From positions 13,656 through 77,655 of the forward strand of contig JAFUGC010000003.1 in assembly GCA_017469565.1 (NCBI GenBank): a stretch of DNA of 64,000 bases, in the 5' to 3' direction. Under the pieces are notes generated by a model. That model was not told the DNA's origin, did no database searches, and saw only the letters and a program-made list of their open reading frames with translations. The DNA comes from Clostridia bacterium (lineage in GTDB: Bacteria > Bacillota > Clostridia > TANB77 > UBA1234). How positions within the stretch are numbered: the first letter of the stretch is position 1; each line of letters starts with the position of its first letter. A program made the position numbers and the translations under genes. Of this stretch, positions 1 through 64,000 are shown piece after piece.

Positions 1-25
1 GATTAATCTCTTCAATTGTTTTCAT
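1..25 (-). CDS. 5' end (MKTIEEIN...) of the next gene in the minus-strand operon, continuing beyond the window. Product unknown, probably another hydrogenase/NADH-dehydrogenase-type subunit.
   Basis: Reverse complement of 1-25 is ATGAAAACAATTGAAGAGATTAATC. It begins 13 nt downstream of the stop of the NuoE-like gene. Confidence 0.35.
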
Positions 26-37
26 GCAAGCACCTCC

Positions 38-541
38 TTATTCTTCAGATTCTTTTGAATATTTATCAATTGCTTCATCTAGCATTTTCACTGTTGCATT
101 GCCATAAACTTCATCATTTATCATAAATACTGGAGCAAGTCCACAAGCACCAACGCATCTTACATCATCATAAGAAAATTTTCCGTCTGCTGTGACATCT
201 CCTGCTTTTTCAATCTTTAAACGATCTTTTACTCTATCTAAGATGGCCTGAGAACCCTTAACAAAGCAAGCTGTTCCCATACAAACAGAGATATTATATT
301 TTCCCTTTGGTTTTAGGGTAAACCTTGAATAAAATGTAATAACTCCATAAATTTCTGCCATTGGAACATTTAGATATTTTGAGATTTCTTCTTGTGCCTG
401 TTGTGGCACGTATCCAAAACGCTCCTGAACATCATTTAAAATTGCAACAAGTTTATCTTTTTCTCTTGGATAATTCTCAAGAATTTTAAGAGTCTCTTCT
501 TGCACTTTTAAAGCTGCACAATTTCCACAATTCGATTCCAT
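38..541 (-). CDS. NuoE-family thioredoxin-like [2Fe-2S] ferredoxin (NADH:quinone oxidoreductase 24-kDa subunit / hydrogenase HndA-HydC-like)
   Basis: 167 aa with a CMGTACFVKGS...RCVGACGLAPV cysteine pattern typical of NuoE/HndA. RBS gaggaatagagt lies upstream of the ATG. Confidence 0.8.
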   Translation of the reverse strand: MESNCGNCAALKVQEETLKILENYPREKDKLVAILNDVQERFGYVPQQAQEEISKYLNVPMAEIYGVITFYSRFTLKPKGKYNISVCMGTACFVKGSQAILDRVKDRLKIEKAGDVTADGKFSYDDVRCVGACGLAPVFMINDEVYGNATVKMLDEAIDKYSKESEE

Positions 542-942
542 ACTCTATTCCTCCTAAAATTGTACTAATCAATGCAATGTAACTTGCATTAACCTACCCT
601 CCTATTCTACAACGAACTAGGGGCAAATTTCAATATTTTTGTCGAATTTTTGATAAGAAAAATTCTGGGAAAGTTAGCTGTTTCTAACAATTCAGGACAA
701 CCTATCTAAAAAATGTAGTCCATTAGGATATGAAAATAAATGTGATACTATAAATGTATAATGAAGTTTGGGAGAATTATATGACACGAAAAATTTTTAT
801 TAATGAAAAGAAGCTAAAAGCAGAAACATAAGCAGCAATATTTTGATTGCATTATGTAAATTGCCGTGTTATAATATGGCTGTTTACATATACCTTGTCA
901 TTTCGACAAAGAGACTTCTTAAACGAAAGGTGGTATTTACAG

Positions 943-3729
943 GTGACTAAAAAGCAATTAGACGCGATTGAAGTAATGCTCCTAAAGATTGACGAAAATG
1001 ATTCCTATAAGGCTCCTTTGGAAAAAGAATACGAGCTTTACCGGACTTCATTAGAATCGATTCCCAGAGACGTGAATGTTCCACAAACACTTTCCACAAG
1101 TGTATTTTCCATGGAACAACGGTTAAGAAATTATGTGATTTTAGGCAAATCAAGTAACCCTCTTTTAGAACTGGCACCAACCATTTCCCCAAAAATCACA
1201 AGCGAAGAGGACAAAAAAGAACTTGTAAATCTTGCAAATTCAAATGCCTCGTATATTGCAAACCGGAAATCAAGCCTTGCTATCTTGAAATCGTATTTAG
1301 ATAAGATTGATTTTCAGGGGAATCTGGAAGACATTTGCTCCACCATTAAGCTGGTGCAAGAAAAGTATGAAAAGACGAATATTTTTTCTAATGAATTTGA
1401 GCAAGAGATTACTAGGGCCAAGTATTTTTATGAACTCAGGCTTTTATATGATGGTGAGCTTTCTCGTGCCAGCGAATATGCAACGCATTTTGATTCTGGC
1501 ATGATTTTGTTTCTTCATAAGCATCATCAAGATACGGTCCATAGGCTTTTGGAAGAGGGAAGGTCCAGGCTTGCCGAAGAACTCAATACTTTTCTGACTG
1601 AAATGCCTCAGGATAAGGAAAAGGATATTGCGTTTTGGAAAGTCTTGGCGCAAATTGAAAACCCGGAGTATAATCCCAACAGCGACATTATCATTGATGA
1701 AAGCAATTCTATCGTGGTAGATGAGATAGAAGAAACAACCAAAGAGATTACGACCGTGAAGAAAAGACGGTTCTTATCTTTGAGAAATCTCTTCCAAAGA
1801 AAAAGTTTGAGCGTTCCGGGGGAAAGTATGATTGTTTCGGCTTCCAAAACAAAAAACTCCAAGTACTACAGTGCTTCATTGAATTCAGAAAGTGTGGTCA
1901 TTCATTTAACCCTTAACTTTGAGTTTTATATGCTCCAAGACGAATTAGACAAATTAGAGAATTTATTATCTACTTGGTACAAAAAGGAGAGCGAGCCGTT
2001 TTCCAATGTATCCGTTTATGTAACAGAAGTGTATAGCACTCCCATGTTTGAAAAATATGAGTATGCCGATTTAGGGAGAATTGTCCGAAGGCTTACCAAT
2101 TATGCTCATATCACTCTTTTGGACGTGAAAGTTTCTCAAAAGAGCCATATTTATGAGATAACGGAGGGTATGTTTCAAGGAACGTATTTTGACACTTTTG
2201 TAGTTCATGGTGGTTTATGGAAAATTGGTCCCTTTGCCTTCTATAAGACGCATTTCTTGCAAAAAGTGGACTTTAGCGATGCCAAGATTTATCACATCAA
2301 AGATTATGCGTTTAGTGAGGCACAAAATTTGACAGAGGTTATCTTACCTGAAATTTCAACTGCCATCATGGATAGTCATGATTTAGGTGCTTATGTTTTT
2401 GAAAACTGTTATTCGCTGACTAAATTTGAATTCCCATACAATCTCACTGAGATTAATGAGGGGTTCTTTAAAGGGTGCAGAAAGCTGACGTCAGTTGGCT
2501 ATCTTGGCCAAATTACCCGGATTGGTGACAGAGCATTTGAAGGCTGTGAGAATTTTTCTGATTTTCCTTTTTCCTCTGATATTGAAGAAGTAGGGCATAG
2601 AGCCTTCTTTGGATGCAAGTTACTCACGGATTTTAGCTTTAAAAATATACGCCGTATTGGAGACTATGCATTTGCAGAAACGGGCCTTAAAAGTGTTACC
2701 TTAACACTAGAACTCCATCAGGTGGGAGTTGGTATTTTTTCTAAGAGTAATCTCCATTCTGTATGGATAGAAGACTCTTTGGTATTAACTTCTGAAATTT
2801 TTAAGGGCTGTCAAAACTTGGAGCGCGTACATCTGGATGATGGCATTGCCGTATTTGGAGATGCTTGTTTTGAGGATTGCAAAAATCTTGAAAGCGTGAA
2901 TATTCCAAGTATCCTTGGTCAATTAGGAGAAAAGTGCTTTAAGAATTGCAAAAGTCTATCGGTATTGGAATTTCCTGTTGGTTGCAGAAGAATCGGAGCG
3001 GAATGCTTTAGTGGCTGTGATGGACTCACCAAATTTCAGCTCCCAAAAGTGGATGTGATTGAGCCAAAACTGTTCTATGAATGCACTCATTTAGAAACTG
3101 TTACATTTGCGGATGAAAAGGAATTGCTAGAAATATCCGAAAAGGCGTTTTGCCTGTGCGGTAGGCTAAGAGACTTTAAGATTCCGTCAAATGTGAAAGC
3201 GATTGGAAACGGTGCCTTTGCAGGAACGGATTTGGAAAAAGTTATCCTTCCGGATTCTCTCACAGATTTAGGAGAAGGTGTTTTTAATGAATGCAGACGC
3301 TTGGAAGAAGTAACGCTGTCCAAGTATCTAAGAGAAATTAAAGCGGAAACGTTCAGAAACTGCTATAATTTGTGTGAAATAGACCTGTCTCCTTGCTATA
3401 TCAGTACTATTGGAAAATACGCATTTGCCAGATGTGATTCCTTAAAAAAGATTGTGCTATCGGTAGGAATCCGAAAAGTATACAAAAGTTCTTTTGAAAA
3501 AGTTTATAGCATAGATACGATTGTGGTTCCAGTGAAGCTGATTGGCTTATCAAAGGAGGAACAAGAACGAATCCACGAAGATTATACGCCACTATACAGT
3601 TTCTTGGAAAACAGCCTAGGCTTAAGCGAGGATTTTAGCATTGTTAGTGTTAGTATGGAAGCAGAGGAAACGGTTGCGATTCAGCTGAATTTCCATTATG
3701 GAAGTGCTAAAGTAACCCTTGCCAAGTAA
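943..3729 (+). CDS. Large cytoplasmic-type leucine-rich-repeat protein (BspA/LRR_5-type repeats) with a ~330-aa N-terminal domain of unknown function; paralog 1
   Basis: ORF 847-3729; likely GTG start at 943 after RBS AAAGGTGG. The C-terminal two-thirds is repeated ~25-aa units (F.GC..L..V.LP..L..IG..AF). No signal peptide is evident. Confidence 0.7.
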   Translation: MTKKQLDAIEVMLLKIDENDSYKAPLEKEYELYRTSLESIPRDVNVPQTLSTSVFSMEQRLRNYVILGKSSNPLLELAPTISPKITSEEDKKELVNLANSNASYIANRKSSLAILKSYLDKIDFQGNLEDICSTIKLVQEKYEKTNIFSNEFEQEITRAKYFYELRLLYDGELSRASEYATHFDSGMILFLHKHHQDTVHRLLEEGRSRLAEELNTFLTEMPQDKEKDIAFWKVLAQIENPEYNPNSDIIIDESNSIVVDEIEETTKEITTVKKRRFLSLRNLFQRKSLSVPGESMIVSASKTKNSKYYSASLNSESVVIHLTLNFEFYMLQDELDKLENLLSTWYKKESEPFSNVSVYVTEVYSTPMFEKYEYADLGRIVRRLTNYAHITLLDVKVSQKSHIYEITEGMFQGTYFDTFVVHGGLWKIGPFAFYKTHFLQKVDFSDAKIYHIKDYAFSEAQNLTEVILPEISTAIMDSHDLGAYVFENCYSLTKFEFPYNLTEINEGFFKGCRKLTSVGYLGQITRIGDRAFEGCENFSDFPFSSDIEEVGHRAFFGCKLLTDFSFKNIRRIGDYAFAETGLKSVTLTLELHQVGVGIFSKSNLHSVWIEDSLVLTSEIFKGCQNLERVHLDDGIAVFGDACFEDCKNLESVNIPSILGQLGEKCFKNCKSLSVLEFPVGCRRIGAECFSGCDGLTKFQLPKVDVIEPKLFYECTHLETVTFADEKELLEISEKAFCLCGRLRDFKIPSNVKAIGNGAFAGTDLEKVILPDSLTDLGEGVFNECRRLEEVTLSKYLREIKAETFRNCYNLCEIDLSPCYISTIGKYAFARCDSLKKIVLSVGIRKVYKSSFEKVYSIDTIVVPVKLIGLSKEEQERIHEDYTPLYSFLENSLGLSEDFSIVSVSMEAEETVAIQLNFHYGSAKVTLAK

Positions 3730-3745
3730 AAAGGAGGGGTAGTCA

Positions 3746-5830
3746 GTGATTATGGGTAACGATTTAAACAGAATTGGTATTTATATTTCTAAGCTAGCCC
3801 CGAATGACACATATAAGGCTGCTTTAGAAAAAGAGTATCATTTTTATCGGGAAGTTTTAGAGGCTTTTCCGGCAGATTCTGCTCTGCCGGAAGAGCTTAT
3901 TTCGAGCATTTATTCTTTGCTTCAAAGAATCAAAAACTATGTGGTTTTTGGTAACACCAGTAATCCTTTAGTGCCTATCGTTCCCTATATGACAGAGCTG
4001 ATTGACTGTGAAAATGACAAAGAAAAAATCATTGCAAAAGCCAAGACAAATCCTTCCTTTATTGCTAATAGAAGGCAGAAACTTGCTATTTTCAAACAGC
4101 TTTTAGATGCCATTGACTATGGCGGAGAAAGAAAGGATATTCGGGGAACCATCGATCTTGCCACTACAGAATATGAAAAGAGTAATATTTACGCAAGTGA
4201 TTTTGAGCAAGAAATTGCCAAGGCAAAGTATTTTTATATGATAAGACTAATCATGGATGATGCGATAGACGATGCCAATATACTTGCACAAGATTTTGAG
4301 ACAGATATGCTTCTTTTTATGCATCTTAGGCATAAGGATAGTGTTTCACATCTTTTAAAAGAAAGCAAAGCGATGCTGGCAAATGAAATGTATCATTTTT
4401 TAAATGAGTTCCAGGATGGTAAGATTCATGATATTGAATTTTGGAAGATTCTCGCACAAATTGAAAATCCGGAATGGATGCTAAAAGAAGAGAGAAAAGA
4501 AGAAAAGAATCAAGAAGAATTGGAAAATGAAACTTCCTTGGAAGAATTGATAATGGACAAAGAGCCTGCAACAAGCAAGCACAGTTTATTTGAAGTCATT
4601 TCAAGAAAACGGATAGAAAGAAAATTCTATACGGTAGTTTCAGAAGAACACGAATATATCCATATTACTTTGAAACATTTTCAGGGATTTATCATGCCTA
4701 AAGCGGAAATAAAAAAGCTTAATCATTTTTTAAGGAAGCTGGGAGGCTCTCATGGAGAGCATTATAAAACAATAACAATTCAAACCTTTGCTTACAATAA
4801 AGTTCATAGCTATGATTTACGGGATACTCTTTCGATTCGTCATGTGATTGAGTGTATTAGCTATTATCTGCCATCTTCACAATTGGTTCTTGATTTTTCT
4901 TACTGTCATACAACTCACATTCCTCAAGAATTTTTTGAAAATCTAAGCATTACAAAAGTGGTGTTACCATACGATTTGCAGGTGATAGAAGATTTTGCTT
5001 TTCATGGTTGCAAAGAATTAGAAGAAGTTATCTTTCCTGAAAAGTTGCTTGAGATTCGCACGGGAGCATTTCTCGGGTGTTTCAAATTAAAACAAGCAGA
5101 CTTAAGTAAAACATCACTGAAAAAGAATGGCTTGAAAAATAGATGCTTTGAAAGTTGCACTGACCTTGAAAAAGTTCTTTTTAATGATGAATTACAAGTA
5201 ATTGGTGAGGAGGCATTTAGATGTTGTGAGTCACTAAGGCAGATTTCATTGAAAAATGTTTCCATTATTGAGCCATATGCATTTTTGTATTGTTACCACT
5301 TAGGAAAAGTAGAAGAAACGCAAAACTTAACAATGATAGGGACAAGTGCTTTTAAAGAATGTAAAAATCTTAAGCATTTTAATTTTCCAACCTATTATGA
5401 TGAAACAGAACTTATCATTGAAGAAGAAGCCTTTGCTTTAAGCGGACTTAAAAAAATGTATATGGATTGCATCCACTTAAGTATAGGGGAAGGCATTTTC
5501 AAAAACACTAATTTGAAGAAAGCTGAGATTCATAGCACTATCACAAGTCTTCCAGAAAGTACTTTTGAGGGATGTTCCGAATTAGAAGAAGTCATTTTAC
5601 CCGCTAATCTAGAAACGCTAGAAGAGGGCTGTTTTAAGGAATGCATTTCTTTAAAAGTGATAGATCTTCCAAAATCTTTAAAAAGAATTAACCGAGATAG
5701 TTTTAGAGATTGTGAAGAAATTGAAATGATTCATTTTTCAGGACAGCTTGAATATGTTGGAGATAATGCCTTTTGTGGCTGCGATGCTTTAGACCTGAAA
5801 AAACTCAACTTTATGACACCAATAGACTAA
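3746..5830 (+). CDS. Leucine-rich-repeat protein, paralog 2 (same N-terminal domain + LRR_5 repeats)
   Basis: RBS AAAGGAGGGG lies 9 nt upstream. The N-terminus (KAALEKEYHFYREVLE...FEQEIAKAKYFY...FWKILAQIENPEW) aligns with paralog 1 (KAPLEKEYELYRTSLE...FEQEITRAKYFY...FWKVLAQIENPEY). Confidence 0.7.
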   Translation: MIMGNDLNRIGIYISKLAPNDTYKAALEKEYHFYREVLEAFPADSALPEELISSIYSLLQRIKNYVVFGNTSNPLVPIVPYMTELIDCENDKEKIIAKAKTNPSFIANRRQKLAIFKQLLDAIDYGGERKDIRGTIDLATTEYEKSNIYASDFEQEIAKAKYFYMIRLIMDDAIDDANILAQDFETDMLLFMHLRHKDSVSHLLKESKAMLANEMYHFLNEFQDGKIHDIEFWKILAQIENPEWMLKEERKEEKNQEELENETSLEELIMDKEPATSKHSLFEVISRKRIERKFYTVVSEEHEYIHITLKHFQGFIMPKAEIKKLNHFLRKLGGSHGEHYKTITIQTFAYNKVHSYDLRDTLSIRHVIECISYYLPSSQLVLDFSYCHTTHIPQEFFENLSITKVVLPYDLQVIEDFAFHGCKELEEVIFPEKLLEIRTGAFLGCFKLKQADLSKTSLKKNGLKNRCFESCTDLEKVLFNDELQVIGEEAFRCCESLRQISLKNVSIIEPYAFLYCYHLGKVEETQNLTMIGTSAFKECKNLKHFNFPTYYDETELIIEEEAFALSGLKKMYMDCIHLSIGEGIFKNTNLKKAEIHSTITSLPESTFEGCSELEEVILPANLETLEEGCFKECISLKVIDLPKSLKRINRDSFRDCEEIEMIHFSGQLEYVGDNAFCGCDALDLKKLNFMTPID

Positions 5831-5835
5831 ATTAT

Positions 5836-5866
5836 ACTCGCTAGAATTTTCTAGCGAGTTTTTTAT
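5836..5866 (+). terminator. Intrinsic terminator after LRR paralog 2
   Basis: Hairpin actcgctagaa/ttctagcgagt followed by TTTTTT. Confidence 0.6.
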
Positions 5867-6110
5867 TCTGCATTTGGGGATGCAATTGGGGGACACCTTC
5901 CAAAGAGGTGCATTTGGGGATGCAATTGGGGATGCATTTGGGGACACCTTCCAAAAGCATCATATGTCATGCACATTTGGAGATGCATTAGGAAGGTGTC
6001 CCCGAATGCATGACATATGATGCTTTTGGAAGGTGTCCCCAAATGCATCCCCAAATGCATCCCCAAATGCACCTCTTTGGAAAGTGTCCCCAATTGCATC
6101 TTGCCAAACA
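5863..6110. repeat. ~250-bp long-arm palindrome built from GCATTTGGGGA direct repeats and GGGGACACCTTCC / GGAAGGTGTCCCC cores
   Basis: The left arm (~5866-5970) is the near-exact reverse complement of the right arm (~6012-6110). The centre also carries GGAAGGTGTCCCC. The spurious ORFs 5863-6336(-) and 6017-6133(+) are translations of this repeat. Confidence 0.7.
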
Positions 6111-6163
6111 GTGAAAAGTACAGTATACTAGTCATGAAAATTGAAAGAATAGGAGAGGATAAC

Positions 6164-6541
6164 GTGAGTGAATTAAAAGTATATAAGTGTACAATTTGTG
6201 GAACAACGGTAGAAATTTTAAATGGAAATGGTAGTAGCCTTACTTGTTGCGGACAAAATATGGTGGAGCTAAAAGCAAATACAGCAGATGCTGCTGCAGA
6301 AAAACATGTTCCAGTCATTGAAAAAGAGGGAGACAAAATTCTTGTGAAAGTAGGAGAGGTGCCACATCCAATGGACCCTGACCATTACATTGTGTGGATT
6401 GCAATGGTAAGTGATGAAAAGGTGGTTAAGGTAAATTTAAAACCTGGTGATAAACCAGAGGCAACCTTCTGTTATGTTCCAGGAGCTACTGTTTATGCAT
6501 ATTGTAATAAACATAACCTTTGGAAAAAGGATGTAGAATAA
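6164..6541 (+). CDS. dfx: Desulfoferrodoxin (superoxide reductase, 2Fe-SOR)
   Basis: N-terminal desulforedoxin motif YKCTICG...CCG and C-terminal neelaredoxin domain (EKHVP...H..H...C..H). Start is GTG 6164, 5 nt after AGGAGAGG. Confidence 0.8.
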   Translation: MSELKVYKCTICGTTVEILNGNGSSLTCCGQNMVELKANTADAAAEKHVPVIEKEGDKILVKVGEVPHPMDPDHYIVWIAMVSDEKVVKVNLKPGDKPEATFCYVPGATVYAYCNKHNLWKKDVE

Positions 6542-6662
6542 CAAAAATAATAAGCATGCTAAAAATTAGTATGCTTATTATTTTTATGCATATTATCACT
6601 TGATTTTTTGAAAGTTAGATAATATAATGCAATTGTAACAATGACCAGAAAGGAAAGAAGAC

Positions 6663-7127
6663 ATGCCAGAAGAATTTATGAAAGAAGCCTTAAAGGAAGC
6701 CCAAAAAGCTATGAGTAAAGAGGAAGTTCCAATAGGTGCTGTTATAGTAAAAGACGGGAAAATAATTGCAAGAGGACATAATTTACGAGAAACCAAAAAA
6801 GATGCATGTGCTCATGCAGAAATTATTGCAATTCAAAAAGCATGTAAGAAATTAGATGCATGGAGACTAGAAGACTGTGAAATCTATGTAACACTAGAAC
6901 CCTGTTCCATGTGTGCTGGTGCAATCATGAATGCAAGAATAAAAAAACTATATATTGGTGCCATGGAACCTAAGTCTGGAAGTGTGGGATCCAAATTAAA
7001 TTTGTTGGGTGATTATACTTTCAATCATAAAGTAGAGGTGGTTACTGGCATTTGTGAAGAAGAATCTGTAAGGCTACTAAAGGATTTTTTTCAATATTTA
7101 AGGAAAAAGGATAAGGAGAAAAAATAG
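6663..7127 (+). CDS. tadA: tRNA-specific adenosine deaminase
   Basis: CDA-fold motifs HAEIIAI and LEPCSMCAGAI; 154 aa. Confidence 0.85.
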   Translation: MPEEFMKEALKEAQKAMSKEEVPIGAVIVKDGKIIARGHNLRETKKDACAHAEIIAIQKACKKLDAWRLEDCEIYVTLEPCSMCAGAIMNARIKKLYIGAMEPKSGSVGSKLNLLGDYTFNHKVEVVTGICEEESVRLLKDFFQYLRKKDKEKK

Positions 7128-7167
7128 TTTTTGGATGTCAAAAGAAAAATAGAAGTGATAAGAAAGG

Positions 7168-7587
7168 ATGAATGAAATGGAAAATATAACCGCATATTTT
7201 AGAAGTATTACACAGGCAGAGTATCATAAAGTTTATAAGAGATTAGAAAAATATAATTTGGTGAATGGGCAAGCAAGCTTACTTTCTATTATCAAGGAAA
7301 ATGATGGGCTTTCTCAAAATGAGCTTGCAAACATTTTAAATGTAAAACCTTCTTCTATGAGCGAAAGAATTAATAAGCTAGAAGCACTCGGATACATTAA
7401 TAGAATAGTTGATGAAGATAATTTGAGAATGAAGAGAATTTTTATTACTACAGAGGGTAAGAAAGCAGCAGTTCAGTGTAAAAGAATTTTGAATGAATTT
7501 GAAGAAACATTATTTGCGGGATTTACCAAGAAGGATAAACGTATGCTTGAAAACTATTTGCAGAAGATGTTGCAAAACTTAGAATAA
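7168..7587 (+). CDS. MarR-family transcriptional regulator
   Basis: 139 aa winged-helix MarR-like (LSQNELANILNVKPSSMSERINKLEALGYINR). Confidence 0.7.
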   Translation: MNEMENITAYFRSITQAEYHKVYKRLEKYNLVNGQASLLSIIKENDGLSQNELANILNVKPSSMSERINKLEALGYINRIVDEDNLRMKRIFITTEGKKAAVQCKRILNEFEETLFAGFTKKDKRMLENYLQKMLQNLE

Positions 7588-7623
7588 AAATAGAATGTTT
7601 TATGAATAGTTTTTAAAATAAAA

Positions 7624-7660
7624 AGGCTTGCAGTTTTAACACTGCAAGCTCATTTTTTCT
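7624..7660. terminator. Bidirectional intrinsic terminator between the MarR gene (+) and the KA-repeat gene (-)
   Basis: Hairpin gcttgcagt-tttaac-actgcaagc flanked by A-run and T-run. Confidence 0.6.
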
Positions 7661-7668
7661 TTTGTACC

Positions 7669-8106
7669 TTATTTTGCTTTTTTAGCAACTGGCTTTTTAG
7701 CAACTGGTTTAGCAGCTGTTTTTTTAGCAGCTGGTTTAGCAGCAGCCGTTTTCTTAGCAGCTGGTTTAGCAGCAGCTGTTTTCTTAGCAGCTGGTTTAGC
7801 AGCAGCTGTCTTCTTAGCAGCTGGTTTAGCAGCAGCTGTCTTTTTAGCAGCTGGTTTAGCAGCAGCCGTTTTCTTAGCAGCTGGTTTAGCAGCAGCTGTT
7901 TTCTTAGCAGCTGGTTTAGCAGCAGCTGTCTTTTTAGCAGCTGGTTTAGCAGCAGCTGTCTTTTTAGCAGCAGGCTTAGCAGCAGCTGTTTTCTTAGCAG
8001 CTGGTTTAGCAGCTACTTTTTTAGTAGCAGTTTTAGCAGCAACTGTTTTTTTAGCAGCTGGTTTAGTTGTAGCCTTTTTAGCTGTAGTTTTTTTAGCTGT
8101 TGGCAT
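7669..8106 (-). CDS. Lys/Ala-rich histone-H1-like (AlgP/Hc-like) DNA-binding repeat protein
   Basis: 145 aa; the decapeptide PAAKKTAAAK is repeated ~11 times. Strong RBS (AGAGAGGGGGG) lies upstream of the ATG on the minus strand. Confidence 0.6.
   Translation of the reverse strand: MPTAKKTTAKKATTKPAAKKTVAAKTATKKVAAKPAAKKTAAAKPAAKKTAAAKPAAKKTAAAKPAAKKTAAAKPAAKKTAAAKPAAKKTAAAKPAAKKTAAAKPAAKKTAAAKPAAKKTAAAKPAAKKTAAKPVAKKPVAKKAK
7711..8040. repeat. Perfect 30-bp tandem DNA repeats (~9 full units, phased at 7741, 7771 ... 7981) encoding the KA-repeat protein
   Basis: Unit agcagcNgtNttcttagcagctggtttagc, with only third-position differences between units. Confidence 0.8.
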
Positions 8107-8243
8107 GTGAATTGCCCCCCTCTCTTTTGTAAAACCTTCTTTTGTAAGTTTTATTTTTAATCATGAAGTTCATCTATTACAATTAAAATATAACTAATTT
8201 AGACATTTTTTGCAATAGAAAAATGAAAAAATTTTTTTGAAAT

Positions 8244-8267
8244 TAATTATTAGTATACTAATAATTA
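8244..8267. promoter_or_regulatory. 24-bp perfect palindrome TAATTATTAGTATACTAATAATTA in an extremely AT-rich upstream region
   Basis: Self-complementary. Embedded in A/T tracts (8107-8435, roughly 80-85% AT). Confidence 0.5.
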
Positions 8268-8435
8268 ACGTACTAATAATATAAAACATAGAGTGGTACA
8301 AATAAGAAAAAATATTATAAAAATAACACTTTTGAAAAATTTTTTAATTTTTTTAAAAGAATCAAAAAAATTTAAAAAAATTTTTAAATATATACTAGTA
8401 TTTTAAAATAAAATGTAATATAATCCTTTCTAAGG

Positions 8436-9581
8436 GTGGTGAGTGATGTGCGTTATAGCGGAACCTTAATAGATGAAAATCAAAAAATATTAAGTTTAAT
8501 TAGCCATGAATACGTTAAGCTTGACTTTTCAAGCCTTTCATCACTTTCTGTCACAAATTGGAATGAACCTAGTTTCATGGATAATTACGTTTTAATTTAT
8601 AAAGCTAATCTTCCAGCAGATATTACTATTTATAATATTTTGCTAGAAAAATTATCATCAAAAATATTTTTATTCACATATATAAATTCCTCAGATACAT
8701 ATATTGCTAATGCAGACGCATTCATGATTAGAGCTTATGTTAATTACTTAATCACCAAAGAGCCAGTAGAATATTATATAAGAGCACAGTTTTTACCGAA
8801 TAAAGAGTATGCAAAAGAAATACTTAAGGTAAATAAATTTACGGATTGTGGTGTTAATGTTGAACATTTGGGGAAAAATAAGTTCCAAATTACTCCATTG
8901 AACATTACTTTTGAAAATATGGAAGGGGCAAAAAGTGTATATCATGATTTGCTTGATTTGAATGATTTTTGTAAAGATGTAAATATGGATAAAGGTATCA
9001 TTCTTGCAAATTATGAATCTGTTCAAAAACTTAGTAAAGATAAAAGAATGCTTGCTACACTTAGTAATATTAAAACTTATTTTGGCTGTCAATTCAACAT
9101 GAAAAATGGTAATATTATTTTTGATGGAACAGAGTATATGATAAATGATGAAGAATCTGCTACAGCATTTCAAGCAAAAGTGATTGATGCGTATCACTTT
9201 TTTAGAAATGTAATTAACACAAAAGATAAAAAGGATATTATCAGTGAAATCTATAATCAAAAGGTTTCCACTGAAATAAAGAAGGAATTCTTAGGAAATA
9301 TGGCTTCCTATATAAATGCTACCAAAAATCAGGAACTTGTTGATTGGATTGTTACAATCTCGAAAGAAAGCAAATATACATTGCCTATATCTTATGATAC
9401 ACAAGGGATATTCTATATAGATGGTGCTATCATCGTAACTCCTTTAGATGCAAAAGAATATTATATAGATTATATGGATAAGCAAAGAGAGAAGTTAGCA
9501 ATGATTATTTACAAGAATAATATTATTGGTAAAATCAAGAGAATTTGGGATAAATTCAGAGCAAGATTTGCAAGAGCATAA
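8436..9581 (+). CDS. Hypothetical protein (381 aa), very low GC, no recognisable domain
   Basis: Long ORF in an AT-rich islet. GTG start is uncertain. A -10 TATAAT at 8419-8424 is 12 nt upstream of the GTG. Confidence 0.45.
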   Translation: MVSDVRYSGTLIDENQKILSLISHEYVKLDFSSLSSLSVTNWNEPSFMDNYVLIYKANLPADITIYNILLEKLSSKIFLFTYINSSDTYIANADAFMIRAYVNYLITKEPVEYYIRAQFLPNKEYAKEILKVNKFTDCGVNVEHLGKNKFQITPLNITFENMEGAKSVYHDLLDLNDFCKDVNMDKGIILANYESVQKLSKDKRMLATLSNIKTYFGCQFNMKNGNIIFDGTEYMINDEESATAFQAKVIDAYHFFRNVINTKDKKDIISEIYNQKVSTEIKKEFLGNMASYINATKNQELVDWIVTISKESKYTLPISYDTQGIFYIDGAIIVTPLDAKEYYIDYMDKQREKLAMIIYKNNIIGKIKRIWDKFRARFARA

Positions 9582-9586
9582 ATTTT

Positions 9587-9664
9587 GCAAGAGGCGCAAG
9601 AAGAAGCGAACAACCGGGGACAACCTTTTTTGTCCCTGGTTGTTCGCTTCTTGCGCCTCTTGCA
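9587..9664. terminator. Long (~33-bp stem) bidirectional terminator hairpin with a GGGGACAACC...TTGTCCC core, between convergent genes
   Basis: gcaagaggcgcaagaagaagcgaacaaccggggacaacc-tttttt-gtccctggttgttcgcttcttgcgcctcttgc. Confidence 0.65.
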
Positions 9665-9665
9665 T

Positions 9666-9950
9666 TTATTTATTCGCGATGATTACTTCGTTATCATTTG
9701 TTTCTTCAATCTCACTATTTGGGGATTTTTCGTCATTTGTTGAACTGTTTTCTTCTTGCTTTATGCTTCCGCTCGTGGTATATACTTTCCCACCAGTACT
9801 AGTATTCTTGGCAGTTTCAGTATTATTAGCGGCTTCAACAACAGAAAGATTATAATCTCTAAATATATAGTCCATAAAGTTGTTGCCAGCTACAACACCG
9901 GCAGAAAAAGAAAAAACAGTTATAAACAAAAGAATTATTTTCTTAGTCAT
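9666..9950 (-). CDS. Small secreted protein (signal peptide MTKKIILLFITVFSFSAGVVA), Ser/Thr/Asn/Glu-rich
   Basis: 94 aa; N-terminal hydrophobic signal. RBS GGGGGAAAC lies upstream on the minus strand. Confidence 0.5.
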   Translation of the reverse strand: MTKKIILLFITVFSFSAGVVAGNNFMDYIFRDYNLSVVEAANNTETAKNTSTGGKVYTTSGSIKQEENSSTNDEKSPNSEIEETNDNEVIIANK

Positions 9951-10190
9951 AAAAGTTTCCCCCTATAAAGTGATAGAAATAATCACATATTTAATTCGCA
10001 ATCATTATTATAGCACGGCTTATAAACTTATGTCAACAAAATAATATAGATATTTTATGAAAGTAGGAATCTTTAAGTAGGTATTTACACTTTTTCCTCC
10101 GTCCCTAATTTGTCCACCTTGCTATTTACATTTAAAAAATAATGTGCTATAATGACTCTTGTCTTAAGATAGAAAAAAGGTTATAATCAT

Positions 10191-10322
10191 ACCGTAAAGT
10201 GTGTTTATATGAATGGTGGTCAAGGAAAGACTATGAACCTTGTCAGGTCCGGAAGGAAGCAGCAATAAGTAGATCCTTTTTTGTGATACACCATTCATAT
10301 AAGCGTATTTTACGGTATTTTT
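10191..10322 (+). ncRNA. ffs: Signal recognition particle RNA (small 4.5S-type SRP RNA)
   Basis: Conserved domain IV sequence GGUGGUCAAGG...GUCAGGUCCGGAAGGAAGCAGC. A long terminal helix pairs ccgtaaag...tatatgaatggtg with caccattcatata...tttacgg. It is followed by a U-run. Promoter TTGTCT-17-TATAAT sits at 10160-10188. The position immediately upstream of dnaX is conserved. Confidence 0.75.
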
Positions 10323-10343
10323 TATTAAGGGTGGGGGAATGGT

Positions 10344-11762
10344 ATGTCTTATGTAGCTTTATATAGGCAGTTTAGGCCTAAGGTTTTTGAAGATGTTGTG
10401 GGGCAAGAACATATTACTAAAACTTTAAAAAATCAAATAAAAAGTGGCAGGGTGGCGCATGCTTATCTTTTTAGTGGAGGCAGAGGTAGTGGAAAAACTA
10501 GTACGGCTAAGATATTGTCAAGAGCAGTAAACTGCTTAAATCCAAAAGATGGTGAGCCTTGTAATGAATGTGAAATATGCAGACAAGCCTTAGAAGGAAC
10601 TTTAACAGATATCAGTGAAATTGATGCGGCATCGAATAATGGCGTTGATAATATTAGAGACATTCGAGAAGAAGTTGAATTTATTCCTACAAATGCTAGA
10701 TACAGGGTTTATATTATTGATGAGGTTCACATGCTTTCTACAGGTGCATTTAATGCTCTACTAAAAACATTAGAAGAACCACCTAAACATGTGATATTTA
10801 TTTTGGCTACCACGGAACCTCAAAAACTTCCTATCACCATACTTTCAAGATGTCAGAGGTTTGATTTTAAGAGGATTTCGGTAGAGAATATTATTAAAAG
10901 GTTAAATATCATTTGTAATGAATCGCATATCAAAATTGAAGAAGGTGCTCTTAAGATTATTGCAAAAATGTCTGACGGTGCAATGAGAGATGCCATTAGC
11001 ATATTAGAAAGATGTGTGGCAGATGGAGAAGATATCATCACAGAAGAAAAAGTAAGGGAACTTGTTGGAATTCCGGAATTAGAGTATTTATTAGAAATAT
11101 CAAAGAATCTGATGTTAAATGATGCTGCTCAGGTATTGGAAAGTGCAGAAAAAATCATTAATGAGGGAAAAGATTTAGAAATATTCACTTGGGAGCTTAT
11201 TAAGTTTATGAGAGATCTCATTATGCTTCAGATTTCAGATAATTTAGTACTTTATAAAGAGGATGAAAAAGTGAGAATGAGAGAACTGCTTAAGTTCACC
11301 GATAAGGAAAGATTGTTACGTTTGATTACGGATTTGTCATCCCTTCAGAGCAGCATGAAATGGGCATCGGACAGGGAAGTGATATTTGAAACAGGGCTGA
11401 TTAAGATTGCTTATGAGGGCAATCGTAATCAAATGCTTTCTCATGTAGGTATTTCTCAAAATGTGTCGGCCAAGGCAAATGGAAATGCCTCAGTTCCTCA
11501 GGAAAGTAATACATCAGATAATGAACTAAAAGAGAAAGTTCTATCAATATTAAAAGAAAATCGAAAAATGATTATGCACACAATTTTGACAGGGGCAGAA
11601 ATAAAAGTTGCGAGTGAAGACCTTGTGCACATTATTTTTGGAGCATCGATTGATGATGTTAACAAACAATATATGCAAAAAGAAGAGAGTAAAGCAGTAA
11701 TCAAAGAAACAGTAAAAAATGCTCTTCATAAGGAAATGAAAATTAAATATGTATTTGGATAA
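10344..11762 (+). CDS. dnaX: DNA polymerase III subunit gamma/tau
   Basis: AAA+ clamp-loader motifs (GGRGSGKTS Walker A, zinc module CNECEICR, SRC motif LSRCQRF). Confidence 0.9.
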   Translation: MSYVALYRQFRPKVFEDVVGQEHITKTLKNQIKSGRVAHAYLFSGGRGSGKTSTAKILSRAVNCLNPKDGEPCNECEICRQALEGTLTDISEIDAASNNGVDNIRDIREEVEFIPTNARYRVYIIDEVHMLSTGAFNALLKTLEEPPKHVIFILATTEPQKLPITILSRCQRFDFKRISVENIIKRLNIICNESHIKIEEGALKIIAKMSDGAMRDAISILERCVADGEDIITEEKVRELVGIPELEYLLEISKNLMLNDAAQVLESAEKIINEGKDLEIFTWELIKFMRDLIMLQISDNLVLYKEDEKVRMRELLKFTDKERLLRLITDLSSLQSSMKWASDREVIFETGLIKIAYEGNRNQMLSHVGISQNVSAKANGNASVPQESNTSDNELKEKVLSILKENRKMIMHTILTGAEIKVASEDLVHIIFGASIDDVNKQYMQKEESKAVIKETVKNALHKEMKIKYVFG

Positions 11763-11885
11763 TCCAAGTAAAAAGTTTATGGTTAAGAAATTTTGAATTA
11801 ATTTGAATTAAATAGTTGTATCATGAATTTATATGTTATAATAAAGTGCATGTTGTAAATCAAAAATGAGAAAGGAAGATGAATC

Positions 11886-12236
11886 ATGGCAAAGTTTAAT
11901 GGATTCCCAGGAATGGGTGGAGGCGCCGGTAATATGGCAAACTTATTAAAACAAGCACAAAAAATGCAATCAGATATGATGAAAACGCATACAGAAATAG
12001 AGGAAAGAGAGTTTGAAGTTGCTACTGGCGGTGGCGCTGTGACAATCATCATGACTGGTAAAAAGACGATTAAATCAATCAAAATCAAACCAGAAGTTAT
12101 TGATAAAGATGATCCGGAAATGTTGGAAGATTTAGTGATGACAGCAGTGAATGAAGGCATAAAAAAAGCAGATGATATGATGGAAGAAGAAATGAAAAAA
12201 TATAATATTCCTAGTGGATTAAATGGACTATTGTAG
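11886..12236 (+). CDS. ybaB: Nucleoid-associated protein YbaB/EbfC
   Basis: 116 aa with N-terminus GMGGGAGNMANLLKQAQKMQ characteristic of YbaB. Conserved position between dnaX and recR. Confidence 0.85.
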   Translation: MAKFNGFPGMGGGAGNMANLLKQAQKMQSDMMKTHTEIEEREFEVATGGGAVTIIMTGKKTIKSIKIKPEVIDKDDPEMLEDLVMTAVNEGIKKADDMMEEEMKKYNIPSGLNGLL

Positions 12237-12257
12237 TATTAGAGAGGTTTTTGAAGT

Positions 12258-12854
12258 ATGGGATTTAGTGCATCTATTGAAAAACTGATTGAGGAATTTG
12301 AAAAATTACCTAGTATAGGGCATAAAACTGCAGTTAGACTGGCGTTTTATATTCTAAATTCATCAGAAGCGGACTGTGAAGAGTTTGCAAATACAATTAT
12401 GAATACCAGAAAAAATTTAAAATACTGTTCTATTTGCAATAATATTACGGATTCAGATCCATGCCCAATATGCTCTAACACAAAGAGAAATAAAGAAGTT
12501 ATCTGTGTTGTAGAAGATGTTAGAGATATTGTTCAAATTGAAAGAACACATGAGTATAATGGCGTTTATCATGTGCTAAATGGTGTTATTTCGCCAATGA
12601 ATGGTATTGGACCAAATGATATCAAATTAAAAGAATTGATGACTAGAATTGGAAATGATGATGTGAAAGAAGTCATCTTGGCTACTAATCCAAATGTGGA
12701 AGGAGAAGCTACAGCCATGTATATTTCAAAACTAGTGAAACCTTTTAATATTAAGACAACCAGAATTGCGCACGGCATTCCTATTGGTGGTGATTTGGAA
12801 TATACAGATGAAGTAACTCTTGCGAAGGCTCTAGAAAATAGAACAGAGCTTTAA
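12258..12854 (+). CDS. recR: Recombination protein RecR
   Basis: HhH, C4 zinc finger ([16 protein letters not shown]) and Toprim domain; 198 aa. Confidence 0.9.
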
Positions 12855-12903
12855 GAATACACAAATAACATGAATATCTTTACAAAGGAAGGTGTTGTTT
12901 TCA

Positions 12904-13179
12904 ATGAATATAAAAAAATTGAAAGTGATTTTTATTTTGCTATTGATATTGCTAATAGTGTTTATTGCGTTTGCAAGATTTAATGCGGCATCAAAAATAA
13001 AGGAACAATTATCTGATATTCCGAATGATGAGTTTGATGTTAGTACGGATGTTACCGCTGATGTAACAGTGGTCAATCAGCCACTAACGAGAAGAATCAT
13101 TAATGATTATACAAATCCTACTATTGAGGATAAGGCAACCGTATATGAAAGGTATGGCATGCGGTACATGTTATTTTGA
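12904..13179 (+). CDS. Hypothetical membrane-anchored protein (N-terminal TM). Possibly the 5' part of a frameshifted gene continued in 13103-13537.
   Basis: ATG 12904 after AAGGAAGG. TM segment is VIFILLLILLIVFIAF. The ORF ends at 13179 and overlaps the next ORF in another frame. Confidence 0.35.
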   Translation: MNIKKLKVIFILLLILLIVFIAFARFNAASKIKEQLSDIPNDEFDVSTDVTADVTVVNQPLTRRIINDYTNPTIEDKATVYERYGMRYMLF

Positions 13180-13537
13180 TTCTTATGGACTTTGGGTAGA
13201 TAAGAGTGAGTATGATGTATCAGAGAGTACGCTTTATACAAATGTATGGCCTACTGGTCTTAGTAGAATACGAAATGCTGTGGAGCCTGAGTTTGAAGAG
13301 ATTGACTTAATAGAGGTTGGGGAAACTGGTATAACAATATATATGTTAGATATTGGAAAGAAAGATGCTCAAAGCTATGTAAATTCAGTAAAGAAAGTTT
13401 ATACAAAATCAGTGAAGAACAATGCCTCAAATGTGTTATATACGGGACTTGATGAGGGAAAAAATAAAGTAACCGTGAAATATAATGCGGATACGAAAGA
13501 GCTTAGAATTATCTATAAATTCGAGAAGAAAATATAA
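13103..13537 (+). CDS. Hypothetical protein (possible 3' part of a frameshifted gene)
   Basis: 144-aa ORF with no convincing RBS at its own start. It overlaps the upstream ORF by 77 nt in a different frame. Confidence 0.35.
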   Translation: MIIQILLLRIRQPYMKGMACGTCYFDSYGLWVDKSEYDVSESTLYTNVWPTGLSRIRNAVEPEFEEIDLIEVGETGITIYMLDIGKKDAQSYVNSVKKVYTKSVKNNASNVLYTGLDEGKNKVTVKYNADTKELRIIYKFEKKI

Positions 13538-13552
13538 TGGATAAAAAGGTTA

Positions 13553-13612
13553 ACAGATTAGGGACGGAGGAAAAAGTGTAACCTCCGTCCCTAATCTGTC
13601 AACCTTTTTTCA
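13553..13612. terminator. Bidirectional terminator hairpin of the GGGACGGAGG...CCTCCGTCCC family
   Basis: acagattagggacggagg-aaaaagtgtaac-ctccgtccctaatctgt followed by TTTTTT. Confidence 0.6.
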
Positions 13613-13615
13613 ACC

Positions 13616-14887
13616 TTAATCTGTTAATTTTTTTTCTTCTCTGTTTTGATTCATCCAATCTTTGCCGTCAATTATTCTAGCGGCCAGCATAGAAGATGCG
13701 GAATCTCCAACTACATTTAGAACAGTTGCTGGGGCATCGATGATGGTAGCGATAATTGTAAGGATAGGAAGTGCTGTTAATGGATAACCAAGCATTGTGA
13801 TAATCATTGTTTCAGAAATTGTTCCACCCCCGACTGGAACTGCTGTGATGAATAGTGTTGCTACTAGTGAAATTAGTAAAATTTGTGCAATTCCTCCTAA
13901 TGAGTATACGTTTGTTCCAAATAAACAAACTAGGAACATGGCTTTAAATACAGAACCAATGATAGACCCATCTTTGTGGAAACTTGTGCCAAGTGGAATT
14001 AAGGTTTCTGCAATATCATTTGATACGCCAATTTTATGTGCTGCTTGTAAGTTTGTAGGAATGGATGCTGCACTTGAACAAGTGGCAAGGGCAGTTACTG
14101 TTGCTGGGATAATGGCACCCCAGAATCTTTTTACTCCCGTTTTTCCTCCTGCAATTAGTGCATATAAAGAATAAACTGCAAAATAAGTTACTAAGCAAGC
14201 AATGACATAAAGAATAAATGTTTTTAAGTAGCCTACTGCAATGGTTGCACCAAATGTGCCAATGAGCGCTGCAAAATAGGCTCCTATTCCTATTGGGGCA
14301 TAGTACATGATAATATTCAGTAATGACATGATGACATTTGTTAGCGAATCTAATACATTCTTTACTGCTTCTGCTTTTTCTCCGGCTGCCCTCATGGCAC
14401 ATCCAAACAAAATGGAGAATACAATTAAAGCAACGATATTTTGACGTGAGAATAAACCAACAAAGTCATTGACTGTAAGTACCTGAACGGTTCTGTCTAA
14501 GATAGAAATGTCTTCATCATTTGATTCTTCGGTTTCTTCTTGAAGAGCAGTTCTGATTTCTGCACTATTTTCTGTGGAAACTAGTTTGAATGGATAAGAG
14601 AATACAAGACCAATTACCACTGAAACAAGCGATGTAATGATAAAAACAAGAATAACAGTGCCTAATATTTTTCCTACTCTTTTTGGCTCTTTTACTTTAG
14701 AAATGGAAGTGGAAATGGTTAAGAAAATTAGTGGAATAATAATGACAAACATTAAATTAATGAAAATATCCCCTAATGGACTTAACACTTTAGCTTGTTC
14801 TCCAAAGCATAATCCAATAATTGCACCTATGACTACAGCAAGCAATAGAATAACTGTCTGCTTGTAGTTTTTAAAAAAATTCTTCAT
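13616..14887 (-). CDS. Dicarboxylate/amino acid:cation symporter (DAACS family; SstT/GltP-like)
   Basis: 423 aa, ~8-10 TM helices. Sequence features typical of sodium:dicarboxylate/serine-threonine symporters. Confidence 0.75.
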   Translation of the reverse strand: MKNFFKNYKQTVILLLAVVIGAIIGLCFGEQAKVLSPLGDIFINLMFVIIIPLIFLTISTSISKVKEPKRVGKILGTVILVFIITSLVSVVIGLVFSYPFKLVSTENSAEIRTALQEETEESNDEDISILDRTVQVLTVNDFVGLFSRQNIVALIVFSILFGCAMRAAGEKAEAVKNVLDSLTNVIMSLLNIIMYYAPIGIGAYFAALIGTFGATIAVGYLKTFILYVIACLVTYFAVYSLYALIAGGKTGVKRFWGAIIPATVTALATCSSAASIPTNLQAAHKIGVSNDIAETLIPLGTSFHKDGSIIGSVFKAMFLVCLFGTNVYSLGGIAQILLISLVATLFITAVPVGGGTISETMIITMLGYPLTALPILTIIATIIDAPATVLNVVGDSASSMLAARIIDGKDWMNQNREEKKLTD

Positions 14888-15027
14888 AAGTTACCCCCTT
14901 CTTATTTGTATATGGATATTATATAAATATTGTGGAAAATTTGCAATATGCATGAAAGTTTTAAGTCATGGTGGGACGTCCCTATTGGTTGGTTTTTGAT
15001 TTTCATGAAAATGGATGTCCCTATTTG

Positions 15028-15056
15028 TTGAAAATGTGCTTGCTTCATGATATAAT
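15028..15056 (+). promoter_or_regulatory. Putative sigma-A promoter (TTGAAA-17-TATAAT) for the MBL-fold gene
   Basis: Sequence match; lies just downstream of two GTCCCTATT elements. Confidence 0.4.
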
Positions 15057-15102
15057 CAAATCCTAATATGATTCACAAATATCCAATGAAGGAGGAAGGC
15101 AT

Positions 15103-15729
15103 ATGTCAGAAAATTATAAACTTCTTTGTCATAATAGTATTAAGATAACAGGCAGTAAGACAATTTATATTGATCCCTTTAGAGTAGATACCGAATATCA
15201 TGATGCAGATGTTGTTTTTTCCACACATTCTCATTATGACCATTTTTCGGAGGAAGACATTGAAAAGGTGATGAAGGATTCCACGGTGATAGTGACCCCG
15301 GATTCTTCCAGGGAACTTGCTTATGGATTAACCAAGGATAAGGAAAAGGTTTTCATTGTAGAACCGGATCAGGAGTATGAGGTAGAGGAAATTCATTTTT
15401 CTACCACATATGCGTATAACAAAGAAAAGATGTATCATCAAAAGAGTGAAGGCTGGGTAGGATATATTATTGAGTTAGATGGCGTAAAGTACTATATTGC
15501 CGGTGATACAGACAATTTAAAAGAACTAGGAAATGTTTCCTGCGATATTGCATTTTTGCCGGTTGGCGGAAAATATACGATGGATTATCGTGAGGCAGCT
15601 GAGCTTGCTAACAGAATAGAGGCAAAGGTTGTTGTGCCAACGCATTATGGATTAATTGTGGGAGAAAGAGCGGATGCAGAAAAATTTAAGGAGCTAGTGG
15701 TAGAGAAAGAGGTTAGGATTGAAATTTAG
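15103..15729 (+). CDS. MBL-fold metallo-hydrolase
   Basis: 208 aa with an HSHYDH metal-binding motif. Confidence 0.75.
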   Translation: MSENYKLLCHNSIKITGSKTIYIDPFRVDTEYHDADVVFSTHSHYDHFSEEDIEKVMKDSTVIVTPDSSRELAYGLTKDKEKVFIVEPDQEYEVEEIHFSTTYAYNKEKMYHQKSEGWVGYIIELDGVKYYIAGDTDNLKELGNVSCDIAFLPVGGKYTMDYREAAELANRIEAKVVVPTHYGLIVGERADAEKFKELVVEKEVRIEI

Positions 15730-15765
15730 CATGGGAAAGACAAAAAGAAAGGCAGGAAGTAAGAG

Positions 15766-16515
15766 TTGCGCAATATAAAATTAACAATAGAATATGATGG
15801 AAAAAACTTTCCGGGGTGGCAGTCACAGCCAGGTAAGGTTAGTATTCAAACAGAAATAGAAAGAGCAATAGAGGAAGTGACAGGCGAAAAGGTGGAGCTG
15901 ATTGCATCGGGCAGAACGGATGCCGGGGTCCATGCATTGGGGCAAGTTGCAAACTTTCATACAAATACGAATATTGAAATCAATAAGATACCGTATGCCA
16001 TTAATTCCAAACTTTCAAAAAGCATTGTGGTAAAGAAAGCAGAAGAGGTAGAAGAAAGATTTCATGCAAGGTATAATTGTAAATTAAAAACATACAGATA
16101 TATTATCAATCATGCTCCCTTTCCATCGGCACTGAACCGATATAGAGAATATCACATGCCTTATGAATTAGATTTTGAGGCAATGCAAAGAGCTGCCCAA
16201 TATTTTGAGGGAGAGCATGATTTTAAAGCATTTAAAGCCTCGGGAGGAAATGCCAAAAAAACAACTGTTAGGACACTAACAAAATGCAGCGTGGAAAAAG
16301 ACGGAGATAGAATTATCATAGAACTGACGGGAAATGGTTTTTTGTATAATATGGTGAGGATTATAAGCGGTACTATTTTGGACGTAGGATTGGGAAAAAT
16401 TGAGGCGGACAAAATTCCAGAAATCATAGAAAGTGGTGTGAGAGAAAAGGCAGGAAAAACTTTGCCACCACATGGATTATACTTAGTGTCTGTGGATTAC
16501 CAAAATGAAAAATGA
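15766..16515 (+). CDS. truA: tRNA pseudouridine(38-40) synthase
   Basis: RNIKLTIEYDG...GRTDAGVHALGQV catalytic motif; likely TTG start. Confidence 0.9.
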   Translation: MRNIKLTIEYDGKNFPGWQSQPGKVSIQTEIERAIEEVTGEKVELIASGRTDAGVHALGQVANFHTNTNIEINKIPYAINSKLSKSIVVKKAEEVEERFHARYNCKLKTYRYIINHAPFPSALNRYREYHMPYELDFEAMQRAAQYFEGEHDFKAFKASGGNAKKTTVRTLTKCSVEKDGDRIIIELTGNGFLYNMVRIISGTILDVGLGKIEADKIPEIIESGVREKAGKTLPPHGLYLVSVDYQNEK

Positions 16516-16574
16516 GTGCACAAATTAGGGCGTTCATTTACTATGCACTGTGACGAAAAGGAGGGAAAGGAATC

Positions 16575-17393
16575 ATGAATCTTTCTAATGAAAATGTGAT
16601 TCATGTGATAGATGGCGAGGTAGAGTATATACAATTCAAAAGGTTATTAGACTTTCCTGAGGTGGTTCATGCATTCGGGTTAAAGCCTTTGGATTATAGG
16701 GCACATGGTGAAAATAATCAAAATGTTCCGGAAGCATATGCAAAGTTAGCAGGTAGCATTGGGGTAGAATGGAGTTCTATTGTTAGACCTGGGCAAAAGC
16801 ATACCAACCATGTACTTGTGATAGAGAGCAAAGAAAATCAAGAGGCTCCGGATATGTTTCTTGATTATTTAAAGGAAACAGACGGATTGATTACAGATAA
16901 GTCCAAGATAGCACTTGCTACCACCAATGCGGATTGTATCATTCTTTTATTTTATGATCCTATCAAAAAAGTGATTGCTAGCGTGCATTCAGGTTGGAGA
17001 GGAACGTTTCAAAAGATTGCACAGGTGACCGTAAGAAAGATGAAAGAACAGTTTGGATGCCAAGCACAAGATATGATTGTTTGCATTTGTCCTAGTATTC
17101 GAGTTTGCCATTTTGAAGTGGAGGATGATGTAAAAGACATGTGCGAGCAGATTTTTGCGGATACAGGAAGATTGGAAGAAATCATTCACCAAGGAGATAT
17201 CAAGGAAGGCAAGCAAAAGTATTTTATTGATACAATACTGATCACAAAGATACTGTTAGAAGCAGAAGGCGTATTTCCTGAAAACATTATTGATTCTGGT
17301 ATTTGCAGTGTTTGTGCATCGGAAAAAGTTCATTCTAGAAGGGCAGATGGAGCGGAGTATGGATTAGGAACGGGAATGATTTATTTAAAATGA
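16575..17393 (+). CDS. pgeF: Peptidoglycan editing factor PgeF (YfiH/DUF152 purine nucleoside phosphorylase-laccase-like)
   Basis: 272 aa with a conserved HSGWRG motif and Cys/His ligands. Confidence 0.8.
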   Translation: MNLSNENVIHVIDGEVEYIQFKRLLDFPEVVHAFGLKPLDYRAHGENNQNVPEAYAKLAGSIGVEWSSIVRPGQKHTNHVLVIESKENQEAPDMFLDYLKETDGLITDKSKIALATTNADCIILLFYDPIKKVIASVHSGWRGTFQKIAQVTVRKMKEQFGCQAQDMIVCICPSIRVCHFEVEDDVKDMCEQIFADTGRLEEIIHQGDIKEGKQKYFIDTILITKILLEAEGVFPENIIDSGICSVCASEKVHSRRADGAEYGLGTGMIYLK

Positions 17394-17405
17394 AAATGAG
17401 CAGAC

Positions 17406-17450
17406 AAACAGGGACAACCATGCAAAAAGGTGTCCCTGTTTTTGTTTTTT
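17406..17450. terminator. Terminator hairpin with GGGACAACC...GGTGTCCC arms
   Basis: aaacagggacaacc-atgcaaaaa-ggtgtccctgttt followed by a T-run. Confidence 0.5.
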
Positions 17451-18045
17451 AATAAGAAATCTTATTTACTTGATATTTCATATACTCATTTTTAGGCATA
17501 TAAGTAAGAGATATTTTTACCTCAGGCAAGACGTCAAGAACTTCTGTATCCTCCGTTTTGGAGGCGGAACATGTGATATGATATTGATTTCCATTTTCTT
17601 TGACGGAGCTTATCACATTAATTGAGTAGTATGATGGTGTGGCAGGACGGTAATAGTAATAGTCATTTTCACTATCATACAAATAATAAAAATCTTCCAC
17701 TTCAATTGGTGCCTCTATGATAAGTCCCGTGAATTCCTGAATTAGTGAATGTAAATCTTCTCTTGAAACATATTCGATGAATACTTCTTCATCACTGTAT
17801 GTGCTCATCATGCCAAGTTTTTCAGCAAGCTGCATAGATACATCTAAAAGTTTGGAATCTTCATAGTGACTTTGTGAAAATTCACCTAGATTAACCATAA
17901 TGTCTAATGATGCTGCTTCTTTTAAATCAGTAATTTTGTTTTCATCTGTAATTTTTTTGCCATTTTGTGATAGTAATAGTGCGACTGTTACAATCATTAC
18001 CAGCACAATGATGATAGCAATGGCTATTATCGACTGTTTTTTCAT
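17449..18045 (-). CDS. Hypothetical membrane-anchored protein (N-terminal TM MKKQSIIAIAIIIVLVMIVTVALL)
   Basis: 198 aa; RBS AGGAGGAAT lies upstream on the minus strand. Confidence 0.5.
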   Translation of the reverse strand: MKKQSIIAIAIIIVLVMIVTVALLLSQNGKKITDENKITDLKEAASLDIMVNLGEFSQSHYEDSKLLDVSMQLAEKLGMMSTYSDEEVFIEYVSREDLHSLIQEFTGLIIEAPIEVEDFYYLYDSENDYYYYRPATPSYYSINVISSVKENGNQYHITCSASKTEDTEVLDVLPEVKISLTYMPKNEYMKYQVNKISY

Positions 18046-18224
18046 AAAATTCCTCCTATGTATAAAGAAAGTATTTTTATTCTATCATATTTATGATAAA
18101 AGTGGTAGAAAAAGTTAAAAATTGTGAAAAATGATAATCTTTGAGAAAACAATTGCAATTTTATGTAAACGATGCTATAATAAAAAAGGTGAAATCCATT
18201 ATTTTTAGAAAGGGAGATTAGACA

Positions 18225-19007
18225 ATGATAAGCTCCAAGTTCATGACTATTTCAACCCCTAATGTTATTCCTGGAATGATGGTGGAGGAGAAGCTGGAGG
18301 AAGCAATTGATAATGTTGCTGACTTTATCGTGAATTTGCCGGCGGAGATGAAAAAGGCGCAGAAGCATCAGCGTATTGTGCGTATGCGGCAGAAGCGCCG
18401 TGACTGTAAGCACAAGCGGGAAACGCTGAAGGCACAGCGCTTGAATCACGAGGTCAAGATGTTCCTCTCCGGAAAGCTGGAGGGAATTTCTAACCGTGAG
18501 GGAAAGCGCATGCGTATGGCTCTGATGGAGCAGAATGCGGTGCTGAACTTCATCGAGGAGGACCTGGATGATGATGCGGGTTTTTTCGATGAGAACCGCA
18601 TGGACTACATCGAATACATGAACAAGCTCGAGGATGAGGCGAGCAACAATCGGGATTACGAAAGCGACTTTGCCTACTATGATTGCATGGACGATTACGA
18701 CGATTACTGGGATTACTGGGACGATTACAGGGATTTCACTTCTGATGAGGAAGAAGAAATGGATCCTGAGCGCATTGCGGAAGAGATCGAACAGGCGTAT
18801 ATGGAATATGATTCCTGGAATCAAAGCTGGGAATGGTATCGGAACGCCTTGGTCGAAGCCCTCTATTATGCAAGGCTGGACCAGCAGAAGAAGTGGGAAG
18901 AGTCTCTTTGGAGAGCGGAGGCACTCTGCTATTTTAACTCTCCTAAGAGCAGTCAGGAGGAGCATGAACGCATGGTAGCTACCATGCGTGAGGTAGCTAC
19001 CTACTAA
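18225..19007 (+). CDS. Hypothetical highly acidic protein with a DDYDDYWDYWDDYRDF motif
   Basis: 260 aa; RBS AGGGAGA; elevated GC relative to neighbours. The fully overlapping antisense ORF 18252-19109 runs into ssrA and is rejected. Confidence 0.5.
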   Translation: MISSKFMTISTPNVIPGMMVEEKLEEAIDNVADFIVNLPAEMKKAQKHQRIVRMRQKRRDCKHKRETLKAQRLNHEVKMFLSGKLEGISNREGKRMRMALMEQNAVLNFIEEDLDDDAGFFDENRMDYIEYMNKLEDEASNNRDYESDFAYYDCMDDYDDYWDYWDDYRDFTSDEEEEMDPERIAEEIEQAYMEYDSWNQSWEWYRNALVEALYYARLDQQKKWEESLWRAEALCYFNSPKSSQEEHERMVATMREVATY

Positions 19008-19024
19008 GTAACTACAAAAAAAGG

Positions 19025-19062
19025 AAAACCCAATGTGCTTTAAGCACACTGGGTTTTCTTTT
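19025..19062. terminator. Bidirectional terminator between the acidic-protein gene and ssrA
   Basis: aaaacccaatgtgct-ttaa-gcacactgggtttt followed by CTTTTTT. Confidence 0.6.
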
Positions 19063-19064
19063 TT

Positions 19065-19407
19065 GGTGGAAATGAGGAGAATCGAACTCCTGTCCGAAAA
19101 TTCTTCCATATCAACTTCTCCGAGTGCAGTTTATCTTTTAAAATTCCCATATTTGAAACGCCGATAAACAGGCTTTTCAAAACAGTAACTTGATAAATAC
19201 CCACTATCTCAAAGTTTTGATAGTTTTGTTTCCACTTTTAGATGACGCTTGCACCCAACGAAAGTGGCACATCAGGGCAAACGAAGCCGCAACTAGGCAG
19301 CTAAAGCAACTTTATTGTTGTTAATTATTTTTATTCTCACATTTTTTAGATGGCCAAGTGAGAATCCATCACTCGCTATTGATACTTCTAAATATCCGTC
19401 GAAACCA
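19065..19407 (-). ncRNA. ssrA: Transfer-messenger RNA (tmRNA)
   Basis: On the minus strand the 5' end is GGGGATGTAATGGTTTCGACGG. The 3' tRNA-like end is GGAGTTCGATTCTCCTCATTTCCACCA (T-loop + CCA) with a G-U third base pair in the acceptor stem. An internal tag reading frame ends ...NNNKVALAA-stop (plus strand 19297-19335). Confidence 0.8.
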
Positions 19408-19488
19408 TTACATCCCCGTATATTCAATTGTTATTATAGCAGATTATTGAAGAGATTGCAAATTTTTTAAGCGAGAAAGGGTGACAAA

Positions 19489-19563
19489 TAGGGACCACCA
19501 TTTTTGTGCGGCTTTATGAAAAATTTGTGAACGAAAAGCGAACAAAAATGGTTGTCCCTATTT
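19489..19563. repeat. Inverted-repeat element AATAGGGACCACCATTTTTGT ... ACAAAAATGGTTGTCCCTATT
   Basis: ~21-bp arms flanking ~33 bp. The right arm overlaps the -35 of a TTGTCC-17-TATAAT promoter for the 3D-domain gene. Confidence 0.5.
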
Positions 19564-19615
19564 GTACGGTATGATATAATCTGAATATACATGAAAAATT
19601 TTGGAGGATAGTTTT

Positions 19616-20341
19616 ATGAGTGTTGATAAAGCGATACAAATTAGAAGCATTTTATCGCGAAAAAAGGATAAGATAAAGAGCCAAAAAAAGTTTAGAAGTG
19701 TATGTTTTGCAGCAACGCTTGCACTTTGTTGCGCAGTTTATGTGCTTTCTTATGCCAATGATACTGTCACAACTTATAATGAAAAAAATGAAGTTTTATC
19801 CAATGATCAACAAGAGGTAGAAATGGCAAAACAGCAAATTGAGGAGGAAAAGCTACAGATTGTGGAACAACAAGAAGAGCTTGCACTTACAGCTGAAATG
19901 CTTGCAAAGAATAACCAGAGCATCATTGAGGAAAATATGCGTCTACAAGATACCTTAAAAATTGCGGCGAGTGTTGGTATTACCCCGCAAAATTATAATG
20001 ATGCAGACCCGGCAGATACTGCTATTGATTACACTAAGTTAGAATATATTGGTGAGTTTGAAGGAACGGCGTATACACCAAGTCCGGAGGAGTGTAGTAA
20101 TAGTTTAGGATATACGGCATCGGGAAAGCCAATTGTAGCAGGCGTTTCTATTGCGGTTGATACTTCATACTGGAAATTAGGAACGGAGTTTTATATTGAG
20201 GGTTTAGGATATGTGGTGGCCATGGATACGGGAAGTGCGGTAAAAGGCAAGTACAGGTTTGATTATGCTGTTTTTGATAGATCGTTTGCATTAAAATTAG
20301 GAAGAAGGAATTGGAAGGTATATAAGGTAATTAGTGAGTGA
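19616..20341 (+). CDS. 3D-domain (MltA/YocH-like) cell-wall protein with N-terminal TM and coiled coil
   Basis: C-terminal YTASGKPIVAGVSIAVDTSYWKLGTEFYIEGLGYVVAMDTGSAVKG matches 3D-domain proteins. ATG 19616 is 8 nt after GGAGG. Confidence 0.7.
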   Translation: MSVDKAIQIRSILSRKKDKIKSQKKFRSVCFAATLALCCAVYVLSYANDTVTTYNEKNEVLSNDQQEVEMAKQQIEEEKLQIVEQQEELALTAEMLAKNNQSIIEENMRLQDTLKIAASVGITPQNYNDADPADTAIDYTKLEYIGEFEGTAYTPSPEECSNSLGYTASGKPIVAGVSIAVDTSYWKLGTEFYIEGLGYVVAMDTGSAVKGKYRFDYAVFDRSFALKLGRRNWKVYKVISE

Positions 20342-20361
20342 AACTTTTGTTCGCGAAACTG

Positions 20362-20390
20362 TTGACAAGAACACATATTTGTGATAACAT
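20362..20390 (+). promoter_or_regulatory. Putative lexA promoter TTGACA-17-TAACAT; the spacer contains AGAACACATATTTGT, a weak candidate LexA operator
   Basis: Sequence match only. No perfect GAAC-N4-GTTC Cheo box was seen. Confidence 0.35.
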
Positions 20391-20443
20391 CCACTTAGAA
20401 TTAGAAGGATTTTCCGTAAAACTCACATTCTAGGAGGTATCAT

Positions 20444-21076
20444 ATGAAGAAAAAAGGTGCTACAGATAAACAGCAAAAGGTTTTAGATTTTGTTAAAGAA
20501 TCCATGAAAAGAGATGGATATGCTCCATCTGTAAGAGAAATATGTAAGGCGTTAGATTTAAAATCAACTTCTACGGTTCATGGTTATCTTGTAAGGCTTG
20601 AAAAGAAGGGCTTAATTCAAAGGGCTGCATTAAAACCAAGAACTCTTAGAATTGTTGGTAGTCAGGATGCCGCAGATGAAAAAGGTTTTTATTCATCAAA
20701 AGAAATGGTAGATGTTCCAATTGTGGGAAAAGTAACAGCAGGTCTTCCTATTCTTGCTGTGGAAAATATAGAGGATTCCTTCCCATTGCCTGTAGATTTT
20801 GTTGGTAATTCCGAATCTTTCATGCTAAAGGTAAGAGGAGATAGTATGATTGATGCAGGTATTTTGGATGGAGATCTTGTGCTTGTAAAAAAACAAAATA
20901 CTGCTGAAAATGGTGATATTGTTGTTGCGTTAATTGAAGATGAGGCTACAGTGAAAAAGTTCTATAAAGAAAAGAATTTTATTAGATTGCAGCCACAGAA
21001 CCAGTTTATGCAGCCAATCATCGTACCAGATTGTACTATTCTTGGAAAAGTGGCAGGGGTATTTAGAAGATTATAA
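20444..21076 (+). CDS. lexA: LexA repressor
   Basis: N-terminal wHTH plus C-terminal S24 peptidase with the Ser (GDSMIDAGI) and Lys (LVLVKKQ) dyad; 210 aa. Confidence 0.9.
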
Positions 21077-21152
21077 TAGAACCATTGAGAATAAGCTAAT
21101 TCAATGTATAAAAAAGAAATCACTTCATAAAATATTCATGAGGTGATTTTTT

Positions 21153-21365
21153 ATGTCTGAAAATAAATCGGAAAAATCAAATATACCAAGCTATAGGAAA
21201 AATAAACTTGGTCTTGACAATAGTAATGTTAGAATTAAGGGCAGAGGGATTGTGGAAGATGATACAGAATACGGTGAATTTATTGCAACATTTGATGCCT
21301 GGCTAACGCCAGAAGAACAAAAAAGAAGAGCAAAATATCTAGAAAATTTAGGAAGAGAGGAATAA
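21153..21365 (+). CDS. Small hypothetical protein (70 aa), downstream of lexA
   Basis: RBS GAGGTGA lies 7 nt upstream of the ATG. Confidence 0.45.
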   Translation: MSENKSEKSNIPSYRKNKLGLDNSNVRIKGRGIVEDDTEYGEFIATFDAWLTPEEQKRRAKYLENLGREE

Positions 21366-21393
21366 AATTCGTAAAAAGACTTGTAAAAACTCG

Positions 21394-21415
21394 ATAATTA
21401 TGTTAACATAATTAT
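21394..21415. promoter_or_regulatory. 22-bp perfect palindrome ATAATTATGTTAACATAATTAT (candidate operator)
   Basis: Self-complementary; lies 34 nt upstream of the 21449 gene. Confidence 0.45.
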
Positions 21416-21448
21416 GTTGGCAATAATTCAATATAGACCGATGCCAGA

Positions 21449-22351
21449 ATGGCAGAAAGGAAAAAGAAAAAAATGAAAAGCAACGAGAACGTTCAGAAAG
21501 AACTGGAAATCCGGGAAGAAATGAACCAGGAGGATGCTGGATTTGTGGAAATTCAGCAGGAGTATCTGCAGGAAAAGTATGAGGAAGAAATGAGTCAAAA
21601 GGCTCAGACAGACGGCACGCAAGAAGGTCATGTGGTGGATGAGCCGCTGAATCCTGATGTTTCCGTGGAAACAGAACAGACCAAGTTTGAAAAAGAGGAT
21701 GAGGAACGGCCGGTTGATGTTAATGAGGTGTATGGATATGTTCCTCCTAGGAAGAGACGCCCTAGACCCTCTAGTACTTTAAAAAGGCATTGGAATGCCA
21801 AGGAGTTTGCATTTGGTATACTGGAAGGAACTCTCCTTGGTTTGTCCATCTTAGTGGTGTTTCTCACCACATACCTTACATGGCATGGTGGCATGTCCAA
21901 ATGGAACTATGAAGTTGAAAATCTGTGTGAGAAGATGGCCATGGGTACTTGGGTGAATGGTCTCAATCTTATCGATGGCTATGATTCTCTAGAGTTTACC
22001 ACGTCTGATAGACAGACACTGGATACTATAGTCACTTATGGCATTCAGAAGAATGTGACTGCTGGCGAGGAATCTGATTTGAAACTGAGGATGAAAATCG
22101 GAAGTATTCAGATGGACTATGATTCTAAAAATCCTAATGTGTTCAAATTCGTAAATCACGATGAAATATATTTCAAAAATATGAAGGTTACGTTTGATGG
22201 ACTTTCGTATAAGGTGTCATACGGGGTGGAAATCATCACACTGACGCTGATGACGGTTGTGGTTTTACTAGCAGGGTTAATCATATATTATCTGTTTTAT
22301 CTGTTGGTCAAAAAACTTCTGTATGGATACAAGAAGGAGGATTTTCGTTGA
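21449..22351 (+). CDS. Hypothetical membrane protein (acidic N-terminal half, two TM segments)
   Basis: 300 aa. TM segments are FAFGILEGTLLGLSILVVFLTTYL and IITLTLMTVVVLLAGLIIYYLFYLLV. Start is ambiguous (21449 or 21473). Confidence 0.45.
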   Translation: MAERKKKKMKSNENVQKELEIREEMNQEDAGFVEIQQEYLQEKYEEEMSQKAQTDGTQEGHVVDEPLNPDVSVETEQTKFEKEDEERPVDVNEVYGYVPPRKRRPRPSSTLKRHWNAKEFAFGILEGTLLGLSILVVFLTTYLTWHGGMSKWNYEVENLCEKMAMGTWVNGLNLIDGYDSLEFTTSDRQTLDTIVTYGIQKNVTAGEESDLKLRMKIGSIQMDYDSKNPNVFKFVNHDEIYFKNMKVTFDGLSYKVSYGVEIITLTLMTVVVLLAGLIIYYLFYLLVKKLLYGYKKEDFR

Positions 22352-22569
22352 ATATAAGAAGAACAGTAACTTGTCCTCATTGCGGAGAATATCTTGCGAC
22401 GATTTCCGAGATAAGCGTAGGATCATTTATGGATGTTTGTATCCCGGAAACTCGGAAAATTGCCGAGTGGTCTAATGAGGCAAAAGTAATCCATACCTCT
22501 GAGCCGGATGTAGTGGAGATTATCTGCGGGACGTGCGGATACGGATGCAAAGTGGATTATAGAGACTAA
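22348..22569 (+). CDS. Small Cys4 zinc-ribbon protein
   Basis: 73 aa with CPHCG...CGTCGYGC. TTG start is 7 nt after GGAGG and overlaps the upstream stop. Confidence 0.45.
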   Translation: MNIRRTVTCPHCGEYLATISEISVGSFMDVCIPETRKIAEWSNEAKVIHTSEPDVVEIICGTCGYGCKVDYRD

Positions 22570-22632
22570 TTTTTAATCGGGTTGGGAATTTTTCCTGACC
22601 TGATTTTTTTGTCTTAACTTTCAAAAAAAATA

Positions 22633-22660
22633 TTGACAAGTAAAAATAAGGTGCTATAAT
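22633..22660 (+). promoter_or_regulatory. ctsR operon promoter TTGACA-16-TATAAT
   Basis: Consensus hexamers immediately upstream of the CtsR box. Confidence 0.55.
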
Positions 22661-22670
22661 ACTACTTGAA

Positions 22671-22689
22671 AGGTCAAAGAAAGTCAAAG
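22671..22689 (+). promoter_or_regulatory. CtsR operator (heptad direct repeat AGGTCAAAGAAAGTCAAAG)
   Basis: Matches the CtsR box consensus (A/G)GTCAAA-N-A-N-(A/G)GTCAAA. The location downstream of the -10 gives classic autoregulation. Confidence 0.75.
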
Positions 22690-22716
22690 TTAAATTTAAA
22701 TCGAGGTGATTGGAAA

Positions 22717-23169
22717 ATGAGACTATCAGAATTAATTGAAGAATATATCAAAAGTATGATGGCAGATAGTGATGAGTTTGTAGAGTTTGGAAGAAATGAA
22801 TTGGCAGAATATTTTCACTGTGTACCATCGCAAATCAATTATGTCATTAGCACACGTTTTAGTCCTGAAAGAGGCTATTATGTAGAAAGCAGAAGGGGTG
22901 GTGGCGGAAACGTCAAAATCAAAAGAATTGATATCACAAAGGATACTTATATTATGCACCTTGTCAATTCTTTAGATAAGAGTTTATCTCAGCAAGAAGC
23001 GGAAATAATGATTCATAATATGATTGATTATCAGGTGATTGATGAGAAGACGGGAAAGCTTTTGAAAGTGGCAACCAATGATAAGGTGCTAGGGCTGCCA
23101 AAGGAATATAGGGATGATGTGAGAACAAGAATTTTTAAGAATATGATTATTAATTTAATCAGTGAGTGA
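22717..23169 (+). CDS. ctsR: Class III stress-gene repressor CtsR
   Basis: MRLSELIEEYIK...SRRGGGGNVKI glycine-rich loop motif; RBS GAGGTGAT. Confidence 0.85.
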   Translation: MRLSELIEEYIKSMMADSDEFVEFGRNELAEYFHCVPSQINYVISTRFSPERGYYVESRRGGGGNVKIKRIDITKDTYIMHLVNSLDKSLSQQEAEIMIHNMIDYQVIDEKTGKLLKVATNDKVLGLPKEYRDDVRTRIFKNMIINLISE

Positions 23170-23204
23170 GGAATGGGCCTGTGCCTAAAAAGGAGGTAAT
23201 TTTT

Positions 23205-23780
23205 ATGAAATGTCAAAATTGTGGAGAAAATGAAGCAAATGTAAGATATACACAGATTATTAATGGAAAAAAAGAGGAAATTTTTGTTTGTGATAAGTGT
23301 GCCAGTCAGTTAAAGTTGGATATGAATTTTAAGTTTGGATTTGATGATGTCTTTTCATCATTTTTTGGTGAGCCAGCCTTTTTTAAACCTCTTGAAATTT
23401 CTGATGGTTTAGTGTGTGATGTGTGTGGCACCAAGTATGATGACTTTGCAAGTACTGGAATGTTAGGATGTGAAAATTGTTATCGTGTTTTTAGCAGGAG
23501 GCTTGATAACGTCTTGAAGAAACTTCATGGTAATAATAGACATATTGAGGAGGGAGAAAGACAAGTTCCAATGTCATCAGAAATCAGTGCTTCGAAAGAA
23601 AAGAAAAAGAGTTTAGAAGAGGTGATTGCGGAGTTAAAAGAAAAACTAGCAAGTTGTATCAAGAGTGAAGATTATGAGCAGGCCGCGATTATCCGTGACA
23701 AGATAAAAAAATTGGAGAAAAAGTTAAATGATAAAAAATTCAATACCAAAAAATTGGAAGATAGAGAAAGAGGTGAGTGA
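23205..23780 (+). CDS. mcsA: Protein-arginine kinase activator McsA (zinc fingers + UVR domain)
   Basis: CQNCGENEA/CDKC, CDVCG/CENC zinc motifs and UVR motif EDYEQAAIIRDKIKKLE; RBS AAAAAGGAGG. Confidence 0.85.
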   Translation: MKCQNCGENEANVRYTQIINGKKEEIFVCDKCASQLKLDMNFKFGFDDVFSSFFGEPAFFKPLEISDGLVCDVCGTKYDDFASTGMLGCENCYRVFSRRLDNVLKKLHGNNRHIEEGERQVPMSSEISASKEKKKSLEEVIAELKEKLASCIKSEDYEQAAIIRDKIKKLEKKLNDKKFNTKKLEDRERGE

Positions 23781-23782
23781 TC

Positions 23783-24784
23783 ATGAGTTGGTATTTGGAA
23801 AATGGGCCTGAATCAGATGTTGTAGTGAGTACTAGGGTAAGGCTTGCAAGAAATATTGTGGGTCACAAGTTTGTACCAAAGGCAAATGGGAAAGAGTTAG
23901 AAGAAGTAATGAATTTATTCAAGGAGAATAAAATAATTCCTGAACTTAGATTTGTAAGGCTTTGTGAATTGGATGAATTGATGCAAAATAGTTTGGTGGA
24001 GAAACATATCATTAGTAGAGATATTTTAAATGAGGAAAATGCAGCACTCTTACTCAATAATGATGAAGATGTTTGTGTGATGATTAATGAAGAGGATCAT
24101 GTTCGTATTCAAGCAATGAAGCCGGGATTGGATTTAAATGGTGCTTTAAAAATGGCCAAAGAAATTGATAGCAAGATTGCAAGCAAAGTGGAATATGCTT
24201 ATAGTGATATTTATGGATATTTGACAGCATGCCCAACCAATGTTGGTACTGGTCTTAGGGCTTCGGTTATGCTTCATTTGCCTGCACTTAGGATTACGGG
24301 TAGACTTGGCAAGATTATGGATGTGATTAGCAAGGTAAACCTAAATGTTCGTGGTGTTTATGGTGAGGGCACAGAAGCAATCGGAGATATGTATCAGGTT
24401 TCTAATAAGGCAAGTTTAGGAATGACAAATGAGGAAATAATTGTTAATGTAAAAGCAATTTCAAAGAAAATTATTGAACAAGAGAGAAAGGCTCGTGAAT
24501 ATTTAAAAGACAGAGGAATTGATTTTGAAGATAAGGTTTATCGTGATTATGGGATATTGACATCGGCAAGAAAGATTTCTTCCGATGAATGTGCTAAATT
24601 GATTTCCATTGTAAAACTTGGTGTGGATATGGGAATTATTAAAGAAATTGATTCTAAAAAAGTGAACGAAATATCAATCATGACAAAGCCTGCCACATTG
24701 CAAAAGTGCTATAAGGAGGCATTGGAACCAAATGAGAGAGATGTGAAAAGGGCAGAGTTAATTAAGAATATTATGAAAGAGTGA
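23783..24784 (+). CDS. mcsB: Protein arginine kinase McsB
   Basis: Phosphagen-kinase-like catalytic domain; conserved operon position. Confidence 0.9.
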   Translation: MSWYLENGPESDVVVSTRVRLARNIVGHKFVPKANGKELEEVMNLFKENKIIPELRFVRLCELDELMQNSLVEKHIISRDILNEENAALLLNNDEDVCVMINEEDHVRIQAMKPGLDLNGALKMAKEIDSKIASKVEYAYSDIYGYLTACPTNVGTGLRASVMLHLPALRITGRLGKIMDVISKVNLNVRGVYGEGTEAIGDMYQVSNKASLGMTNEEIIVNVKAISKKIIEQERKAREYLKDRGIDFEDKVYRDYGILTSARKISSDECAKLISIVKLGVDMGIIKEIDSKKVNEISIMTKPATLQKCYKEALEPNERDVKRAELIKNIMKE

Positions 24785-24798
24785 GAAAGGAGAATTTT

Positions 24799-27228
24799 AT
24801 GGCAATGATGTATAAGTTTACAAATAGGGCGGAAAAAGCAATTGCGCTTGCCCAAGAGGCTGCAGCGGAACTTGGACATAATTATGTGGGGACAGAGCAT
24901 TTGCTTTGTGGCTTGCTTCGTGAGGGAAGTGGTCTGGCATACAGAGTGCTTACAGACCAAGGAATTACGGACGAGAAAGTAATGAATTTAATTGAAGAGT
25001 TAATTGGAAGAAATGATTCTTTGACAGAGATGCCAACCGGTTTTACACCAAGAACAAAGCGTGTTTTTGAGATTAGCTTTATGGAAGCGAAAAAAATTAA
25101 TAATAATTATATTGGAACGGAGCACTTGTTACTTGGCATTATGAAGGAGGGTGATAGTGTTGCGTCAAGGATTATTCTGGAATTAGGGGTGGATATTCAG
25201 AAATTATTTTCTGACTTAGTAAAAACATTAAATGATGAAAATAGTGGAGGGGCCACCACATCGCATAAGAAACAATCATATCATCAAACGCCAACCTTAA
25301 ATCAGTTTGGTAAGGATTTGACTTCTGATGCTACTTCTGGAAAGCTTGACCCTATTATCGGAAGAGATGATGAAATTGAAAGAATCATTCAGATTTTGAG
25401 TAGAAGAACCAAAAATAATCCATGTTTAATTGGTGAGCCGGGTGTTGGTAAAACAGCAGTGGTAGAAGGACTTGCAGAGAGAATTGTGGAGGGAAATGTT
25501 CCAGAAAATCTAAGGAATAAAAGGGTAGTAACACTGGATGTTTCTAGCATGGTGGCAGGAGCAAAATATCGAGGTGATTTTGAGGAAAGGCTTAAGAAGT
25601 GTTTGCAAGAAATTAAAAAGAGTGGAAATGTGGTTTTGTTTATTGATGAAATTCATACCATTGTTGGTGCCGGTGCAGCAGAAGGTGCCATAGATGCTGC
25701 AAACATTTTAAAACCACTTCTTGCAAGGGCAGAGATTCAAGTAATTGGTGCTACTACATTAAATGAGTATCGAAAATATATTGAGAAAGATGCGGCACTA
25801 GAAAGAAGGTTTCAACCAGTGATTGTGGGTGAGCCAACTACAGAGGAAACAGTTCAAATTTTGAGAGGAATCAGAGATAAATATGAGGCACATCATAAAG
25901 TAAAAATCACAGATGAGGCGATTAAGGCGGCTGTGGATTTATCGTCTAGATATATTAATGATAGGTATTTGCCAGATAAGGCGATTGATATCATGGATGA
26001 GGCAGCATCTAGGGTGAAACTTGCATCGCTTACGGCTCCTAAAGAAGTCAAGAAGATGGAGGAGAAAATTGAGGAAACGGTGAAAGAAAAAGAGGATGCC
26101 ATTAATACGCAAGATTTTGAGAAAGCCGCAAAATTAAGGGATAGAGAACAAAAGGAAAGAGCAAAACTGGAAAAAATGAAGGTGGAATGGGAACAGAAAA
26201 ATCAAATTGCTACAACAGAGGTGTCAGAAAATGAGATTGCTGAAGTAGTTGCAAAATGGACGGGAATCCCAGTGAGTAAAATATCTGAGGCAGAAACAAC
26301 AAGACTTAAGAATTTGGAGCAAGAACTTCATAAGAGGGTAATTGGTCAAGATGATGCCATTGTCGCAGTGAGTAAGGCTGTAAGAAGAGGAAGAGTGGGA
26401 CTTAAGGATCCTAAAAGACCAATTGGTTCCTTTATTTTCTTAGGCCCTACAGGTGTTGGAAAGACAGAGACCTGTAAAGCACTTGCAGAATGTTTATTTG
26501 GTGATGAAAATGCGATGATTCGAATCGACATGTCTGAATACATGGAGAAACATACCGTGGCAAAACTGATTGGCTCACCTCCAGGATATGTTGGTTATGA
26601 AGAGGGCGGCCAATTGACAGAAAAAGTGAGAAGAAAACCTTATTCTGTAATTTTATTTGATGAGATTGAGAAAGCGCATCCGGATGTATTTAATATATTA
26701 CTTCAAATATTGGAGGATGGTAGACTAACAGATTCTCAGGGGAGAACGGTAGATTTTAAAAATACGGTTATCATCATGACATCGAATGTGGGAGCAAGAA
26801 ATATCACAGATCATAAGGCAATTGGATTTAATAGTGCAGAAGAAAAGAAGAAAAACTATGAACAAATTAAGAGCGATGTGATGAGTGAACTTAAGAAGGA
26901 ATTTAGACCAGAGTTCTTGAATAGAGTGGATGAGATGATTGTATTTAAACAACTAGATGAAACTGAAATTGAAAAGATCGTGGACATTATGGTTAAGAAT
27001 TCTATTGCAAGACTTCAGGATAGAGAGATTAAAGTGTCTGTTACAAATTCTATGAAGAAACATATTGCGAAAAAAGGATTTGACCCGTTATATGGTGCGC
27101 GTCCGCTAAGAAGGGCAATCCAATCTTTGGTGGAGGATAAGCTGGCAGAAGGTATCTTGGATGGAAAGATTAAAGATGGAGAGAGTGTAACGTTGGATTT
27201 TGCAAAAGATGAGGTTGTGATTAAGTAA
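24799..27228 (+). CDS. clpC: ATP-dependent Clp protease ATP-binding subunit ClpC
   Basis: Clp N-repeats, two AAA+ modules (GEPGVGKT, GPTGVGKT), UVR linker; RBS AAAGGAG. Confidence 0.9.
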   Translation: MAMMYKFTNRAEKAIALAQEAAAELGHNYVGTEHLLCGLLREGSGLAYRVLTDQGITDEKVMNLIEELIGRNDSLTEMPTGFTPRTKRVFEISFMEAKKINNNYIGTEHLLLGIMKEGDSVASRIILELGVDIQKLFSDLVKTLNDENSGGATTSHKKQSYHQTPTLNQFGKDLTSDATSGKLDPIIGRDDEIERIIQILSRRTKNNPCLIGEPGVGKTAVVEGLAERIVEGNVPENLRNKRVVTLDVSSMVAGAKYRGDFEERLKKCLQEIKKSGNVVLFIDEIHTIVGAGAAEGAIDAANILKPLLARAEIQVIGATTLNEYRKYIEKDAALERRFQPVIVGEPTTEETVQILRGIRDKYEAHHKVKITDEAIKAAVDLSSRYINDRYLPDKAIDIMDEAASRVKLASLTAPKEVKKMEEKIEETVKEKEDAINTQDFEKAAKLRDREQKERAKLEKMKVEWEQKNQIATTEVSENEIAEVVAKWTGIPVSKISEAETTRLKNLEQELHKRVIGQDDAIVAVSKAVRRGRVGLKDPKRPIGSFIFLGPTGVGKTETCKALAECLFGDENAMIRIDMSEYMEKHTVAKLIGSPPGYVGYEEGGQLTEKVRRKPYSVILFDEIEKAHPDVFNILLQILEDGRLTDSQGRTVDFKNTVIIMTSNVGARNITDHKAIGFNSAEEKKKNYEQIKSDVMSELKKEFRPEFLNRVDEMIVFKQLDETEIEKIVDIMVKNSIARLQDREIKVSVTNSMKKHIAKKGFDPLYGARPLRRAIQSLVEDKLAEGILDGKIKDGESVTLDFAKDEVVIK

Positions 27229-27349
27229 TTTGATACTTCTTTTCGACCTTGTAATAAAATGGTAATGAATTTGTAACAAAAATGTAATTGTATTATGTAG
27301 TTGTAAGTTATAAAATTGAATAGTACAAAGGATAAGAGGGGGTGTTTGC

Positions 27350-27958
27350 GTGATCACCGAAAAGAATAAAGAAAATATCATAAAAGGATTAGAGGCTGAG
27401 CTTGAAAATGGCACATTTTATCAAGTGAATCAGTGGGATGTGCTTGCAAACACTGACACGGATTTTTATCATGATGTTTTTGATTTATCTACATCAAAAA
27501 GTTATGCTACCCCTGAGTTTAAGGGTGTTGGGCTGTTTAGACCGCTTGTAAGTAATGAGTTTAATCCTTTAAATAGCACGGTTTATAATTATAAGGCAAG
27601 CTATGAGGCACCGGTACATGGAATGGCGTTTACTGGTAAGAATGGAGAGTATGTGGAGTCACATTATCTTTCCGGATTGAATTTAGGAGCAAGCATCACC
27701 AATGAGTTTGGTACAGTTACAGTGGAAGCGCCGGTTACTCATATAGATATGAAAATTAATAATATGGGTACGGATGATAATGTTCAAGTAAATATGGCTG
27801 ATATTCTACCAAATACCCAAACTGCTAATGTGATAGATTTTGCATCGGTTCCACAAGAACTTGCACTTGCCAAAAGAAATCATTGGAAAGATATTCTATT
27901 TATGGATGTGGATATTATAGGCAGTGTAAAGAAACTTTGGAAAAATATTTCTGTATAG
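27350..27958 (+). CDS. Hypothetical protein (202 aa)
   Basis: GTG start after AGAGGGGG; no recognisable domain. Confidence 0.45.
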   Translation: MITEKNKENIIKGLEAELENGTFYQVNQWDVLANTDTDFYHDVFDLSTSKSYATPEFKGVGLFRPLVSNEFNPLNSTVYNYKASYEAPVHGMAFTGKNGEYVESHYLSGLNLGASITNEFGTVTVEAPVTHIDMKINNMGTDDNVQVNMADILPNTQTANVIDFASVPQELALAKRNHWKDILFMDVDIIGSVKKLWKNISV

Positions 27959-27983
27959 AATTGAGGAATATTAAAAAATAACT

Positions 27984-28018
27984 AAGTGTGTAAGTGATTT
28001 TACTTACACACTTTTTTT
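27984..28018 (+). terminator. Intrinsic terminator upstream of the PK-like/PurA-like operon
   Basis: aagtgtgtaagt-gatttt-acttacacactt followed by TTTTTTT. Confidence 0.6.
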
Positions 28019-28168
28019 GCTTTTGATGCTTTCGGAAGGTGTCCCCAAAAACATTTTTGAAATTTGTTGCTTTTTATGTTAATCCCTGATAAAATGAATC
28101 CGCAATTGAATTGGTTTTGGGTAGTCTTTGTTTTTTGTTAAATGAAGAATGAAAAAGGAGGAATGTTT

Positions 28169-29093
28169 TTTGAAACGGGATTGTAGACTTATTGCAACGC
28201 TACCTTCATTGAGTAATTTGAAAAAGGTGCAAGAGGTTTTTGAGAGTGATTGTGTAGATGAAGTAAGGTTTAATACGGGAGTGCATGTGCCTTTTGCGGC
28301 GGAAGAAGCGCTGGATATTTTACAAAGGTTGTCACTGAAGTATGATAAGAAACTTTGGATTGATGTGAAGGGCAGGCAGCTTAGGATTAGCAAGTGGGCG
28401 GATCCTTTGTATTCTTGCATTGAACTCAATCACCATGTGGAGGTTTTATATCCGGCAGAGGTTTGTTTTAGAAATGGTGATCGGGTGAGAATTGCCCATA
28501 TCAAAGATGGAAATAAACTTTTTGTGGAACCGCTGCCCAAAGAGGCGCTTGGTGCAGGGCAGTCTGTGAATATTATTGGGAGAGATGTTGAGATTGATGG
28601 TTACTTAACGGAGAAAGATAAAGAGTACTTAACTGCTTGCGCTAAGCTGGGTATGCCTTGGATTATGGCTTCTTTTGTAGAAGAGTTCTTGGATTTCATG
28701 GAGATTTTGACGCTCCAACCGAATGCTCAAATTATGGCTAAAATTGAGTCACTCAAGGGAATGGAGCTTGTGACAAGGCATCCATCTGTACTTATGGAGA
28801 AGTTTAACATTTTTTCTCTAATGGCTGCGAGAGATGACCTGTATATTCAGACAGGTGAAAATTGCAGCATGTTAAAGCATTTGAAAGCAATTGTTGATGT
28901 GGACAGTGGGGCAGTTTGTGCATCCCGGATTTTCCCTTCTTTGGAGAGAAGGCAAACGCCTGAGTTTGCAGATTATGCGGACTTGGAACTCATGTATAGC
29001 ATGGGCTATCGGAGGTTCATGCTGTGTGATAACATATGCAATTACCATTTTGAAAAAGCAATCAAAGCATGGAAGGAGTTTCAGCATGGATAG
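28169..29093 (+). CDS. Pyruvate-kinase-like TIM-barrel protein (A-domain only; B-lid and C-terminal domains absent)
   Basis: TTG start is 7 nt after AAGGAGG. Motifs RLIATLPS, VRFNTGVH, LWIDVKGRQLRIS, IMASFVE, AKIESLKG, MAARDDLY align with pyruvate kinase KIVCTIGP, RLNFSHG, LLDTKGPEIRT, MVSFVR, AKIENQEG, MVARGDLG. ~308 aa instead of ~470+. Confidence 0.6.
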
Positions 29094-30549
29094 TTATGTA
29101 TTATGTGGAATGCAGTTCGGTGATGAAGGAAAAGGTACGTTTGTTGACTATATGTCACATAGAGAAGACGCGGATGCCGTTGTCCGGTATAACGGAGGTT
29201 CACAGGCATCGCATACGGTGGTGACTCCAAGTGGAACGCTTCATAAGTTTAGTCAGTTAGGTTCCGGAATGTTTTTGGAAAATTGTCACACATATATTAC
29301 GGAAAACACTGTGGTGAACCTGGATAATCTTATGGTGGAGTTGAAGGTTTTTTCGGAAAAAACTGGTATTTCTGTTTCTGAACTCATCAATCGGATTCAC
29401 ATTCATGAGAATTGTTTTGTGGTAACGCCTTATCACAAGCTGCTGAACAAGCTAAGAGAATTGTCATTGGGAGAAAACCGCAGAGGAACGGTTGGCACTG
29501 GTGTGAGTGAGGTCCGGTATGTGTTGGAAGAGTCTCAAAATTTTCCGCTTGAGCCATCCTTAGGGGTTCAAGTAAAAGATATTTTTGATTCTCGTGGTAT
29601 TCGTCCACTCCTTGCTGGTTTCATGGGGCTTCATGAGTATGTGAGTGCGTTCTATCAGGAAAATCAGGAAGTGATTTGGAAAAATACTCCTGAGGAGATG
29701 AAAGAGGGTTTACAGAAAGAGATAGATTCTTTGCTTTCTGGACAAGTTTTTAATCTTACTAACATTTATAGAAGATACTTTAATACGGTACCACGAGAGT
29801 TTAACCTGAAAAGATGTATTTATAGTACTTATGAACAGTCTTTGCACGCAAACTGTAAGAAGGTGATTTTTGAGGGGTCACAGGGACTTTTGATTGATGG
29901 TAAATATGGCATCAAGCCGAATACCACTTTTCTGGATACCACCAATCAGTTTGCTTTGAGGATAAGTAGGTACACGGACCATGTGACAAAGGTTGGTATC
30001 GTGAAGGCTTTTAGCTCTCGGCATGGACCAGGTATATTTCCCACGGAATCAGAGGAAGTGAGCAGTAAGATTCAAGACCCAAATCAGGAGGAATCTTTCT
30101 GGAATGGTAAGATTCGTTTTGGGTGGCTGGATGTGGTGCTGCTCCGGTATGCACAGCACATCAACCAGGTGGATGAGCTTTATTTGTCTTCCTTGGACCT
30201 GCTGGATGATTTTGAGGAACTCAAAATTTGTGTTGGTTATATATACGATGGCAAGGTAGATGAAGAATTCAATCGGACTTTCGAATATGTTGATATGTTG
30301 GACGGTAGGAAGTATATTGATGATATTGTGATGCCCAGTGACAGGCTGGGAGAGTACTTGAAACTTTGCGTTCCGGATTACATGTGCATCAGAGGCTGGA
30401 AGAAGGATATTTCTCAGGTGACTGATCAGGAGGAACTGCCAGTTCGGTGTAGAAATTACATTGGCTGGCTGGGACGTCTTATGAATCTTCCTGTTACGGT
30501 GGTGTCTGTGGGACCTACTCGGGAAAACAAGATACGAATGGATTCTTAG
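29086..30549 (+). CDS. Adenylosuccinate synthetase (PurA) family paralog, divergent
   Basis: ATG 29086 overlaps the upstream stop by 8 nt. GDEGKGT P-loop, VVRYNGGSQASHTV, RRGTVGTGVSE and FEGSQGLLIDGKYG correspond to PurA GDEGKGK, GGxNAGHT, GTTxRGIGPAY and EGAQGxxLDIDxGTYP. 487 aa. Confidence 0.7.
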   Translation: MDSYVLCGMQFGDEGKGTFVDYMSHREDADAVVRYNGGSQASHTVVTPSGTLHKFSQLGSGMFLENCHTYITENTVVNLDNLMVELKVFSEKTGISVSELINRIHIHENCFVVTPYHKLLNKLRELSLGENRRGTVGTGVSEVRYVLEESQNFPLEPSLGVQVKDIFDSRGIRPLLAGFMGLHEYVSAFYQENQEVIWKNTPEEMKEGLQKEIDSLLSGQVFNLTNIYRRYFNTVPREFNLKRCIYSTYEQSLHANCKKVIFEGSQGLLIDGKYGIKPNTTFLDTTNQFALRISRYTDHVTKVGIVKAFSSRHGPGIFPTESEEVSSKIQDPNQEESFWNGKIRFGWLDVVLLRYAQHINQVDELYLSSLDLLDDFEELKICVGYIYDGKVDEEFNRTFEYVDMLDGRKYIDDIVMPSDRLGEYLKLCVPDYMCIRGWKKDISQVTDQEELPVRCRNYIGWLGRLMNLPVTVVSVGPTRENKIRMDS

Positions 30550-30572
30550 AGAGAAGAAGAGGAGGATTATGC

Positions 30573-31175
30573 ATGAAAGATAAGCTTTATGAAGAGATTG
30601 ACCGGCGTATTACCACTGGTCAAAAGGTGAATGTGCTGATTGCTGGGATGACCTGTTCCGGAAAGAGCACTCTTGCCAGAGAAATTCAGGAGCATTATGT
30701 GTTTGGAAAGCATCCTAAACAGGTGTCTATTATTTCTCAGGATTGTTACTTTAAAAATTTAGGATTGATTCCTAGAAATAAAGGCGGCTATTTGATGGAT
30801 TCTCTTTATGCCTTTCATGCAGATGAGTACCGGGCTCATGCACAGTATCTGACTCAACATGGAACGGTGAGAGTGCCTCAGTATGACATTGCCAGAAATA
30901 AAAGGACGGCGGAATACACTAAAATTGAAAATGGAGATATTAATATCTTTGAGGGTTTGCATAGCATCCGGATATTAAGTGGACTGTGGCATAATGTAAA
31001 AGTCTATTTGGATACTGATGTAGAAACCTGCCTGGAAAGAAGGATTGCAAGGGATACGTCTTTATATGACGTGCCGGAGGAGCGCATTCGTGAGTACTGG
31101 GCGGAGTGTATTATGCCCTTAAGTAGAGAGTTCATTTTCCCGCAAAAGGAAATGGCGGATTGGATTATCAGCTAA
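30573..31175 (+). CDS. P-loop kinase of the uridine kinase/phosphoribulokinase family
   Basis: Walker A VLIAGMTCSGKST and an ISQDCYFK motif as in uridine kinase; 200 aa. Confidence 0.6.
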   Translation: MKDKLYEEIDRRITTGQKVNVLIAGMTCSGKSTLAREIQEHYVFGKHPKQVSIISQDCYFKNLGLIPRNKGGYLMDSLYAFHADEYRAHAQYLTQHGTVRVPQYDIARNKRTAEYTKIENGDINIFEGLHSIRILSGLWHNVKVYLDTDVETCLERRIARDTSLYDVPEERIREYWAECIMPLSREFIFPQKEMADWIIS

Positions 31176-31189
31176 AGGGGGAAATGCTT

Positions 31190-32236
31190 ATGACGGTTAA
31201 GGAAATTTATGAAAGGCTGCTGAGGGCCAAACGGCCGGTGGATTTTTTTGGTGAGGCTACCACGGAAGAGGAGCTGAAAAGGTTCTATAAGGATTTTGCC
31301 AAAAAGGTTCATCCGGATTTAGTGCCTGACTGTGACAGGTATCTTGCCGGTGAGGCGTTTTCTGTGCTGAATAGACTTTATCATTTGGGTCTTGCTGAGT
31401 TCCAACAGGGCATTTATGGCGTAATTGACCAGGTGCAACTGTATTCGCATCAGTCGCCGCTGTTTGAAATCACGGCTGGAGGAAAGCGGTATCAGTTTTT
31501 TGAGAATGTGTTTGAAGGCGAGGTTGCCTATCTTTTTAAGGGGAAGTCGGCCGATGATGATATTGTGTATCTGAAAGTAGCGATTGACCCAGCAGACAAT
31601 GAACTGATTGACACGGAGTATGATGTGCTTTCCACGCTTAGGCATCAGTCTTTTCCATATGTGGAACAGAAAATTCAGGTGAATGATACCAGGGCCATTT
31701 TGATGCGAGAGGTGAAGGGCATTACTATGCTGGAGCTTTTGGAGCAATATCCGCATGGTGTGCCTGCAGAGCATGTGATGTGGATGCTGGAGCGCCTGCT
31801 GAGTGCTGTGGGGTATCTGCATGCTAACTTTGTGGTGCATGGGAATATCAAGCCGGAAAATATCATCATTAACAAGGAAAATCATAATGTTTCCTTGGTT
31901 GGTTTTTCTTTCTGTATTCCTAAGGCGAATACCCCAGAGGCAAAGTACAAGATTCAAAATGATAATTATTCTGCTCCTGAGGTAAGTGCGGATGCCACGG
32001 TTTATCCGGCATCGGATGTATATTCGGTTGGCAAAATTGCGATTGCGCTTTTAGGAGGTGCCGTTTCTTCTTCTGGAATGCCCATTTCCGTGAATGCGAA
32101 AGTGAGGGCGTTTATCCGGAAAATGGTGAATCCTTCTATGATGGATAGACCAGACGATGCCTGGAAACTCTGGACGGAGCTGATTGAGCTCAGAACGGAA
32201 GTTTTTGGAACTCAGCGGTTTCAAAAATTGGACTGA
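31190..32236 (+). CDS. J-domain (HPD) fused to a Hanks-type protein-kinase-like domain predicted to be catalytically inactive (pseudokinase)
   Basis: N-terminal ELKRFYKDFAKKVHPDL (HPD tripeptide present). Kinase-like YLKVAI (VAIK Lys), HGNIKPENIII (HRD Asp replaced by Asn), VGFSF (DFG Asp lost), SAPEV (APE). RBS GGGGGAA. Confidence 0.6.
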   Translation: MTVKEIYERLLRAKRPVDFFGEATTEEELKRFYKDFAKKVHPDLVPDCDRYLAGEAFSVLNRLYHLGLAEFQQGIYGVIDQVQLYSHQSPLFEITAGGKRYQFFENVFEGEVAYLFKGKSADDDIVYLKVAIDPADNELIDTEYDVLSTLRHQSFPYVEQKIQVNDTRAILMREVKGITMLELLEQYPHGVPAEHVMWMLERLLSAVGYLHANFVVHGNIKPENIIINKENHNVSLVGFSFCIPKANTPEAKYKIQNDNYSAPEVSADATVYPASDVYSVGKIAIALLGGAVSSSGMPISVNAKVRAFIRKMVNPSMMDRPDDAWKLWTELIELRTEVFGTQRFQKLD

Positions 32237-32292
32237 GAGTGTGTTGGTTGAACATGACGCATGAAACAAATTAGTATAAGGAGGAAATCACA

Positions 32293-33243
32293 ATGGGTGG
32301 AAGCAGCTATGACCGGGATGTGTACAGTGGTAGCTCTAGTTCAGGCTGGGGTGCTAGTTCTTATTCAGCAATGAAGATGGGCAGTAGCACTTTGGATAGC
32401 TCCCTGAGGGCTAATGGTAAGATTCTGAAAAGTACAAGCAAGAATCCTATTATTGTGGTGCTGGATGTGACTGGCTCCAACATTGATTTTGCCAGATTGG
32501 TTTATGACAAGATGCCGATGTTTTATGGGCAGATTGAGCAGAAGGGGTATTTGGATGACTTTGATATTGCTTTTTGTGCGGTGGGTGATGCCTACACGGA
32601 TGATTATCCTTTGCAGATAGGTGATTTTGCAAAGGGGATTGCTTTGGACTCCCAACTGGAAAAGTTAGTGCTGGAGGGTGCTGGCGGAGGCCAGAGGAAG
32701 GAGTCTTACGAGCTTGCCGCTTATTATCTGTATAAGAATGCGGAGTTTCCACCGGGCAGTAAGCCTCTCATCTTCTTTATTGGAGATGAGGCACCTTATC
32801 CTAAGGTGAATGAGGTTCAGGCTCAGGAGTTTGGCATTGACTGCACTGAAGGTAATGTGGAGCCTTTTGAGCTTTTGCGGAAGAAGGTAAATGACAATGT
32901 CTTTATGCTCTTGAACAAGTATTGCAGTAGGAGTTTTGAAAGTGACATTACAGAGGCGTGGACCACGCGGTTGGCGCCAGAACATGTGATTAAGATTCAG
33001 GAGGAAAAGGCGATTGTGGACCTGATGCTGGGCATTATCTCCATGGTTTCGAATGCGAGAACGCTAGAGACTTATAAGGTGGATATGCTGGATAGAGGGC
33101 AGACACAGGAGCGGATTGCCGGTGTTTCGGAATCGCTTCAGAATTTTTCAAAGGTCACATCGATTGTGCCTGTGAAGGTGTCTGGGATAATTCCCAAGGC
33201 TTCCGGTGGGAAGCAAAGCACTCAGAAGGGCAAACGCCTGTAA
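32293..33243 (+). CDS. von Willebrand factor A (vWA) domain protein with a Gly/Ser-rich N-terminal low-complexity region
   Basis: IIVVLDVTGSN (MIDAS-like D-x-T-x-S), downstream FFIGDEAPY; RBS AGGAGGAAAT. Confidence 0.65.
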   Translation: MGGSSYDRDVYSGSSSSGWGASSYSAMKMGSSTLDSSLRANGKILKSTSKNPIIVVLDVTGSNIDFARLVYDKMPMFYGQIEQKGYLDDFDIAFCAVGDAYTDDYPLQIGDFAKGIALDSQLEKLVLEGAGGGQRKESYELAAYYLYKNAEFPPGSKPLIFFIGDEAPYPKVNEVQAQEFGIDCTEGNVEPFELLRKKVNDNVFMLLNKYCSRSFESDITEAWTTRLAPEHVIKIQEEKAIVDLMLGIISMVSNARTLETYKVDMLDRGQTQERIAGVSESLQNFSKVTSIVPVKVSGIIPKASGGKQSTQKGKRL

Positions 33244-33253
33244 GATGAATTTT

Positions 33254-33288
33254 GGTGGTACACTTATTTTAGTGTACCACCTTTTTTG
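33254..33288 (+). terminator. Intrinsic terminator after the vWA gene
   Basis: ggtggtacact-tatttt-agtgtaccacc followed by TTTTTT. Confidence 0.6.
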
Positions 33289-33329
33289 GCACTTTTTGTT
33301 GTTTTTTGATGCTTTTTCTATTTATGTGC

Positions 33330-33358
33330 TTGACATAATGATGGGCAAAATATATAAT
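33330..33358 (+). promoter_or_regulatory. Consensus sigma-A promoter TTGACA-17-TATAAT for the downstream acidic protein
   Basis: Perfect hexamers with 17-nt spacer, ~50 nt upstream of the RBS. Confidence 0.55.
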
Positions 33359-33410
33359 AACAAGGCTAAATATGTTACTTTAGGACCAACCATTATTAAG
33401 GAGGTAAAAT

Positions 33411-34832
33411 ATGGGTATTCGAAACTGGTTAAACCGCAGGCGTGAGATGGAAGACGGACTGGATGATGCGGCTGTTACTAGTTCAACTGGTTCAACCACT
33501 TCAACCGCTTCAACCGTGAATGACACTTCTTGTCATGTGAAGGTTCCCGAGAAGGTGGAGAATCTTCCGCAGATAGAGCGTGAGGCACTTTACCGGTGGA
33601 GCAAAGTGTTTTTGGGAGAAGTGGCGAGTGCAGATTATACCAAGCGGTTTGTGAAGTCCCTGAATATCAGCCCGTATCATATGGGAGATACTTATTGGAA
33701 TGTTAAACAGGAAGAAATGGAAAGGATTGGCTGTCTGACGGAGTGCTACCGGGCGTGCATCAGCAGAGTCTTTGCAGAGAATAATTTTCTGGCCGGCCCT
33801 GAGATGCTGGAAGAACTCATACGGGTTGTCACGGCAAATCTGGTAAGTCGCATGCTTCAGGAAACAGATATCACTTATGATTATGATCTGTCTGAGTATG
33901 AGAAAGAGATTTTTCAGTTTGGTTCAGAGCTTTTGAAGGCGGTTTATTGGGTGGCCACCGAGAATGTGGTGGATTTTGTTAGTCTTTACGAGAAAATCAA
34001 TCACGGTATTGATTTCAGGCTGAAAAGCATGTATGGGCCGGAGATTACATACCGGTATACTTACCTTATTCCGGCGGAGTATCTGTTTGAACTTCCTGAT
34101 TTTGTTTATGAAAAGAGATTGGGCAGTATTCAAGACAGGATGGAGGCTGTTCATGATGTGGAAGCCATCATTAGTGGAGTTCTTTCTCGGGATAATGATA
34201 TTGGTGATGGCGCAGTATACCTTTCCAAGCTTAAGGAATTCATGATAAAAGAAAAGGAGTTTCTGACACTGGATTTTGAGCATATTCTGTTCCAGTATTT
34301 TGAAGAGTTTAAAGAGGAGAACGAATTAACGTCCTATAACTTTTATGCTTATGGGATACATGACCTGATTGCTGCTATTCCGCAATATTTCCCGGAAATG
34401 ATTGTGGAGTCTTTTGAGTATCAGCTGGCAATGATGCAGCGTGTTTATGTATGCCAAGATGAAGTGGAGATGTTTGAAGAGGATCTGGTGGATCTGTATG
34501 AACGCATCGTCATTTATCGGAATTATAGAGCGGAAGATTTTCAGGTAACTGATTCTGATTCCTGGAAAGCAACTATTAGTAGTTTTTTTGAACTGGGGCT
34601 TTCGGGGTATGCACTGACCAGAATTTCGGATTTGCTCACGGATGGTTTAGGCGTGAGCAGAGATGAAGTGGAAGCGTACATTGAGAGTCTGACCCGGGAT
34701 TATTTGGATGATTGCTACTGGATTGGTACGGATGAGGAGAGCCTCATTCATATGATTCGGCTGCTGTCTAATCCTGTTGTTTACCGTGTGATTGAAGAAG
34801 AGAAGCCGGCCATCATTGACTGCTTCTGGTAA
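33411..34832 (+). CDS. Hypothetical acidic protein (473 aa) with a Ser/Thr-rich N-terminal tract (VTSSTGSTTSTASTVNDTS)
   Basis: RBS AAGGAGG lies 7 nt upstream; no recognisable domain. Confidence 0.5.
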   Translation: MGIRNWLNRRREMEDGLDDAAVTSSTGSTTSTASTVNDTSCHVKVPEKVENLPQIEREALYRWSKVFLGEVASADYTKRFVKSLNISPYHMGDTYWNVKQEEMERIGCLTECYRACISRVFAENNFLAGPEMLEELIRVVTANLVSRMLQETDITYDYDLSEYEKEIFQFGSELLKAVYWVATENVVDFVSLYEKINHGIDFRLKSMYGPEITYRYTYLIPAEYLFELPDFVYEKRLGSIQDRMEAVHDVEAIISGVLSRDNDIGDGAVYLSKLKEFMIKEKEFLTLDFEHILFQYFEEFKEENELTSYNFYAYGIHDLIAAIPQYFPEMIVESFEYQLAMMQRVYVCQDEVEMFEEDLVDLYERIVIYRNYRAEDFQVTDSDSWKATISSFFELGLSGYALTRISDLLTDGLGVSRDEVEAYIESLTRDYLDDCYWIGTDEESLIHMIRLLSNPVVYRVIEEEKPAIIDCFW

Positions 34833-34840
34833 GAATTTTG

Positions 34841-34878
34841 TGGTGGAGGAAAACTTGTTTCCTCCGCCATTTTTTTGT
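34841..34878 (+). terminator. Intrinsic terminator closing the accessory cluster
   Basis: tggtggagga-aaacttgtt-tcctccgcca followed by TTTTTTT. Confidence 0.6.
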
Positions 34879-34958
34879 TCGCCCTAATTTTTTTGGAAAA
34901 AGGCTTGACAAGTGGGAAAAATCGTTGTAAACTATTTGAGGTTTACAGGAGGTGGCAT

Positions 34959-35264
34959 ATGGAGAAGAATATTCGTGTTAGTATGCTCACAGAAATGTAT
35001 GGCAAATTGCTTACAGATAAGCAGTTTGATGTTGTTGATTTGTATTATAACAATAACCTATCACTTAGTGAAATTGCGGAAGAGCTTGGGATTACTCGTC
35101 AAGGGGTGCGCAAGATTTTGGTAAGTGCTGAGAATCATTTGTTTGAAATAGAAGAAAAATTGGGTTTCTTAGAGCAAAAGTTGCAGCAAAGAAAAGTTTT
35201 GAGTGAAGTGATTCGTCAAACAGAAGATAAATGGATAAAAGAAAAATTAACCAATTTATTATAA
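34959..35264 (+). CDS. ylxM: YlxM/p13-family putative DNA-binding protein (UPF0122), upstream of ffh
   Basis: MEKNIRVSMLTEMYGKLLTDKQFDVVDLYYNNNLSLSEIAEELGITRQGV HTH; ATG after AGGAGGTGG; conserved ylxM-ffh synteny. Confidence 0.8.
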   Translation: MEKNIRVSMLTEMYGKLLTDKQFDVVDLYYNNNLSLSEIAEELGITRQGVRKILVSAENHLFEIEEKLGFLEQKLQQRKVLSEVIRQTEDKWIKEKLTNLL

Positions 35265-35283
35265 AGATAAAGGAGTTTCGAGA

Positions 35284-36711
35284 ATGGCTTTTGAAAGTTT
35301 AAGTGAAAAACTTCAAGGAGTGATGAATAAATTAAGAGGAAAGGCAAGGATTACGGAGGATGACATCAAAGAGGTTTCAAGAGAGGTAAAGCTTGCACTT
35401 TTAGAGGCAGATGTTAACTATAAGATTGTCAAAGATTTTACCGCTAAGATTAGTGAAAAGGCGTTAGGACAAGATGTCTTAAAAAGCTTAACACCTGGCC
35501 AGCAGGTTATCAAGATTGTGCATGATGAGCTTGTGGATTTGCTTGGAAAAGAGGAGGTTCCTCTTAATATTTCTGCGAATCCGCCTACTATCATCATGAT
35601 GGCAGGTCTTCAGGGTTCTGGTAAAACTACCATGGCTGCTAAGCTTGCTAATATGCTTAGAAAGAAAGGAAAGTCTCCGCTTTTGGTAGCGTGTGATATT
35701 TATAGACCGGCAGCAATTGACCAGTTGCAGGTACTTGGAAAACAGTTAAATATTCCGGTGTTTGCAGATAAGGAGTCAAAAGATGTCATTGATATTTCTG
35801 GAAGAGCTTTGAAAGAGGCAAATTCCAAGTTAAATGATGTGGTAATTGTAGATACTGCAGGTAGGCTTCATATTGATGAAGAACTGATGGATGAGTTAAA
35901 AAGATTAAAGGCTTTTTTAAAACCGCATGAGATTTTGCTTGTAGTAGATTCCATGACGGGACAAGATGCCGTTACGGTGGCACAGAGTTTTGATGAGCAG
36001 CTTGGCATTGACAGTGTGGCACTTACCAAATTGGATGGTGATACTCGTGGCGGTGCGGCACTTTCTGTTAAGGCGGTTACTGGTAAGCCTATCAAGTTTT
36101 CTGGTACGGGTGAAAAGATGAATGATATTGAGGTATTTCATCCAGACAGAATGGCAACAAGAATCCTTGGCATGGGTGATGTACTAACGCTGATTGAAAA
36201 AGCGGAAGAATCGTTTGATATGGAAGCTGCGGAAAAACTTGAGAAAAAGCTTAGAAAGCAAGAGTTCACTTTGCAGGATTATCTAGATCAGTTAAAGCAA
36301 ATTAAGAAGATGGGGTCAATTAAATCTATTTTAGGAATGATTGGCATTGATCCGCAGACCATTGAACAGGCAAAGGTGGATGAGAAGCAGTTTGTGAGGG
36401 CTGAGGCAATTATTCAATCCATGACTATTAAAGAACGTGAAGACCCAGATATTCTAAATGGTAAAAGAAGAAGAAGAATCGCTGATGGCGCTGGTACCAC
36501 GGTGCAAGAGGTGAATAAATTTATCAAACAGTATACAGATACTAAGATGATGATGAAGAGCATGATGAGTGGTAAGGGACCAATGAAGGGTCTCATGAAA
36601 AAGGTCATGGGAGAGGCTAGTAAGCTGGATGCAGATAATATCTCGGAAGAGGACATCAAGAAGATGACCAATATGAATAGCTTAAAAGACTTAAGAAAGT
36701 TTATGAAATAG
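35284..36711 (+). CDS. ffh: Signal recognition particle protein Ffh
   Basis: N, G (GLQGSGKTT, DTAGR) and Met-rich M domains. Confidence 0.95.
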   Translation: MAFESLSEKLQGVMNKLRGKARITEDDIKEVSREVKLALLEADVNYKIVKDFTAKISEKALGQDVLKSLTPGQQVIKIVHDELVDLLGKEEVPLNISANPPTIIMMAGLQGSGKTTMAAKLANMLRKKGKSPLLVACDIYRPAAIDQLQVLGKQLNIPVFADKESKDVIDISGRALKEANSKLNDVVIVDTAGRLHIDEELMDELKRLKAFLKPHEILLVVDSMTGQDAVTVAQSFDEQLGIDSVALTKLDGDTRGGAALSVKAVTGKPIKFSGTGEKMNDIEVFHPDRMATRILGMGDVLTLIEKAEESFDMEAAEKLEKKLRKQEFTLQDYLDQLKQIKKMGSIKSILGMIGIDPQTIEQAKVDEKQFVRAEAIIQSMTIKEREDPDILNGKRRRRIADGAGTTVQEVNKFIKQYTDTKMMMKSMMSGKGPMKGLMKKVMGEASKLDADNISEEDIKKMTNMNSLKDLRKFMK

Positions 36712-36746
36712 AAAAATGAAATTTCAGTTGAAGGAGGTGAAAACGC

Positions 36747-36983
36747 ATGGTAAAGATTAGACTTAGAAGAGATGGTGCTAAAAAAGCTCCTTATTATAAA
36801 GTTGTTGTAGCTGATTCTAGATTCCCAAGAGATGGTAGATTTATTGAGGAAATCGGGGTTTATGATCCAATGAAGGAACCAGCTGTGATCAAGATTGATA
36901 CAGATAAGTATGAAACTTGGATAAAGAATGGAGCAAGACCAACAGACACAGTAAAAAAATTATTCGACAAAGTTTCTAACTAA
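36747..36983 (+). CDS. rpsP: 30S ribosomal protein S16
   Basis: [25 protein letters not shown]. Confidence 0.95.
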
Positions 36984-37018
36984 GTAGTCTGACTAAGTAG
37001 AAAGGAATGATACTAAAA

Positions 37019-47036: not shown

Positions 47037-47150
47037 AAAACTCCAGTTGCCCAAGGGGACAGTGATATCTACTCCAAACCCCATACCTAACCTCCCTAGG
47101 TTTGGAGTAGATATCACTGTCCCCTTGGGCGACTGGAGTTTTCTACAGCC
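47036..47150. repeat. Near-perfect ~50-bp-stem hairpin (bidirectional terminator between the UDG-like gene and recQ) with a GGGGACAGTG core
   Basis: gtagaaaactccagttgcccaaggggacagtgatatctactccaaacc ... ggtttggagtagatatcactgtccccttgggcgactggagttttctac. Confidence 0.7.
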
Positions 47151-47219
47151 CCTATTTTGGTCTGATTTCCCTGATTATCCTTTTTTGGTTTGTTTTGCTT
47201 GGCTGGTTTGCTTGATTTT

Positions 47220-49064
47220 TTAGGAGGGGATGATGTTGTTTTGAGTAAGGTATTCGGAGATTGCTTGGATGAATGTTTCTCCGTACTTTTCGAATTTTGC
47301 TTCTCCTACTCCTTTGATGGCTAGCATGCTTTCTTTGCTTACTGGATAGTAGGCGGACATTTCTTTTAGGGTGGTGTCTGCAAAGATAATGAATGGCGGG
47401 ACGTTGTTTTGTATAGCTAGTTCCATTCTTAGTTTGCGCAATTGTTCGAATAGTGTTTTGTCTACGTTTAGTGGTTTTTGTGTTGTGTTTGCACCGTCTG
47501 TATCATCCATATGGAATCCGATTTTCTTTTCCGGAATTTTTTCAAATTTGCGTTTTACTAATACTTTTTGGCCACAAAAGAGTACCTCATCTGCTCTAGG
47601 TGTTAGAGATAGGACAGGGTATTCGTTTCCTACTGTTTTGACATAGTCTTCTGTTTCTAAATAGGCGATAAAGCTTTTGATGGTTTCTTTCGTGTATTCG
47701 TGCATGATGCCGTATGTGGACAGCTCATCAAAATGGTATCGTCTAATTTTTTCTACTTTTGCTCCTTTTAGGACATCGGTGACGAGATTACTTCCAAAAT
47801 TTCCGCGCATGCGTTTGATGCAGGATAATATTTTTTGGCTTTCTAGGGTGATGTCTGAAATTTCTACGGTGCTTAGGCAGTTGCTACAGTTGTCACAATG
47901 GTCAAACTGCGTTTCTTCTCCAAAGTATTCTAAAATATATTTTCTAAGGCACTTGTCTGTGTTGCAATAATCTATCATGTCATTTAGTTTTTCATATTCG
48001 TAGAAATGGTTTTCGTTTGGGATGGAGTCTATTAAAAATTTATTATCTACGATGTCTGAACGTGAGAATAACAAAATACATTCCGATGCCAAGCCATCAC
48101 GCCCTGCACGGCCGGCTTCTTGGTAGTAGCTTTCTAGGTCTTTTGGCATGTTATAGTGAATGACAAAACGGATGTTGGATTTGTCAATACCCATGCCGAA
48201 GGCGTTTGTGGCTACCATGATTTGTGTTCTGTCATAAGTGAAATCATCTTGGTTTTGAGTTCTTGCCTTTTCTGTCATGCCGGCGTGATATTTAGAGACT
48301 GAGTATCCTAGGTCTGACAGTTTTTGGTGCAGGCTATCTACGTTTTTTCTGGTGACGCAGTAGATAATACCAGAGCTTGCGGTGGCAAAATCACCTTTTA
48401 AGTATTCTTTGATAAAGTCAAATTTTTTCTCTGGGGTTTCTACTTTAAACGTGAGATTTTTCCTGTCAAAACTTGTGGTAAGAGAAAATGGGTTTTGCAG
48501 TTCTAGCAAATGAATGATATCTTCCTTTACCCTCTTGGTGGCGGTTGCTGTAAAACTGGAAACGATAGGACGTTTCTTTAATTTTTTGATGACCTCTGCA
48601 ATATAGCAATAGCTTGGCCTAAAGTCATGGCCCCATTGTGATACGCAGTGTGCCTCATCAATGGTAAACATGGAGATATCAATATTGTTTAGCACATTGA
48701 GAAAGGTTTCTGACTCTAATCTTTCTGGCGCAACGTATATGATTTTATAAACATTATGTACGATGTTTTCAATGGTTTGTTCATAGTCACGGTAGGACAG
48801 GGTGCTGTTAACGTAAGTGGCAGGGATGCCTACTTCATTTAAACTATCCACTTGATCTTTCATGAGTGAAATTAAGGGAGAGATGACGATAGTGACTCCC
48901 TCAAAAATAACGGCAGGAATCTGGTAGCAGATAGACTTTCCAGCACCGGTTGGCATGATGCCTAGGGTGTCTTCACCGTTTAAAATATGCTCTATGATTG
49001 TTTCTTGACCATGCCTAAAGGTGTCATAGCCAAAGTATTTTTTTAGTACTGTTTTTGGTTCCAT
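47220..49064 (-). CDS. recQ: ATP-dependent DNA helicase RecQ
   Basis: Helicase motifs (MPTGAGKS, DEAH), RQC zinc-binding region, C-terminal HRDC; 614 aa. Confidence 0.9.
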   Translation of the reverse strand: MEPKTVLKKYFGYDTFRHGQETIIEHILNGEDTLGIMPTGAGKSICYQIPAVIFEGVTIVISPLISLMKDQVDSLNEVGIPATYVNSTLSYRDYEQTIENIVHNVYKIIYVAPERLESETFLNVLNNIDISMFTIDEAHCVSQWGHDFRPSYCYIAEVIKKLKKRPIVSSFTATATKRVKEDIIHLLELQNPFSLTTSFDRKNLTFKVETPEKKFDFIKEYLKGDFATASSGIIYCVTRKNVDSLHQKLSDLGYSVSKYHAGMTEKARTQNQDDFTYDRTQIMVATNAFGMGIDKSNIRFVIHYNMPKDLESYYQEAGRAGRDGLASECILLFSRSDIVDNKFLIDSIPNENHFYEYEKLNDMIDYCNTDKCLRKYILEYFGEETQFDHCDNCSNCLSTVEISDITLESQKILSCIKRMRGNFGSNLVTDVLKGAKVEKIRRYHFDELSTYGIMHEYTKETIKSFIAYLETEDYVKTVGNEYPVLSLTPRADEVLFCGQKVLVKRKFEKIPEKKIGFHMDDTDGANTTQKPLNVDKTLFEQLRKLRMELAIQNNVPPFIIFADTTLKEMSAYYPVSKESMLAIKGVGEAKFEKYGETFIQAISEYLTQNNIIPS

Positions 49065-49259
49065 TTATTTACCTCACTTTAAGGGGATTTTTGTGACGGG
49101 TGCCACTTTTTGAAATAATGAATCATGATGCCATCCGTGATTTGCTAATTGCATCATAATTGGTTAAGAGCTGTTTGTCAAGTAGAAAATGCGTATTTTG
49201 AAGCCAATTACTTCCTAAAGCGGCTTTTTTGTGATATAATGCGTGAAAGGTGAAAAAAG

Positions 49260-50246
49260 ATGGATGGAGAAAAAATAATAGAGGCGGCAAAAGTAATTAA
49301 AAATGGAGGAATTGTTTTATTTCCCACAGAAACTGTGTATGGGATTGGAGCAAATGCACTAAATGATGAAGCGGTGGAAAAGATATTTATCGCCAAGGGG
49401 CGTGCACAGGATAATCCTTTGATTTTGCATATTTCAGATAGGGAGATGTTAGCACAGATTGTAGAGGATGTATCTGAAATGGAATATAGGCTGATGAATG
49501 CTTTTTGGCCGGGGCCTTTTACCATAATTCTAAATAAAAAAGAGGGGATTGCCAATGTTGCTACCTGCCATGGAAATACGGTTGGCGTTAGAATGCCGAG
49601 CAATCCCATTGCACAAGAACTCATAAGAGAGGCAGGGGTGCCTATTGCAGCACCGAGTGCGAATATTTCAGGCAAGCCGAGTGGAACCAAACTTTCGGAT
49701 ATTTTTGAGGAATTAAAAGACAAAGTGGATTACATGATAGATGGCGGAGAAACAGACATTGGGCTTGAGTCTACTGTTGTAAGGGTGATTGAGGATGAAG
49801 TGAGAATCTTAAGACCTGGTAAAATCACCCAAGAGGATATTGAAAAAGTCATGAATCATGTGGAAATTGACAAAAATGTGATGGGGGAGATTGCACCAAA
49901 TGAAAAGGTATTGTCTCCGGGCATGAAGTACAGGCATTATGCACCAAAGACGCATTGCAAATTGATTTATAGTAGTGATAGCAATAAAATGATTGCTAAG
50001 GTTCTTAGCATCGCTAAGGAATATCAAAATGTGGTCATCTTGTCTTTTCGTGAAGATATTGCTAGTTTTAAGGGCTATGAATGTATTGATATTGGGAGTA
50101 AAAATGATTTAGAAGAGGTTTCTCATCATATTTTTTCTGCATTAAGAAAAATTGATGAGTATGATGTTGATTTGGCTCTGATAGAAGGAGTGGAAGCAAA
50201 GCGGCATTGGCCTTGCCATTATGAACAGATTAATGAGAGCATGTGA
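49260..50246 (+). CDS. tsaC: L-threonylcarbamoyladenylate synthase (YrdC + Sua5 C-terminal domain)
   Basis: YrdC fold motifs (VLFPTETVYGIGANA, SANISGKPS) plus a Sua5 domain; 328 aa. Confidence 0.85.
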   Translation: MDGEKIIEAAKVIKNGGIVLFPTETVYGIGANALNDEAVEKIFIAKGRAQDNPLILHISDREMLAQIVEDVSEMEYRLMNAFWPGPFTIILNKKEGIANVATCHGNTVGVRMPSNPIAQELIREAGVPIAAPSANISGKPSGTKLSDIFEELKDKVDYMIDGGETDIGLESTVVRVIEDEVRILRPGKITQEDIEKVMNHVEIDKNVMGEIAPNEKVLSPGMKYRHYAPKTHCKLIYSSDSNKMIAKVLSIAKEYQNVVILSFREDIASFKGYECIDIGSKNDLEEVSHHIFSALRKIDEYDVDLALIEGVEAKRHWPCHYEQINESM

Positions 50247-50256
50247 ACATGATTTT

Positions 50257-50529
50257 GTCATTGTCATTTAGGAATCGTCATCTAGGGACAGCTCTTCGTC
50301 AATTAGGGACAACCATTTTTGACGTAACATAATTAAGTGAAATATTAAGGGTCGCATCTTTTTATTTCATTGAATTTAATTGGCATAGAGTAAAGGCTTT
50401 AAGGGTTGAATTATTTGTATATGAATAGAAAAGTTGATAAAATATCAATCAAATAATAATGAATACAAAATAAAAAATGGGTATTAAGAGAGGAGTTATG
50501 TAACGTCAAAAAGTGCTGTCCCTAAATGA
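50257..50529. mobile_element. MITE-like repeat copy 1 (~270 bp, ~38-bp terminal inverted repeats)
   Basis: Left end GTCATTTAGG...TAGGGACAGC...TTAGGGACAACCATTTTTGACGTAACATAATTAAG. Right end AGTTATGTAACGTCAAAAAGTGCTGTCCCTAAATGA. Conserved internal GGGTCGCATCTTTTTATTTCAT. Confidence 0.65.
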
Positions 50530-50554
50530 TTTTATTTTATGAAAGGAGAAACTA

Positions 50555-51619
50555 ATGGAAAATAATGATTTAGTAAAACAAGGAAAAAATGAAATAACAA
50601 AAACTGATATTTCTATTATGGGAAATAAAGAAATTACTTCTGATTTTATGTTAGAAGAGATTATTTCTAAAGCTATTCAAATACCCGGTGTAAAAGTAGA
50701 TAGAAATAAGTTCCTAGCAGAAGAATTTTCTTCAAAAGTTGATATACTAGAAAATATAATTAATAATGGCCCAATAGAGACTGGAATATCTAGAGAAGAA
50801 ATTAATAATTTAGCGAATAAATTAATAATAAAAAGAACGAGTCAATCTTCAATTGCTTCATTTGCTGCTGGTATTCCTGGAGGATTAGTAATGGCGGCAA
50901 CAATTCCAGCAGATATATTACAATTTTTTGGAATGGCTTTAAGACTTGCACAGGAACTATCATATCTATATGGAGCAGACGATTTATGGAAAAATGGACA
51001 AGTTGATGATGAAAAAATTAAAAATCAATTAATACTTTACTGTGGAGTTATGTTTGGAGTATCTGGAGCAGTTTCGGGTGTTAGGGTTTTATCAACTCAA
51101 ATTGCAAAAACAGCACTAAAGAAAATTCCGCAAAAAGCATTAACCAAAACATTTTGGTATCCAATTATTAAAAAAACATGTTCATTTGTTGGATATACTC
51201 TTACAAAGAAGGCTTTCGCTTCTGGTGTTTCTAAAGCAATACCAGTTATTGGTGGTGTAATATCGGGAACAATTAATTTTGCCTCAATGATGCCTATGGC
51301 AAAGAGACTAAATGGTACATTGGATGAAGCTACTTTTGATTATTCAGAAGAAGAATTTAATAAAGATATTGAAATATTAAGTACTGAAAGTGGAGAAGTA
51401 ACTGAAGAAGAAAAACAAGATTTCAAAGAAAAATTTGCAGAAGGATTTAATAAAACTAAAGATAGTGTTTCAAATTGGTTTTCCAAATTAGGTAAGAATA
51501 AAAATGAGTCAAAAAAAGACCCTATAGAAGAAATAAAAAAATATAAAGAATTATTGGATTCTGGTATTATTAATCAGGAAGAATTTGATAACAAGAAAAA
51601 AGAACTATTAAATTTATAA
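50555..51619 (+). CDS. EcsC-family-like membrane-associated protein with a C-terminal SHOCT domain
   Basis: Central GIPGGLVMAATIPADILQFFGMALRLAQELSYLYG (EcsC-like). C-terminal EEIKKYKELLDSGIINQEEFDNKKKELL (SHOCT). RBS AAAGGAG. Confidence 0.55.
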   Translation: MENNDLVKQGKNEITKTDISIMGNKEITSDFMLEEIISKAIQIPGVKVDRNKFLAEEFSSKVDILENIINNGPIETGISREEINNLANKLIIKRTSQSSIASFAAGIPGGLVMAATIPADILQFFGMALRLAQELSYLYGADDLWKNGQVDDEKIKNQLILYCGVMFGVSGAVSGVRVLSTQIAKTALKKIPQKALTKTFWYPIIKKTCSFVGYTLTKKAFASGVSKAIPVIGGVISGTINFASMMPMAKRLNGTLDEATFDYSEEEFNKDIEILSTESGEVTEEEKQDFKEKFAEGFNKTKDSVSNWFSKLGKNKNESKKDPIEEIKKYKELLDSGIINQEEFDNKKKELLNL

Positions 51620-51644
51620 AGATTTGAGTTACTCGTAAGATTTT

Positions 51645-51895
51645 GTCATTTAGGGACCGTCATTTAGGGACAACCCTTTTTGACGTAACATAATTAAGTG
51701 AAATATTAAGGGTCGCATCCTTTTATTTCATTTAATTGGCATAAAGTAAAAGCTATAAGGGGTAAAATTATTTGTTTTTGAAAGGAAAAATTGTTAGAAT
51801 ATCAAGCGAACAATAATGAATAAAAAAGGTATTAAGAATGGAATTATGTAACGTCAAAAATGGTTGTCCCTAATTGACGCTCCCTAATTGACGAA
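51645..51895. mobile_element. MITE-like repeat copy 2
   Basis: Same element: GTCATTTAGGGACCGTCATTTAGGGACAACCCTTTTTGACGTAACATAATTAAG ... GAATTATGTAACGTCAAAAATGGTTGTCCCTAATTGACG. Confidence 0.65.
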
Positions 51896-51981
51896 ATCAA
51901 ATTCAATGGGCTATTCTCACATTATCAAACACCAGTGAAAGTACTGAAAAATAAGCATTTTTTGCAAGGAGATGAGAAATA

Positions 51982-53010
51982 ATGTCGAAAGATTTAATCA
52001 TAAGAAGCAGTAGTGCAGAATTTTTAATATTTGAGAGACAGTCACATGATAAAGGAGTTCAAGTTAGATTTGAAAATGGAGACTTATGGTTAACCCAAAA
52101 AGCAATAAGTGAATTATATGACTGTTCCACAGACAATGTTGGATTACATTTAAAAAACATATATAATGACTATGAATTGGACAGGGATTCAACTACCGAG
52201 GATTTCTCGGTAGTTCAAAAAGAGGGAAATAGAGAAGTAAAAAGAACAATCAAGTATTATAATTTAGATGCGGTAATTTCTGTAGGATATAGGGTAAATT
52301 CAGACCGAGCAATACAATTCAGAAGGTGGGCAACGAATATATTAAAAGAGTTCTCTAAAAAGGGATATATTATTGATAAAAAGAGAATGGAAAATGGTGC
52401 TTTTTTTGACGAAGACTATTACGATTCTTTACTTGCTGAAATAAGAGAAATACGATTATCTGAGAGAAGATTCTATCAAAAAATAACGGATATATATGCA
52501 ACTAGTGTAGACTATGATTCTAGGTCACCAATTACAATAAAGTTCTTTAAAAAAGTTCAAAATAAAATGCATTATGCGGTATCTCATCAAACTGCAGCAG
52601 AGATAATCTATCATAGAGCAGATGCAGAAAAAGACAATATGGGATTAACATCATGGAAAAATTTTCCTAATGGAAAAATACTTGAGACAGATGTAGTCAG
52701 TGCTAAAAACTATTTATCAAAAGAAGAATTAGAACAATTAGAATTGATAGTTTCTGCATTTTTAGATTTAGCAGAAGCAAGAGCAAAAAGAAATATTCCT
52801 ATGACGATGGAGGATTGGGCAACAAGAATTGATAAGTACTTGTTATCAGATGATAGAGATATATTAAAGGATGCAGGAAAGATATCACATGAGATAGCTT
52901 GTGATAAGGCTTTAACTGAATTTGAAAAATATAGAGTGAAACAAGACAAGTTATATAAATCAGATTTTGATAAATTAATGGAAGAAAGCGAGAATTATTA
53001 TGTCATTTAG
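51982..53010 (+). CDS. RhuM-family virulence-associated protein
   Basis: N-terminal FERQSHDKGVQVRFENGDLWLTQKAISELY and overall length ~342 aa match the RhuM family. The stop codon TAG lies inside the TIR of repeat copy 3. Confidence 0.75.
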   Translation: MSKDLIIRSSSAEFLIFERQSHDKGVQVRFENGDLWLTQKAISELYDCSTDNVGLHLKNIYNDYELDRDSTTEDFSVVQKEGNREVKRTIKYYNLDAVISVGYRVNSDRAIQFRRWATNILKEFSKKGYIIDKKRMENGAFFDEDYYDSLLAEIREIRLSERRFYQKITDIYATSVDYDSRSPITIKFFKKVQNKMHYAVSHQTAAEIIYHRADAEKDNMGLTSWKNFPNGKILETDVVSAKNYLSKEELEQLELIVSAFLDLAEARAKRNIPMTMEDWATRIDKYLLSDDRDILKDAGKISHEIACDKALTEFEKYRVKQDKLYKSDFDKLMEESENYYVI

Positions 53011-53224
53011 GGACAGCCCTTTTTGACGTAACATAATTAAATGAAATATTAAGGGTCGCATCTTTTTATTTCATTTAGTTGGCATAAAGTAAAAGCTTTA
53101 AGGGATAAAATTATTTGTTTAAGAAAGGAAAAATGGCTAAAATATCAAGTGAACAATAATGAATAAAAAAAGGTATTAAGAATGGAATTATGTAACGTCA
53201 AAAAGGACTGTCCCTAATTGACGT
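53002..53224. mobile_element. MITE-like repeat copy 3
   Basis: GTCATTTAGGGACAGCCCTTTTTGACGTAACATAATTAAA ... GGAATTATGTAACGTCAAAAAGGACTGTCCCTAATTGACG. Confidence 0.65.
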
Positions 53225-53265
53225 TAAAATATTAAATATAACAGTTGAGAAAAGGTAAGATAAAG

Positions 53266-53904
53266 ATGAAACTAATACTGAGTTCCTGTGATTTTCTAAA
53301 TGAAAATTCTAAAAAAGTTATTTTAGAAAATATAGACAAAAATATAGCAGAGTGTAAAGTGTTGTTTATACCGAATGAAAATGCAACACAAGAGAAGATT
53401 TGTTCTGATAAATATTACAATAGATTATACAGTGATGGATTTACAAATAGAAAAAATATTTATATCTTTAATGAATTCGAATCAGACAAATACAGAAATT
53501 TAGACATTGATTTAATTTATATCAGTGGTGGTAATACTTTTGCTACTCTAAACAAATTAAAAAAATGTGGTTTTGATAAAGATATAATTAATTATATTAA
53601 GAAAAGTGTTACGTATATAGGTGGGTCATGTGGAGCAAATATTGTTACTCAAAATATTGAACATTTATTAAGTCTTGATGATAATTATGTAGATATCAAA
53701 AATTATGATGCATTAGGATTATTTGATGGAATAATAATTTCGCATTATGGAGCATCGGAATATAATGCCGAATTAAGAGAAAAAGTATATAATGACGCTA
53801 TTCAATTTGGAAAATATAAAGTATATAAACTTACAAATGATGATTCGATAGTCGTAATAGATGATAAAGTAATTATATATAAAGGAAGTGATAAAAATGA
53901 GTGA
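53266..53904 (+). CDS. Peptidase S51 (dipeptidase E-like) family protein
   Basis: IYISGGNTF and YIGGSCGANIV motifs (Ser nucleophile context), 212 aa. Confidence 0.65.
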   Translation: MKLILSSCDFLNENSKKVILENIDKNIAECKVLFIPNENATQEKICSDKYYNRLYSDGFTNRKNIYIFNEFESDKYRNLDIDLIYISGGNTFATLNKLKKCGFDKDIINYIKKSVTYIGGSCGANIVTQNIEHLLSLDDNYVDIKNYDALGLFDGIIISHYGASEYNAELREKVYNDAIQFGKYKVYKLTNDDSIVVIDDKVIIYKGSDKNE

Positions 53905-54757
53905 AAATCAAAATCAAATCCAGTGGTATCCGGGCCATATGGCTAGGGCAAGGCGTGAAATTGCTGAGGCAGTAAAACTGGTTGACGTGGTCATAGAGCT
54001 TGTGGATGCTAGAATTCCGGTGGCTAGTAGGAATCCTGTTTTGAACGAAATTATTGGGGAGAAACCTAGAATTATTGTACTAAATAAGGCGGATTTGGCC
54101 AACGGTGAGGATACGAAAAATTGGATTAAAAAATATAAGGAAAAAGGACAAGCTGCAGTAGAAGTCAATTCTAATGTTGGTAGTGGAATTAATCATGTGC
54201 TAGATGCTGTTTATGATTTGATGAAAGAAAAGCTTGAGAGAAAGGAGAAACAGGGGCTTGTAGGGGCTTCTGTGAAGGCCATGGTGGTTGGTATTCCAAA
54301 TGTGGGGAAATCGTCATTTATTAATAAAGTGGCAAAAAAGCCAACTACTGCAACTGGTAATAAACCGGGTGTGACAAGGAAGAACCAATGGGTAAGATTA
54401 AATGATAGGATTCAGCTTCTTGATACGCCAGGGGTTTTGTGGCCTAAGTTTGAAGATGAAAAACTGGCAAGGCATCTTGCATATATTGGGACTATCAAAG
54501 ATGACATTATGGATGTGGAGGAGCTTTCTTTCCACTTGGTGACGGAGCTTTTGGAGATAGAGAAGGCAAAGCTTTTTGAACGATTTAAAATTAGTGAAGA
54601 TTTTGAATATGAGATGCCACTCGAGGTGCTTGAAGAGATTGGAAGAAAAAGAGGCTGCCTTGTGAGAGGTGGAGAGATTGATTATACTAAGGTTGCTAAT
54701 ATTATTCTAGAAGAGTTTAGAAGTGGGAAGATTGGGCGAATCACACTTGAAAAGTAA
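53897..54757 (+). CDS. rbgA: Ribosome biogenesis GTPase A (YlqF/RbgA)
   Basis: Circularly permuted GTPase motifs (NKADL ... GIPNVGKSS ... DTPG). Starts QIQWYPGHMA. ATG is 8 nt after AAAGGAAG. Confidence 0.9.
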   Translation: MSENQNQIQWYPGHMARARREIAEAVKLVDVVIELVDARIPVASRNPVLNEIIGEKPRIIVLNKADLANGEDTKNWIKKYKEKGQAAVEVNSNVGSGINHVLDAVYDLMKEKLERKEKQGLVGASVKAMVVGIPNVGKSSFINKVAKKPTTATGNKPGVTRKNQWVRLNDRIQLLDTPGVLWPKFEDEKLARHLAYIGTIKDDIMDVEELSFHLVTELLEIEKAKLFERFKISEDFEYEMPLEVLEEIGRKRGCLVRGGEIDYTKVANIILEEFRSGKIGRITLEK

Positions 54758-54824
54758 AATGGGACATCTTCTTTGCAAGAAGAAGGAAAGCCTCTAAATA
54801 GAAAAAGGAAAGAAGGAAATATAG

Positions 54825-55208
54825 TTGAAAAAAGAGGAAGTATTGCAGTTTTCCTCCTTAGTCTTAGCCTATATGGGAGATGCTGTTTATGAAAAATATG
54901 TCCGTGAATATGTAATTAAGCAGGGGCATTGCAATAATGGATTATTGCATAAAAAGAGCATCAAATATGTGAGCGCAAAAGGACAGGCTAGTGCTTTAAA
55001 AAAGCTGGAGGAGATACTGACAGAGGAAGAAAAAGATGTGGTAAGAAGAGGCAGAAATTCCAATCCTCATTCTACTGCCAAAAATGCGGATATTGTGGAA
55101 TATAAGTATGCTACTGGGTTTGAAGCTTTAATTGGGTATTTGTATTTGACGGAGCAAACCGAAAGACTGGAGGAAATCGTTCATTTTTGCATTAATGAAA
55201 TTGGTTGA
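54825..55208 (+). CDS. mrnC: Mini-ribonuclease III
   Basis: LAYMGDAVYEKYVREYV RNase III-like catalytic motif; 127 aa; TTG start. Confidence 0.8.
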   Translation: MKKEEVLQFSSLVLAYMGDAVYEKYVREYVIKQGHCNNGLLHKKSIKYVSAKGQASALKKLEEILTEEEKDVVRRGRNSNPHSTAKNADIVEYKYATGFEALIGYLYLTEQTERLEEIVHFCINEIG

Positions 55209-55282
55209 AATTCTTAGATAAATGGAATATTGAATTTCTTTTTGATGTTTTATATAATTGAATAAAACAAGGAGGGATAATT

Positions 55283-56566
55283 TTGAGAATTAAAGAATTA
55301 AGAGCAAGGGCACGTGAGGATGCCTCTGGTAGTAAGATGAAACTAGTATTGCCAACATTTTTGATGACTTTACTCATTTATTTGATAGGTGTCATACCGG
55401 ATTTGTTGGGTGATGGAGTAGGAAAAATTATTGTTGGTGTGATTGCTTTTGTGGCAGTTTTATTTGTTAGTGTTTCAGCTTCTTATGCATTAATGCTTAG
55501 GATGCTAAAAGTGGCAAGAAAAGAAGAAACTTCTCCTTTCTTTTCAGATATTTTTGGAGAAGGAATGAGAAATGGATGGGCGTGTGCCTGGGGCATTTTC
55601 AAAAAAGTATGGTGCTGGTTCTTATTAGGTGTGATTGCTTATATTCTGATGGGCTATGGGCTTATTGCTGAGGGTATCACAAACTCGCAAAGTATTGAAA
55701 CTATTGCTAATCCAATTCATATCGTTCTTATATTGGTTGGATTTGTATTATTCATCGTTGCCATGATAAGATTAATTACGGTTAGCTATCGCTATTTCTT
55801 AGTGACATATTTAAAACACGATTATCCTGATAGAAGTATTAAGGAATTATTAGAAAAATCAGAGGAAATGATGGAAGGCAACAAGGCAAAAGTTTTTGTA
55901 ATACCACTTACATTTCTTGGTTGGCTAATATTATCAGCCTTATTAGGTGCAATAGTCTTTGTTATATTCAATGTTATTTGGCCACCATATACCATTTGGG
56001 GCATCACTGTTTCTACGGTGCCATTGTGGGCAGAAATACTAATGAGTGCGATTATTTATTTTATCGTTTCATTTGTAACTGCATACATGCAGTTAACGTA
56101 TTGTGAGTTTTATCTAGAGAGAAATCCATTAGGAATATACAATGAGGGCTATGTAAAACCTGAAACGAATCCAAAGAAATATAAGAAAATTATTGCATGG
56201 GTTTGTGCTATCTTTATTATCTTATGTATTGTAGTTCCGATTTTTCTATCTGCTTTGATATTTGTGCAATCATCTGAAGTAGTACATAATGCTTCTGATT
56301 CGCTTGAAAATGCGGTTGCCCAAATGGCTAATTCTAATCTTAGACAATATGCGGGTAAGGTAAGAGGATCTACTGTAAATGACCTAATTAAATATACTAA
56401 AACACTAAATGAACAAGAAGTCTTTCCTCGTCCTCTTGTCATCAAATATAATGATAGTGTAATGGATGATAGTGCAGATATTACTCCAAACGGTTTTTAT
56501 CAAGTAGATTTTACAGATAGCGACGGAGATGTGTATTATGATGTCATTGATATTAGAAATACCTAA
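55283..56566 (+). CDS. Polytopic membrane protein of unknown function (DUF975-like) with a C-terminal soluble domain
   Basis: TTG start is 6 nt after GGAGGG; ~6 TM helices. Confidence 0.5.
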   Translation: MRIKELRARAREDASGSKMKLVLPTFLMTLLIYLIGVIPDLLGDGVGKIIVGVIAFVAVLFVSVSASYALMLRMLKVARKEETSPFFSDIFGEGMRNGWACAWGIFKKVWCWFLLGVIAYILMGYGLIAEGITNSQSIETIANPIHIVLILVGFVLFIVAMIRLITVSYRYFLVTYLKHDYPDRSIKELLEKSEEMMEGNKAKVFVIPLTFLGWLILSALLGAIVFVIFNVIWPPYTIWGITVSTVPLWAEILMSAIIYFIVSFVTAYMQLTYCEFYLERNPLGIYNEGYVKPETNPKKYKKIIAWVCAIFIILCIVVPIFLSALIFVQSSEVVHNASDSLENAVAQMANSNLRQYAGKVRGSTVNDLIKYTKTLNEQEVFPRPLVIKYNDSVMDDSADITPNGFYQVDFTDSDGDVYYDVIDIRNT

Positions 56567-56733
56567 AAATTAGACTGAATTGTAACAAAATTTTGTGCAA
56601 AATTTACGAAAAACCTTGATTTTATTGGAATAATATTGTAAAATAAGCACAGCATAATAAAAGATAACAAAAAGAGTGAGGTTGGCCCTCACTCTTTAAG
56701 TTTGTAAAGAAAGTATTTTAGGAGGAAACCTTA

Positions 56734-64000: not shown

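Follow-up and report, generated by a model that had tools for sequence, protein, structure and literature searches.

The window studied here, a stretch of 64,000 nucleotides of Clostridia bacterium DNA, carries a horizontally acquired cassette of five genes, which is the Firmicutes form of a wider module present in hundreds of large phages as well as in scattered bacteria and archaea. In this module, a dead kinase predicted to recruit Hsp70 is linked, along with a vWA protein, to a remodelled ligase resembling adenylosuccinate synthetase (PurA). In phages, its invariant core consists of the vWA and PurA-like genes, usually with a J-domain (pseudo)kinase, the genes resembling pyruvate kinase (PK) and uridine kinase (Udk) being optional add-ons; the first-pass annotation of this DNA had divided the genes into metabolic and sensing halves, a division that does not match that core. 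We found no description of such a system in the searchable literature, in line with that annotation, which had not recognized the composition either.

The cassette opens a run of six ORFs, all on the forward strand (28170-29093, 29086-30549, 30573-31175, 31184/31190-32236, 32293-33243 and 33411-34832). Genes 1 to 5 are packed, with an 8-nt overlap followed by gaps of 23, 14 (with gene 4 starting at 31190) and 56 nt; this spacing agrees with the first-pass annotation, and the terminators that it had placed at both outer ends were also found. The upstream hairpin (27984..28013, a 13-bp stem followed by a T run) closes a unit made of the clpC operon and a gene for a 202-aa unknown protein, and it marks the left edge of a compositional island, with a shift in GC and AT skew at about 28.0 kb. 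Indeed, from 28.0 to 35.0 kb, gene 6 included, GC is 0.40-0.46 and AT skew is negative, against 0.34-0.38 and a positive AT skew in the flanks. The cassette is placed between housekeeping operons.

The six genes had been read as a single operon, but a terminator-like hairpin between genes 5 and 6 had been overlooked (33254..33281, forward strand; 11-bp stem with 6 GC pairs, T run). Beyond it lies a separate forward-strand unit (33330..34870), made of a TTGACA-17-TATAAT promoter at 33330-33358 (12 of 12 positions matched, as had been proposed), gene 6 (33411-34832) and a terminator at 34840-34870. Since gene 6 is separated by this strong terminator and its own promoter, and occurs with the cassette nowhere else, we define the unit as five genes and not six. 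Gene 6, which encodes an acidic 473-aa unknown protein in the same compositional island as genes 1-5, has no homolog outside this organism and is not part of the conserved system.

Gene 1 (28170..29093) starts with a TTG codon preceded by a AAAGGAGG ribosome-binding site and encodes a minimal PK-like protein of 307 aa, as judged from Pfam, NCBIfam, alignment, AlphaFold and Foldseek. Like pyruvate kinase, it combines an A-domain TIM barrel (Pfam PK barrel, E 2e-10) with a B-domain lid, and the catalytic and cation-/phosphate-binding motifs are all conserved (RxN, DxKGRQLR, K-I-E and ARDDL), with Thr328 changed to Ser; the catalytic positions compared are R73/N75, D113, K270, E272, D296 and T328 in rabbit numbering. 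Unlike pyruvate kinase, the product (about 300 aa) ends after the barrel, without the C-terminal allosteric/tetramer domain, and its B domain is about 25% shorter (72-80 residues versus 96 in PykF). It had been described as “B-domain-less”, a label that has to be reversed: the AlphaFold model (pLDDT 92) places eight beta strands at residues 71-142, the region aligns to the B domain of yeast PK, and it is the C domain that is missing instead. The top 50 Foldseek matches of this model are all PKs (best E about 5e-17), whereas the TIGR01064 score is 40.8 bits against an equivalog cut-off of 306.4. The genomic setting differs from that of pyruvate kinase as well, the PK-like gene being either directly upstream of the PurA-like gene or in its place beside the kinase-vWA pair. 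The latter situation, found in 9 viral loci, implies that the role of the PK-like protein need not be tied to the ligase.

Gene 2 (29086..30549) encodes a predicted PurA-like GTP-dependent C-N ligase of 487 aa (Pfam, NCBIfam, alignment, PHROG), with a Pfam Adenylsucc_synt match at 8e-80. The product shares with PurA and PurZ the fold and the catalytic core, namely the P-loop GDEGKG, the D13 base, the H41 acid and Q224, which are also kept in nearly all of the other 99 aligned vWA-linked homologs. In E. coli numbering, it carries N38 to Q, T129 to V and V273 to H changes, and its aspartate loop TTGRRRR has been shortened by one residue to WNGK-IR, a kind of change that all family members show. 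Common to the 100 vWA-linked PurA-like proteins are N38 to Q, V273 to H, the replacement of T300-T301 by (W/Y/F)(Q/N) and the one-residue deletion in the Arg loop; the L-aspartate site of E. coli PurA is formed by T300, T301, R303 and R305. With this loop rebuilt throughout the family, the enzyme is unlikely to make adenylosuccinate in the canonical way.

The rebuilt loop and the N38 to Q and V273 to H changes set the family apart from PurA and PurZ, and its scores are far under the cut-offs of both: gene 2 reaches 234.8 bits with NF002223 (cut-off 402) and 213.4 with TIGR00184 (395.6) for PurA, and 51 bits with the PurZ model NF038379 (cut-off 300), for which viral and archaeal homologs range from 31 to 54. 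Like PurZ, the gene 2 family is a phage-carried PurA paralog, and in PHROGs the gene 2 product falls in a family carrying a PurZ-type name. The PurZ/Z-genome cluster is defined with DatZ and MazZ partners (bioRxiv 10.1101/2025.10.22.683976); a Pfam search of the cassette genes returned no DatZ-like or MazZ-like domain. Another difference from PurA and PurZ is the constant pairing with a vWA protein, which we did not find described for either enzyme in the searchable literature.

Gene 3 (30573..31175) encodes a 200-aa P-loop protein resembling nucleoside kinases of the uridine-kinase/PRK family (Pfam, NCBIfam). It passes the family threshold (Pfam PRK/Udk 4e-17, 63 bits versus 22) and remains below the Udk equivalog cut-offs (99.1 bits versus 180 for NF004018; 89.8 versus 220 for TIGR00235).

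Gene 4 (31184..32236) encodes a J domain fused to a pseudokinase, 350 aa in all (Pfam, alignment, PHROG). J domains recruit Hsp70/DnaK; the one found here is N-terminal and matches Pfam DnaJ weakly (21 versus a gathering score of 27.8), and the HPD tripeptide, which J domains carry between helices II and III, is present at residues 43-45 (31310-31318). The protein has no extension at its C-terminus. The protein-kinase fold match covers about 31502-32122 (Pfam Pkinase 6e-20); HRD is changed to HGN and DFG to GFS, and the VAIK Lys and alpha-C Glu are retained. Across the module, 29 of the 39 cellular kinase-fold partners and 34 of the 38 viral ones carry the HPD, and some have a full canonical J domain. 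The kinase partners of the vWA-linked PurA-like proteins likewise lack the catalytic Asp, and their gene usually comes ahead of the vWA/PurA-like pair. There is a precedent for a phage-borne J domain with an HPD that engages host DnaK in Rki of phage RB43 (PMC3486835); unlike Rki, the J domain described here is fused to a kinase/pseudokinase fold, belongs to a fixed gene set with the vWA protein and the ligase, and also occurs in cellular genomes.

Gene 5 (32293..33243) encodes a 316-aa vWA protein (alignment, AlphaFold, Foldseek). It has no Pfam match, not even to a VWA model, but its AlphaFold model (pLDDT 84) retrieves integrin I-like/vWA domains from the PDB with Foldseek (E about 1e-6, probability 1.0). 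A conserved N-terminal tail, MGGSSYDRDVY (32293-32325), is followed by a Ser-rich linker, a MIDAS-like motif D58-V-T-G-S62 (32464-32478) and a conserved C-terminal end, KGKRL (33226-33240). Within the family, D58 and S62 are invariant and T60, D165 and E166 nearly so; the vWA partners of PurA-like proteins always begin with M-G-G..Y/W, and both tails of these proteins are conserved and flexible. The families that the first-pass annotation had assigned from motifs thus stood for all five genes, through Pfam for the first four (with the HPD and weak DnaJ match of gene 4) and through structure for the vWA protein; its remark that the kinase had lost both catalytic aspartates proved correct, and its view of the genes as accessory rather than housekeeping agrees with the low equivalog scores of the three enzymes and the compositional island.

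About 30 genomes from the Clostridia, Bacilli, Tenericutes and Bacteroidota (Muribaculaceae) carry genes 1-5 in identical order between unrelated flanks. The first-pass annotation had asked whether its six genes travel together; this turned out to be so for genes 1-5, and gene 6 accompanies them in no other genome. The Udk-like gene is restricted to this Firmicutes/Bacteroidota form, and the order kinase-vWA-PK-PurA without it is found in Methanosarcinales, in one Verrucomicrobia MAG and in a 139-kb viral contig (L048). In one archaeal locus (L041), a PfkB kinase and a deaminase of the CDA fold are present, and NrtR-like NUDIX regulators lie directly upstream in four further loci (L030-L033). 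The NrtR regulator family senses ADP-ribose.

Among 80 viral loci, about 70 have a PurA-like gene after the vWA gene, and 38 of the 80 have a kinase-fold gene as well; these contigs come from IMG/VR, and some may be misclassified cellular DNA. The vWA homolog is also present in cultured phage records (201 Mycobacterium, 6 Vibrio and 6 Rhizobium). We inspected two records: phage I3 has the full kinase/vWA/PurA-like arrangement, with the vWA gene beside an annotated adenylosuccinate synthase and a kinase, and in phage phiKT1024 the vWA homolog again adjoins an annotated adenylosuccinate synthase, in surroundings that include nucleotide-metabolism genes, for instance an anaerobic RNR. PHROG families 1211, 3043 and 2971 match genes 2, 4 and 5. 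Altogether, lytic and jumbo phage genomes carry the module far more often than cells do, and in cells its distribution is patchy.

We favour, with a probability of roughly 0.5, a virus-host conflict module. At its centre, a C-N ligase driven by GTP would act on a new amine substrate, supported by NTP regeneration from PEP and a supply of NMP. The catalytic steps are read from the residues of each module member. The PurA-like enzyme would still spend GTP on phosphorylating a purine nucleotide at its 6-oxo group; the activated carbon would then be joined to an amine that is not aspartate, and the product would be an N6-substituted adenine nucleotide. The minimal pyruvate kinase may regenerate NTP from PEP, and the Udk-like kinase (or the PfkB kinase of the archaeal locus) could be the source of the nucleoside monophosphate; the J-domain pseudokinase and the vWA protein would form a scaffold joining DnaK and the ligase. 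A connection with nucleosides is suggested by the Udk-like gene in Firmicutes, by the PfkB kinase and CDA-fold deaminase of L041 and by the NrtR-like regulators of L030-L033. Because of its distribution in phages and cells, the role of such a module would most likely lie in virus-host conflict and not in ordinary purine metabolism. Phage carriage could equally reflect an auxiliary metabolic function, and a defence role is not supported by context, as the cassette has no obvious toxic effector and the flanks of 35 cellular loci, which are housekeeping genes, give no defence-island signal.

The first-pass annotation favoured a TerY-P-like anti-phage or stress system, in which the enzymes would make a free messenger or toxin resembling a nucleoside or nucleotide (such as a modified NTP obtained from a nucleoside via the NMP and a base-modified NMP), under the control of the J-domain pseudokinase and the vWA protein, which would detect infection. 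We consider this unlikely. The TerY-P triad, a validated defence module, comprises a TerY-like vWA protein, a PP2C phosphatase and a Ser/Thr kinase, and the pairing of vWA and kinase fold is its hallmark; a stand-alone Gao_TerY defence system also exists (PMC11090510). Both TerY-P and our module place a vWA gene beside a protein-kinase-fold gene in mobile, patchy operons linked to conflict or stress; a nucleoside kinase, a base-modifying ligase and an NDP-to-NTP kinase do make a coherent route to a modified NTP, and the patchy taxonomy, variable flanks and four NrtR-associated loci fit as well. The analogy is nevertheless one of resemblance: no PP2C-like phosphatase is encoded in the cassette or found among the 25 most frequent Pfam families flanking the 35 cellular loci, the kinase, without its catalytic Asp, bears a J domain at its N-terminus where the TerY-P kinase has a Zn-ribbon or OB fold at its C-terminus, and gene 5 has its own N-terminal hallmark (MGG..Y.DRD) and matches no PADLOC model at E <= 0.1. 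Searches against PADLOC-DB 2.0 matched no system model, TerY included; gene 4 gave generic kinase-domain hits (MkoA, PD-T4-6, mad6, PglW), gene 3 marginal P-loop matches, and genes 1, 2 and 5 nothing significant. The ties to PurA-like and PK-like enzymes are foreign to TerY-P, most phage versions do without the PK-like and Udk-like genes, effector domain and defence-island context are absent, and the abundance in lytic and jumbo phages is no less consistent with phage offence or metabolism than with host defence.

A salvage or “reconstitution” module for adenine nucleotides or ATP, which we judge improbable, would start from a nucleoside such as inosine, converted to NMP by the Udk-like or PfkB kinase; the PurA-like enzyme would turn IMP into AMP or adenylosuccinate, perhaps with ammonia or another simple amine, and the PK-like enzyme would make NTP from NDP with PEP. 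Phages would rely on it to maintain or replenish their purine pools, in some anaerobes it would serve as an accessory salvage operon, and the vWA protein and J-domain pseudokinase would be regulators. All three enzymes have a place in a single linear route and retain their catalytic residues, the nucleotide-metabolism setting in phiKT1024, the housekeeping flanks of cellular loci and the metabolic regulators of NrtR type at four loci point the same way, and phage NAD+ reconstitution pathways offer a precedent (bioRxiv 10.1101/2024.02.11.579819). This scheme has to face an aspartate-binding loop rebuilt in every member and the loss of the nucleoside kinase and PK-like enzyme from most phage versions, and it leaves unexplained the strict vWA pairing, the conserved vWA tails and the J-domain pseudokinase. 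The genes could also be read as ordinary pyk, purA and udk paralogs in a redundant operon, next to two neighbours that are unrelated to them and share no function with them. The Pfam matches to housekeeping families and the location between housekeeping operons would suit this reading; we hold it to be extremely improbable, as it is already contradicted by the conserved gene order (the five genes are co-linear in viruses and in dozens of genomes from different phyla) and by the remodelled, family-specific active site, to which are added the scores far under equivalog cut-offs and the compositional island.

Pairs of vWA and MoxR proteins, or those of the Mg-chelatase type, also bear comparison with the proposed conflict module, in that a MIDAS-bearing vWA gene adjoins the gene of a P-loop NTPase-fold partner, PurA being a P-loop GTPase-fold enzyme. 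The partner here is, however, a PurA-type ligase with intact ligase residues and not an AAA+ ATPase, and no metal-insertion client is evident. At one locus (L043), the module has two further neighbour genes, one for a MoxR-like AAA protein and one for another vWA protein.

Five of the six genes at 28170-34832 of the window belong to a conserved mobile module in which a J-domain (pseudo)kinase and a tailed vWA protein accompany a PurA-like and/or a pyruvate kinase (PK)-like enzyme; the window carries the Firmicutes form, to which a Udk-like gene has been added, and the module is not housekeeping. Six co-directional ORFs are found there, with an 8-nt overlap followed by gaps of 23, 14, and 56 nt, as the first-pass annotation had described; its reading of them as one six-gene operon did not hold. 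The hairpin scan did recover the terminator-like hairpins claimed on either side (27984-28013 upstream, 34840-34870 downstream), and the promoter scan returned the TTGACA-17-TATAAT promoter of gene 6 as a 12/12 match at 33330-33358. A strong terminator lies right after gene 5 (33254-33281, hairpin scan), and the locus is therefore a five-gene operon, hereafter the cassette (gene 1, PK-like; gene 2, PurA-like ligase; gene 3, Udk-like; gene 4, J-pseudokinase; gene 5, vWA), followed by a separately transcribed gene 6. The most probable start codon of gene 1 is the TTG at 28170, downstream of a AAAGGAGG site. The region from 28.0 to 35.0 kb is a compositional island, with a GC content of 0.40-0.46 and a negative AT skew, whereas the flanks have a GC content of 0.34-0.38 and a positive AT skew; its neighbours are the ctsR-mcsAB-clpC operon on one side and the ylxM-ffh-rpsP cluster on the other.

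Gene 6 (33411-34832), which has its own promoter and terminators within the same island, encodes an acidic 473-aa protein with a Ser/Thr-rich N-terminus; it has no match in Pfam, NCBIfam, PADLOC, or PHROGs and was otherwise seen solely in contigs of the window's organism. Between clpC and the cassette, an ORF of 202 aa (27350-27958) has a GC content resembling that of the flanks, was seen in this organism only, and has no family match in any library searched.

The enzyme and kinase families first proposed for genes 1-4 agree with Pfam: PK barrel for gene 1 (E 2e-10), Adenylsucc_synt for gene 2 (E 8e-80), PRK/Udk for gene 3 (E 4e-17), and Pkinase for gene 4 (E 6e-20), the last with a sub-threshold DnaJ match. 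The curated NCBIfam cut-offs are not reached: gene 1 scores 41 bits against the PK equivalog (cut-off 306), gene 2 scores 213-235 bits against the PurA equivalogs (395-402) and 51 bits against PurZ (300), and gene 3 scores 90-99 bits against Udk (180-220). Among viral, archaeal, and bacterial representatives of the PurA-like proteins, none of seven reaches a PurA or PurZ cut-off; because gene 2 and its homologs score below the PurZ threshold, we rejected a PurZ or Z-genome function. The 64-kb window contains no further homolog of PK, PurA, or Udk. None of the families in Pfam, NCBIfam, or PADLOC includes gene 5, and a search of the PDB with its sequence profile alone was empty, so that structure prediction was required. 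The Foldseek matches of its AlphaFold model (pLDDT 84) are vWA domains, integrin I-like ones included (E ~1e-6, probability 1.0), which confirms the vWA fold, and the D-x-T-G-S metal-site motif is invariant in the family alignment.

The product of gene 1 had been called B-domain-less, and this has to be corrected. In its AlphaFold model (pLDDT 92), residues 71-142 hold eight beta strands that lie between strands of the barrel, and the sequence aligns with yeast PK at the end of the B domain; the B-domain region spans 72-80 residues in the PK-like proteins versus 96 in PykF. The top 50 PDB matches of the model are all pyruvate kinases (best E ~5e-17, TM ~0.7), and as modelled the protein is a PK whose B domain is short and whose C domain is missing. 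The catalytic motifs RxN, DxKGRQLR, K-I-E, and AR(D/G)DL, whose residue roles we take to be those of the rabbit and E. coli enzymes, are kept in gene 1 and all its homologs, with Thr328 replaced by Ser.

Homologs number at least 460 for gene 1 and at least 613 close ones for gene 5, the latter family amounting to 1596 clusters at 50% identity. From the contigs of three distant gene 1 homologs and a scan of 185,579 species genomes with the vWA alignment, we obtained 41 informative cellular loci, whose gene content was established by profile mapping. The order 1-2-3-4-5 is constant in all loci from Clostridia, Bacilli, Tenericutes, and Muribaculaceae, amid unrelated flanks; in Methanosarcinales and one Verrucomicrobia MAG, the order is 4-5-1-2 and gene 3 is missing, and partial sets occur at one Bdellovibrionales and one Uhrbacteria locus. 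Genes 1-5 thus travel together, and gene 6 does not. The flanks of 35 cellular loci hold housekeeping genes of varied kinds, with no defence-island signal. At four loci from Bacilli/Tenericutes-type genomes, a regulator resembling NrtR (NUDIX plus NrtR winged helix) is encoded directly upstream on the same strand (L030, 5362-6039; L031, 4973-5644; L032, 5380-6051; L033, 5358-6035), which suggests that the cassette is controlled by ADP-ribose or a nucleotide related to it.

Phages are the main carriers of the module, and the window cassette is one instance of a large, phage-centred whole. Searching IMG/VR with the same vWA alignment gave 149 matches, from which 80 loci were kept, many of them on contigs of 100-480 kb. 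A PurA-like gene follows the vWA gene in about 70 of the 80, a kinase-fold gene precedes it in 38, and nine have a kinase-vWA-PK-like arrangement without a PurA-like gene; the archaeal order 4-5-1-2 is found at one viral locus (L048). In 26 viral loci (within L098-L127; for example, L115 9318-9935), a protein of about 205 aa, without match in a PHROG search, is encoded just 5' of the vWA gene; these appear to be mostly loci with no detected kinase-fold gene.

Among cultured phages, tblastn with the vWA protein retrieved records of 201 Mycobacterium, 6 Vibrio, and 6 Rhizobium phages, the mycobacteriophages including I3 (a Bixzunavirus), Cali, Spud, and Rizal. In I3, the annotated order is a kinase (270), a hypothetical protein that is the vWA (271), a small ORF (272), and a "2-aminooxy adenylosuccinate synthetase" (273); in Vibrio phage phiKT1024, it is vWA, small ORF, and "adenylosuccinate synthase". 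The small ORF between the vWA and PurA-like genes is thus present in both cultured phages inspected (L128 6900-7238, which is I3 gene 272, and L129 6971-7153); I3 gene 272 is phrog_3263, whose function is unannotated. In PHROGs, gene 2 matches family 1211, gene 4 matches 3043 ("kinase", over its full length), and gene 5 matches 2971 (unknown function). The only trace of the module that we found in the literature is a mention, from 2009, of gp250 as the adenylosuccinate synthase homolog of the Bxz1 subgroup (PMC2771037).

The PurA-like ligase appears to have been remodelled around a conserved core. In E. coli PurA, D13 and H41 drive the formation of 6-phosphoryl-IMP, and L-aspartate is held by T300, T301, R303, and R305. 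We aligned 100 vWA-linked PurA-like proteins with the E. coli enzyme and checked the result against alignments to PDB PurA structures. The P-loop, D13, H41, and Q224 are near-universal; in all or nearly all of the 100, N38 is changed to Q, V273 to H, T129 to C or V, and T300-T301 to (W/Y/F)(Q/N), and the Arg303-305 loop is shortened by one residue. With D13 and H41 kept and the aspartate residues altered, the phosphoryl-activation chemistry looks intact and the amine site rebuilt. One candidate for a housekeeping purA, a 407-aa Adenylsucc_synt gene at cellular locus L009 (10860-12083), has the signature residues of the vWA-linked family and a vWA neighbour of its own; it therefore belongs to that family, and no housekeeping purA copy was seen.

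The tails of the vWA protein and the state of the kinase vary with the enzyme present. Beside a PurA-like gene, the vWA N-terminus reads M-G-[GSC]-x-x-[YW], MGGxSYDRDVY in the cellular form; this MG start is found in 97 of 105 proteins, and the remainder resemble start-call artefacts. In the same context, the catalytic Asp of the HRD motif is missing in 63 of 64 kinases (HGN, HGA, HGS, or HCA), and the DFG position reads GFS or D[WFY]x. At the nine viral loci with a PK-like gene only, in contrast, the vWA start is MSES[AG]DY (9/9), HRD is intact as HGD[IL]KPQN (9/9), and DFG or DYG is present. In the pseudokinases, both the VAIK Lys and the Glu of alpha-C are retained; a Gly-rich loop is found as well in the PK-like-only kinases. 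The PurA-like gene, the MG start, and a kinase without its catalytic Asp are thus correlated three ways, bearing in mind that the nine PK-like-only loci may form a single clade and the correlation may represent one evolutionary event. The MGG..Y[DE]R[DE] start is also kept in distant vWA homologs that are fused C-terminally to other domains: U-box (P0257, P0272), NUDIX (P0262, an MMETSP transcript), RanBP Zn finger (P0278), and EF-hand (P0388); at least one of these fusions comes from a marine eukaryote transcriptome.

At the other end of the vWA protein, the extreme C-terminus (window 33226-33240) is conserved in two forms: G-[KR]-R-[LI], shared by the cellular proteins and many of the viral ones, and I-[TS]-W, which marks a different viral clade. 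Residues 1-19 and 292-316 of the gene 5 model are disordered, and the C-terminal motif, beyond its disordered linker, looks like a docking motif. The J domain claimed for gene 4 stands up: a sample of four homologs had pointed to poor HPD conservation, which was overturned by the full sets: 29 of the 39 cellular homologs and 34 of the 38 viral ones have an HPD J domain ahead of the kinase fold, in some cases with a textbook sequence. The J domain is a core feature of the module.

As the module is prevalent in phages and patchy in cells, we favour a role in virus-host conflict, whether as phage offence, host defence, or metabolic support. The ligase would use GTP to activate a 6-oxopurine nucleotide and then couple this to some amine other than aspartate; NTP would be regenerated from PEP by the PK-like enzyme, whose gene immediately precedes that of the ligase or, at loci without a ligase, neighbours the active kinase; the nucleoside kinase would supply NMP, and the J domain would recruit DnaK. 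With a probability of roughly 0.2, the ligase substrate is the vWA protein itself: the amine of its invariant N-terminal glycine, after Met processing, would attack the GTP-activated C6 of the nucleotide, yielding a vWA protein whose N-terminus carries an adenine nucleotide linked through N6, while the dead kinase would retain just its ancestral tail-docking and its J domain would bring in Hsp70. The rebuilt aspartate site in every member of the PurA-like family supports this reading, as do the correlation of PurA-like gene, MG start, and Asp-less kinase (MSESxDY and an intact kinase being found without PurA-like) and the retention of the N-terminal motif even in distant, eukaryote-like homologs. 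We know of no description of such a modification on a protein.

The first-pass annotation had suggested that the enzymes could make or modify a nucleoside-like small molecule and that the vWA-kinase pair recalls TerY-P, an interpretation that is supported in part. The pairing of a vWA protein with a kinase fold is indeed common to the module and TerY-P, but the module fails the other defining features of TerY-P, and PADLOC models gave nothing beyond generic kinase-domain matches; membership was rejected, and a messenger or toxin made by the enzymes is rather unlikely. That the enzymes form a purine or ATP salvage module we consider unlikely. In fold and catalytic core they resemble PurA, PurZ, and pyruvate kinase, but they fall below the curated thresholds of these families and lack defining sites or domains. 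That they are ordinary housekeeping paralogs is very improbable and was rejected on the low scores, the remodelled active site, and the conserved gene order; their accessory nature, already suspected from context, is thereby upheld. Phage J proteins such as Rki offer a precedent for the hijacking of DnaK and not for the architecture of the module (PMC3486835).

Full-text searching found no paper on this combination of genes, in line with the initial impression that it is undescribed; no functional study of the module with its remodelled ligase was found in the searchable literature. Its carriers are hundreds of sequenced phages, among them the well-studied cluster C mycobacteriophages (Bxz1/I3 group), many uncultured jumbo phages, and scattered bacteria and archaea, with eukaryote-like relatives fused to U-box or NUDIX domains. 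New enzymology is predicted, namely a minimal pyruvate kinase and a PurA-type ligase that takes a new amine, as well as a new way in which Hsp70 would be coupled to an enzyme that handles nucleotides, in the setting of virus-host conflict; mycobacteriophages on M. smegmatis are a cultured, genetically tractable entry point.

Several cellular loci depart from the usual layout. L009 has a second, divergent module copy 1 kb downstream of the first (8754-12083), made of a 346-aa protein without Pfam match, a vWA protein (9838-10785, start MGGSSISH), and the 407-aa PurA-like protein. In the Methanosarcinales locus L039 (9740-11977), two tandem vWA genes, both starting MGGGSYSRDV, lie between the pseudokinase and PK-like genes; in the Bdellovibrionales locus L043 (5479-9786), the pseudokinase gene is separated from the module vWA gene by those for a MoxR-like AAA_5 ATPase (627 aa) and a VWA protein of 802 aa. 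A sheep-omasum Clostridia locus, L025, has a second Udk/PRK-like gene immediately 3' of the vWA gene (11106-11729), besides the in-cassette copy. At the archaeal locus L041, a PfkB-family kinase is encoded upstream (5819-6745) and a cytidine/dCMP-deaminase-fold protein downstream (11223-11687, overlapping the end of the PurA-like gene), both on the same strand; the PfkB kinase suggests that the nucleoside-kinase function recurs via a non-homologous enzyme, and these flanking genes hint at nucleoside supply by such enzymes.

Follow-up and report, generated by a model that had tools for sequence, protein, structure and literature searches.

The gene at positions 29086-30549 (+ strand) of the window, by which we mean the whole 64,000-nucleotide stretch of clostridial DNA analyzed here, carries the public annotation 'adenylosuccinate synthetase' and lies directly behind a gene resembling pyruvate kinase, which raises the question of what reaction its product performs. 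An earlier sequence-only reading had seen in the protein a divergent paralogue of PurA with a role outside purine biosynthesis and had pointed to the phage PurZ enzymes and to nucleoside-antibiotic pathways, in which aspartate is ligated to alternative nucleotides, as possible precedents. Here, we address the identity of the gene, the residues of its active site, the partners with which it travels, and the reaction that these together suggest.

Identity of the PurA-like gene and its operon

The open frame begins at an ATG preceded by GGAAGGAG and encodes 487 amino acids, which match the Pfam Adenylsucc_synt profile (PF00709) over positions 1-415 of 416 (E 8e-80, 269 bits). The motifs GDEGKGT, GGSQASHT, TVGTGVSE, and EGSQGLLIDGKYG can all be read in the frame, and the protein is, as had been claimed, about 55 residues longer than E. 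coli PurA (431/432 amino acids), with the extra length located in a variable helical region and near the C-terminus. The scores do not reach the cut-off of either the NCBIfam purA equivalog NF002223 (234.8 bits versus 402) or TIGR00184 (213.4 bits versus 395.6), and the PurZ model NF038379 matches the N-terminal third only, with 51 bits versus a cut-off of 300. On sequence grounds, we regard the gene as real and intact, and its product as a strongly diverged PurA relative that belongs to the PF00709 family and is not a PurA orthologue. Neither a second purA nor any purB was found within the 64-kb window. Of the labels in public use for this family, 'PurA-like' and the PHROG label '2-aminooxy adenylosuccinate synthetase', the latter is misleading.

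The PurA-like gene is the second in a five-gene operon, in the order mini pyruvate kinase, PurA-like, Udk-like kinase, J-domain pseudokinase, and vWA. The 5' edge of the operon is marked by a bidirectional terminator-like hairpin (27984-28013; a 13-bp stem, then a T-run) that closes the upstream orphan gene, followed by a 135-nt leader (28014-28148) in which no riboswitch or other RNA element matched Rfam. The mini pyruvate kinase gene (28149-29093, +), for which the public annotation sets the start 7 codons downstream, at 28170, ends in cag cat gga TAG and overlaps the PurA-like ATG by 8 nt in ATGGATAG; the Shine-Dalgarno sequence and this start/stop overlap span 29071-29093 (+), as read from the sequence. 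The overlap, which the sequence-only reading had correctly picked out, is shared by at least 20 of 22 related bacterial loci and by one viral contig (L071), and from it the two genes are predicted to be translationally coupled. The operon ends in an intrinsic-terminator-like hairpin (33254-33281, +; an 11-bp stem with 6 GC pairs, then a T-run), and the gene downstream has its own 12/12 sigma-70 promoter at 33330-33358. In this genome, the operon is inserted between clpC and ylxM-ffh. The flanking orphans g202 (27350-27958) and p473 (33411-34832) were considered as cassette members and rejected: among the first 33 related loci (L001-L033), none has a homologue of either next to its cassette. 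In addition, p473 has its own promoter and its own terminator.

Residues kept and replaced in the active site

Substrate-contact residues were compared, in E. coli numbering, across an alignment of 120 homologues and then in distant bacterial and phage members. The window protein keeps G12, D13, K16, D21, H41, Q224, T239, D333, and S414, with G12, D13, K16, and H41 invariant or nearly so among the 120 homologues, and it carries the replacements N38Q, T129V, R131T, V273H, T300F, T301W, G302N, R303G, R305I, and K331S. In the contact table for H. pylori AdSS, D12, N37, T121, T230, V264, R294, and R135* bind IMP, and R294 and R296 bind a sulfate (PMC11571797). Taken in this order, with R296 last, these residues correspond to E. 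coli D13, N38, T129, T239, V273, R303, R143*, and R305. For the remaining residues, including the aspartate ligands, the roles are those known from E. coli PurA structures.

Judged by these residues, the machinery for GTP binding and phosphoryl transfer is kept (the P-loop, the Asp13 base, the His41 acid, Gln224, Asp333, and the SxGP motif); since it is common to PurA and the PurA-like protein, both probably begin in the same way, with GTP-dependent 6-O-phosphorylation of a 6-oxopurine nucleotide as their first half-reaction. The basic and hydroxyl pocket that would hold both carboxylates of L-aspartate is, by the same comparison, lost. At its ligands Arg131, Thr300, Thr301, Arg303, and Arg305, the window protein has T, F, W, G, and I, residues that predominate there (about 78-99% of the 120 homologues), and the loss of the aspartate ligands extends to distant and phage members of the clade. 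The earlier statement that the core motifs are retained therefore stands as to their presence, but three of the four hold substitutions that are diagnostic of this clade as opposed to PurA (N38Q in GGSQASHT; T129V and R131T in TVGTGVSE), and the ligation of aspartate to an alternative nucleotide becomes unlikely because the aspartate pocket itself is gone.

Part of the pocket for the IMP 5'-phosphate also appears to be changed, at three of its four ligands: Thr239 is kept, Asn38 and Thr129 are replaced by Gln and Val, and Arg143 is not conserved. At position 143, no conserved Arg aligns, but an insertion in the region makes the alignment there unreliable, and the new, family-specific Arg132/Arg133 could compensate. 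The nucleotide substrate of the enzyme is uncertain; phosphate and 2'-OH contacts are touched as well by N38Q, T129V, R303G, and the missing R143.

Together, Gln38, Arg-His-Gly at position 273, and aromatic-Asn/Gln-Gly in place of Thr301-Gly302-Arg303 form a clade signature, present in the window protein as GGSQASH, SRHG, and FWNG. The signature is common to bacterial and phage members and was found in 74 of the best 80 viral loci from IMG/VR. The tree places the vWA-linked enzymes together in a single clade that is separate from canonical PurA and from PurZ. This placement of the window protein outside the housekeeping PurA clades and its low equivalog scores bear out the view of it as a diverged paralogue.

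These results make it highly improbable that the protein is an ordinary or back-up adenylosuccinate synthetase (IMP + aspartate + GTP), or a PurZ-type enzyme making a 2-aminoadenine precursor. Such a role would be in line with the full-length PF00709 match and with the public and PHROG labels, but the protein scores below every PurA equivalog cut-off and far below that of the PurZ model, R131, T300, T301, R303, and R305 are all replaced, and it branches in a separate clade. The change of catalytic Asp13 to Ser, given in PMC12884076 as occurring in 100% of phage PurZ, is absent, and no datZ/mazZ/dpoZ-type genes are found among the neighbors, which are of the PK, PRK, Pkinase, and vWA types. Housekeeping PurA is rejected on cut-off scores, substrate residues, and the tree, and PurZ, to which kinship had been proposed, on Asp13, model score, neighbors, and the tree. 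A nucleoside-antibiotic pathway likewise finds no footing, with neither a biosynthetic cluster nor a PurB-type lyase nearby.

The same residues could be read as those of a protein that no longer ligates anything and serves instead to bind GTP or a purine nucleotide, as a switch, a GTPase, or a sponge (for instance for guanine alarmones, which bind PurA), acting as a sensor or effector within a complex of vWA protein and pseudokinase. The loss of the third-substrate site with the nucleotide sites kept would fit such a role, as would partners of typical adaptor and scaffold types (vWA, J domain, pseudokinase). However, Asp13, His41, Lys16, and Gln224 do not vary even across very large evolutionary distances, which argues for chemistry at C6, and the remodeled pocket (RHG, aromatic-N/Q-G) is strongly conserved, as expected of a new ligand site and not of decay. 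We therefore consider a non-ligase function unlikely.

Partner proteins and distribution of the module

The description of the upstream gene as PK-like is well borne out. Its product matches Pfam PK (E 2e-10), all 50 of the best PDB matches to its AF2 model (pLDDT 92.1) are pyruvate kinases, with a TM of about 0.7 (Foldseek), and the PykF residues R32, N34, D66, K68, R73, K220, E222, and D246 are conserved, with T278 being Ser. Like pyruvate kinase, it has a TIM barrel as its A domain, into which a beta-barrel B domain is inserted, and conserved ligands for PEP, metal, and nucleotide phosphate. In contrast to pyruvate kinase, it comprises only about 300 amino acids, ending after the barrel without the C-terminal allosteric domain, its B domain is about 25 residues shorter, and its gene is coupled to the PurA-like gene; its score against TIGR01064 is far below the cut-off (40.8 bits versus 306.4). 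The third gene (30573-31175, +) encodes a nucleoside kinase of the Udk/PRK family (Pfam PRK E 4e-17) with an altered base pocket, scoring 99 bits versus a cut-off of 180 for the NCBIfam uridine kinase. It keeps the P-loop, QDxYF, EG, and RRxxRD, and an invariant Asn stands where Udk has the His that reads the base.

The fourth gene (31190-32236, +) encodes a fusion of a J domain with its HPD motif (Pfam DnaJ E 3e-4) and a protein-kinase fold (Pkinase E 6e-20). Aligned with PknB, the kinase fold retains the beta3 Lys and the alphaC Glu, and 15 of 15 members have HGN or HGA in place of HRD; the window protein has HGN, with Gly for the Asp of DFG. Lacking the catalytic Asp, this protein is predicted to be a pseudokinase. 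The product of the fifth gene (32293-33243, +), which has no Pfam match and belongs to PHROG 2971, was assigned a vWA fold from its AF2 model (pLDDT 84.6, residues 1-19 below 50), for which Foldseek returned integrin I-domains and vWA domains. Its N-terminal tail, MGGSSYDRDVYS, is disordered, and the protein also has a linker rich in Ser, a MIDAS-like D58-x-T-x-S62/D165, and GKRL at the C-terminus. Its N-terminus, MGGSSYDRDVY, fits the p316-type pattern MG[G/S]xx[Y/W/F] and a near-invariant MGG..Y/W; among 148 representatives at no more than 50% identity, 93 begin with MGG and 106 with MG, and most of the others are apparently fragments. The conserved acidic tail residues D7 and D9 could be a MIDAS pseudo-ligand only. 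A TerY-P triad (vWA + PP2C + Ser/Thr kinase) was also considered for this set of genes and rejected, the phosphatase being absent from the operon and from related loci and the HRD Asp missing.

The five-gene order is kept in about 20 uncultured species, from Clostridia, one Bacilli MAG, and Ignavibacteriales, while a core pair or triad occurs both in bacteria (Myxococcales, Melainabacteria, and Ruminococcus) and in phages (Bxz1-type Mycobacterium phages, T4-like Rhizobium phages, and a Vibrio phage). The evolutionary core is the PurA-like gene with the vWA gene, usually joined by the pseudokinase gene. This core was present in at least 529 IMG/VR contigs, jumbo phages included, and the genome collection held 27 module loci among 185,579 species; the module is far commoner in viral contigs than in the genome collection and is mainly phage-type. 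In the best 80 viral loci, a vWA gene lies beside the PurA-like gene in 70 and a J-domain/kinase-fold gene is present in 52, with a PK-like gene in 2 and a Udk-like gene in 1; five intact PurA homologues in this set that lack the RHG signature also lack the vWA gene. Literature searches returned no description of the module, and those combining PurA-like with vWA, kinase, defence, or mycobacteriophage gave annotation lists only. The module, apparently undescribed in that literature, is found in phage genomes by the hundred and in a small number of gut bacteria. The sequence-only reading had not noticed the replaced aspartate loop, the vWA and J-domain pseudokinase context, or the mainly phage distribution.

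A bacterial anti-phage or stress cassette, one that would convert or deplete nucleotide pools or make a toxic analogue when triggered, with the phage copies as counter-measures or decoys, would agree with several features of the bacterial loci: the cassette forms a compact unit, complete in itself, between two terminators, its GC content is raised, it sits at different chromosomal sites in different lineages, and its kinase fold resembles those of known defence systems. Nevertheless, we consider this quite unlikely. The loci in viral contigs far outnumber those in the genome collection, the syntenic bacterial loci are flanked by housekeeping genes, with no defence genes, integrases, or transposases, and the kinase-fold protein lacks the catalytic Asp. 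Identity with a known defence system was rejected, the matches in PADLOC-DB 2.0 being generic ones to the kinase folds of MkoA, PD-T4-6, and PglW; the other four operon proteins had no significant match there (one was marginal, E 0.004).

Proposed reaction and comparison with known systems

To our knowledge, the PurA fold has two known reactions only, those of PurA and PurZ, and both use aspartate. With the activation chemistry kept and the amine site rebuilt, a third reaction type is therefore predicted. The reading we prefer, at a probability of about one half, is that the PurA-like protein is a GTP-driven ligase of 6-oxopurine nucleotides that uses an amine other than aspartate and acts in obligate partnership with the vWA protein. 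GTP would phosphorylate the 6-oxo group of a purine nucleotide, and the phosphate would then be displaced by the amine, all while the enzyme is complexed to the vWA protein. The flexible tail of the latter is the leading candidate for the acceptor, through the alpha-amine of Gly2 exposed after removal of Met, or else it may regulate the enzyme by occupying the pocket. In the bacterial operon, the coupled mini pyruvate kinase would convert GDP to GTP from PEP, the Udk-like kinase would turn a nucleoside into the nucleoside monophosphate substrate, and the J-domain pseudokinase would have no catalytic role, serving as a scaffold to recruit Hsp70 (DnaK). The roles in GTP recycling and substrate supply are proposed from fold and motifs only, and would be accessory, because in phages the PK-like and Udk-like genes are usually missing from the module. 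Candidate biological roles are the takeover or restoration of nucleotide pools and protein modification.

A specific form of this scheme, which we put forward tentatively, is a protein-modifying ligase in which the N-terminal Gly alpha-amine of the vWA protein replaces aspartate, yielding a base-linked (N6) purine nucleotide on the vWA protein, assembled on the J-domain pseudokinase scaffold that recruits Hsp70. In PurA, the active site shuts around bound ligands, and the entry of a protein tail has no known precedent for this fold. If true, this would constitute a previously unknown post-translational modification in many large phages and a few bacteria.

The amine might instead be a free one. 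In a one-step purine aminase, ammonia or a small neutral amine would take the place of aspartate and IMP would be converted to AMP without PurB, allowing phages to rebuild adenine-nucleotide pools; with the Udk-like kinase acting on inosine and the mini pyruvate kinase, the three enzymes would form a route from nucleoside to ATP, and the vWA protein and pseudokinase would only regulate it. The pathway logic of these enzymes fits, the former aspartate pocket is now lined by hydrophobic and amide residues together with an invariant His that might act as a base, and a PurB-type lyase is absent from all loci examined. The phage copies in the Rhizobium phage and the Vibrio phage, moreover, lie amid nucleotide and NAD+ salvage genes, and in the related locus L033 the PurA-like gene is next to PRPP-synthetase-like and NAMPT genes. 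On the other hand, an aminase leaves the strict pairing with the vWA gene and the invariant vWA N-terminus unexplained, and both kinase-like genes are missing from most phage copies. We regard the aminase as rather less likely than the reading we favor.

The clade is not rare in viruses, with about 200 sequenced Bxz1-type mycobacteriophages that are isolated, cultivable, and genetically tractable. The minimal pyruvate kinase and the nucleoside kinase of the bacterial five-gene version render its pathway self-contained, and it lends itself readily to reconstitution in vitro. Solving the reaction would give a function to three PHROG families and could show that phage-host conflict involves a new manoeuvre on nucleotide pools or a new kind of protein modification.

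Among known systems, PurA itself (EC 6.3.4.4; PF00709; E. coli 1ADE, H. pylori 6ZXQ/8QWA) shares with the window protein the full-length fold, the GDEGKG P-loop, the catalytic Asp13/His41, Gln224, Thr239, the guanine-specifying Asp333, and SxGP. It differs in that the ligands of the aspartate carboxylates and the 2'-OH are replaced in the window protein (R131T, T300F, T301W, G302N, R303G, and R305I), along with N38Q, T129V, V273H (an invariant His), and Ser for K331, and in that the neighbors of the latter are vWA, pseudokinase, and kinase-like genes rather than a purine context. PurZ/PurZ0, the 2-aminoadenylosuccinate synthetase of Z-genome phages (NF038379), is likewise a phage-borne PurA paralogue with changed substrate use. 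However, PurZ of phiVC8 has GSTGKG where the window protein has GDEGKG and keeps Asp13, and it retains Asn38, Val273, and the Arg residues of the aspartate loop; PurZ is about 340 amino acids long and accompanied by datZ/mazZ/dpoZ, whereas the window protein has the RHG / W-N-G signature and a vWA gene.

The 'PurA-like adenylosuccinate synthetase' of Bixzunavirus (cluster C1, Bxz1-like) belongs to the same clade, at about 30% identity and with GGSQAGH, TRHG, and MWQG, and its neighbors are a J-domain kinase-fold protein annotated as 'serine/threonine kinase', with HGA for HRD, and a vWA protein (MGSGAWD). The PurA-like protein, the 'serine/threonine kinase', and the hypothetical protein of these phages are PHROGs 1211, 3043, and 2971, and no reported function for their genes was found in the literature searched. 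Neither the mini pyruvate kinase nor the Udk-like kinase of the bacterial operon is present in the phages, whose enzyme is shorter (442 amino acids) and has GDAGKG. Finally, in the vWA adaptor systems (CbbO-CbbQ, NorD-NorQ, MoxR-vWA, and TerY-P), a MIDAS-bearing vWA gene also adjoins a presumed client enzyme, and a kinase-fold protein and a chaperone link are present as well. In contrast with those systems, the module described here has neither an AAA+ MoxR partner nor a PP2C phosphatase and its kinase fold lacks the catalytic Asp, while its chaperone link is a J domain (Hsp70) and its MGG vWA tail is unique.

Active site of the PurA-like protein

The PurA-like ORF at 29086-30549 (+) is open over 487 aa and starts at an ATG with GGAAGGAG just upstream. 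Its product matches Pfam Adenylsucc_synt across the whole profile (E 8e-80), as well as solved PurA structures (E 1e-46 to 1e-29). The 3' end of the upstream pyruvate kinase (PK)-like gene at 28149-29093 reads ...cag cat gga TAG and, given the downstream ATG, ATGGATAG is therefore common to both genes, an 8-nt overlap. These results confirm the sequence-only reading of a diverged PurA-family ORF overlapping a PK-like gene by 8 nt, and the assignment of the upstream gene is further supported by a Pfam PK match (E 2e-10), a confident AF2 model (pLDDT 92) and the fact that pyruvate kinases account for 50/50 of its best PDB matches.

The window protein was aligned to E. coli PurA, whose numbering is used here, along with 120 homologues from the database (45-65% identity, each ~485 aa long, and every one from a metagenome or MAG). 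G12, D13, K16, G17, D21, H41, Q224, T239, D333, S414 and G416, which make up the GTP-binding site, supply the catalytic base and acid and contact the 6-oxo group, are kept in essentially all sequences. Across the family, N38 is replaced by Gln, G40 by Ser, T129 by Val, R131 by Thr, T300 by Phe or Tyr, T301 by Trp, G302 by Asn, R303 by Gly, R305 by Ile, K331 by Ser, and V273 by an invariant His, and no conserved Arg aligned at position 143, a region that contains an insertion. According to the contact table of the H. pylori enzyme (PMC11571797), the IMP 5'-phosphate is bound by the residues equivalent to N38, T129, T239 and R143*, the ribose hydroxyls by those equivalent to V273 and R303, and an anion at the place of the aspartate carboxylate by the counterparts of R303 and R305. 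Read against these contact roles, the swaps indicate that the aspartate-carboxylate pocket is lost and the phosphate/ribose pocket partly altered in the PurA-like clade. Thus, of the features proposed for comparison with PurA and PurZ, the GTP and catalytic residues are retained, but the substrate contacts are not all conserved, with R131, T300, T301, R303 and R305 swapped.

With the two bacterial PurA equivalog models, the protein reaches 235 and 213 bits, below cut-offs of 402 and 396; together with the replaced aspartate ligands, these scores rule out a housekeeping PurA. The suggested kinship with PurZ did not hold up either. In a recent PurZ phylogeny, Asp13->Ser is given as the PurZ hallmark, in 100% of phage PurZ, and sequences such as these are grouped under 'other PurA homologs' (PMC12884076). 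The window protein lacks this substitution, reading GDEGKG where phiVC8 PurZ reads GSTGKG, and scores 51 bits against a PurZ cut-off of 300. A neighbour-joining tree placed all vWA-linked enzymes in one clade, with canonical PurA and PurZ outside, setting the family apart as the proposed phylogeny was meant to assess. PurZ is consequently ruled out, every defining feature having failed.

The five-gene operon and its site

The PurA-like ORF is gene 2 of a five-gene unit edged by terminator-like hairpins at 27984-28013 (5', bidirectional) and 33254-33281 (3'); an Rfam search of the operon leader found no element. Gene 1 (28149-29093, +) encodes a mini pyruvate kinase with the A barrel and a shortened B domain but no C domain, in which PykF R32, N34, D66, K68, R73, K220, E222 and D246 are conserved and T278 is Ser. 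Gene 3 (30573-31175, +) encodes a Udk/PRK-family nucleoside kinase with all Udk motifs present, the base-reading His being an invariant Asn. Gene 4 (31190-32236, +), which joins an HPD-bearing J domain to a kinase fold, encodes a predicted pseudokinase: the beta3 Lys and alphaC Glu are kept, HGN or HGA stands in place of HRD in 15/15 members, and the DFG Asp of the window copy is Gly. The product of gene 5 (32293-33243, +) had no match in a Pfam search; it contains a MIDAS-like DxTxS...D motif, and its AF2 model (pLDDT 84.6) retrieved integrin I-domains and vWA proteins with Foldseek.

The cassette, with a GC content raised to 0.40-0.45 versus ~0.36, lies between ctsR-mcsA-mcsB-clpC (22666-27228) and ylxM-ffh-rpsP-khpA-rimM-trmD-rplS (34875-38500). 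Both blocks are encoded on the + strand and the GC skew there is strongly positive, which suggests a housekeeping region on the leading strand in a low-GC Clostridia MAG. Two orphans also flank the cassette. The first (27350-27958, +; 202 aa), between clpC and the hairpin at the cassette's 5' edge, has no family match. The second (33411-34832, +; 473 aa), between the cassette and ylxM within the raised-GC stretch, has a perfect 12/12 sigma-70 promoter (33330-33358), its own terminator (34840-34870), and no Pfam, NCBIfam, PHROG or PADLOC match. Of the first 33 related loci, none has a homologue of either orphan beside the cassette, and both were ruled out as members since they are not conserved with it.

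Distribution of the module and its vWA partner

The five-gene order is conserved in ~20 species-level genomes, mostly uncultured gut or rumen Clostridia but including one Bacilli and one Ignavibacteriales MAG, and at least 20 of 22 loci have the 8-nt overlap of the PK-like and PurA-like genes. Neither clpC nor ffh is near the cassette in any of these loci. In three related genomes it occupies another housekeeping site, common to all three, with a glycosyltransferase cluster on one side and rpiB-rpsT on the other, and the cassette therefore travels as one unit. No recognisable defence or mobile-element DNA was found around it. One MAG (GCA_011262095.1) carries full cassettes on two contigs at the same syntenic site, and their PurA-like proteins, P0087 and P0045, share 55% and 62% identity with that of the window; this bin is probably a mix of two strains or species.

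In Myxococcales, Melainabacteria and Ruminococcus, PurA-like genes at a greater distance (23-32% identity) share a signature of Gln38, Arg-His-Gly (RHG) at position 273 and aromatic-Asn/Gln-Gly, without Arg at 303/305. A vWA homologue adjoins most of them, the exceptions being Myxococcales loci L026 and L027, and the vWA-bearing Myxococcales/Polyangiales and Melainabacteria loci also have the kinase-fold gene. In the cultured isolate Ruminococcus sp. AM36-2AA (QTYB01000001.1; locus positions 3689-12923), the vWA/PurA-like pair neighbours two metallophosphatase genes, isochorismatase-family, PRPP-synthetase-like and NAMPT-family genes, and an RlaP nucleotidyltransferase, a set reminiscent of the genes with which phages reconstitute NAD+; this stretch could be a prophage or anti-defence island.

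Among 185,579 species genomes, relatives were found at 27 loci, versus far more viral contigs (at least 529 in IMG/VR). Among the best 80 of these viral loci, a vWA gene lies beside the PurA-like gene in 70, the J-domain kinase-fold gene is present in 52 and the mini pyruvate kinase in 2. The few RHG genes in this set without a vWA gene sit at contig ends, and the five intact PurA homologues without RHG (canonical GGxNA in 4/5) have no vWA neighbour. In one of the two mini pyruvate kinase loci (IMGVR_UViG_3300025087_000037, 139 kb; 2007-6299), the genes run kinase-fold, vWA, mini pyruvate kinase, PurA-like, and the last two overlap by the identical 8 nt; its vWA N-terminus, MGGSSYDRPVY, resembles that of clostridial cassettes, and the locus may be a link between phage and bacterial forms of the module. 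Among isolated phages, ~200 Bixzunavirus (cluster C1, Bxz1-like) mycobacteriophage genomes carry a 'serine/threonine kinase', a hypothetical protein, a small ORF and a 'PurA-like adenylosuccinate synthetase'; the vWA gene is immediately upstream of the PurA-like gene in Rhizobium phage RHph_TM39 and separated from it by one small ORF in Vibrio phage phiKT1024. The window protein belongs with this phage-annotated group, PHROG 1211; the partner kinase and vWA families are PHROG 3043 and PHROG 2971 (no assigned function). PHROG 1211 and C1 phage RefSeq records (e.g., NC_031080, NC_021349) also bear the PurZ label '2-aminooxy adenylosuccinate synthetase'. The C1 proteins so labelled keep Asp13 and fall in the vWA-linked clade, and the label is probably a spreading annotation error.

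A profile search with the vWA partner, run over 1.84 billion proteins, retrieved 1,595 cluster representatives. Every partner examined, from Clostridia to mycobacteriophages, starts M-G-[G/S..]-x-x-[Y/W/F]-x-x-x-x-[Y/W]. Among 148 representatives (at most 50% identity), 93 start with MGG and 106 with MG, and most of those lacking MG appear to be fragments; about 64/66 full-length viral copies have the MG start. The tail is predicted to be disordered (residues 1-19, AF2 pLDDT <50), and many copies end in G-[K/R]-R-[L/I]. In Mycobacterium phage MikeLiesIn gp263 (locus positions 3671-4726) and its equivalents, an internal ATG after AAGGAG gives MGSGAWD, which fits the family-wide MG[G/S] start; the annotated GTG is probably 12 codons too early. 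Some partners (L024 6991-8556, L028 6446-7873 and L029 6383-7873) have a ~170-200-aa insertion with conserved DLDLHC...LDVDRN...ENIRW, which in L024 weakly matches DUF2135 (E 0.15).

Proposed chemistry and comparison with known systems

As judged by alignment, the PurA fold is intact, the GTP and phosphoryl-transfer apparatus is conserved, and the third-substrate pocket is rebuilt and conserved within the clade. Pairing with the vWA gene is obligate, L026/L027 and contig-end genes aside. By its residues, the operon's mini pyruvate kinase, encoded alongside a Udk-like kinase, has the catalytic set, and the kinase-fold protein lacks the catalytic Asp. We propose that the PurA-like enzyme would still use GTP to activate a 6-oxopurine nucleotide at C6 and then pass it to an amine other than aspartate. 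The Udk-like kinase would supply the nucleoside monophosphate, and the J-domain pseudokinase may be an Hsp70-recruiting scaffold. PurA is inhibited by GDP; because of this inhibition and the tight coupling of the two genes, recycling of GDP with PEP by the mini pyruvate kinase is an attractive possibility.

Two amines are serious candidates. The N-terminal glycine that the vWA partner exposes would account for the strict pairing and invariant MGG, although such an acceptor is unprecedented in the PurA fold. Ammonia or another small neutral amine would account for the pathway logic and for a setting among phage genes of nucleotide and NAD+ salvage, but leaves the vWA pairing unexplained.

Our literature search found no description of the triad, signature or function. 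The module is common in cultivable phages, and its putative function is directly testable. The window protein probably shares its first half-reaction with PurA, differing from it in equivalog scores and aspartate ligands; the fold and presumed chemistry are known, whereas the predicted substrate site and the widespread gene module appear to be new.

Follow-up and report, generated by a model that had tools for sequence, protein, structure and literature searches.

The gene at 31190-32236 of the window (the whole 64,000-nucleotide stretch analysed) encodes a protein in which a J-domain-like N-terminus is fused to a kinase fold lacking both catalytic aspartates. It belongs to a five-gene operon, and its association with genes for a vWA-like protein and a divergent adenylosuccinate synthetase (PurA)-like ligase is conserved across bacteria and phages. 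Judged by its residues, the kinase fold is a catalytically dead pseudokinase, and the J-domain is probably functional. We propose that the protein is an adaptor that would couple host DnaK to a conflict-type vWA/PurA-like nucleotide module, a proposal to which we give an even chance. The module is widespread and apparently undescribed.

The operon and its boundaries

The five genes (28149-33243) follow each other in the order pyruvate-kinase (PK)-like barrel, PurA-like ligase, Udk/PRK-like kinase, J-pseudokinase and vWA-like protein, with junctions that overlap by up to 8 nt or leave gaps of up to 56 nt, and with terminators on both sides (Table 1). The start codon of the J-pseudokinase gene lies downstream of a ribosome binding site, AAGGGGGA, and both the reading frame and all the motifs quoted in the original prediction were confirmed. 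Three things had been overlooked earlier: the place of this gene as fourth of five beside three nucleotide enzymes, the existence of a Udk-like/J-pseudokinase fusion protein (P0093) and a link to phages (gp247, gp248 and gp250). The GC content climbs from 0.31 to 0.42 at the upstream hairpin, and the cassette forms an island of 0.41-0.47 GC against about 0.35 in its surroundings.

Table 1. Features of the cassette and its immediate flanks (window positions)
Feature	Position	Strand	Remarks
Intrinsic-terminator-like hairpin	27984..28013	+	13-bp stem then T-run; terminates the 202-aa gene upstream and marks the cassette's 5' edge
Gene 1, pyruvate-kinase-barrel-like	28149..29093	+	314 aa; lacks PK C-terminal domain; Pfam PK E=2.1e-10
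Gene 2, divergent adenylosuccinate-synthetase-like GTP-dependent ligase	29086..30549	+	487 aa; Pfam Adenylsucc_synt 8e-80
Gene 2, P-loop	29119-29136		GDEGKG
Gene 2, catalytic His	29200-29214		within SQASH
Gene 2, loop replacing the aspartate loop	30097-30126		FWNGKIRFGW in place of GATTGRRRRTGW
Gene 3, uridine-kinase/PRK-family P-loop kinase	30573..31175	+	200 aa; Pfam PRK 3.8e-17
Gene 3, P-loop	30645-30671		
Gene 4, J-domain/pseudokinase fusion	31190..32236	+	348 aa; ATG at 31190, stop at 32236; subject of this study
J-domain	31190..31405	+	residues 1-72; DFFG ends helix I, then helix II, HPD loop and long helix III
ELKRFYKDFAKKVHPDL	31271-31321		residues 28-44
HPD loop	31310-31318		residues 41-43
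Pseudokinase domain	31460..32209	+	residues ~91-340; Pfam Pkinase covers residues 105-311; aligned to CDKL5, STK33 and CDKL1; also E143 and N224
YLKVAI			residues 127-132
K129	31574-31576		
H217-G-N219	31838-31846		replaces HRD
HGNIKPEN	31838-31861		residues 217-224
VGFSF	31898-31912		residues 237-241
G238-F-S	31901-31909		replaces DFG
SAPEV			residues 261-265; APE 262-264
D276; R320-x-x-D-A-W			
Gene 5, vWA-like	32293..33243	+	316 aa; invariant N-terminus MGGxSYDRDVY, then Ser-rich disordered tail; C-terminal ..KGKRL
Gene 5, MIDAS	32461-32481		LDVTGSN
Gene 5, FFIGDE	32773-32790		
Terminator-like hairpin closing the operon	33254..33281	+	11-bp stem (6 GC pairs) then TTTTTT
Promoter of the acidic-protein gene	33330-33358		
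Acidic protein, outside the module	33411..34832	+	473 aa; lineage-specific
Terminator of the acidic-protein gene	34840-34870		

Two partners had been suggested for the fusion protein. The first, the vWA protein, is a real and conserved neighbour, whose gene adjoins that of the J-pseudokinase in every related locus and in phages. The second, the Ser/Thr-rich acidic protein encoded downstream (88 D+E against 44 K+R), was rejected: its gene is a separate transcription unit, with its own terminator and a promoter matching the sigma-70 consensus at 12/12 positions; it has a homologue in no other cassette locus; and it found no family match in Pfam, PADLOC, NCBIfam or PHROG searches. The 202-aa protein upstream of the cassette, similarly without homologues in any other locus, was also discarded.

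A PADLOC search over all cassette proteins gave only generic kinase-domain matches, with no meaningful match for the other four proteins, and the cassette is therefore not a known defence system. The anti-phage kinase systems PD-T4-6, Mokosh MkoA, MADS mad6 and BREX PglW were ruled out, as their kinase-domain portion alone matches (positions 9-276 of 1112 in MkoA and 538-667 of 1403 in PglW).

The J-domain and the kinase fold

The AlphaFold model of the fusion protein (pLDDT 90.5) has N-terminal helices at residues 3-12, 16-20, 26-40 and 47-72, with H41-P42-D43 sitting between the last two. The Pfam DnaJ profile (PF00226) aligns to residues 24-64 over profile positions 12-50 of 63 (E=3.6e-4), with a sub-threshold score of 21.0 bits (cutoff 27.8). 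The same profile matches 18 of 23 family members at E<=0.01 (best 8.8e-9), and a precomputed PF00226 match is present on many homologues. When the family was aligned to a single J-domain, that of E. coli DnaJ, by hhalign, helix II and the HPD fell in register (E=3.8e-4), over only 25 columns and with a probability of 36%, a match that speaks weakly in favour of a J-domain. The basic face of helix II is retained (KRFYKDFAKK). The HPD tripeptide is conserved in 105/120 close homologues and is also present in the phage homologues L006 and L054 and in homologues from Bacilli and 'Tenericutes' MAGs that are 27-44% identical; this depth of conservation argues for purifying selection on it. Recruitment of DnaK/Hsp70, as originally predicted, is thus a reasonable expectation for the window protein.

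The same expectation does not extend to the whole family. About 44 of the 111 proteins with a J-like N-terminus in the wider family (~40%) have lost the HPD, showing DPE, HSD, NPD or other tripeptides, and DnaK coupling would therefore be dispensable for the module as a whole. Since the J-domain is also interchangeable with other N-terminal domains, the predicted Hsp70 coupling, reasonable for the window clade, is not the module's invariant core. This degeneracy and interchangeability would also suit a J-like structural module deaf to Hsp70, of the Pam16 type, in a protein serving as scaffold or regulatory subunit of a PurA-like enzyme complex. The sub-threshold Pfam score and an alignment to DnaJ confined to helix II and the HPD lean the same way; the persistence of the HPD in the window's own clade and in strongly diverged homologues, together with the basic helix II, makes this alternative unlikely.

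The kinase fold is clear from both sequence and structure. Pfam Pkinase (PF00069) matches with E=5.7e-20 (72.2 bits, cutoff 31.7), and Foldseek finds PLK1, PknA and Aurora at E~1e-13. HMMER alignments to solved kinases pair N219 with the HRD Asp and G238 with the DFG Asp. The HRD-Asp position is N in 119/120 close homologues (HGN in 113, HEN in 5 and NGN in 1, the remaining one having HGI), and the DFG-Asp position is G in all 120. The claim that the fusion protein lacks both aspartates accordingly holds across the window clade. For the wider family it holds by half: HGD occurs in only 2 of 150 representatives, leaving 148 without the catalytic base, but the DFG Asp is mostly retained as (V/I)DW.

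Other kinase features are kept selectively. The alphaC Glu (E143) is found in 120/120 close homologues and K129 in every listed variant of the LKV position, both being invariant in alignment A1; the wider-family figures are 139/150 for the beta3 Lys and 145/150 for the alphaC Glu. These two residues, N224, the APE motif and D276 are conserved in the J-pseudokinase family, and the window protein retains the APE Glu. The catalytic-loop Asn/His is kept in most of the wider family. The glycine-rich loop GxGxxG was not found in alignments to kinases and to the family, where the corresponding segment reads FEGEVAYLFKG with one Gly aligned.

The domain could in principle be a nucleotide or metabolite sensor, with a pocket that binds a nucleotide-like product or substrate of the neighbouring enzymes without phosphotransfer and acts as a ligand-gated switch of the N-terminal output, which in this protein would be Hsp70 engagement. 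Strong conservation of the Lys-Glu pair, retention of the DFG Asp and the catalytic-loop Asn/His in most of the wider family, the obligatory association with three nucleotide enzymes and the Udk-like fusion are all consistent with this. The HGx and GFx motifs also resemble those of MLKL-type pseudokinases; MLKL (HGK/GFE) is a cation-independent nucleotide-binding pseudokinase whose HGx and GFx motifs lack Asp. However, the glycine-rich loop is degenerate and the metal-binding Asp is Gly in the window clade, both of which usually weaken nucleotide binding. We consider a sensor rather improbable; it overlaps with the adaptor proposal, and the two are not mutually exclusive.

A second possibility is an active atypical enzyme, phosphorylating the Ser-rich tail of the vWA protein in a TerY-P-like phospho-switch, or performing AMPylation or glutamylation as in SelO or SidJ. 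The retained K, E, N224, APE and D276, the DFG Asp of the wider family and a partner whose conserved Ser-rich tail lies beside an invariant MGG..Y.DV N-terminus would agree with such an activity, and HER3-type kinases with an Asp-to-Asn change, which keep weak activity, offer a precedent. Yet the catalytic base is missing in 148/150 representatives, the Mg-binding Asp in 120/120 members of the clade, and the glycine-rich loop altogether. Moreover, no cassette contains a PP2C or other phosphatase gene, the related loci likewise lack PP2C, and the Ser-rich tail is found too in phage vWA proteins not partnered by a pseudokinase. We judge catalysis by this domain quite unlikely.

Partner genes in bacteria and phages

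The PurA-like product of gene 2 was compared residue by residue with E. coli PurA across 33 linked homologues. It keeps the PurA fold, the P-loop, D13, K16, H41, Q224, R305 and D333. Unlike in PurA, T129 is not kept, V273 is His in all vWA-linked members, and the aspartate loop (GATTGRRRR) is replaced by W(N/Q)G variants in 33/33, with the general form x(F/Y)W(N/Q)Gxx(R)xG(W/H). A housekeeping PurA was rejected on the score of gene 2 against NCBIfam purA (235 bits, cutoff 402) and on the loss of the aspartate-binding T300, T301 and R303. PurZ of the 2-aminoadenine pathway (NCBIfam NF038379) was rejected at 51 bits against a cutoff of 300, over the N-terminal region only. In PHROG, '2-aminooxy adenylosuccinate synthetase' serves to name the family, and the function it suggests is putative. 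Gene 3 scores 99 bits against NCBIfam uridine kinase (cutoff 180), and all three enzymes, PK-like, PurA-like and Udk-like, fall far under their equivalog cutoffs.

Pfam gave no match to gene 5. Foldseek pairs the model of its product (pLDDT 80.5) with integrin beta-I, vWF-A3 and NorD VWA at 1e-6 to 2e-5, and the D58-x-T60-x-S62 (DxTGS) MIDAS is invariant, as is G164-D165-E166, in the vWA-like alignment; the vWA label given to it earlier is therefore correct. It also matches PHROG 2971 (2.7e-33), and the D-x-(S/T)-x-S motif is retained in all distant homologues.

Searching for other bacterial J-domain-kinase fusions, as the original prediction had advised, yielded a family with linked vWA-like and PurA-like genes. 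The five-gene order is identical, with the PK-like gene first, in 25/25 related gut Firmicutes MAG loci with enough flank. The flanks differ, and no conserved flanking genes were found in the related loci beyond lineage-level synteny. PK-like genes occur as well in L054, L060, L061, L064, L067 and L068. The cassette is rare, compositionally foreign and placed differently in each lineage, and serine recombinases adjoin some copies. Most chromosomal contexts are housekeeping neighbourhoods, not evident defence islands, and several copies lie in such places or beside NAD-salvage genes and NrtR regulators. The recurrent neighbours are NrtR, pncA-pncB-nadE/nadD, NMNAT and NADAR.

The wider pseudokinase family comprises 319 clusters at 50% identity, in which the catalytic Asp is almost never present, and carries the signature HGN ... 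(V/I)DW or GFS ... RPxDAW. The module as a whole has hundreds of members, spread over gut Firmicutes, marine and soil bacteria and Bxz1-like mycobacteriophages. The N-terminal domain of the pseudokinase is swappable between a J-domain, an active kinase (tandems P0280, P0286 and P0301), NACHT, CHAT, caspase and TIR. Among 122 representatives, the census gave DnaJ 23 times, TIR and TCAD9 twice each, and caspase, CHAT, NACHT and Asp protease once each. Eight distant loci were examined and all but one, an Asp-protease fusion, keep vWA-like and PurA-like neighbours; the seven comprise J-type proteins (L060, L061 and L068), a tandem kinase-pseudokinase (L062) and NACHT (L064), caspase (L065) and CHAT (L067) fusions.

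Bxz1-like mycobacteriophages encode full-length homologues of the J-pseudokinase, vWA-like and PurA-like proteins as gp247, gp248 and gp250, an arrangement that holds in >200 Bixzunavirus genomes; gp247 of ET08 aligns with the J-pseudokinase at an hhalign probability of 99.6% (E=1.5e-24). The IMG/VR contig L054 carries J-pseudokinase, vWA, PK-like and PurA-like genes. Other large phages (Vibrio and Rhizobium phages, IMG/VR contigs) have the vWA-like/PurA-like pair alone. The genes upstream of this pair in Vibrio phage pv27 and Rhizobium phage TM39 were considered as cryptic pseudokinases and rejected (hhalign probability <1%; Pfam gives NADAR only). A scan of IMG/VR with the vWA alignment found 3 viral contigs; one with the J-pseudokinase alignment, its reach bounded by the peptide patterns used, found no relatives. 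That lytic phages carry such genes is as compatible with a function that favours the phage as with one in defence.

An ordinary purine/nucleoside salvage operon, in which two accessory regulators accompany paralogues of PurA, uridine kinase and pyruvate kinase and which plays no part in conflict, would explain why three of the five genes have nucleotide-metabolism folds and why some copies sit in housekeeping, NAD-salvage or NrtR neighbourhoods. We find it very improbable, given enzymes so far under their equivalog cutoffs, a PurA-like clade without T300, T301, R303 and T129, and a rare, foreign and variably placed cassette that is common to phages and has relatives with TIR, caspase, CHAT and NACHT domains. 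The swappable N-terminal domains, phage carriage and patchy, horizontally transferred distribution point instead to a biological-conflict module (phage versus host) rather than to housekeeping purine metabolism. The phage vWA/PurA-like pairs without a pseudokinase, and the housekeeping contexts, count against the adaptor reading.

A possible adaptor and its relation to known systems

In the adaptor that we propose, the core of the module would be a triad of 'HGN' pseudokinase, MIDAS-bearing vWA protein and divergent PurA-like GTP-dependent ligase, with the PK-like and Udk-like proteins as accessories and the operon as a mobile unit. The pseudokinase domain would serve the vWA/PurA-like part, with which it may physically interact, as a scaffold for docking or ligand binding, and the N-terminal domain would be the output arm. 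Here that arm would be the J-domain, whose HPD loop may stimulate the ATPase of host DnaK and thereby couple Hsp70 to the assembly, remodelling or switching of the vWA/PurA-like complex. Such a mode of working would parallel that of MoxR AAA+ ATPases acting with vWA co-chaperones.

The fusion protein has relatives and analogues on each side. It shares the bilobal fold, beta3 Lys, alphaC Glu and loss of the catalytic Asp with Hanks pseudokinases (MLKL, HGK/GFE; HER3, HRN; the pseudokinase halves of plant tandem kinase proteins). It differs from them in belonging to a distinct family, found in prokaryotes and phages, that has a signature of its own and vWA-like/PurA-like linkage, so that the relationship seen is one of fold only. 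GAK/auxilin-2 also has a kinase and a J-domain in one polypeptide. GAK is an independent fusion, with an active N-terminal kinase and a C-terminal J-domain acting in clathrin uncoating, and its homology is limited to the domains. With J-domain co-chaperones (DnaJ/Hsp40, PF00226) the protein has in common a helix II-HPD-helix III core at the N-terminus of a larger adaptor, phage-encoded homologues and a predicted role in bringing Hsp70 to a specific client. In contrast to DnaJ/Hsp40, helices I and IV are divergent, the Gly/Phe region, zinc finger and canonical client-binding domain are lacking, and the 'client' domain is a kinase fold. Phage J-proteins that hijack host DnaK, such as Rki of phage RB43 and jumbo-phage DnaJ proteins, are kin by their J-domain; phage DnaJ proteins have been predicted to recruit host Hsp70 (PMC7824862).

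Close parallels are the MoxR-vWA pairs and vWA-centred ternary conflict systems (Kaur et al. 2020, PMC7159879), which likewise set a MIDAS vWA beside an NTP-using partner and a third protein with a swappable N-terminal domain (caspase, CHAT, TIR, NACHT, kinase or DnaJ). The TCAD9 and Trypco1 domains occur in relatives here, and both distributions are patchy and mobile. That paper sets out the MoxR-vWA chaperone/co-chaperone logic, describes analogous systems in which Hsp70 and fusions to DnaJ are used, and notes that conflict systems include kinase domains that are inactive. Unlike those systems, the present one has no MoxR AAA+ and no GTPase of the described type; its NTP partner is a PurA-like ligase with intact catalytic residues, plus PK-like and Udk-like proteins. 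Membership among MoxR-vWA pairs was rejected, as a MoxR-type AAA+ gene is absent from the operon and the conserved neighbourhood. The TerY-P triad (vWA TerY, Ser/Thr kinase and PP2C) shares a vWA gene beside a kinase-fold gene; it was rejected as well, the kinase being inactive, PP2C absent and the vWA protein matching no TerY/VWA Pfam model. The word 'adenylosuccinate' occurs 0 times in PMC7159879, and the PurA-like/PK-like/Udk-like combination is not mentioned there. Full-text literature searches turned up neither a J-domain/pseudokinase fusion nor a vWA/PurA-like/kinase association, and mycobacteriophage papers list the gene names only.

More tentatively, the pseudokinase/vWA/PurA-like module may be a new class of nucleotide-based phage-host conflict system, in which a non-canonical PurA-like product is sensed by a pseudokinase that fires a swappable output. 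The PurA-like enzyme would keep its GTP-dependent phosphoryl-activation chemistry, and the aromatic W-(N/Q)-G loop in place of the aspartate loop would lead to a different product. Candidates are NAD-related or adenine nucleotides that are rebuilt or diverted, as suggested by the NrtR, pncA-pncB-nadE/nadD, NMNAT and NADAR neighbours; a signalling nucleotide; or a vWA protein whose invariant N-terminal Gly has been ligated to a purine nucleotide. Reading the product state, the pseudokinase would fire the J-domain (and through it Hsp70), TIR, caspase/CHAT, NACHT or active kinase.

J-proteins set the targets of Hsp70 and pseudokinases are switch or scaffold modules; a conserved prokaryotic and phage protein joining the two has not been described before. 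A single odd reading frame thus becomes a definable module, HGN pseudokinase, MGG-vWA and PurA-like ligase, with or without the PK-like and Udk-like proteins. It gives a testable function to the genes routinely labelled 'kinase', 'hypothetical' and 'PurA-like' in the genetically tractable SEA-PHAGES cluster C genomes. The module may reveal new PurA-type chemistry, and it may show Hsp70 as the output arm of a conflict system.

Domain architecture of the J-pseudokinase

The J-pseudokinase ORF encodes 348 aa from an ATG preceded by AAGGGGGA, and both the ORF and every motif quoted in the original prediction were found at the expected place (see table). The protein matches the Pfam Pkinase profile above its curated cutoff (E=5.7e-20). 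HMMER alignments to CDKL5, STK33 and CDKL1 pair N219 with the HRD Asp and G238 with the DFG Asp, bearing out the claim of a kinase fold that lacks both catalytic aspartates. An AlphaFold model based on 23 homologues has high confidence (pLDDT 90.5) and matches PLK1, PknA and Aurora in Foldseek. These data establish the domain identity and a dead canonical active site; the protein shares the fold of active Hanks kinases but departs from them in three defining features.

The prediction of an N-terminal J-domain holds by structure and by HPD, though not by the Pfam score. The window protein falls below the Pfam DnaJ cutoff (21.0 vs. 27.8 bits), but it carries HPD, which is placed in the model between helices 26-40 and 47-72 of an N-terminal helical module, in agreement with J-domain structure, and 18 of 23 relatives match the DnaJ profile (best E=8.8e-9). 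A DFFG motif occurs where DnaJ has DYYxxLG, helix II is basic, and hhalign gives a short match to E. coli DnaJ in register. Based on these features and on HPD conservation, we regard the N-terminus as a probable functional J-domain whose helices I and IV have diverged.

Close homologues number at least 230, nearly all of about 347 aa and from uncultured gut Firmicutes; in one relative, P0093, the Udk-like and J-pseudokinase genes are fused. Among 120 of the close homologues the alphaC Glu, D276 and the Gly at the DFG position are invariant, and the beta3 position is Lys in each listed variant. HGN stands at the HRD position in 113, HEN in 5, NGN in 1 and HGI in 1, and APE is retained in 109. 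Since it is conserved across these 120 proteins, the double Asp loss is fixed in the window's clade and is no sequencing accident. HPD is retained in 105, most of the others having DPE.

Features of the cassette and of related loci (coordinates are window positions unless a locus or residues are named)
Feature	Position	Strand
Gene 1, PK-barrel-like	28149-29093	
Gene 2, PurA-like	29086-30549	
Gene 3, Udk/PRK-like	30573-31175	
Gene 4, J-pseudokinase	31190-32236	+
Gene 5, vWA-like	32293-33243	
Strong terminator-like hairpins, cassette ends	27984-28013 and 33254-33281	
J-domain motif ELKRFYKDFAKKVHPDL	J-pseudokinase residues 28-44	
YLKVAI	J-pseudokinase residues 127-132	
HGNIKPEN	J-pseudokinase residues 217-224	
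VGFSF	J-pseudokinase residues 237-241	
SAPEV	J-pseudokinase residues 261-265	
Acidic-protein gene (transcription unit)	33411-34832 (33330-34870)	
ctsR-mcsA-mcsB-clpC	22000-27228 (seen via L057 1528-6039)	
202-aa ORF	27350-27958	
26-nt direct repeat	28007-28032 / 33290-33315	
trmD ORFs	37785-38472	
Conserved vWA-like N-terminus	32293-32370	
Intein-containing ET08 gp248	L006 7104-8888	
vWA-like partners with insert domain	L034 541-1986; L061 5065-6567; L062 9780-11258	
Distant loci with vWA-like and PurA-like genes, J-type	L060, L061, L068	
Same, tandem-kinase	L062	
Same, NACHT	L064	
Same, caspase	L065	
Same, CHAT	L067	
Trypco1-domain gene	L067 146-478	
NrtR-type regulator loci	L023 12091-12768; L030 6020-6694; L032 5380-6054; L033 690-1364; L068 1-6333	
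RHph_TM39 vWA-like/PurA-like pair and nearby NAD or ADP-ribose genes	L008 834-3098	
pv27 vWA-like/PurA-like pair and nearby NADAR-domain gene	L007 4092-4742	

The cassette and its partners in bacteria and phages

The J-pseudokinase gene is the fourth of five closely packed genes, which are bounded by strong terminator-like hairpins, signals of co-transcription. The cassette has a GC content of 0.41-0.47 vs. about 0.35 around it, and lies between the ctsR-mcsA-mcsB-clpC operon and ylxM-ffh. The neighbouring gene indeed encodes a vWA protein, as proposed: it has no Pfam match, and its structural model matches integrin beta-I, vWF-A and NorD VWA domains; it carries a GDE motif and an invariant D-x-T-G-S MIDAS motif. 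The acidic downstream protein, also proposed as a partner, was rejected as a cassette member: its gene lies within the GC-elevated island between a perfect sigma-70 consensus promoter (TTGACA-17-TATAAT) and a terminator of its own, and its 473-aa product (88 D+E, Ser/Thr-rich N-terminus) matches no family, nor does any other cassette locus encode a homologue.

All five genes recur, in unchanged order, in 25/25 related MAG loci with enough flank, counted after removal of duplicate records; by their MAG labels these come from uncultured Clostridia, Bacilli and 'Tenericutes' of the rabbit, mouse, sheep and human gut. The flanking genes are unrelated from lineage to lineage, and serine recombinases adjoin some copies. 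The scans of genomes and viruses reached as far as the peptide patterns used for them. In >200 Bxz1-like mycobacteriophages (Bixzunavirus) a gene annotated 'serine/threonine kinase' encodes a full-length homologue. That of phage ET08, gp247, gives an hhalign match over 322 columns including the J region (probability 99.6%, E=1.5e-24), has HPD, HGA and IDW motifs, and is followed by a vWA-like (gp248) and then a PurA-like (gp250) gene. A 139-kb IMG/VR contig (L054) encodes J-pseudokinase, vWA, PK-like and PurA-like proteins. The vWA-like/PurA-like pair without the pseudokinase is found in Vibrio phage pv27, in Rhizobium phages and in two more IMG/VR contigs.

Several features of the cassette's surroundings were also seen. 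The proteostasis operon containing clpC lies directly upstream of the cassette, an adjacency that is probably coincidental, since other cassette loci do not share it. A 202-aa ORF between the two matches nothing in Pfam, NCBIfam, PHROGs or PADLOC, and the other cassette loci lack a homologue of it. An imperfect 26-nt direct repeat (77% identical, common TTTTGATGCTTT) just 3' of the flanking terminators could be an insertion scar or a mere likeness of terminator tails. Further away, trmD is seemingly split around its GGGxG motif into two overlapping ORFs (61 and 180 aa). Two genes are likewise called in L057 and L059, which are independent assemblies; a frameshift, a pseudogene or an assembly error that recurs could explain the split.

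The vWA-like proteins have features of their own. Their N-terminal pattern MG(G/S)..(Y/W/F).., with Gly2 invariant, spans the range from Clostridia to mycobacteriophages, vibriophages and rhizobiophages, the fuller MGG..Y.DV form being found in bacterial copies and L054; a Ser-rich disordered tail follows it, and the C-terminus reads ..K(R/K)L or RL. The conserved terminal Gly belongs to a protein encoded beside a ligase-type enzyme. An intein (CNTPDAP...ASSN|C) interrupts ET08 gp248 exactly before the IFIGDE MIDAS-Asp motif and is missing from its Cali-type relatives; inteins usually occupy functionally critical sites, which argues that this motif is important. Some partners have a domain of about 170 aa inserted between vWA strands, with the pattern ..NDLDLHV.TP.GE.I.YG....CGG.LDVD.N...RKPVEN.RW...

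A variable N-terminal slot on a conserved triad

An exhaustive profile search (E<=1e-30) gave 319 clusters at 50% identity, and motifs were counted in the top 150 representatives. The HRD position is HGN in 74 and HGA in 16, with HGS, HCN and others, and Asp in only 2. The DFG position mostly reads (V/I)DW(C/S), so that its Asp is retained in most of the wider family; GFS is the rarer state and typical of the window's clade. Lys is kept in 139 and Glu in 145. Residual or atypical catalysis by the pseudokinase is a reading we consider quite unlikely. HPD is present in 67/150, and in about 44 others the N-terminus is J-like but the tripeptide degenerate. That the J-like module of the window's protein no longer engages Hsp70 seems unlikely.

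The N-terminal domain is a variable slot. In other members the J-domain gives way to an active Ser/Thr kinase domain, so that kinase and pseudokinase stand in tandem, or to NACHT, CHAT, caspase, TIR, TCAD9 or a zinc ribbon, the immune-type fusions being single representatives; one member has an added C-terminal aspartyl protease. In a sample of eight distant loci, a vWA-like and a PurA-like gene lie downstream of the pseudokinase in seven, usually with a PK-like gene too, and each of these seven vWA-like proteins starts with MGG..Y.DV and ends with ..KRL. Neither neighbour was seen in the remaining locus, an 8-kb contig that carries the aspartyl-protease fusion. As it is kept in 7/8 loci, the triad of HGN pseudokinase, vWA-like and PurA-like proteins is the conserved core, and the gene association has lasted through deep divergence, gene-order changes, fusion and phage-bacteria transfer. 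A Trypco1-domain gene, Trypco1 being an effector-associated domain in ternary conflict systems, lies just upstream of the CHAT version.

The PurA-like partner and a possible role for the module

Of the E. coli PurA features, the PurA-like protein retains the P-loop, D13, K16, H41, Q224, R305 and D333. In 33/33 vWA-linked homologues the aspartate loop GATTGRRRR has become x(F/Y)W(N/Q)Gxx(R)xG(W/H), with His in place of V273 and T129 lost. Its score is far under the purA and PurZ equivalog cutoffs, and by these cutoffs and the aspartate loop it lacks the defining features of PurA and PurZ. It has probably retained GTP-dependent activation with a different second substrate. Plain purine salvage by the cassette appears highly improbable. 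Neighbouring genes hint at a link of the module to NAD metabolism: a regulator of NrtR type (NUDIX plus winged helix) adjoins the cassette in five independent loci, in one of which (L068) pncA, pncB and a nadE/nadD fusion directly precede it. In phages, HAD, PRTase and NMNAT/NUDIX genes lie near the RHph_TM39 pair and a NADAR-domain gene near that of pv27.

We propose that the pseudokinase domain would serve the vWA/PurA-like part of the module as a scaffold, for docking or for binding a ligand, and that the N-terminal domain would be the output, which in the window's clade would be HPD-dependent recruitment of host DnaK. We regard this scaffold model as about an even call; a ligand-sensing pseudokinase, compatible with it, is a tentative alternative on the unlikely side. 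The scaffold/output logic has parallels in MoxR-vWA chaperone/co-chaperone pairs and in vWA-centred ternary conflict systems, whose known components include DnaJ fusions, Hsp70 and inactive kinase domains (PMC7159879); phage-encoded DnaJ proteins are predicted recruiters of host Hsp70 (PMC7824862).

A TerY-P triad is ruled out by the lack of PP2C and the inactive kinase, a MoxR-vWA pair by the lack of MoxR, and the cassette does not have the defining features of known kinase-containing defence systems. Full-text literature searches gave no description of a J-domain/pseudokinase fusion or of a pseudokinase/vWA/PurA-like triad. With known systems failing to account for it and the literature negative, the cassette is best read as an NTP-linked module centred on vWA, in which the effector domains are swappable and a J-protein is the adaptor, and there is a real chance that its PurA-like chemistry makes the system categorically new.

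What the first reader, a model, noticed from the sequence alone, without database searches (positions are those of the whole stretch)
50257..53224. Cassette-like array: three unrelated genes each preceded by the same ~230-270-bp MITE-like repeat with ~38-bp terminal inverted repeats
The conserved tsaC and rbgA genes are separated by an insertion. In it, three copies of one repeat (50257-50529, 51645-51895, 53002-53224) alternate with three functionally unrelated genes: an EcsC/SHOCT protein, a RhuM virulence-family protein, and an S51 peptidase. The repeat ends are inverted copies of GTCATTTAGGGACAGCCCTTTTTGACGTAACATAATTAA. Partial end duplications occur (GTCATTTAGGG x2-3, CCCTAATTGACG x2). 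The conserved interior (GGGTCGCATCTTTTTATTTCAT ... TTGTTAGAATATCAAG...TAATGAATAAAAAAGGTATTAAG) contains promoter-like hexamers facing the downstream gene. The stop codon of the RhuM gene is supplied by the repeat TIR. This repeat-gene-repeat organisation resembles gene-cassette arrays or MITE-mobilised accessory genes. No integrase or transposase is present in the window.
Basis: seen in the sequence. Interest (0 to 1): 0.65.

Follow-up and report, generated by a model that had tools for sequence, protein, structure and literature searches.

The report
Decayed tyrosine-transposase mini-elements in an island
The three repeats are real: they are gutted, non-coding copies of a small tyrosine-transposase element of a kind already described, sitting between three imported genes at a chromosomal spot (the start of rbgA) where foreign DNA often lands, so this is a tidy but fairly ordinary case, not a new gene-cassette system.

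Summary
Three 220-280-bp copies of one repeat, 88-93% alike, alternate with three low-GC genes between tsaC and rbgA. Each copy has ~38-57-bp terminal inverted repeats.

Each end is a hairpin-forming palindrome, CGTCAWTTAGGGACNNCCNTTTTTGACG, followed by the tail TAACATAATT. In related Clostridia contigs the same ends flank an intact 245-249-aa RAYT-like HUH/Y1 transposase (Pfam Y1_Tnp). That gene's last codons and stop lie inside the right end, exactly as in the window's copies.

So the repeats are internally deleted, non-autonomous derivatives of a "TIRtron" (TIRYT) element (Di Nocera 2013). Metagenome loci show a decay series: 335 bp, then 330 bp, then a 96-bp doublet, then single ends. An intact relative with near-identical inner ends occurs in the same five samples as this strain.

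The "cassette" reading is only partly supported. The rbgA 5' end is an integration hotspot. One relative has a large serine recombinase abutting rbgA, others carry co-oriented gene arrays, and ICE Tn5253 is published as using this site. But the junctions in relatives are duplicated rbgA 5' stubs, not this repeat.

The mini-elements look like secondary insertions. No target duplication and no empty site were found. I rate it a new member of a known kind, of moderate-to-low interest.

The parts
50251..50529 (+). Mini-element copy 1. It has extra outer half-sites (50257-50262, 50263-50275, 50277-50289), a left end at 50297-50334, an internal hairpin at 50331-50376, a remnant of the transposase 3' coding region at about 50430-50503, and a right end at 50496-50529.
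   Evidence: (I3, I11). One search shows 50430-50529 matching the 3' end of the intact transposase gene plus right end in L015 (80% over 104 nt). Its first full half-site supplies the TAG (50269-50271) that ends the conserved +1 frame of tsaC.
51639..51898 (+). Mini-element copy 2, the most complete. It has 57-nt inverted ends (51639-51695 and 51842-51898), each with a duplicated half-site, and an internal hairpin at 51692-51737.
   Evidence: I1, 89% complementary. (14-nt unit x1.9 at both ends); as single-stranded DNA the 260 nt fold at -50.3 kcal/mol, z = -7.7; end hairpins and internal hairpin (-9.1 kcal/mol, z = -6.2); 51811-51896 matches the L015 transposase 3' end plus right end (85%).
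53002..53223 (+). Mini-element copy 3. Left end 53002-53038, internal hairpin 53035-53080, right end 53186-53223.
   Evidence: (I2). Homology of the RhuM 3' end to L047 and L050 stops exactly at 53001. The TAG stop of RhuM lies in the left end.
49260..50271 (+). tsaC/sua5. The annotated ORF ends at 50246. The conserved C-terminus continues in the +1 frame from 50203 to a TAG at 50269-50271, inside copy 1.
   Evidence: Pfam Sua5_yciO_yrdC + Sua5_C. C-terminal comparison.
50555..51619 (+). Cargo gene 1: SHOCT-domain protein with a weak EcsC-like region. 28.5% GC.
51895..51965 (+). Relic of an older rbgA 5' junction. It comprises a stub tail (AAATCAAATTCAATGG) followed by a leader also found at junctions of the array in L047.
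   Evidence: aligns with L047 4880-4955, 9520-9590 and 12720-12795. The right end of copy 2 abuts it.
51982..53010 (+). Cargo gene 2: RhuM-family protein. 30.5% GC.
   Evidence: Pfam 1.8e-106. It is 70% identical (aa) to a RhuM in the L050 array and 89% identical (DNA) to a RhuM pseudogene in the L047 array.
53266..53904 (+). Cargo gene 3: S51 (PepE-like) peptidase. 24.4% GC. Its 3' end overlaps the rbgA ribosome-binding site and start.
53884..54757 (+). rbgA/ylqF with its ribosome-binding site (GGAAGTGATAAAAATG). The first ~10 codons, up to ATCCAGTGG, are the segment duplicated as stubs in relatives. This marks the inferred attachment site.
   Evidence: Literature.
44103..44324 (+). Related palindromic repeat cluster outside the island. 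A 71-bp unit occurs x3.1, each with CGTCAAAAAGGGAC|GTCCCTGATTGACGG.
   Evidence: It resembles the end clusters next to the resident transposase gene (L061 4786-4990).

Best explanation
Each repeat is a non-autonomous, internally deleted derivative of a TIRtron. A TIRtron is a RAYT-like HUH/Y1 tyrosine transposase gene (TIRYT) bracketed by long inverted ends.

What each copy retains:
- the left end (hairpin palindrome plus the tail TAACATAATT);
- a strong hairpin that, in intact elements, sits where the upstream gene's terminator lies;
- a scrambled remnant of the 5' region;
- the last ~10-20 codons and the stop codon of the transposase gene;
- the right end.

All three copies share one internal architecture. 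They therefore descend from a single deletion derivative that was copied afterwards (inferred). The most likely copying route is mobilisation in trans by a resident TIRYT acting on the single-stranded hairpin ends, as RAYT does on REP sequences and IS200/IS605 TnpA does on its ends. That would give no target duplication and a strand or orientation bias.

The three genes they separate are low-GC cargo lying in an integration hotspot at the 5' end of rbgA. The mini-elements are later arrivals in the spacers and gene ends of that island, not the sites that assembled it. A side effect is possible but untested: each copy places a hairpin after the upstream gene and an outward promoter-like site before the downstream gene.
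For: Shown:
1. In L007 (Clostridiales bacterium UBA1234) and L015, the same ends flank a 249-aa ORF. There are two direct copies upstream and one inverted copy downstream, and the ORF's stop lies inside GGAGTTATGTAACGTCAAAAAGG.
2. That ORF is Pfam Y1_Tnp (7e-10). It matches NCBIfam REP_Tyr_transpos over the full profile (69 bits against a cutoff of 80). It has HVH and YIHNNP (the class-2 'Y---NP' signature). Its best solved-structure relative is E. coli TnpAREP 4ER8. It has a weak C-terminal helix-turn-helix.
3. The right ~70-100 nt of each window copy align to the transposase 3' coding region plus right end (80-85%).
4. Metagenome loci show natural intermediates: L036 is 335 bp with aa 26-193 deleted. 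L011/L025 are about 330 bp with a 44-codon ORF. L035 is a 96-bp inverted doublet. Many single ends sit directly after stop codons.
5. The duplicated half-sites at the ends also occur in intact elements (L015, L036/L029, L061).
6. The ends fold as a 5-bp foot, a 3x3 internal loop and a 4-bp top, followed by a single-stranded tail.
7. The ends carry the published TIRYT motif GGGGWSAS: GGGGACAC in relatives and AGGGACAR in the window.
8. An intact TIRYT (P0248) is found in the same five samples as the window's TsaC and RbgA. It lies on contigs of compatible GC, and its inner 29 nt of end sequence are nearly identical to the mini-elements'.
9. Other GGGGWSAS-type hairpin doublets lie in unrelated spacers of the window.
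10. There is no target duplication. All three copies are co-oriented on the G-rich strand.

Hotspot evidence: in L056 a large serine recombinase ends inside the rbgA ribosome-binding site. At least 11 rbgA 5' stubs mark the junctions of co-oriented arrays in L047 and L050. L058 has six small low-GC genes between rplS and rbgA. The literature documents ICE integration in the rbgA 5' end.
Against: - The ~150-bp core shared by the three copies was found nowhere else. That covers one scan each of GTDB species representatives and JGI metagenomes, three IMG/VR scans, and all held loci. Mobility of this particular derivative is therefore not shown.
- The rest of the genome could not be scanned.
- No empty site was found, because all same-strain contigs carry the identical array.
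- The copies differ by 7-12%, so any transposition is not recent.
- Three of three consecutive spacers occupied is unlikely by chance (about 0.002 for ~60 spacers), and the model does not explain it.
- The outer half of the mini-element ends (GTCAWTTAGGGAC) matches the L015-type element rather than the resident P0248 (GTCAAACAGGGAC).
- Assignment of P0248 to the same genome rests only on co-occurrence and GC.
- TIRYT activity on such ends has never been demonstrated biochemically.
Confidence: 0.72

Rival explanations
1. The repeat is the recombination site of a cassette system (integron-like or attC-like). Each repeat-plus-gene unit is a mobile cassette, captured one after another between tsaC and rbgA by a recombinase encoded elsewhere.
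For: - Strict alternation and co-orientation with three unrelated low-GC genes.
- Homology of RhuM to its relatives ends exactly at the left edge of copy 3.
- Two of the three junctions lack the rbgA stub seen in relatives, and the third keeps only its tail.
- Three consecutive spacers occupied is non-random.
- The locus is a genuine hotspot with cassette-like arrays in relatives.
Against: - The arrays in L047, L050 and L058 do not use this repeat.
- No repeat-gene unit recurs in 29 metagenome loci that carry the ends. There the ends are single, paired, or flank the transposase.
- The repeat demonstrably contains the decayed 3' end of a transposase gene.
- The window has no integrase.
- At 220-280 bp, with ends that do not read GTTRRRY, it does not look like attC.
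Confidence: 0.08
2. This is old local duplication, not transposition. One mini-element was inserted once, and the other two copies arose within the island by unequal crossing-over, gene conversion or segmental duplication.
For: - This derivative was found only in the island.
- There is no target duplication.
- Divergence is 7-12%.
- The array is identical in all contigs of the strain.
Against: - The DNA between the copies shares no homology, being three unrelated genes. Segmental duplication would have copied flanking sequence too.
- Each copy has complete left and right ends with its own pattern of half-site duplication.
- Y1 transposases make no target duplication anyway.
Confidence: 0.1
3. 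Composite capture. Pairs of mini-elements act as the outer ends of a larger transposable unit (left end of copy n to right end of copy n+1). The Y1 transposase then moves the enclosed gene, and this assembled the array.
For: The geometry allows it. ecsC (50251-51898) and rhuM (51639-53223) are each bracketed by a correctly oriented left and right end.
Against: - No such composite was seen elsewhere.
- S51 has an element on one side only.
- RAYT/TIRYT genes are reported as single-copy and not self-mobilising.
Confidence: 0.04
4. The copies are retained because they work as expression modules: a hairpin or terminator for the upstream gene and a promoter for the downstream AT-rich foreign gene. 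This could hold whatever their origin, so it does not exclude the best explanation.
For: - A conserved 46-nt hairpin is present in all copies (I6/I7, 55).
- TTGACG-N16-(TG)AATATT faces downstream in all three left ends.
- The right end lies 26-86 nt before each start codon.
- All copies are co-oriented with the genes.
Against: - Promoter-like matches are common in this AT-rich DNA (34 against 22.9 expected).
- The hairpin lacks a T-tract and was not called as a terminator.
- Co-orientation is equally expected from strand-biased Y1 insertion.
- There are no expression data.
Confidence: 0.15

Closest known systems
TIRtrons / TIRYT (TIR-associated tyrosine transposases) and their TIR repeat families. 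Di Nocera et al. 2013, PMC3733652. Equivalent to subclass 2.1 TnpAREP-like proteins of Quentin et al. 2018, PMC6006769.
   Same: - A RAYT-like HUH/Y1 protein longer than IS200 TnpA, with a C-terminal helix-turn-helix.
- Flanked by long inverted ends rather than GTAG REPs.
- The 3' end overlaps the gene.
- The ends carry GGGGWSAS and partly self-complementary tracts.
- The ends also occur in the genome as singles, dimers and clusters.
   Different: - The host is uncultured Clostridia from gut or rumen-type metagenomes.
- This derivative keeps ~150 bp of interior, including the transposase's last codons, so it is a deletion derivative and not a bare end dimer.
- Three copies sit in consecutive spacers of one island.
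- The window copies read AGGGACAR, matching 7 of the 8 motif positions.
REPIN-RAYT systems (Bertels and Rainey 2011, PMC3116915, PMC3337134).
   Same: - Two inverted hairpin-forming units form a larger hairpin.
- They are non-autonomous and presumed to be moved by a single-copy Y1 transposase.
- They are located in spacers close to gene 3' ends.
- They decay to singlets.
   Different: - There is no 5' GTAG tag.
- The units are ~38-57 nt with a 150-nt spacer, against ~20-25 nt units with a short spacer.
- The high copy number typical of REPINs is not shown.
- The transposase scores below the NCBIfam RAYT cutoff.
IS200/IS605-derived miniature elements (PATEs) and classical DDE-type MITEs.
   Same: Small, non-coding, hairpin-ended and dependent on a transposase supplied in trans. 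As with IS200/IS605, there is no target duplication.
   Different: - IS200/IS605 ends are not inverted repeats of each other.
- Classical MITEs have target duplications and DDE transposases. Neither applies here.
Site-specific integration in the 5' end of rbgA (ICE Tn5253 and other streptococcal ICEs, PMC8571831, PMC4701971). Also tandem accretion of recombinase-less remnants, as in staphylococcal SCC composite islands (my own knowledge, not checked here).
   Same: - Foreign DNA lies directly upstream of rbgA.
- Integration duplicates the first codons of rbgA and restores the CDS.
- Successive junction repeats (stubs) occur in L047 and L050, and one relic is in the window.
   Different: - The recombinase seen next to rbgA here is a large serine recombinase (L056), whereas the streptococcal ICEs use a tyrosine integrase.
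- Units between stubs are often single genes of 0.5-3 kb.
- The window itself has no recombinase and only one stub relic.
Integron gene cassettes (attC).
   Same: A co-oriented array of unrelated, promoter-poor small genes separated by an imperfect inverted-repeat element.
   Different: - There is no intI/attI.
- The repeat is a transposase-gene remnant, 2-4 times longer than attC, without the R''/R' core sites.
- Relatives' arrays do not use it.

Membership tests
TIRtron/TIRYT-derived TIR repeat | The cognate protein is an HUH/Y1 transposase of the TnpAREP-like class (HUH motif; Y---NP motif). | tested here: met
   For L007, L015 and L061: Pfam Y1_Tnp 3e-10 to 7e-10. NCBIfam REP_Tyr_transpos full-length at 69 bits, below the 80-bit equivalog cutoff. 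HVH and YIHNNP are invariant in a 20-sequence alignment. Best PDB hit is TnpAREP 4ER8, E = 0.0012. The protein is not encoded in the window.
TIRtron/TIRYT-derived TIR repeat | The transposase gene is flanked by long terminal inverted repeats, not GTAG REPs, and the 3' repeat may overlap the gene. | tested here: met
   The inverted ends are ~38 nt. The stop codon lies inside the right end in L007, L015 and L036.
TIRtron/TIRYT-derived TIR repeat | The TIR carries the GGGGWSAS motif. | tested here: met
   GGGGACAC occurs in L007 (second left end), L011, L025, L027 and L030. GGGGACAA is also seen. The window copies read AGGGACAA or AGGGACAG, matching 7 of 8 positions. The motif is as quoted.
TIRtron/TIRYT-derived TIR repeat | The ends form a dispersed repeat family (single, dimer, cluster) in the genomes that hold the gene. 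| tested here: inconclusive
   Across metagenome loci the ends occur singly, as a 96-bp dimer and in clusters. Within the window's own genome only 64 kb plus a few contigs could be examined: three mini-elements and one related cluster.
TIRtron/TIRYT-derived TIR repeat | The transposase cleaves or joins the ends (mobility). | not testable with these tools
   According to the papers read, this has not been demonstrated for any TIRYT.
REPIN (RAYT-mobilised REP doublet) | Short REP units with a conserved 5' GTAG at the hairpin foot. | tested here: not met
   The foot is CGTCA/TGACG and the conserved unpaired flank is TAACATAATT.
REPIN (RAYT-mobilised REP doublet) | Two inverted units that form one long hairpin. 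| tested here: met
   (-50.3 kcal/mol, z = -7.7). The spacer is ~150 nt.
Classical MITE | Terminal inverted repeats plus a target-site duplication of fixed length. | tested here: not met
   The inverted repeats are present. No consistent flanking duplication appears at any plausible boundary.
Integron cassette array | An adjacent intI integrase and attI, with attC sites of about 60-140 bp bearing RYYYAAC/GTTRRRY cores. | tested here: not met
   No recombinase was found among the main window ORFs scanned. The repeats are 220-280 bp and end in GTCAWTTAGGG, not GTTRRRY.
Integrative-element accretion at the rbgA 5' end | A junction repeat made of the rbgA upstream region plus its first codons, with the rbgA CDS restored. 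| tested here: met
   Met in relatives (L047, L050). The window has only one relic (51895-51912) plus the functional start.
Integrative-element accretion at the rbgA 5' end | A site-specific recombinase at the element end next to rbgA. | tested here: inconclusive
   Present in L056 (Resolvase + Recombinase + Zn_ribbon_recom). Absent from the window, L047, L050 and L058 as far as they extend.

The most novel reading that the evidence does not exclude
In this clade of gut or rumen Clostridia, the stretch upstream of rbgA may be a serine-recombinase-fed array of mostly single-gene units, each carrying its own leader. That would be an integron-like accretion system whose attachment site is the first ~10 codons of an essential GTPase gene. 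In the window's lineage, the TIRYT mini-elements would have replaced the original junction stubs and now serve as the junctions, either as portable homology or as expression modules. The evidence does not exclude this. Stubs of several rbgA N-terminal variants delimit 0.5-3-kb units in L047 and L050, and a large serine recombinase abuts rbgA in L056. In the window, two of the three junctions lack stubs exactly where the mini-elements sit.
Probability: 0.12. Interest if true: 0.7.

Novelty: new member of a known kind. Interest (0 to 1): 0.33.

Why it matters
It links a repeat that looked like an orphan to a defined parent, a RAYT-like tyrosine transposase with inverted ends. It also provides a natural decay series from the intact gene to single ends, in Clostridia. 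That series is a useful illustration of how hairpin repeat families arise.

TIRYT elements and their repeats have been described mostly in Proteobacteria and Acidobacteria, and they have never been tested biochemically. The short, well-defined ends here, with a candidate resident enzyme (P0248), would make a simple in vitro system.

For annotation, the result warns that repeat-gene-repeat patterns inside integration hotspots need not be cassette systems. The context is of some interest too. It points to the rbgA 5' end as a hotspot used by different recombinase classes across Firmicutes.

Tried and rejected
**Ideas considered and dropped**
- Xer/dif-module idea. TTATGTAA in the ends recalled the XerD arm of dif (from memory). 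I rejected it because that sequence is the last codons and stop of the transposase gene within the end.
- CRISPR or another array for the 71-bp tandem at 44.1 kb. Rejected: it is a cluster of the same palindrome type.
- Known RNA families. Nothing in the island, in L047 or in L050. The sub-threshold 'MIR7127' hit is another DNA hairpin doublet.
- Phage origin. The ends, the core and the rbgA stub are all absent from IMG/VR.
- CGTC-tagged REPs of Di Nocera 2013. This is only a superficial match, because here CGTC is part of the stem, and those REPs lack a transposase.

**Searches that did not give the hoped-for result**
- Empty-site search. Exact-protein look-ups of TsaC, RbgA and RhuM returned only the same strain with the same array. 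The nearest TsaC relatives are at most 77% identical and not syntenic.
- Search for the 150-bp core elsewhere. None found.
- Second candidate transposase, P0271, from the same samples. It has different ends (ACCAAGTGGGACAACC...) and lower GC, so it probably belongs to another organism and is not the cognate enzyme.
- Repeat-gene alternation in other loci. L031 has two ends flanking one gene but no array.
- Target-site duplications. None found.

Full report
**1. The observation**

The region was read directly. Three copies of one repeat lie at about 50251-50529, 51639-51898 and 53002-53223. A degenerate 32-nt pattern for the end matches exactly six times in 64 kb: the three left ends on + and the three right ends on -. 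Shuffles gave none.

The repeat finder reports 3-copy direct families and inverted arms of 34-57 nt. Copy 2 is the most complete, with 57-nt arms that are 89% complementary. End to end the copies are 88-93% identical, and the interior is conserved.

They are 24-30% GC, against 39-40% for tsaC and rbgA. The RhuM stop codon lies in the left end of copy 3.

**2. Anatomy**

Each "terminal inverted repeat" is itself an imperfect palindrome, CGTCAWTTAGGGAC-NN-CCNTTTTTGACG. As single-stranded DNA it folds into a 5-bp foot, a 3x3 internal loop and a 4-bp top. A conserved unpaired tail follows, TAACATAATT on the left and its complement on the right.

The half-site GTCAWTTAGGGAC is iterated at the outer edges. 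A 46-nt hairpin lies just inside the left end in all copies (-9.1 kcal/mol, z = -6.2). The whole of copy 2 folds at -50.3 kcal/mol (z = -7.7). No flanking target duplication is present.

**3. The parent element**

One scan of species-representative genomes with 20 nt of the end returned a single locus, in Clostridiales bacterium UBA1234 (L007). There, two direct copies of the end lie upstream, and one inverted copy lies downstream, of a 249-aa ORF. That ORF's final codons and stop (…GGAGTTATGTAA) are part of the right end. The window copies have the same sequence at the same place.

The ORF has these properties:
- It is Pfam Y1_Tnp.
- It matches the NCBIfam REP-associated tyrosine transposase model over its full length, though below the equivalog cutoff (69 bits against 80).
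- It carries HVH and YIHNNP.
- Its nearest solved relative is E. coli TnpAREP.
- It has a weak C-terminal helix-turn-helix.

About 470 relatives exist, mostly 245-250 aa. Where a source names them, it is mostly as transposases of uncultured Clostridia.

A metagenome scan with a degenerate end pattern gave 29 loci:
- a second intact element (L015, 79% identical protein);
- a 335-bp derivative lacking aa 26-193 (L036);
- ~330-bp derivatives with a 44-codon ORF (L011, L025);
- C-terminal fragments (L020, L023, L029);
- a 96-bp inverted doublet (L035);
- many single ends placed directly after the stop codons of unrelated genes.

The right 70-100 nt of each window copy align with the transposase 3' coding region plus right end. 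The window repeats are therefore one more stage of this decay series. Because all three share the same interior, they were copied after the deletion (inference).

**4. Comparison with what is known**

Di Nocera et al. (2013) described RAYT-like genes flanked by long inverted repeats. They named them TIRYT and TIRtrons. The repeats share GGGGWSAS, are sometimes self-complementary, and form moderately abundant families of singles, dimers and clusters. Quentin et al. (2018) place most TIRYTs in TnpAREP-like subclass 2.1, which has a C-terminal helix-turn-helix, and give Y---NP as the class-2 signature.

The elements here fit all of these sequence features. They do not fit canonical REPINs (no GTAG), classical MITEs (no target duplication, not DDE-type) or integron attC sites.

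**5. A resident enzyme**

P0248 is 70% identical to the L007 protein. It is encoded downstream of ppdK on contigs from the same five samples that hold the window's TsaC and RbgA. The GC content of those contigs is compatible with the window's.

The ends of the P0248 element share the inner 29 nt (GGGACAACCNTTTTTGACGTAACATAATT) with the mini-elements. They differ in the outer half-site: GTCAAACAGGGAC, against GTCAWTTAGGGAC, which is the L015 type. Trans-mobilisation by it is plausible but unproven. Alternatively, the mini-elements may have come in with the low-GC island.

A second transposase from the same samples (P0271) has different ends and lower GC, so it probably belongs to another organism.

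The window itself has further hairpin repeats of the same general type at 5869-6100, 28031-28048, 44103-44324 and 47026-47150. Such repeats are therefore common in this genome's spacers.

**6. Is it a cassette array?**

All contigs of the same strain carry the identical array, so no empty site is available. More distant relatives are informative in four ways.

- *Ancestral order.* The conserved block is ffh-rpsP-rimM-trmD-rplS followed by rbgA (L058; window rplS at 38501-38869). tsaC is not a conserved neighbour.
- *Small low-GC genes upstream of rbgA.* L058 has six between rplS and rbgA. L047 and L050 carry long co-oriented arrays of unrelated small genes next to tsaC.
- *Junctions in those arrays.* They are copies of the rbgA ribosome-binding site plus its first ~10 codons, up to …ATCCAGTGG. 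Several N-terminal variants occur. Recurrent leader sequences follow. One such relic lies in the window at 51895-51965, right against copy 2.
- *A recombinase at the site.* In L056 (RbgA 86% identical, same study) a large serine recombinase ends inside the rbgA ribosome-binding site.

The 5' end of rbgA is a published attachment site of ICE Tn5253 and other streptococcal ICEs. The island is thus best read as cargo left at an integration hotspot.

The mini-elements do not occur at the equivalent junctions in relatives, and the RhuM genes of L047 and L050 lack them. Copy 1 overlaps the end of the conserved tsaC reading frame, and copy 3 replaces the last RhuM codons. All of this points to later insertion.

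Two things remain unexplained. All three spacers are occupied, which has a probability of about 0.002 if placement were random. The expected stubs are missing at two junctions.

**7. Mechanism**

Shown:
- the sequence homology to the transposase element;
- the hairpin ends;
- the absence of a target duplication;
- the co-orientation on the G-rich strand.

Inferred, by analogy with TnpAREP and IS200/IS605:
- recognition of the single-stranded end hairpins and their adjacent tails by a Y1 enzyme supplied in trans;
- cleavage and joining without duplication;
- preference for single-stranded DNA at the replication fork, which would also give uniform orientation.

Speculative: each copy ends transcription of the upstream gene and supplies a promoter to the downstream foreign gene (one search shows only consensus matches in AT-rich DNA).

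**8. Verdict**

The repeats are a new member of a known kind, a TIRYT-derived miniature element, lying in a known kind of hotspot. Interest is moderate to low.

The most novel reading still open is a serine-recombinase-fed, integron-like array at the rbgA start. It concerns the context more than the repeat, and I give it about 12%.

Noticed in passing
window 50199-50271 (tsaC 3' end); also L046 about 7820-7880 and L050 about 7950-8030: The annotated tsaC ORF ends out of frame (…EAKRHWPCHYEQINESM*). After skipping C50202 (AAG-C-GGC), the +1 frame encodes the conserved Sua5 C-terminus GIGLAIMNRLMRACEHDF…. The same disruption, at the same site (AAR-CGG), occurs in 5 of 120 TsaC cluster representatives (P0001, P0002, P0003, P0011, P0034). 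Among the three whose DNA was held (window, L046, L050), the +1 frame keeps its amino acids through mostly synonymous changes, and all five same-strain contigs checked agree. This is a candidate programmed +1 frameshift. The slippery P-site codon is a Lys ANN codon read by a t6A-modified tRNA, and TsaC makes t6A, so an autoregulatory loop is conceivable (speculation). A text search of four terms, any two required, listed no paper linking the two among the eight shown of 279 hits.
   Followed up: partly
L047 4861-14830; L050 9340-14290; L056 1-1260; L058 6294-10000: Relatives carry co-oriented arrays of small unrelated genes. Examples are acetyltransferases, HIT, NUDIX, deaminases, RhuM, isochorismatase and Ham1. 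The junctions repeat the rbgA ribosome-binding site and first ~10 codons in several N-terminal variants, followed by two or three recurrent leader types. In L056 a large serine recombinase gene ends inside the rbgA ribosome-binding site. RbgA N-termini and lengths vary accordingly (284-309 aa).
   Followed up: partly
window 5869-6100 and 28031-28048: A second hairpin-repeat family: iterated TGCATTTGGGGA half-sites plus TTGGGGACACCTTCCAAA. At 5889-5973 / 6007-6091 it forms an inverted doublet with 85-nt arms that are 98% complementary. A singleton lies after a terminator at 28.03 kb.
   Followed up: partly
window 47026-47150: A near-perfect hairpin with ~53-nt arms, containing AAGGGGACAGTG (GGGGWSAS-type), lies between the convergent UDG and recQ genes. 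It caused a spurious sub-threshold Rfam hit to plant MIR7127 (59 bits against a gathering score of 100).
   Followed up: partly
window 44103-44324: A 71-bp tandem unit x3.1 lies between an ABC-2 permease gene and a YgjV-like gene. Each unit holds the palindrome CGTCAAAAAGGGAC|GTCCCTGATTGACGG. It resembles the end clusters next to the resident transposase gene in L061.
   Followed up: partly
L031 229-703: A cluster of six canonical GTAG-type REPs (GTAGCGGCGGTCATTGACCGCCA) lies in a metagenome contig that also carries the TIRYT-type ends. Both repeat types therefore coexist in that organism.
   Followed up: no
window 7669-8106 (-) and 7694-8066: A 30-bp tandem repeat x12.6 lies inside an ORF that scores as a histone-H1-like HC2 / low-complexity Ala-Lys-rich protein.
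   Followed up: no
window 847-5830: Two adjacent large BspA-type leucine-rich-repeat proteins (960 and 694 aa).
   Followed up: no
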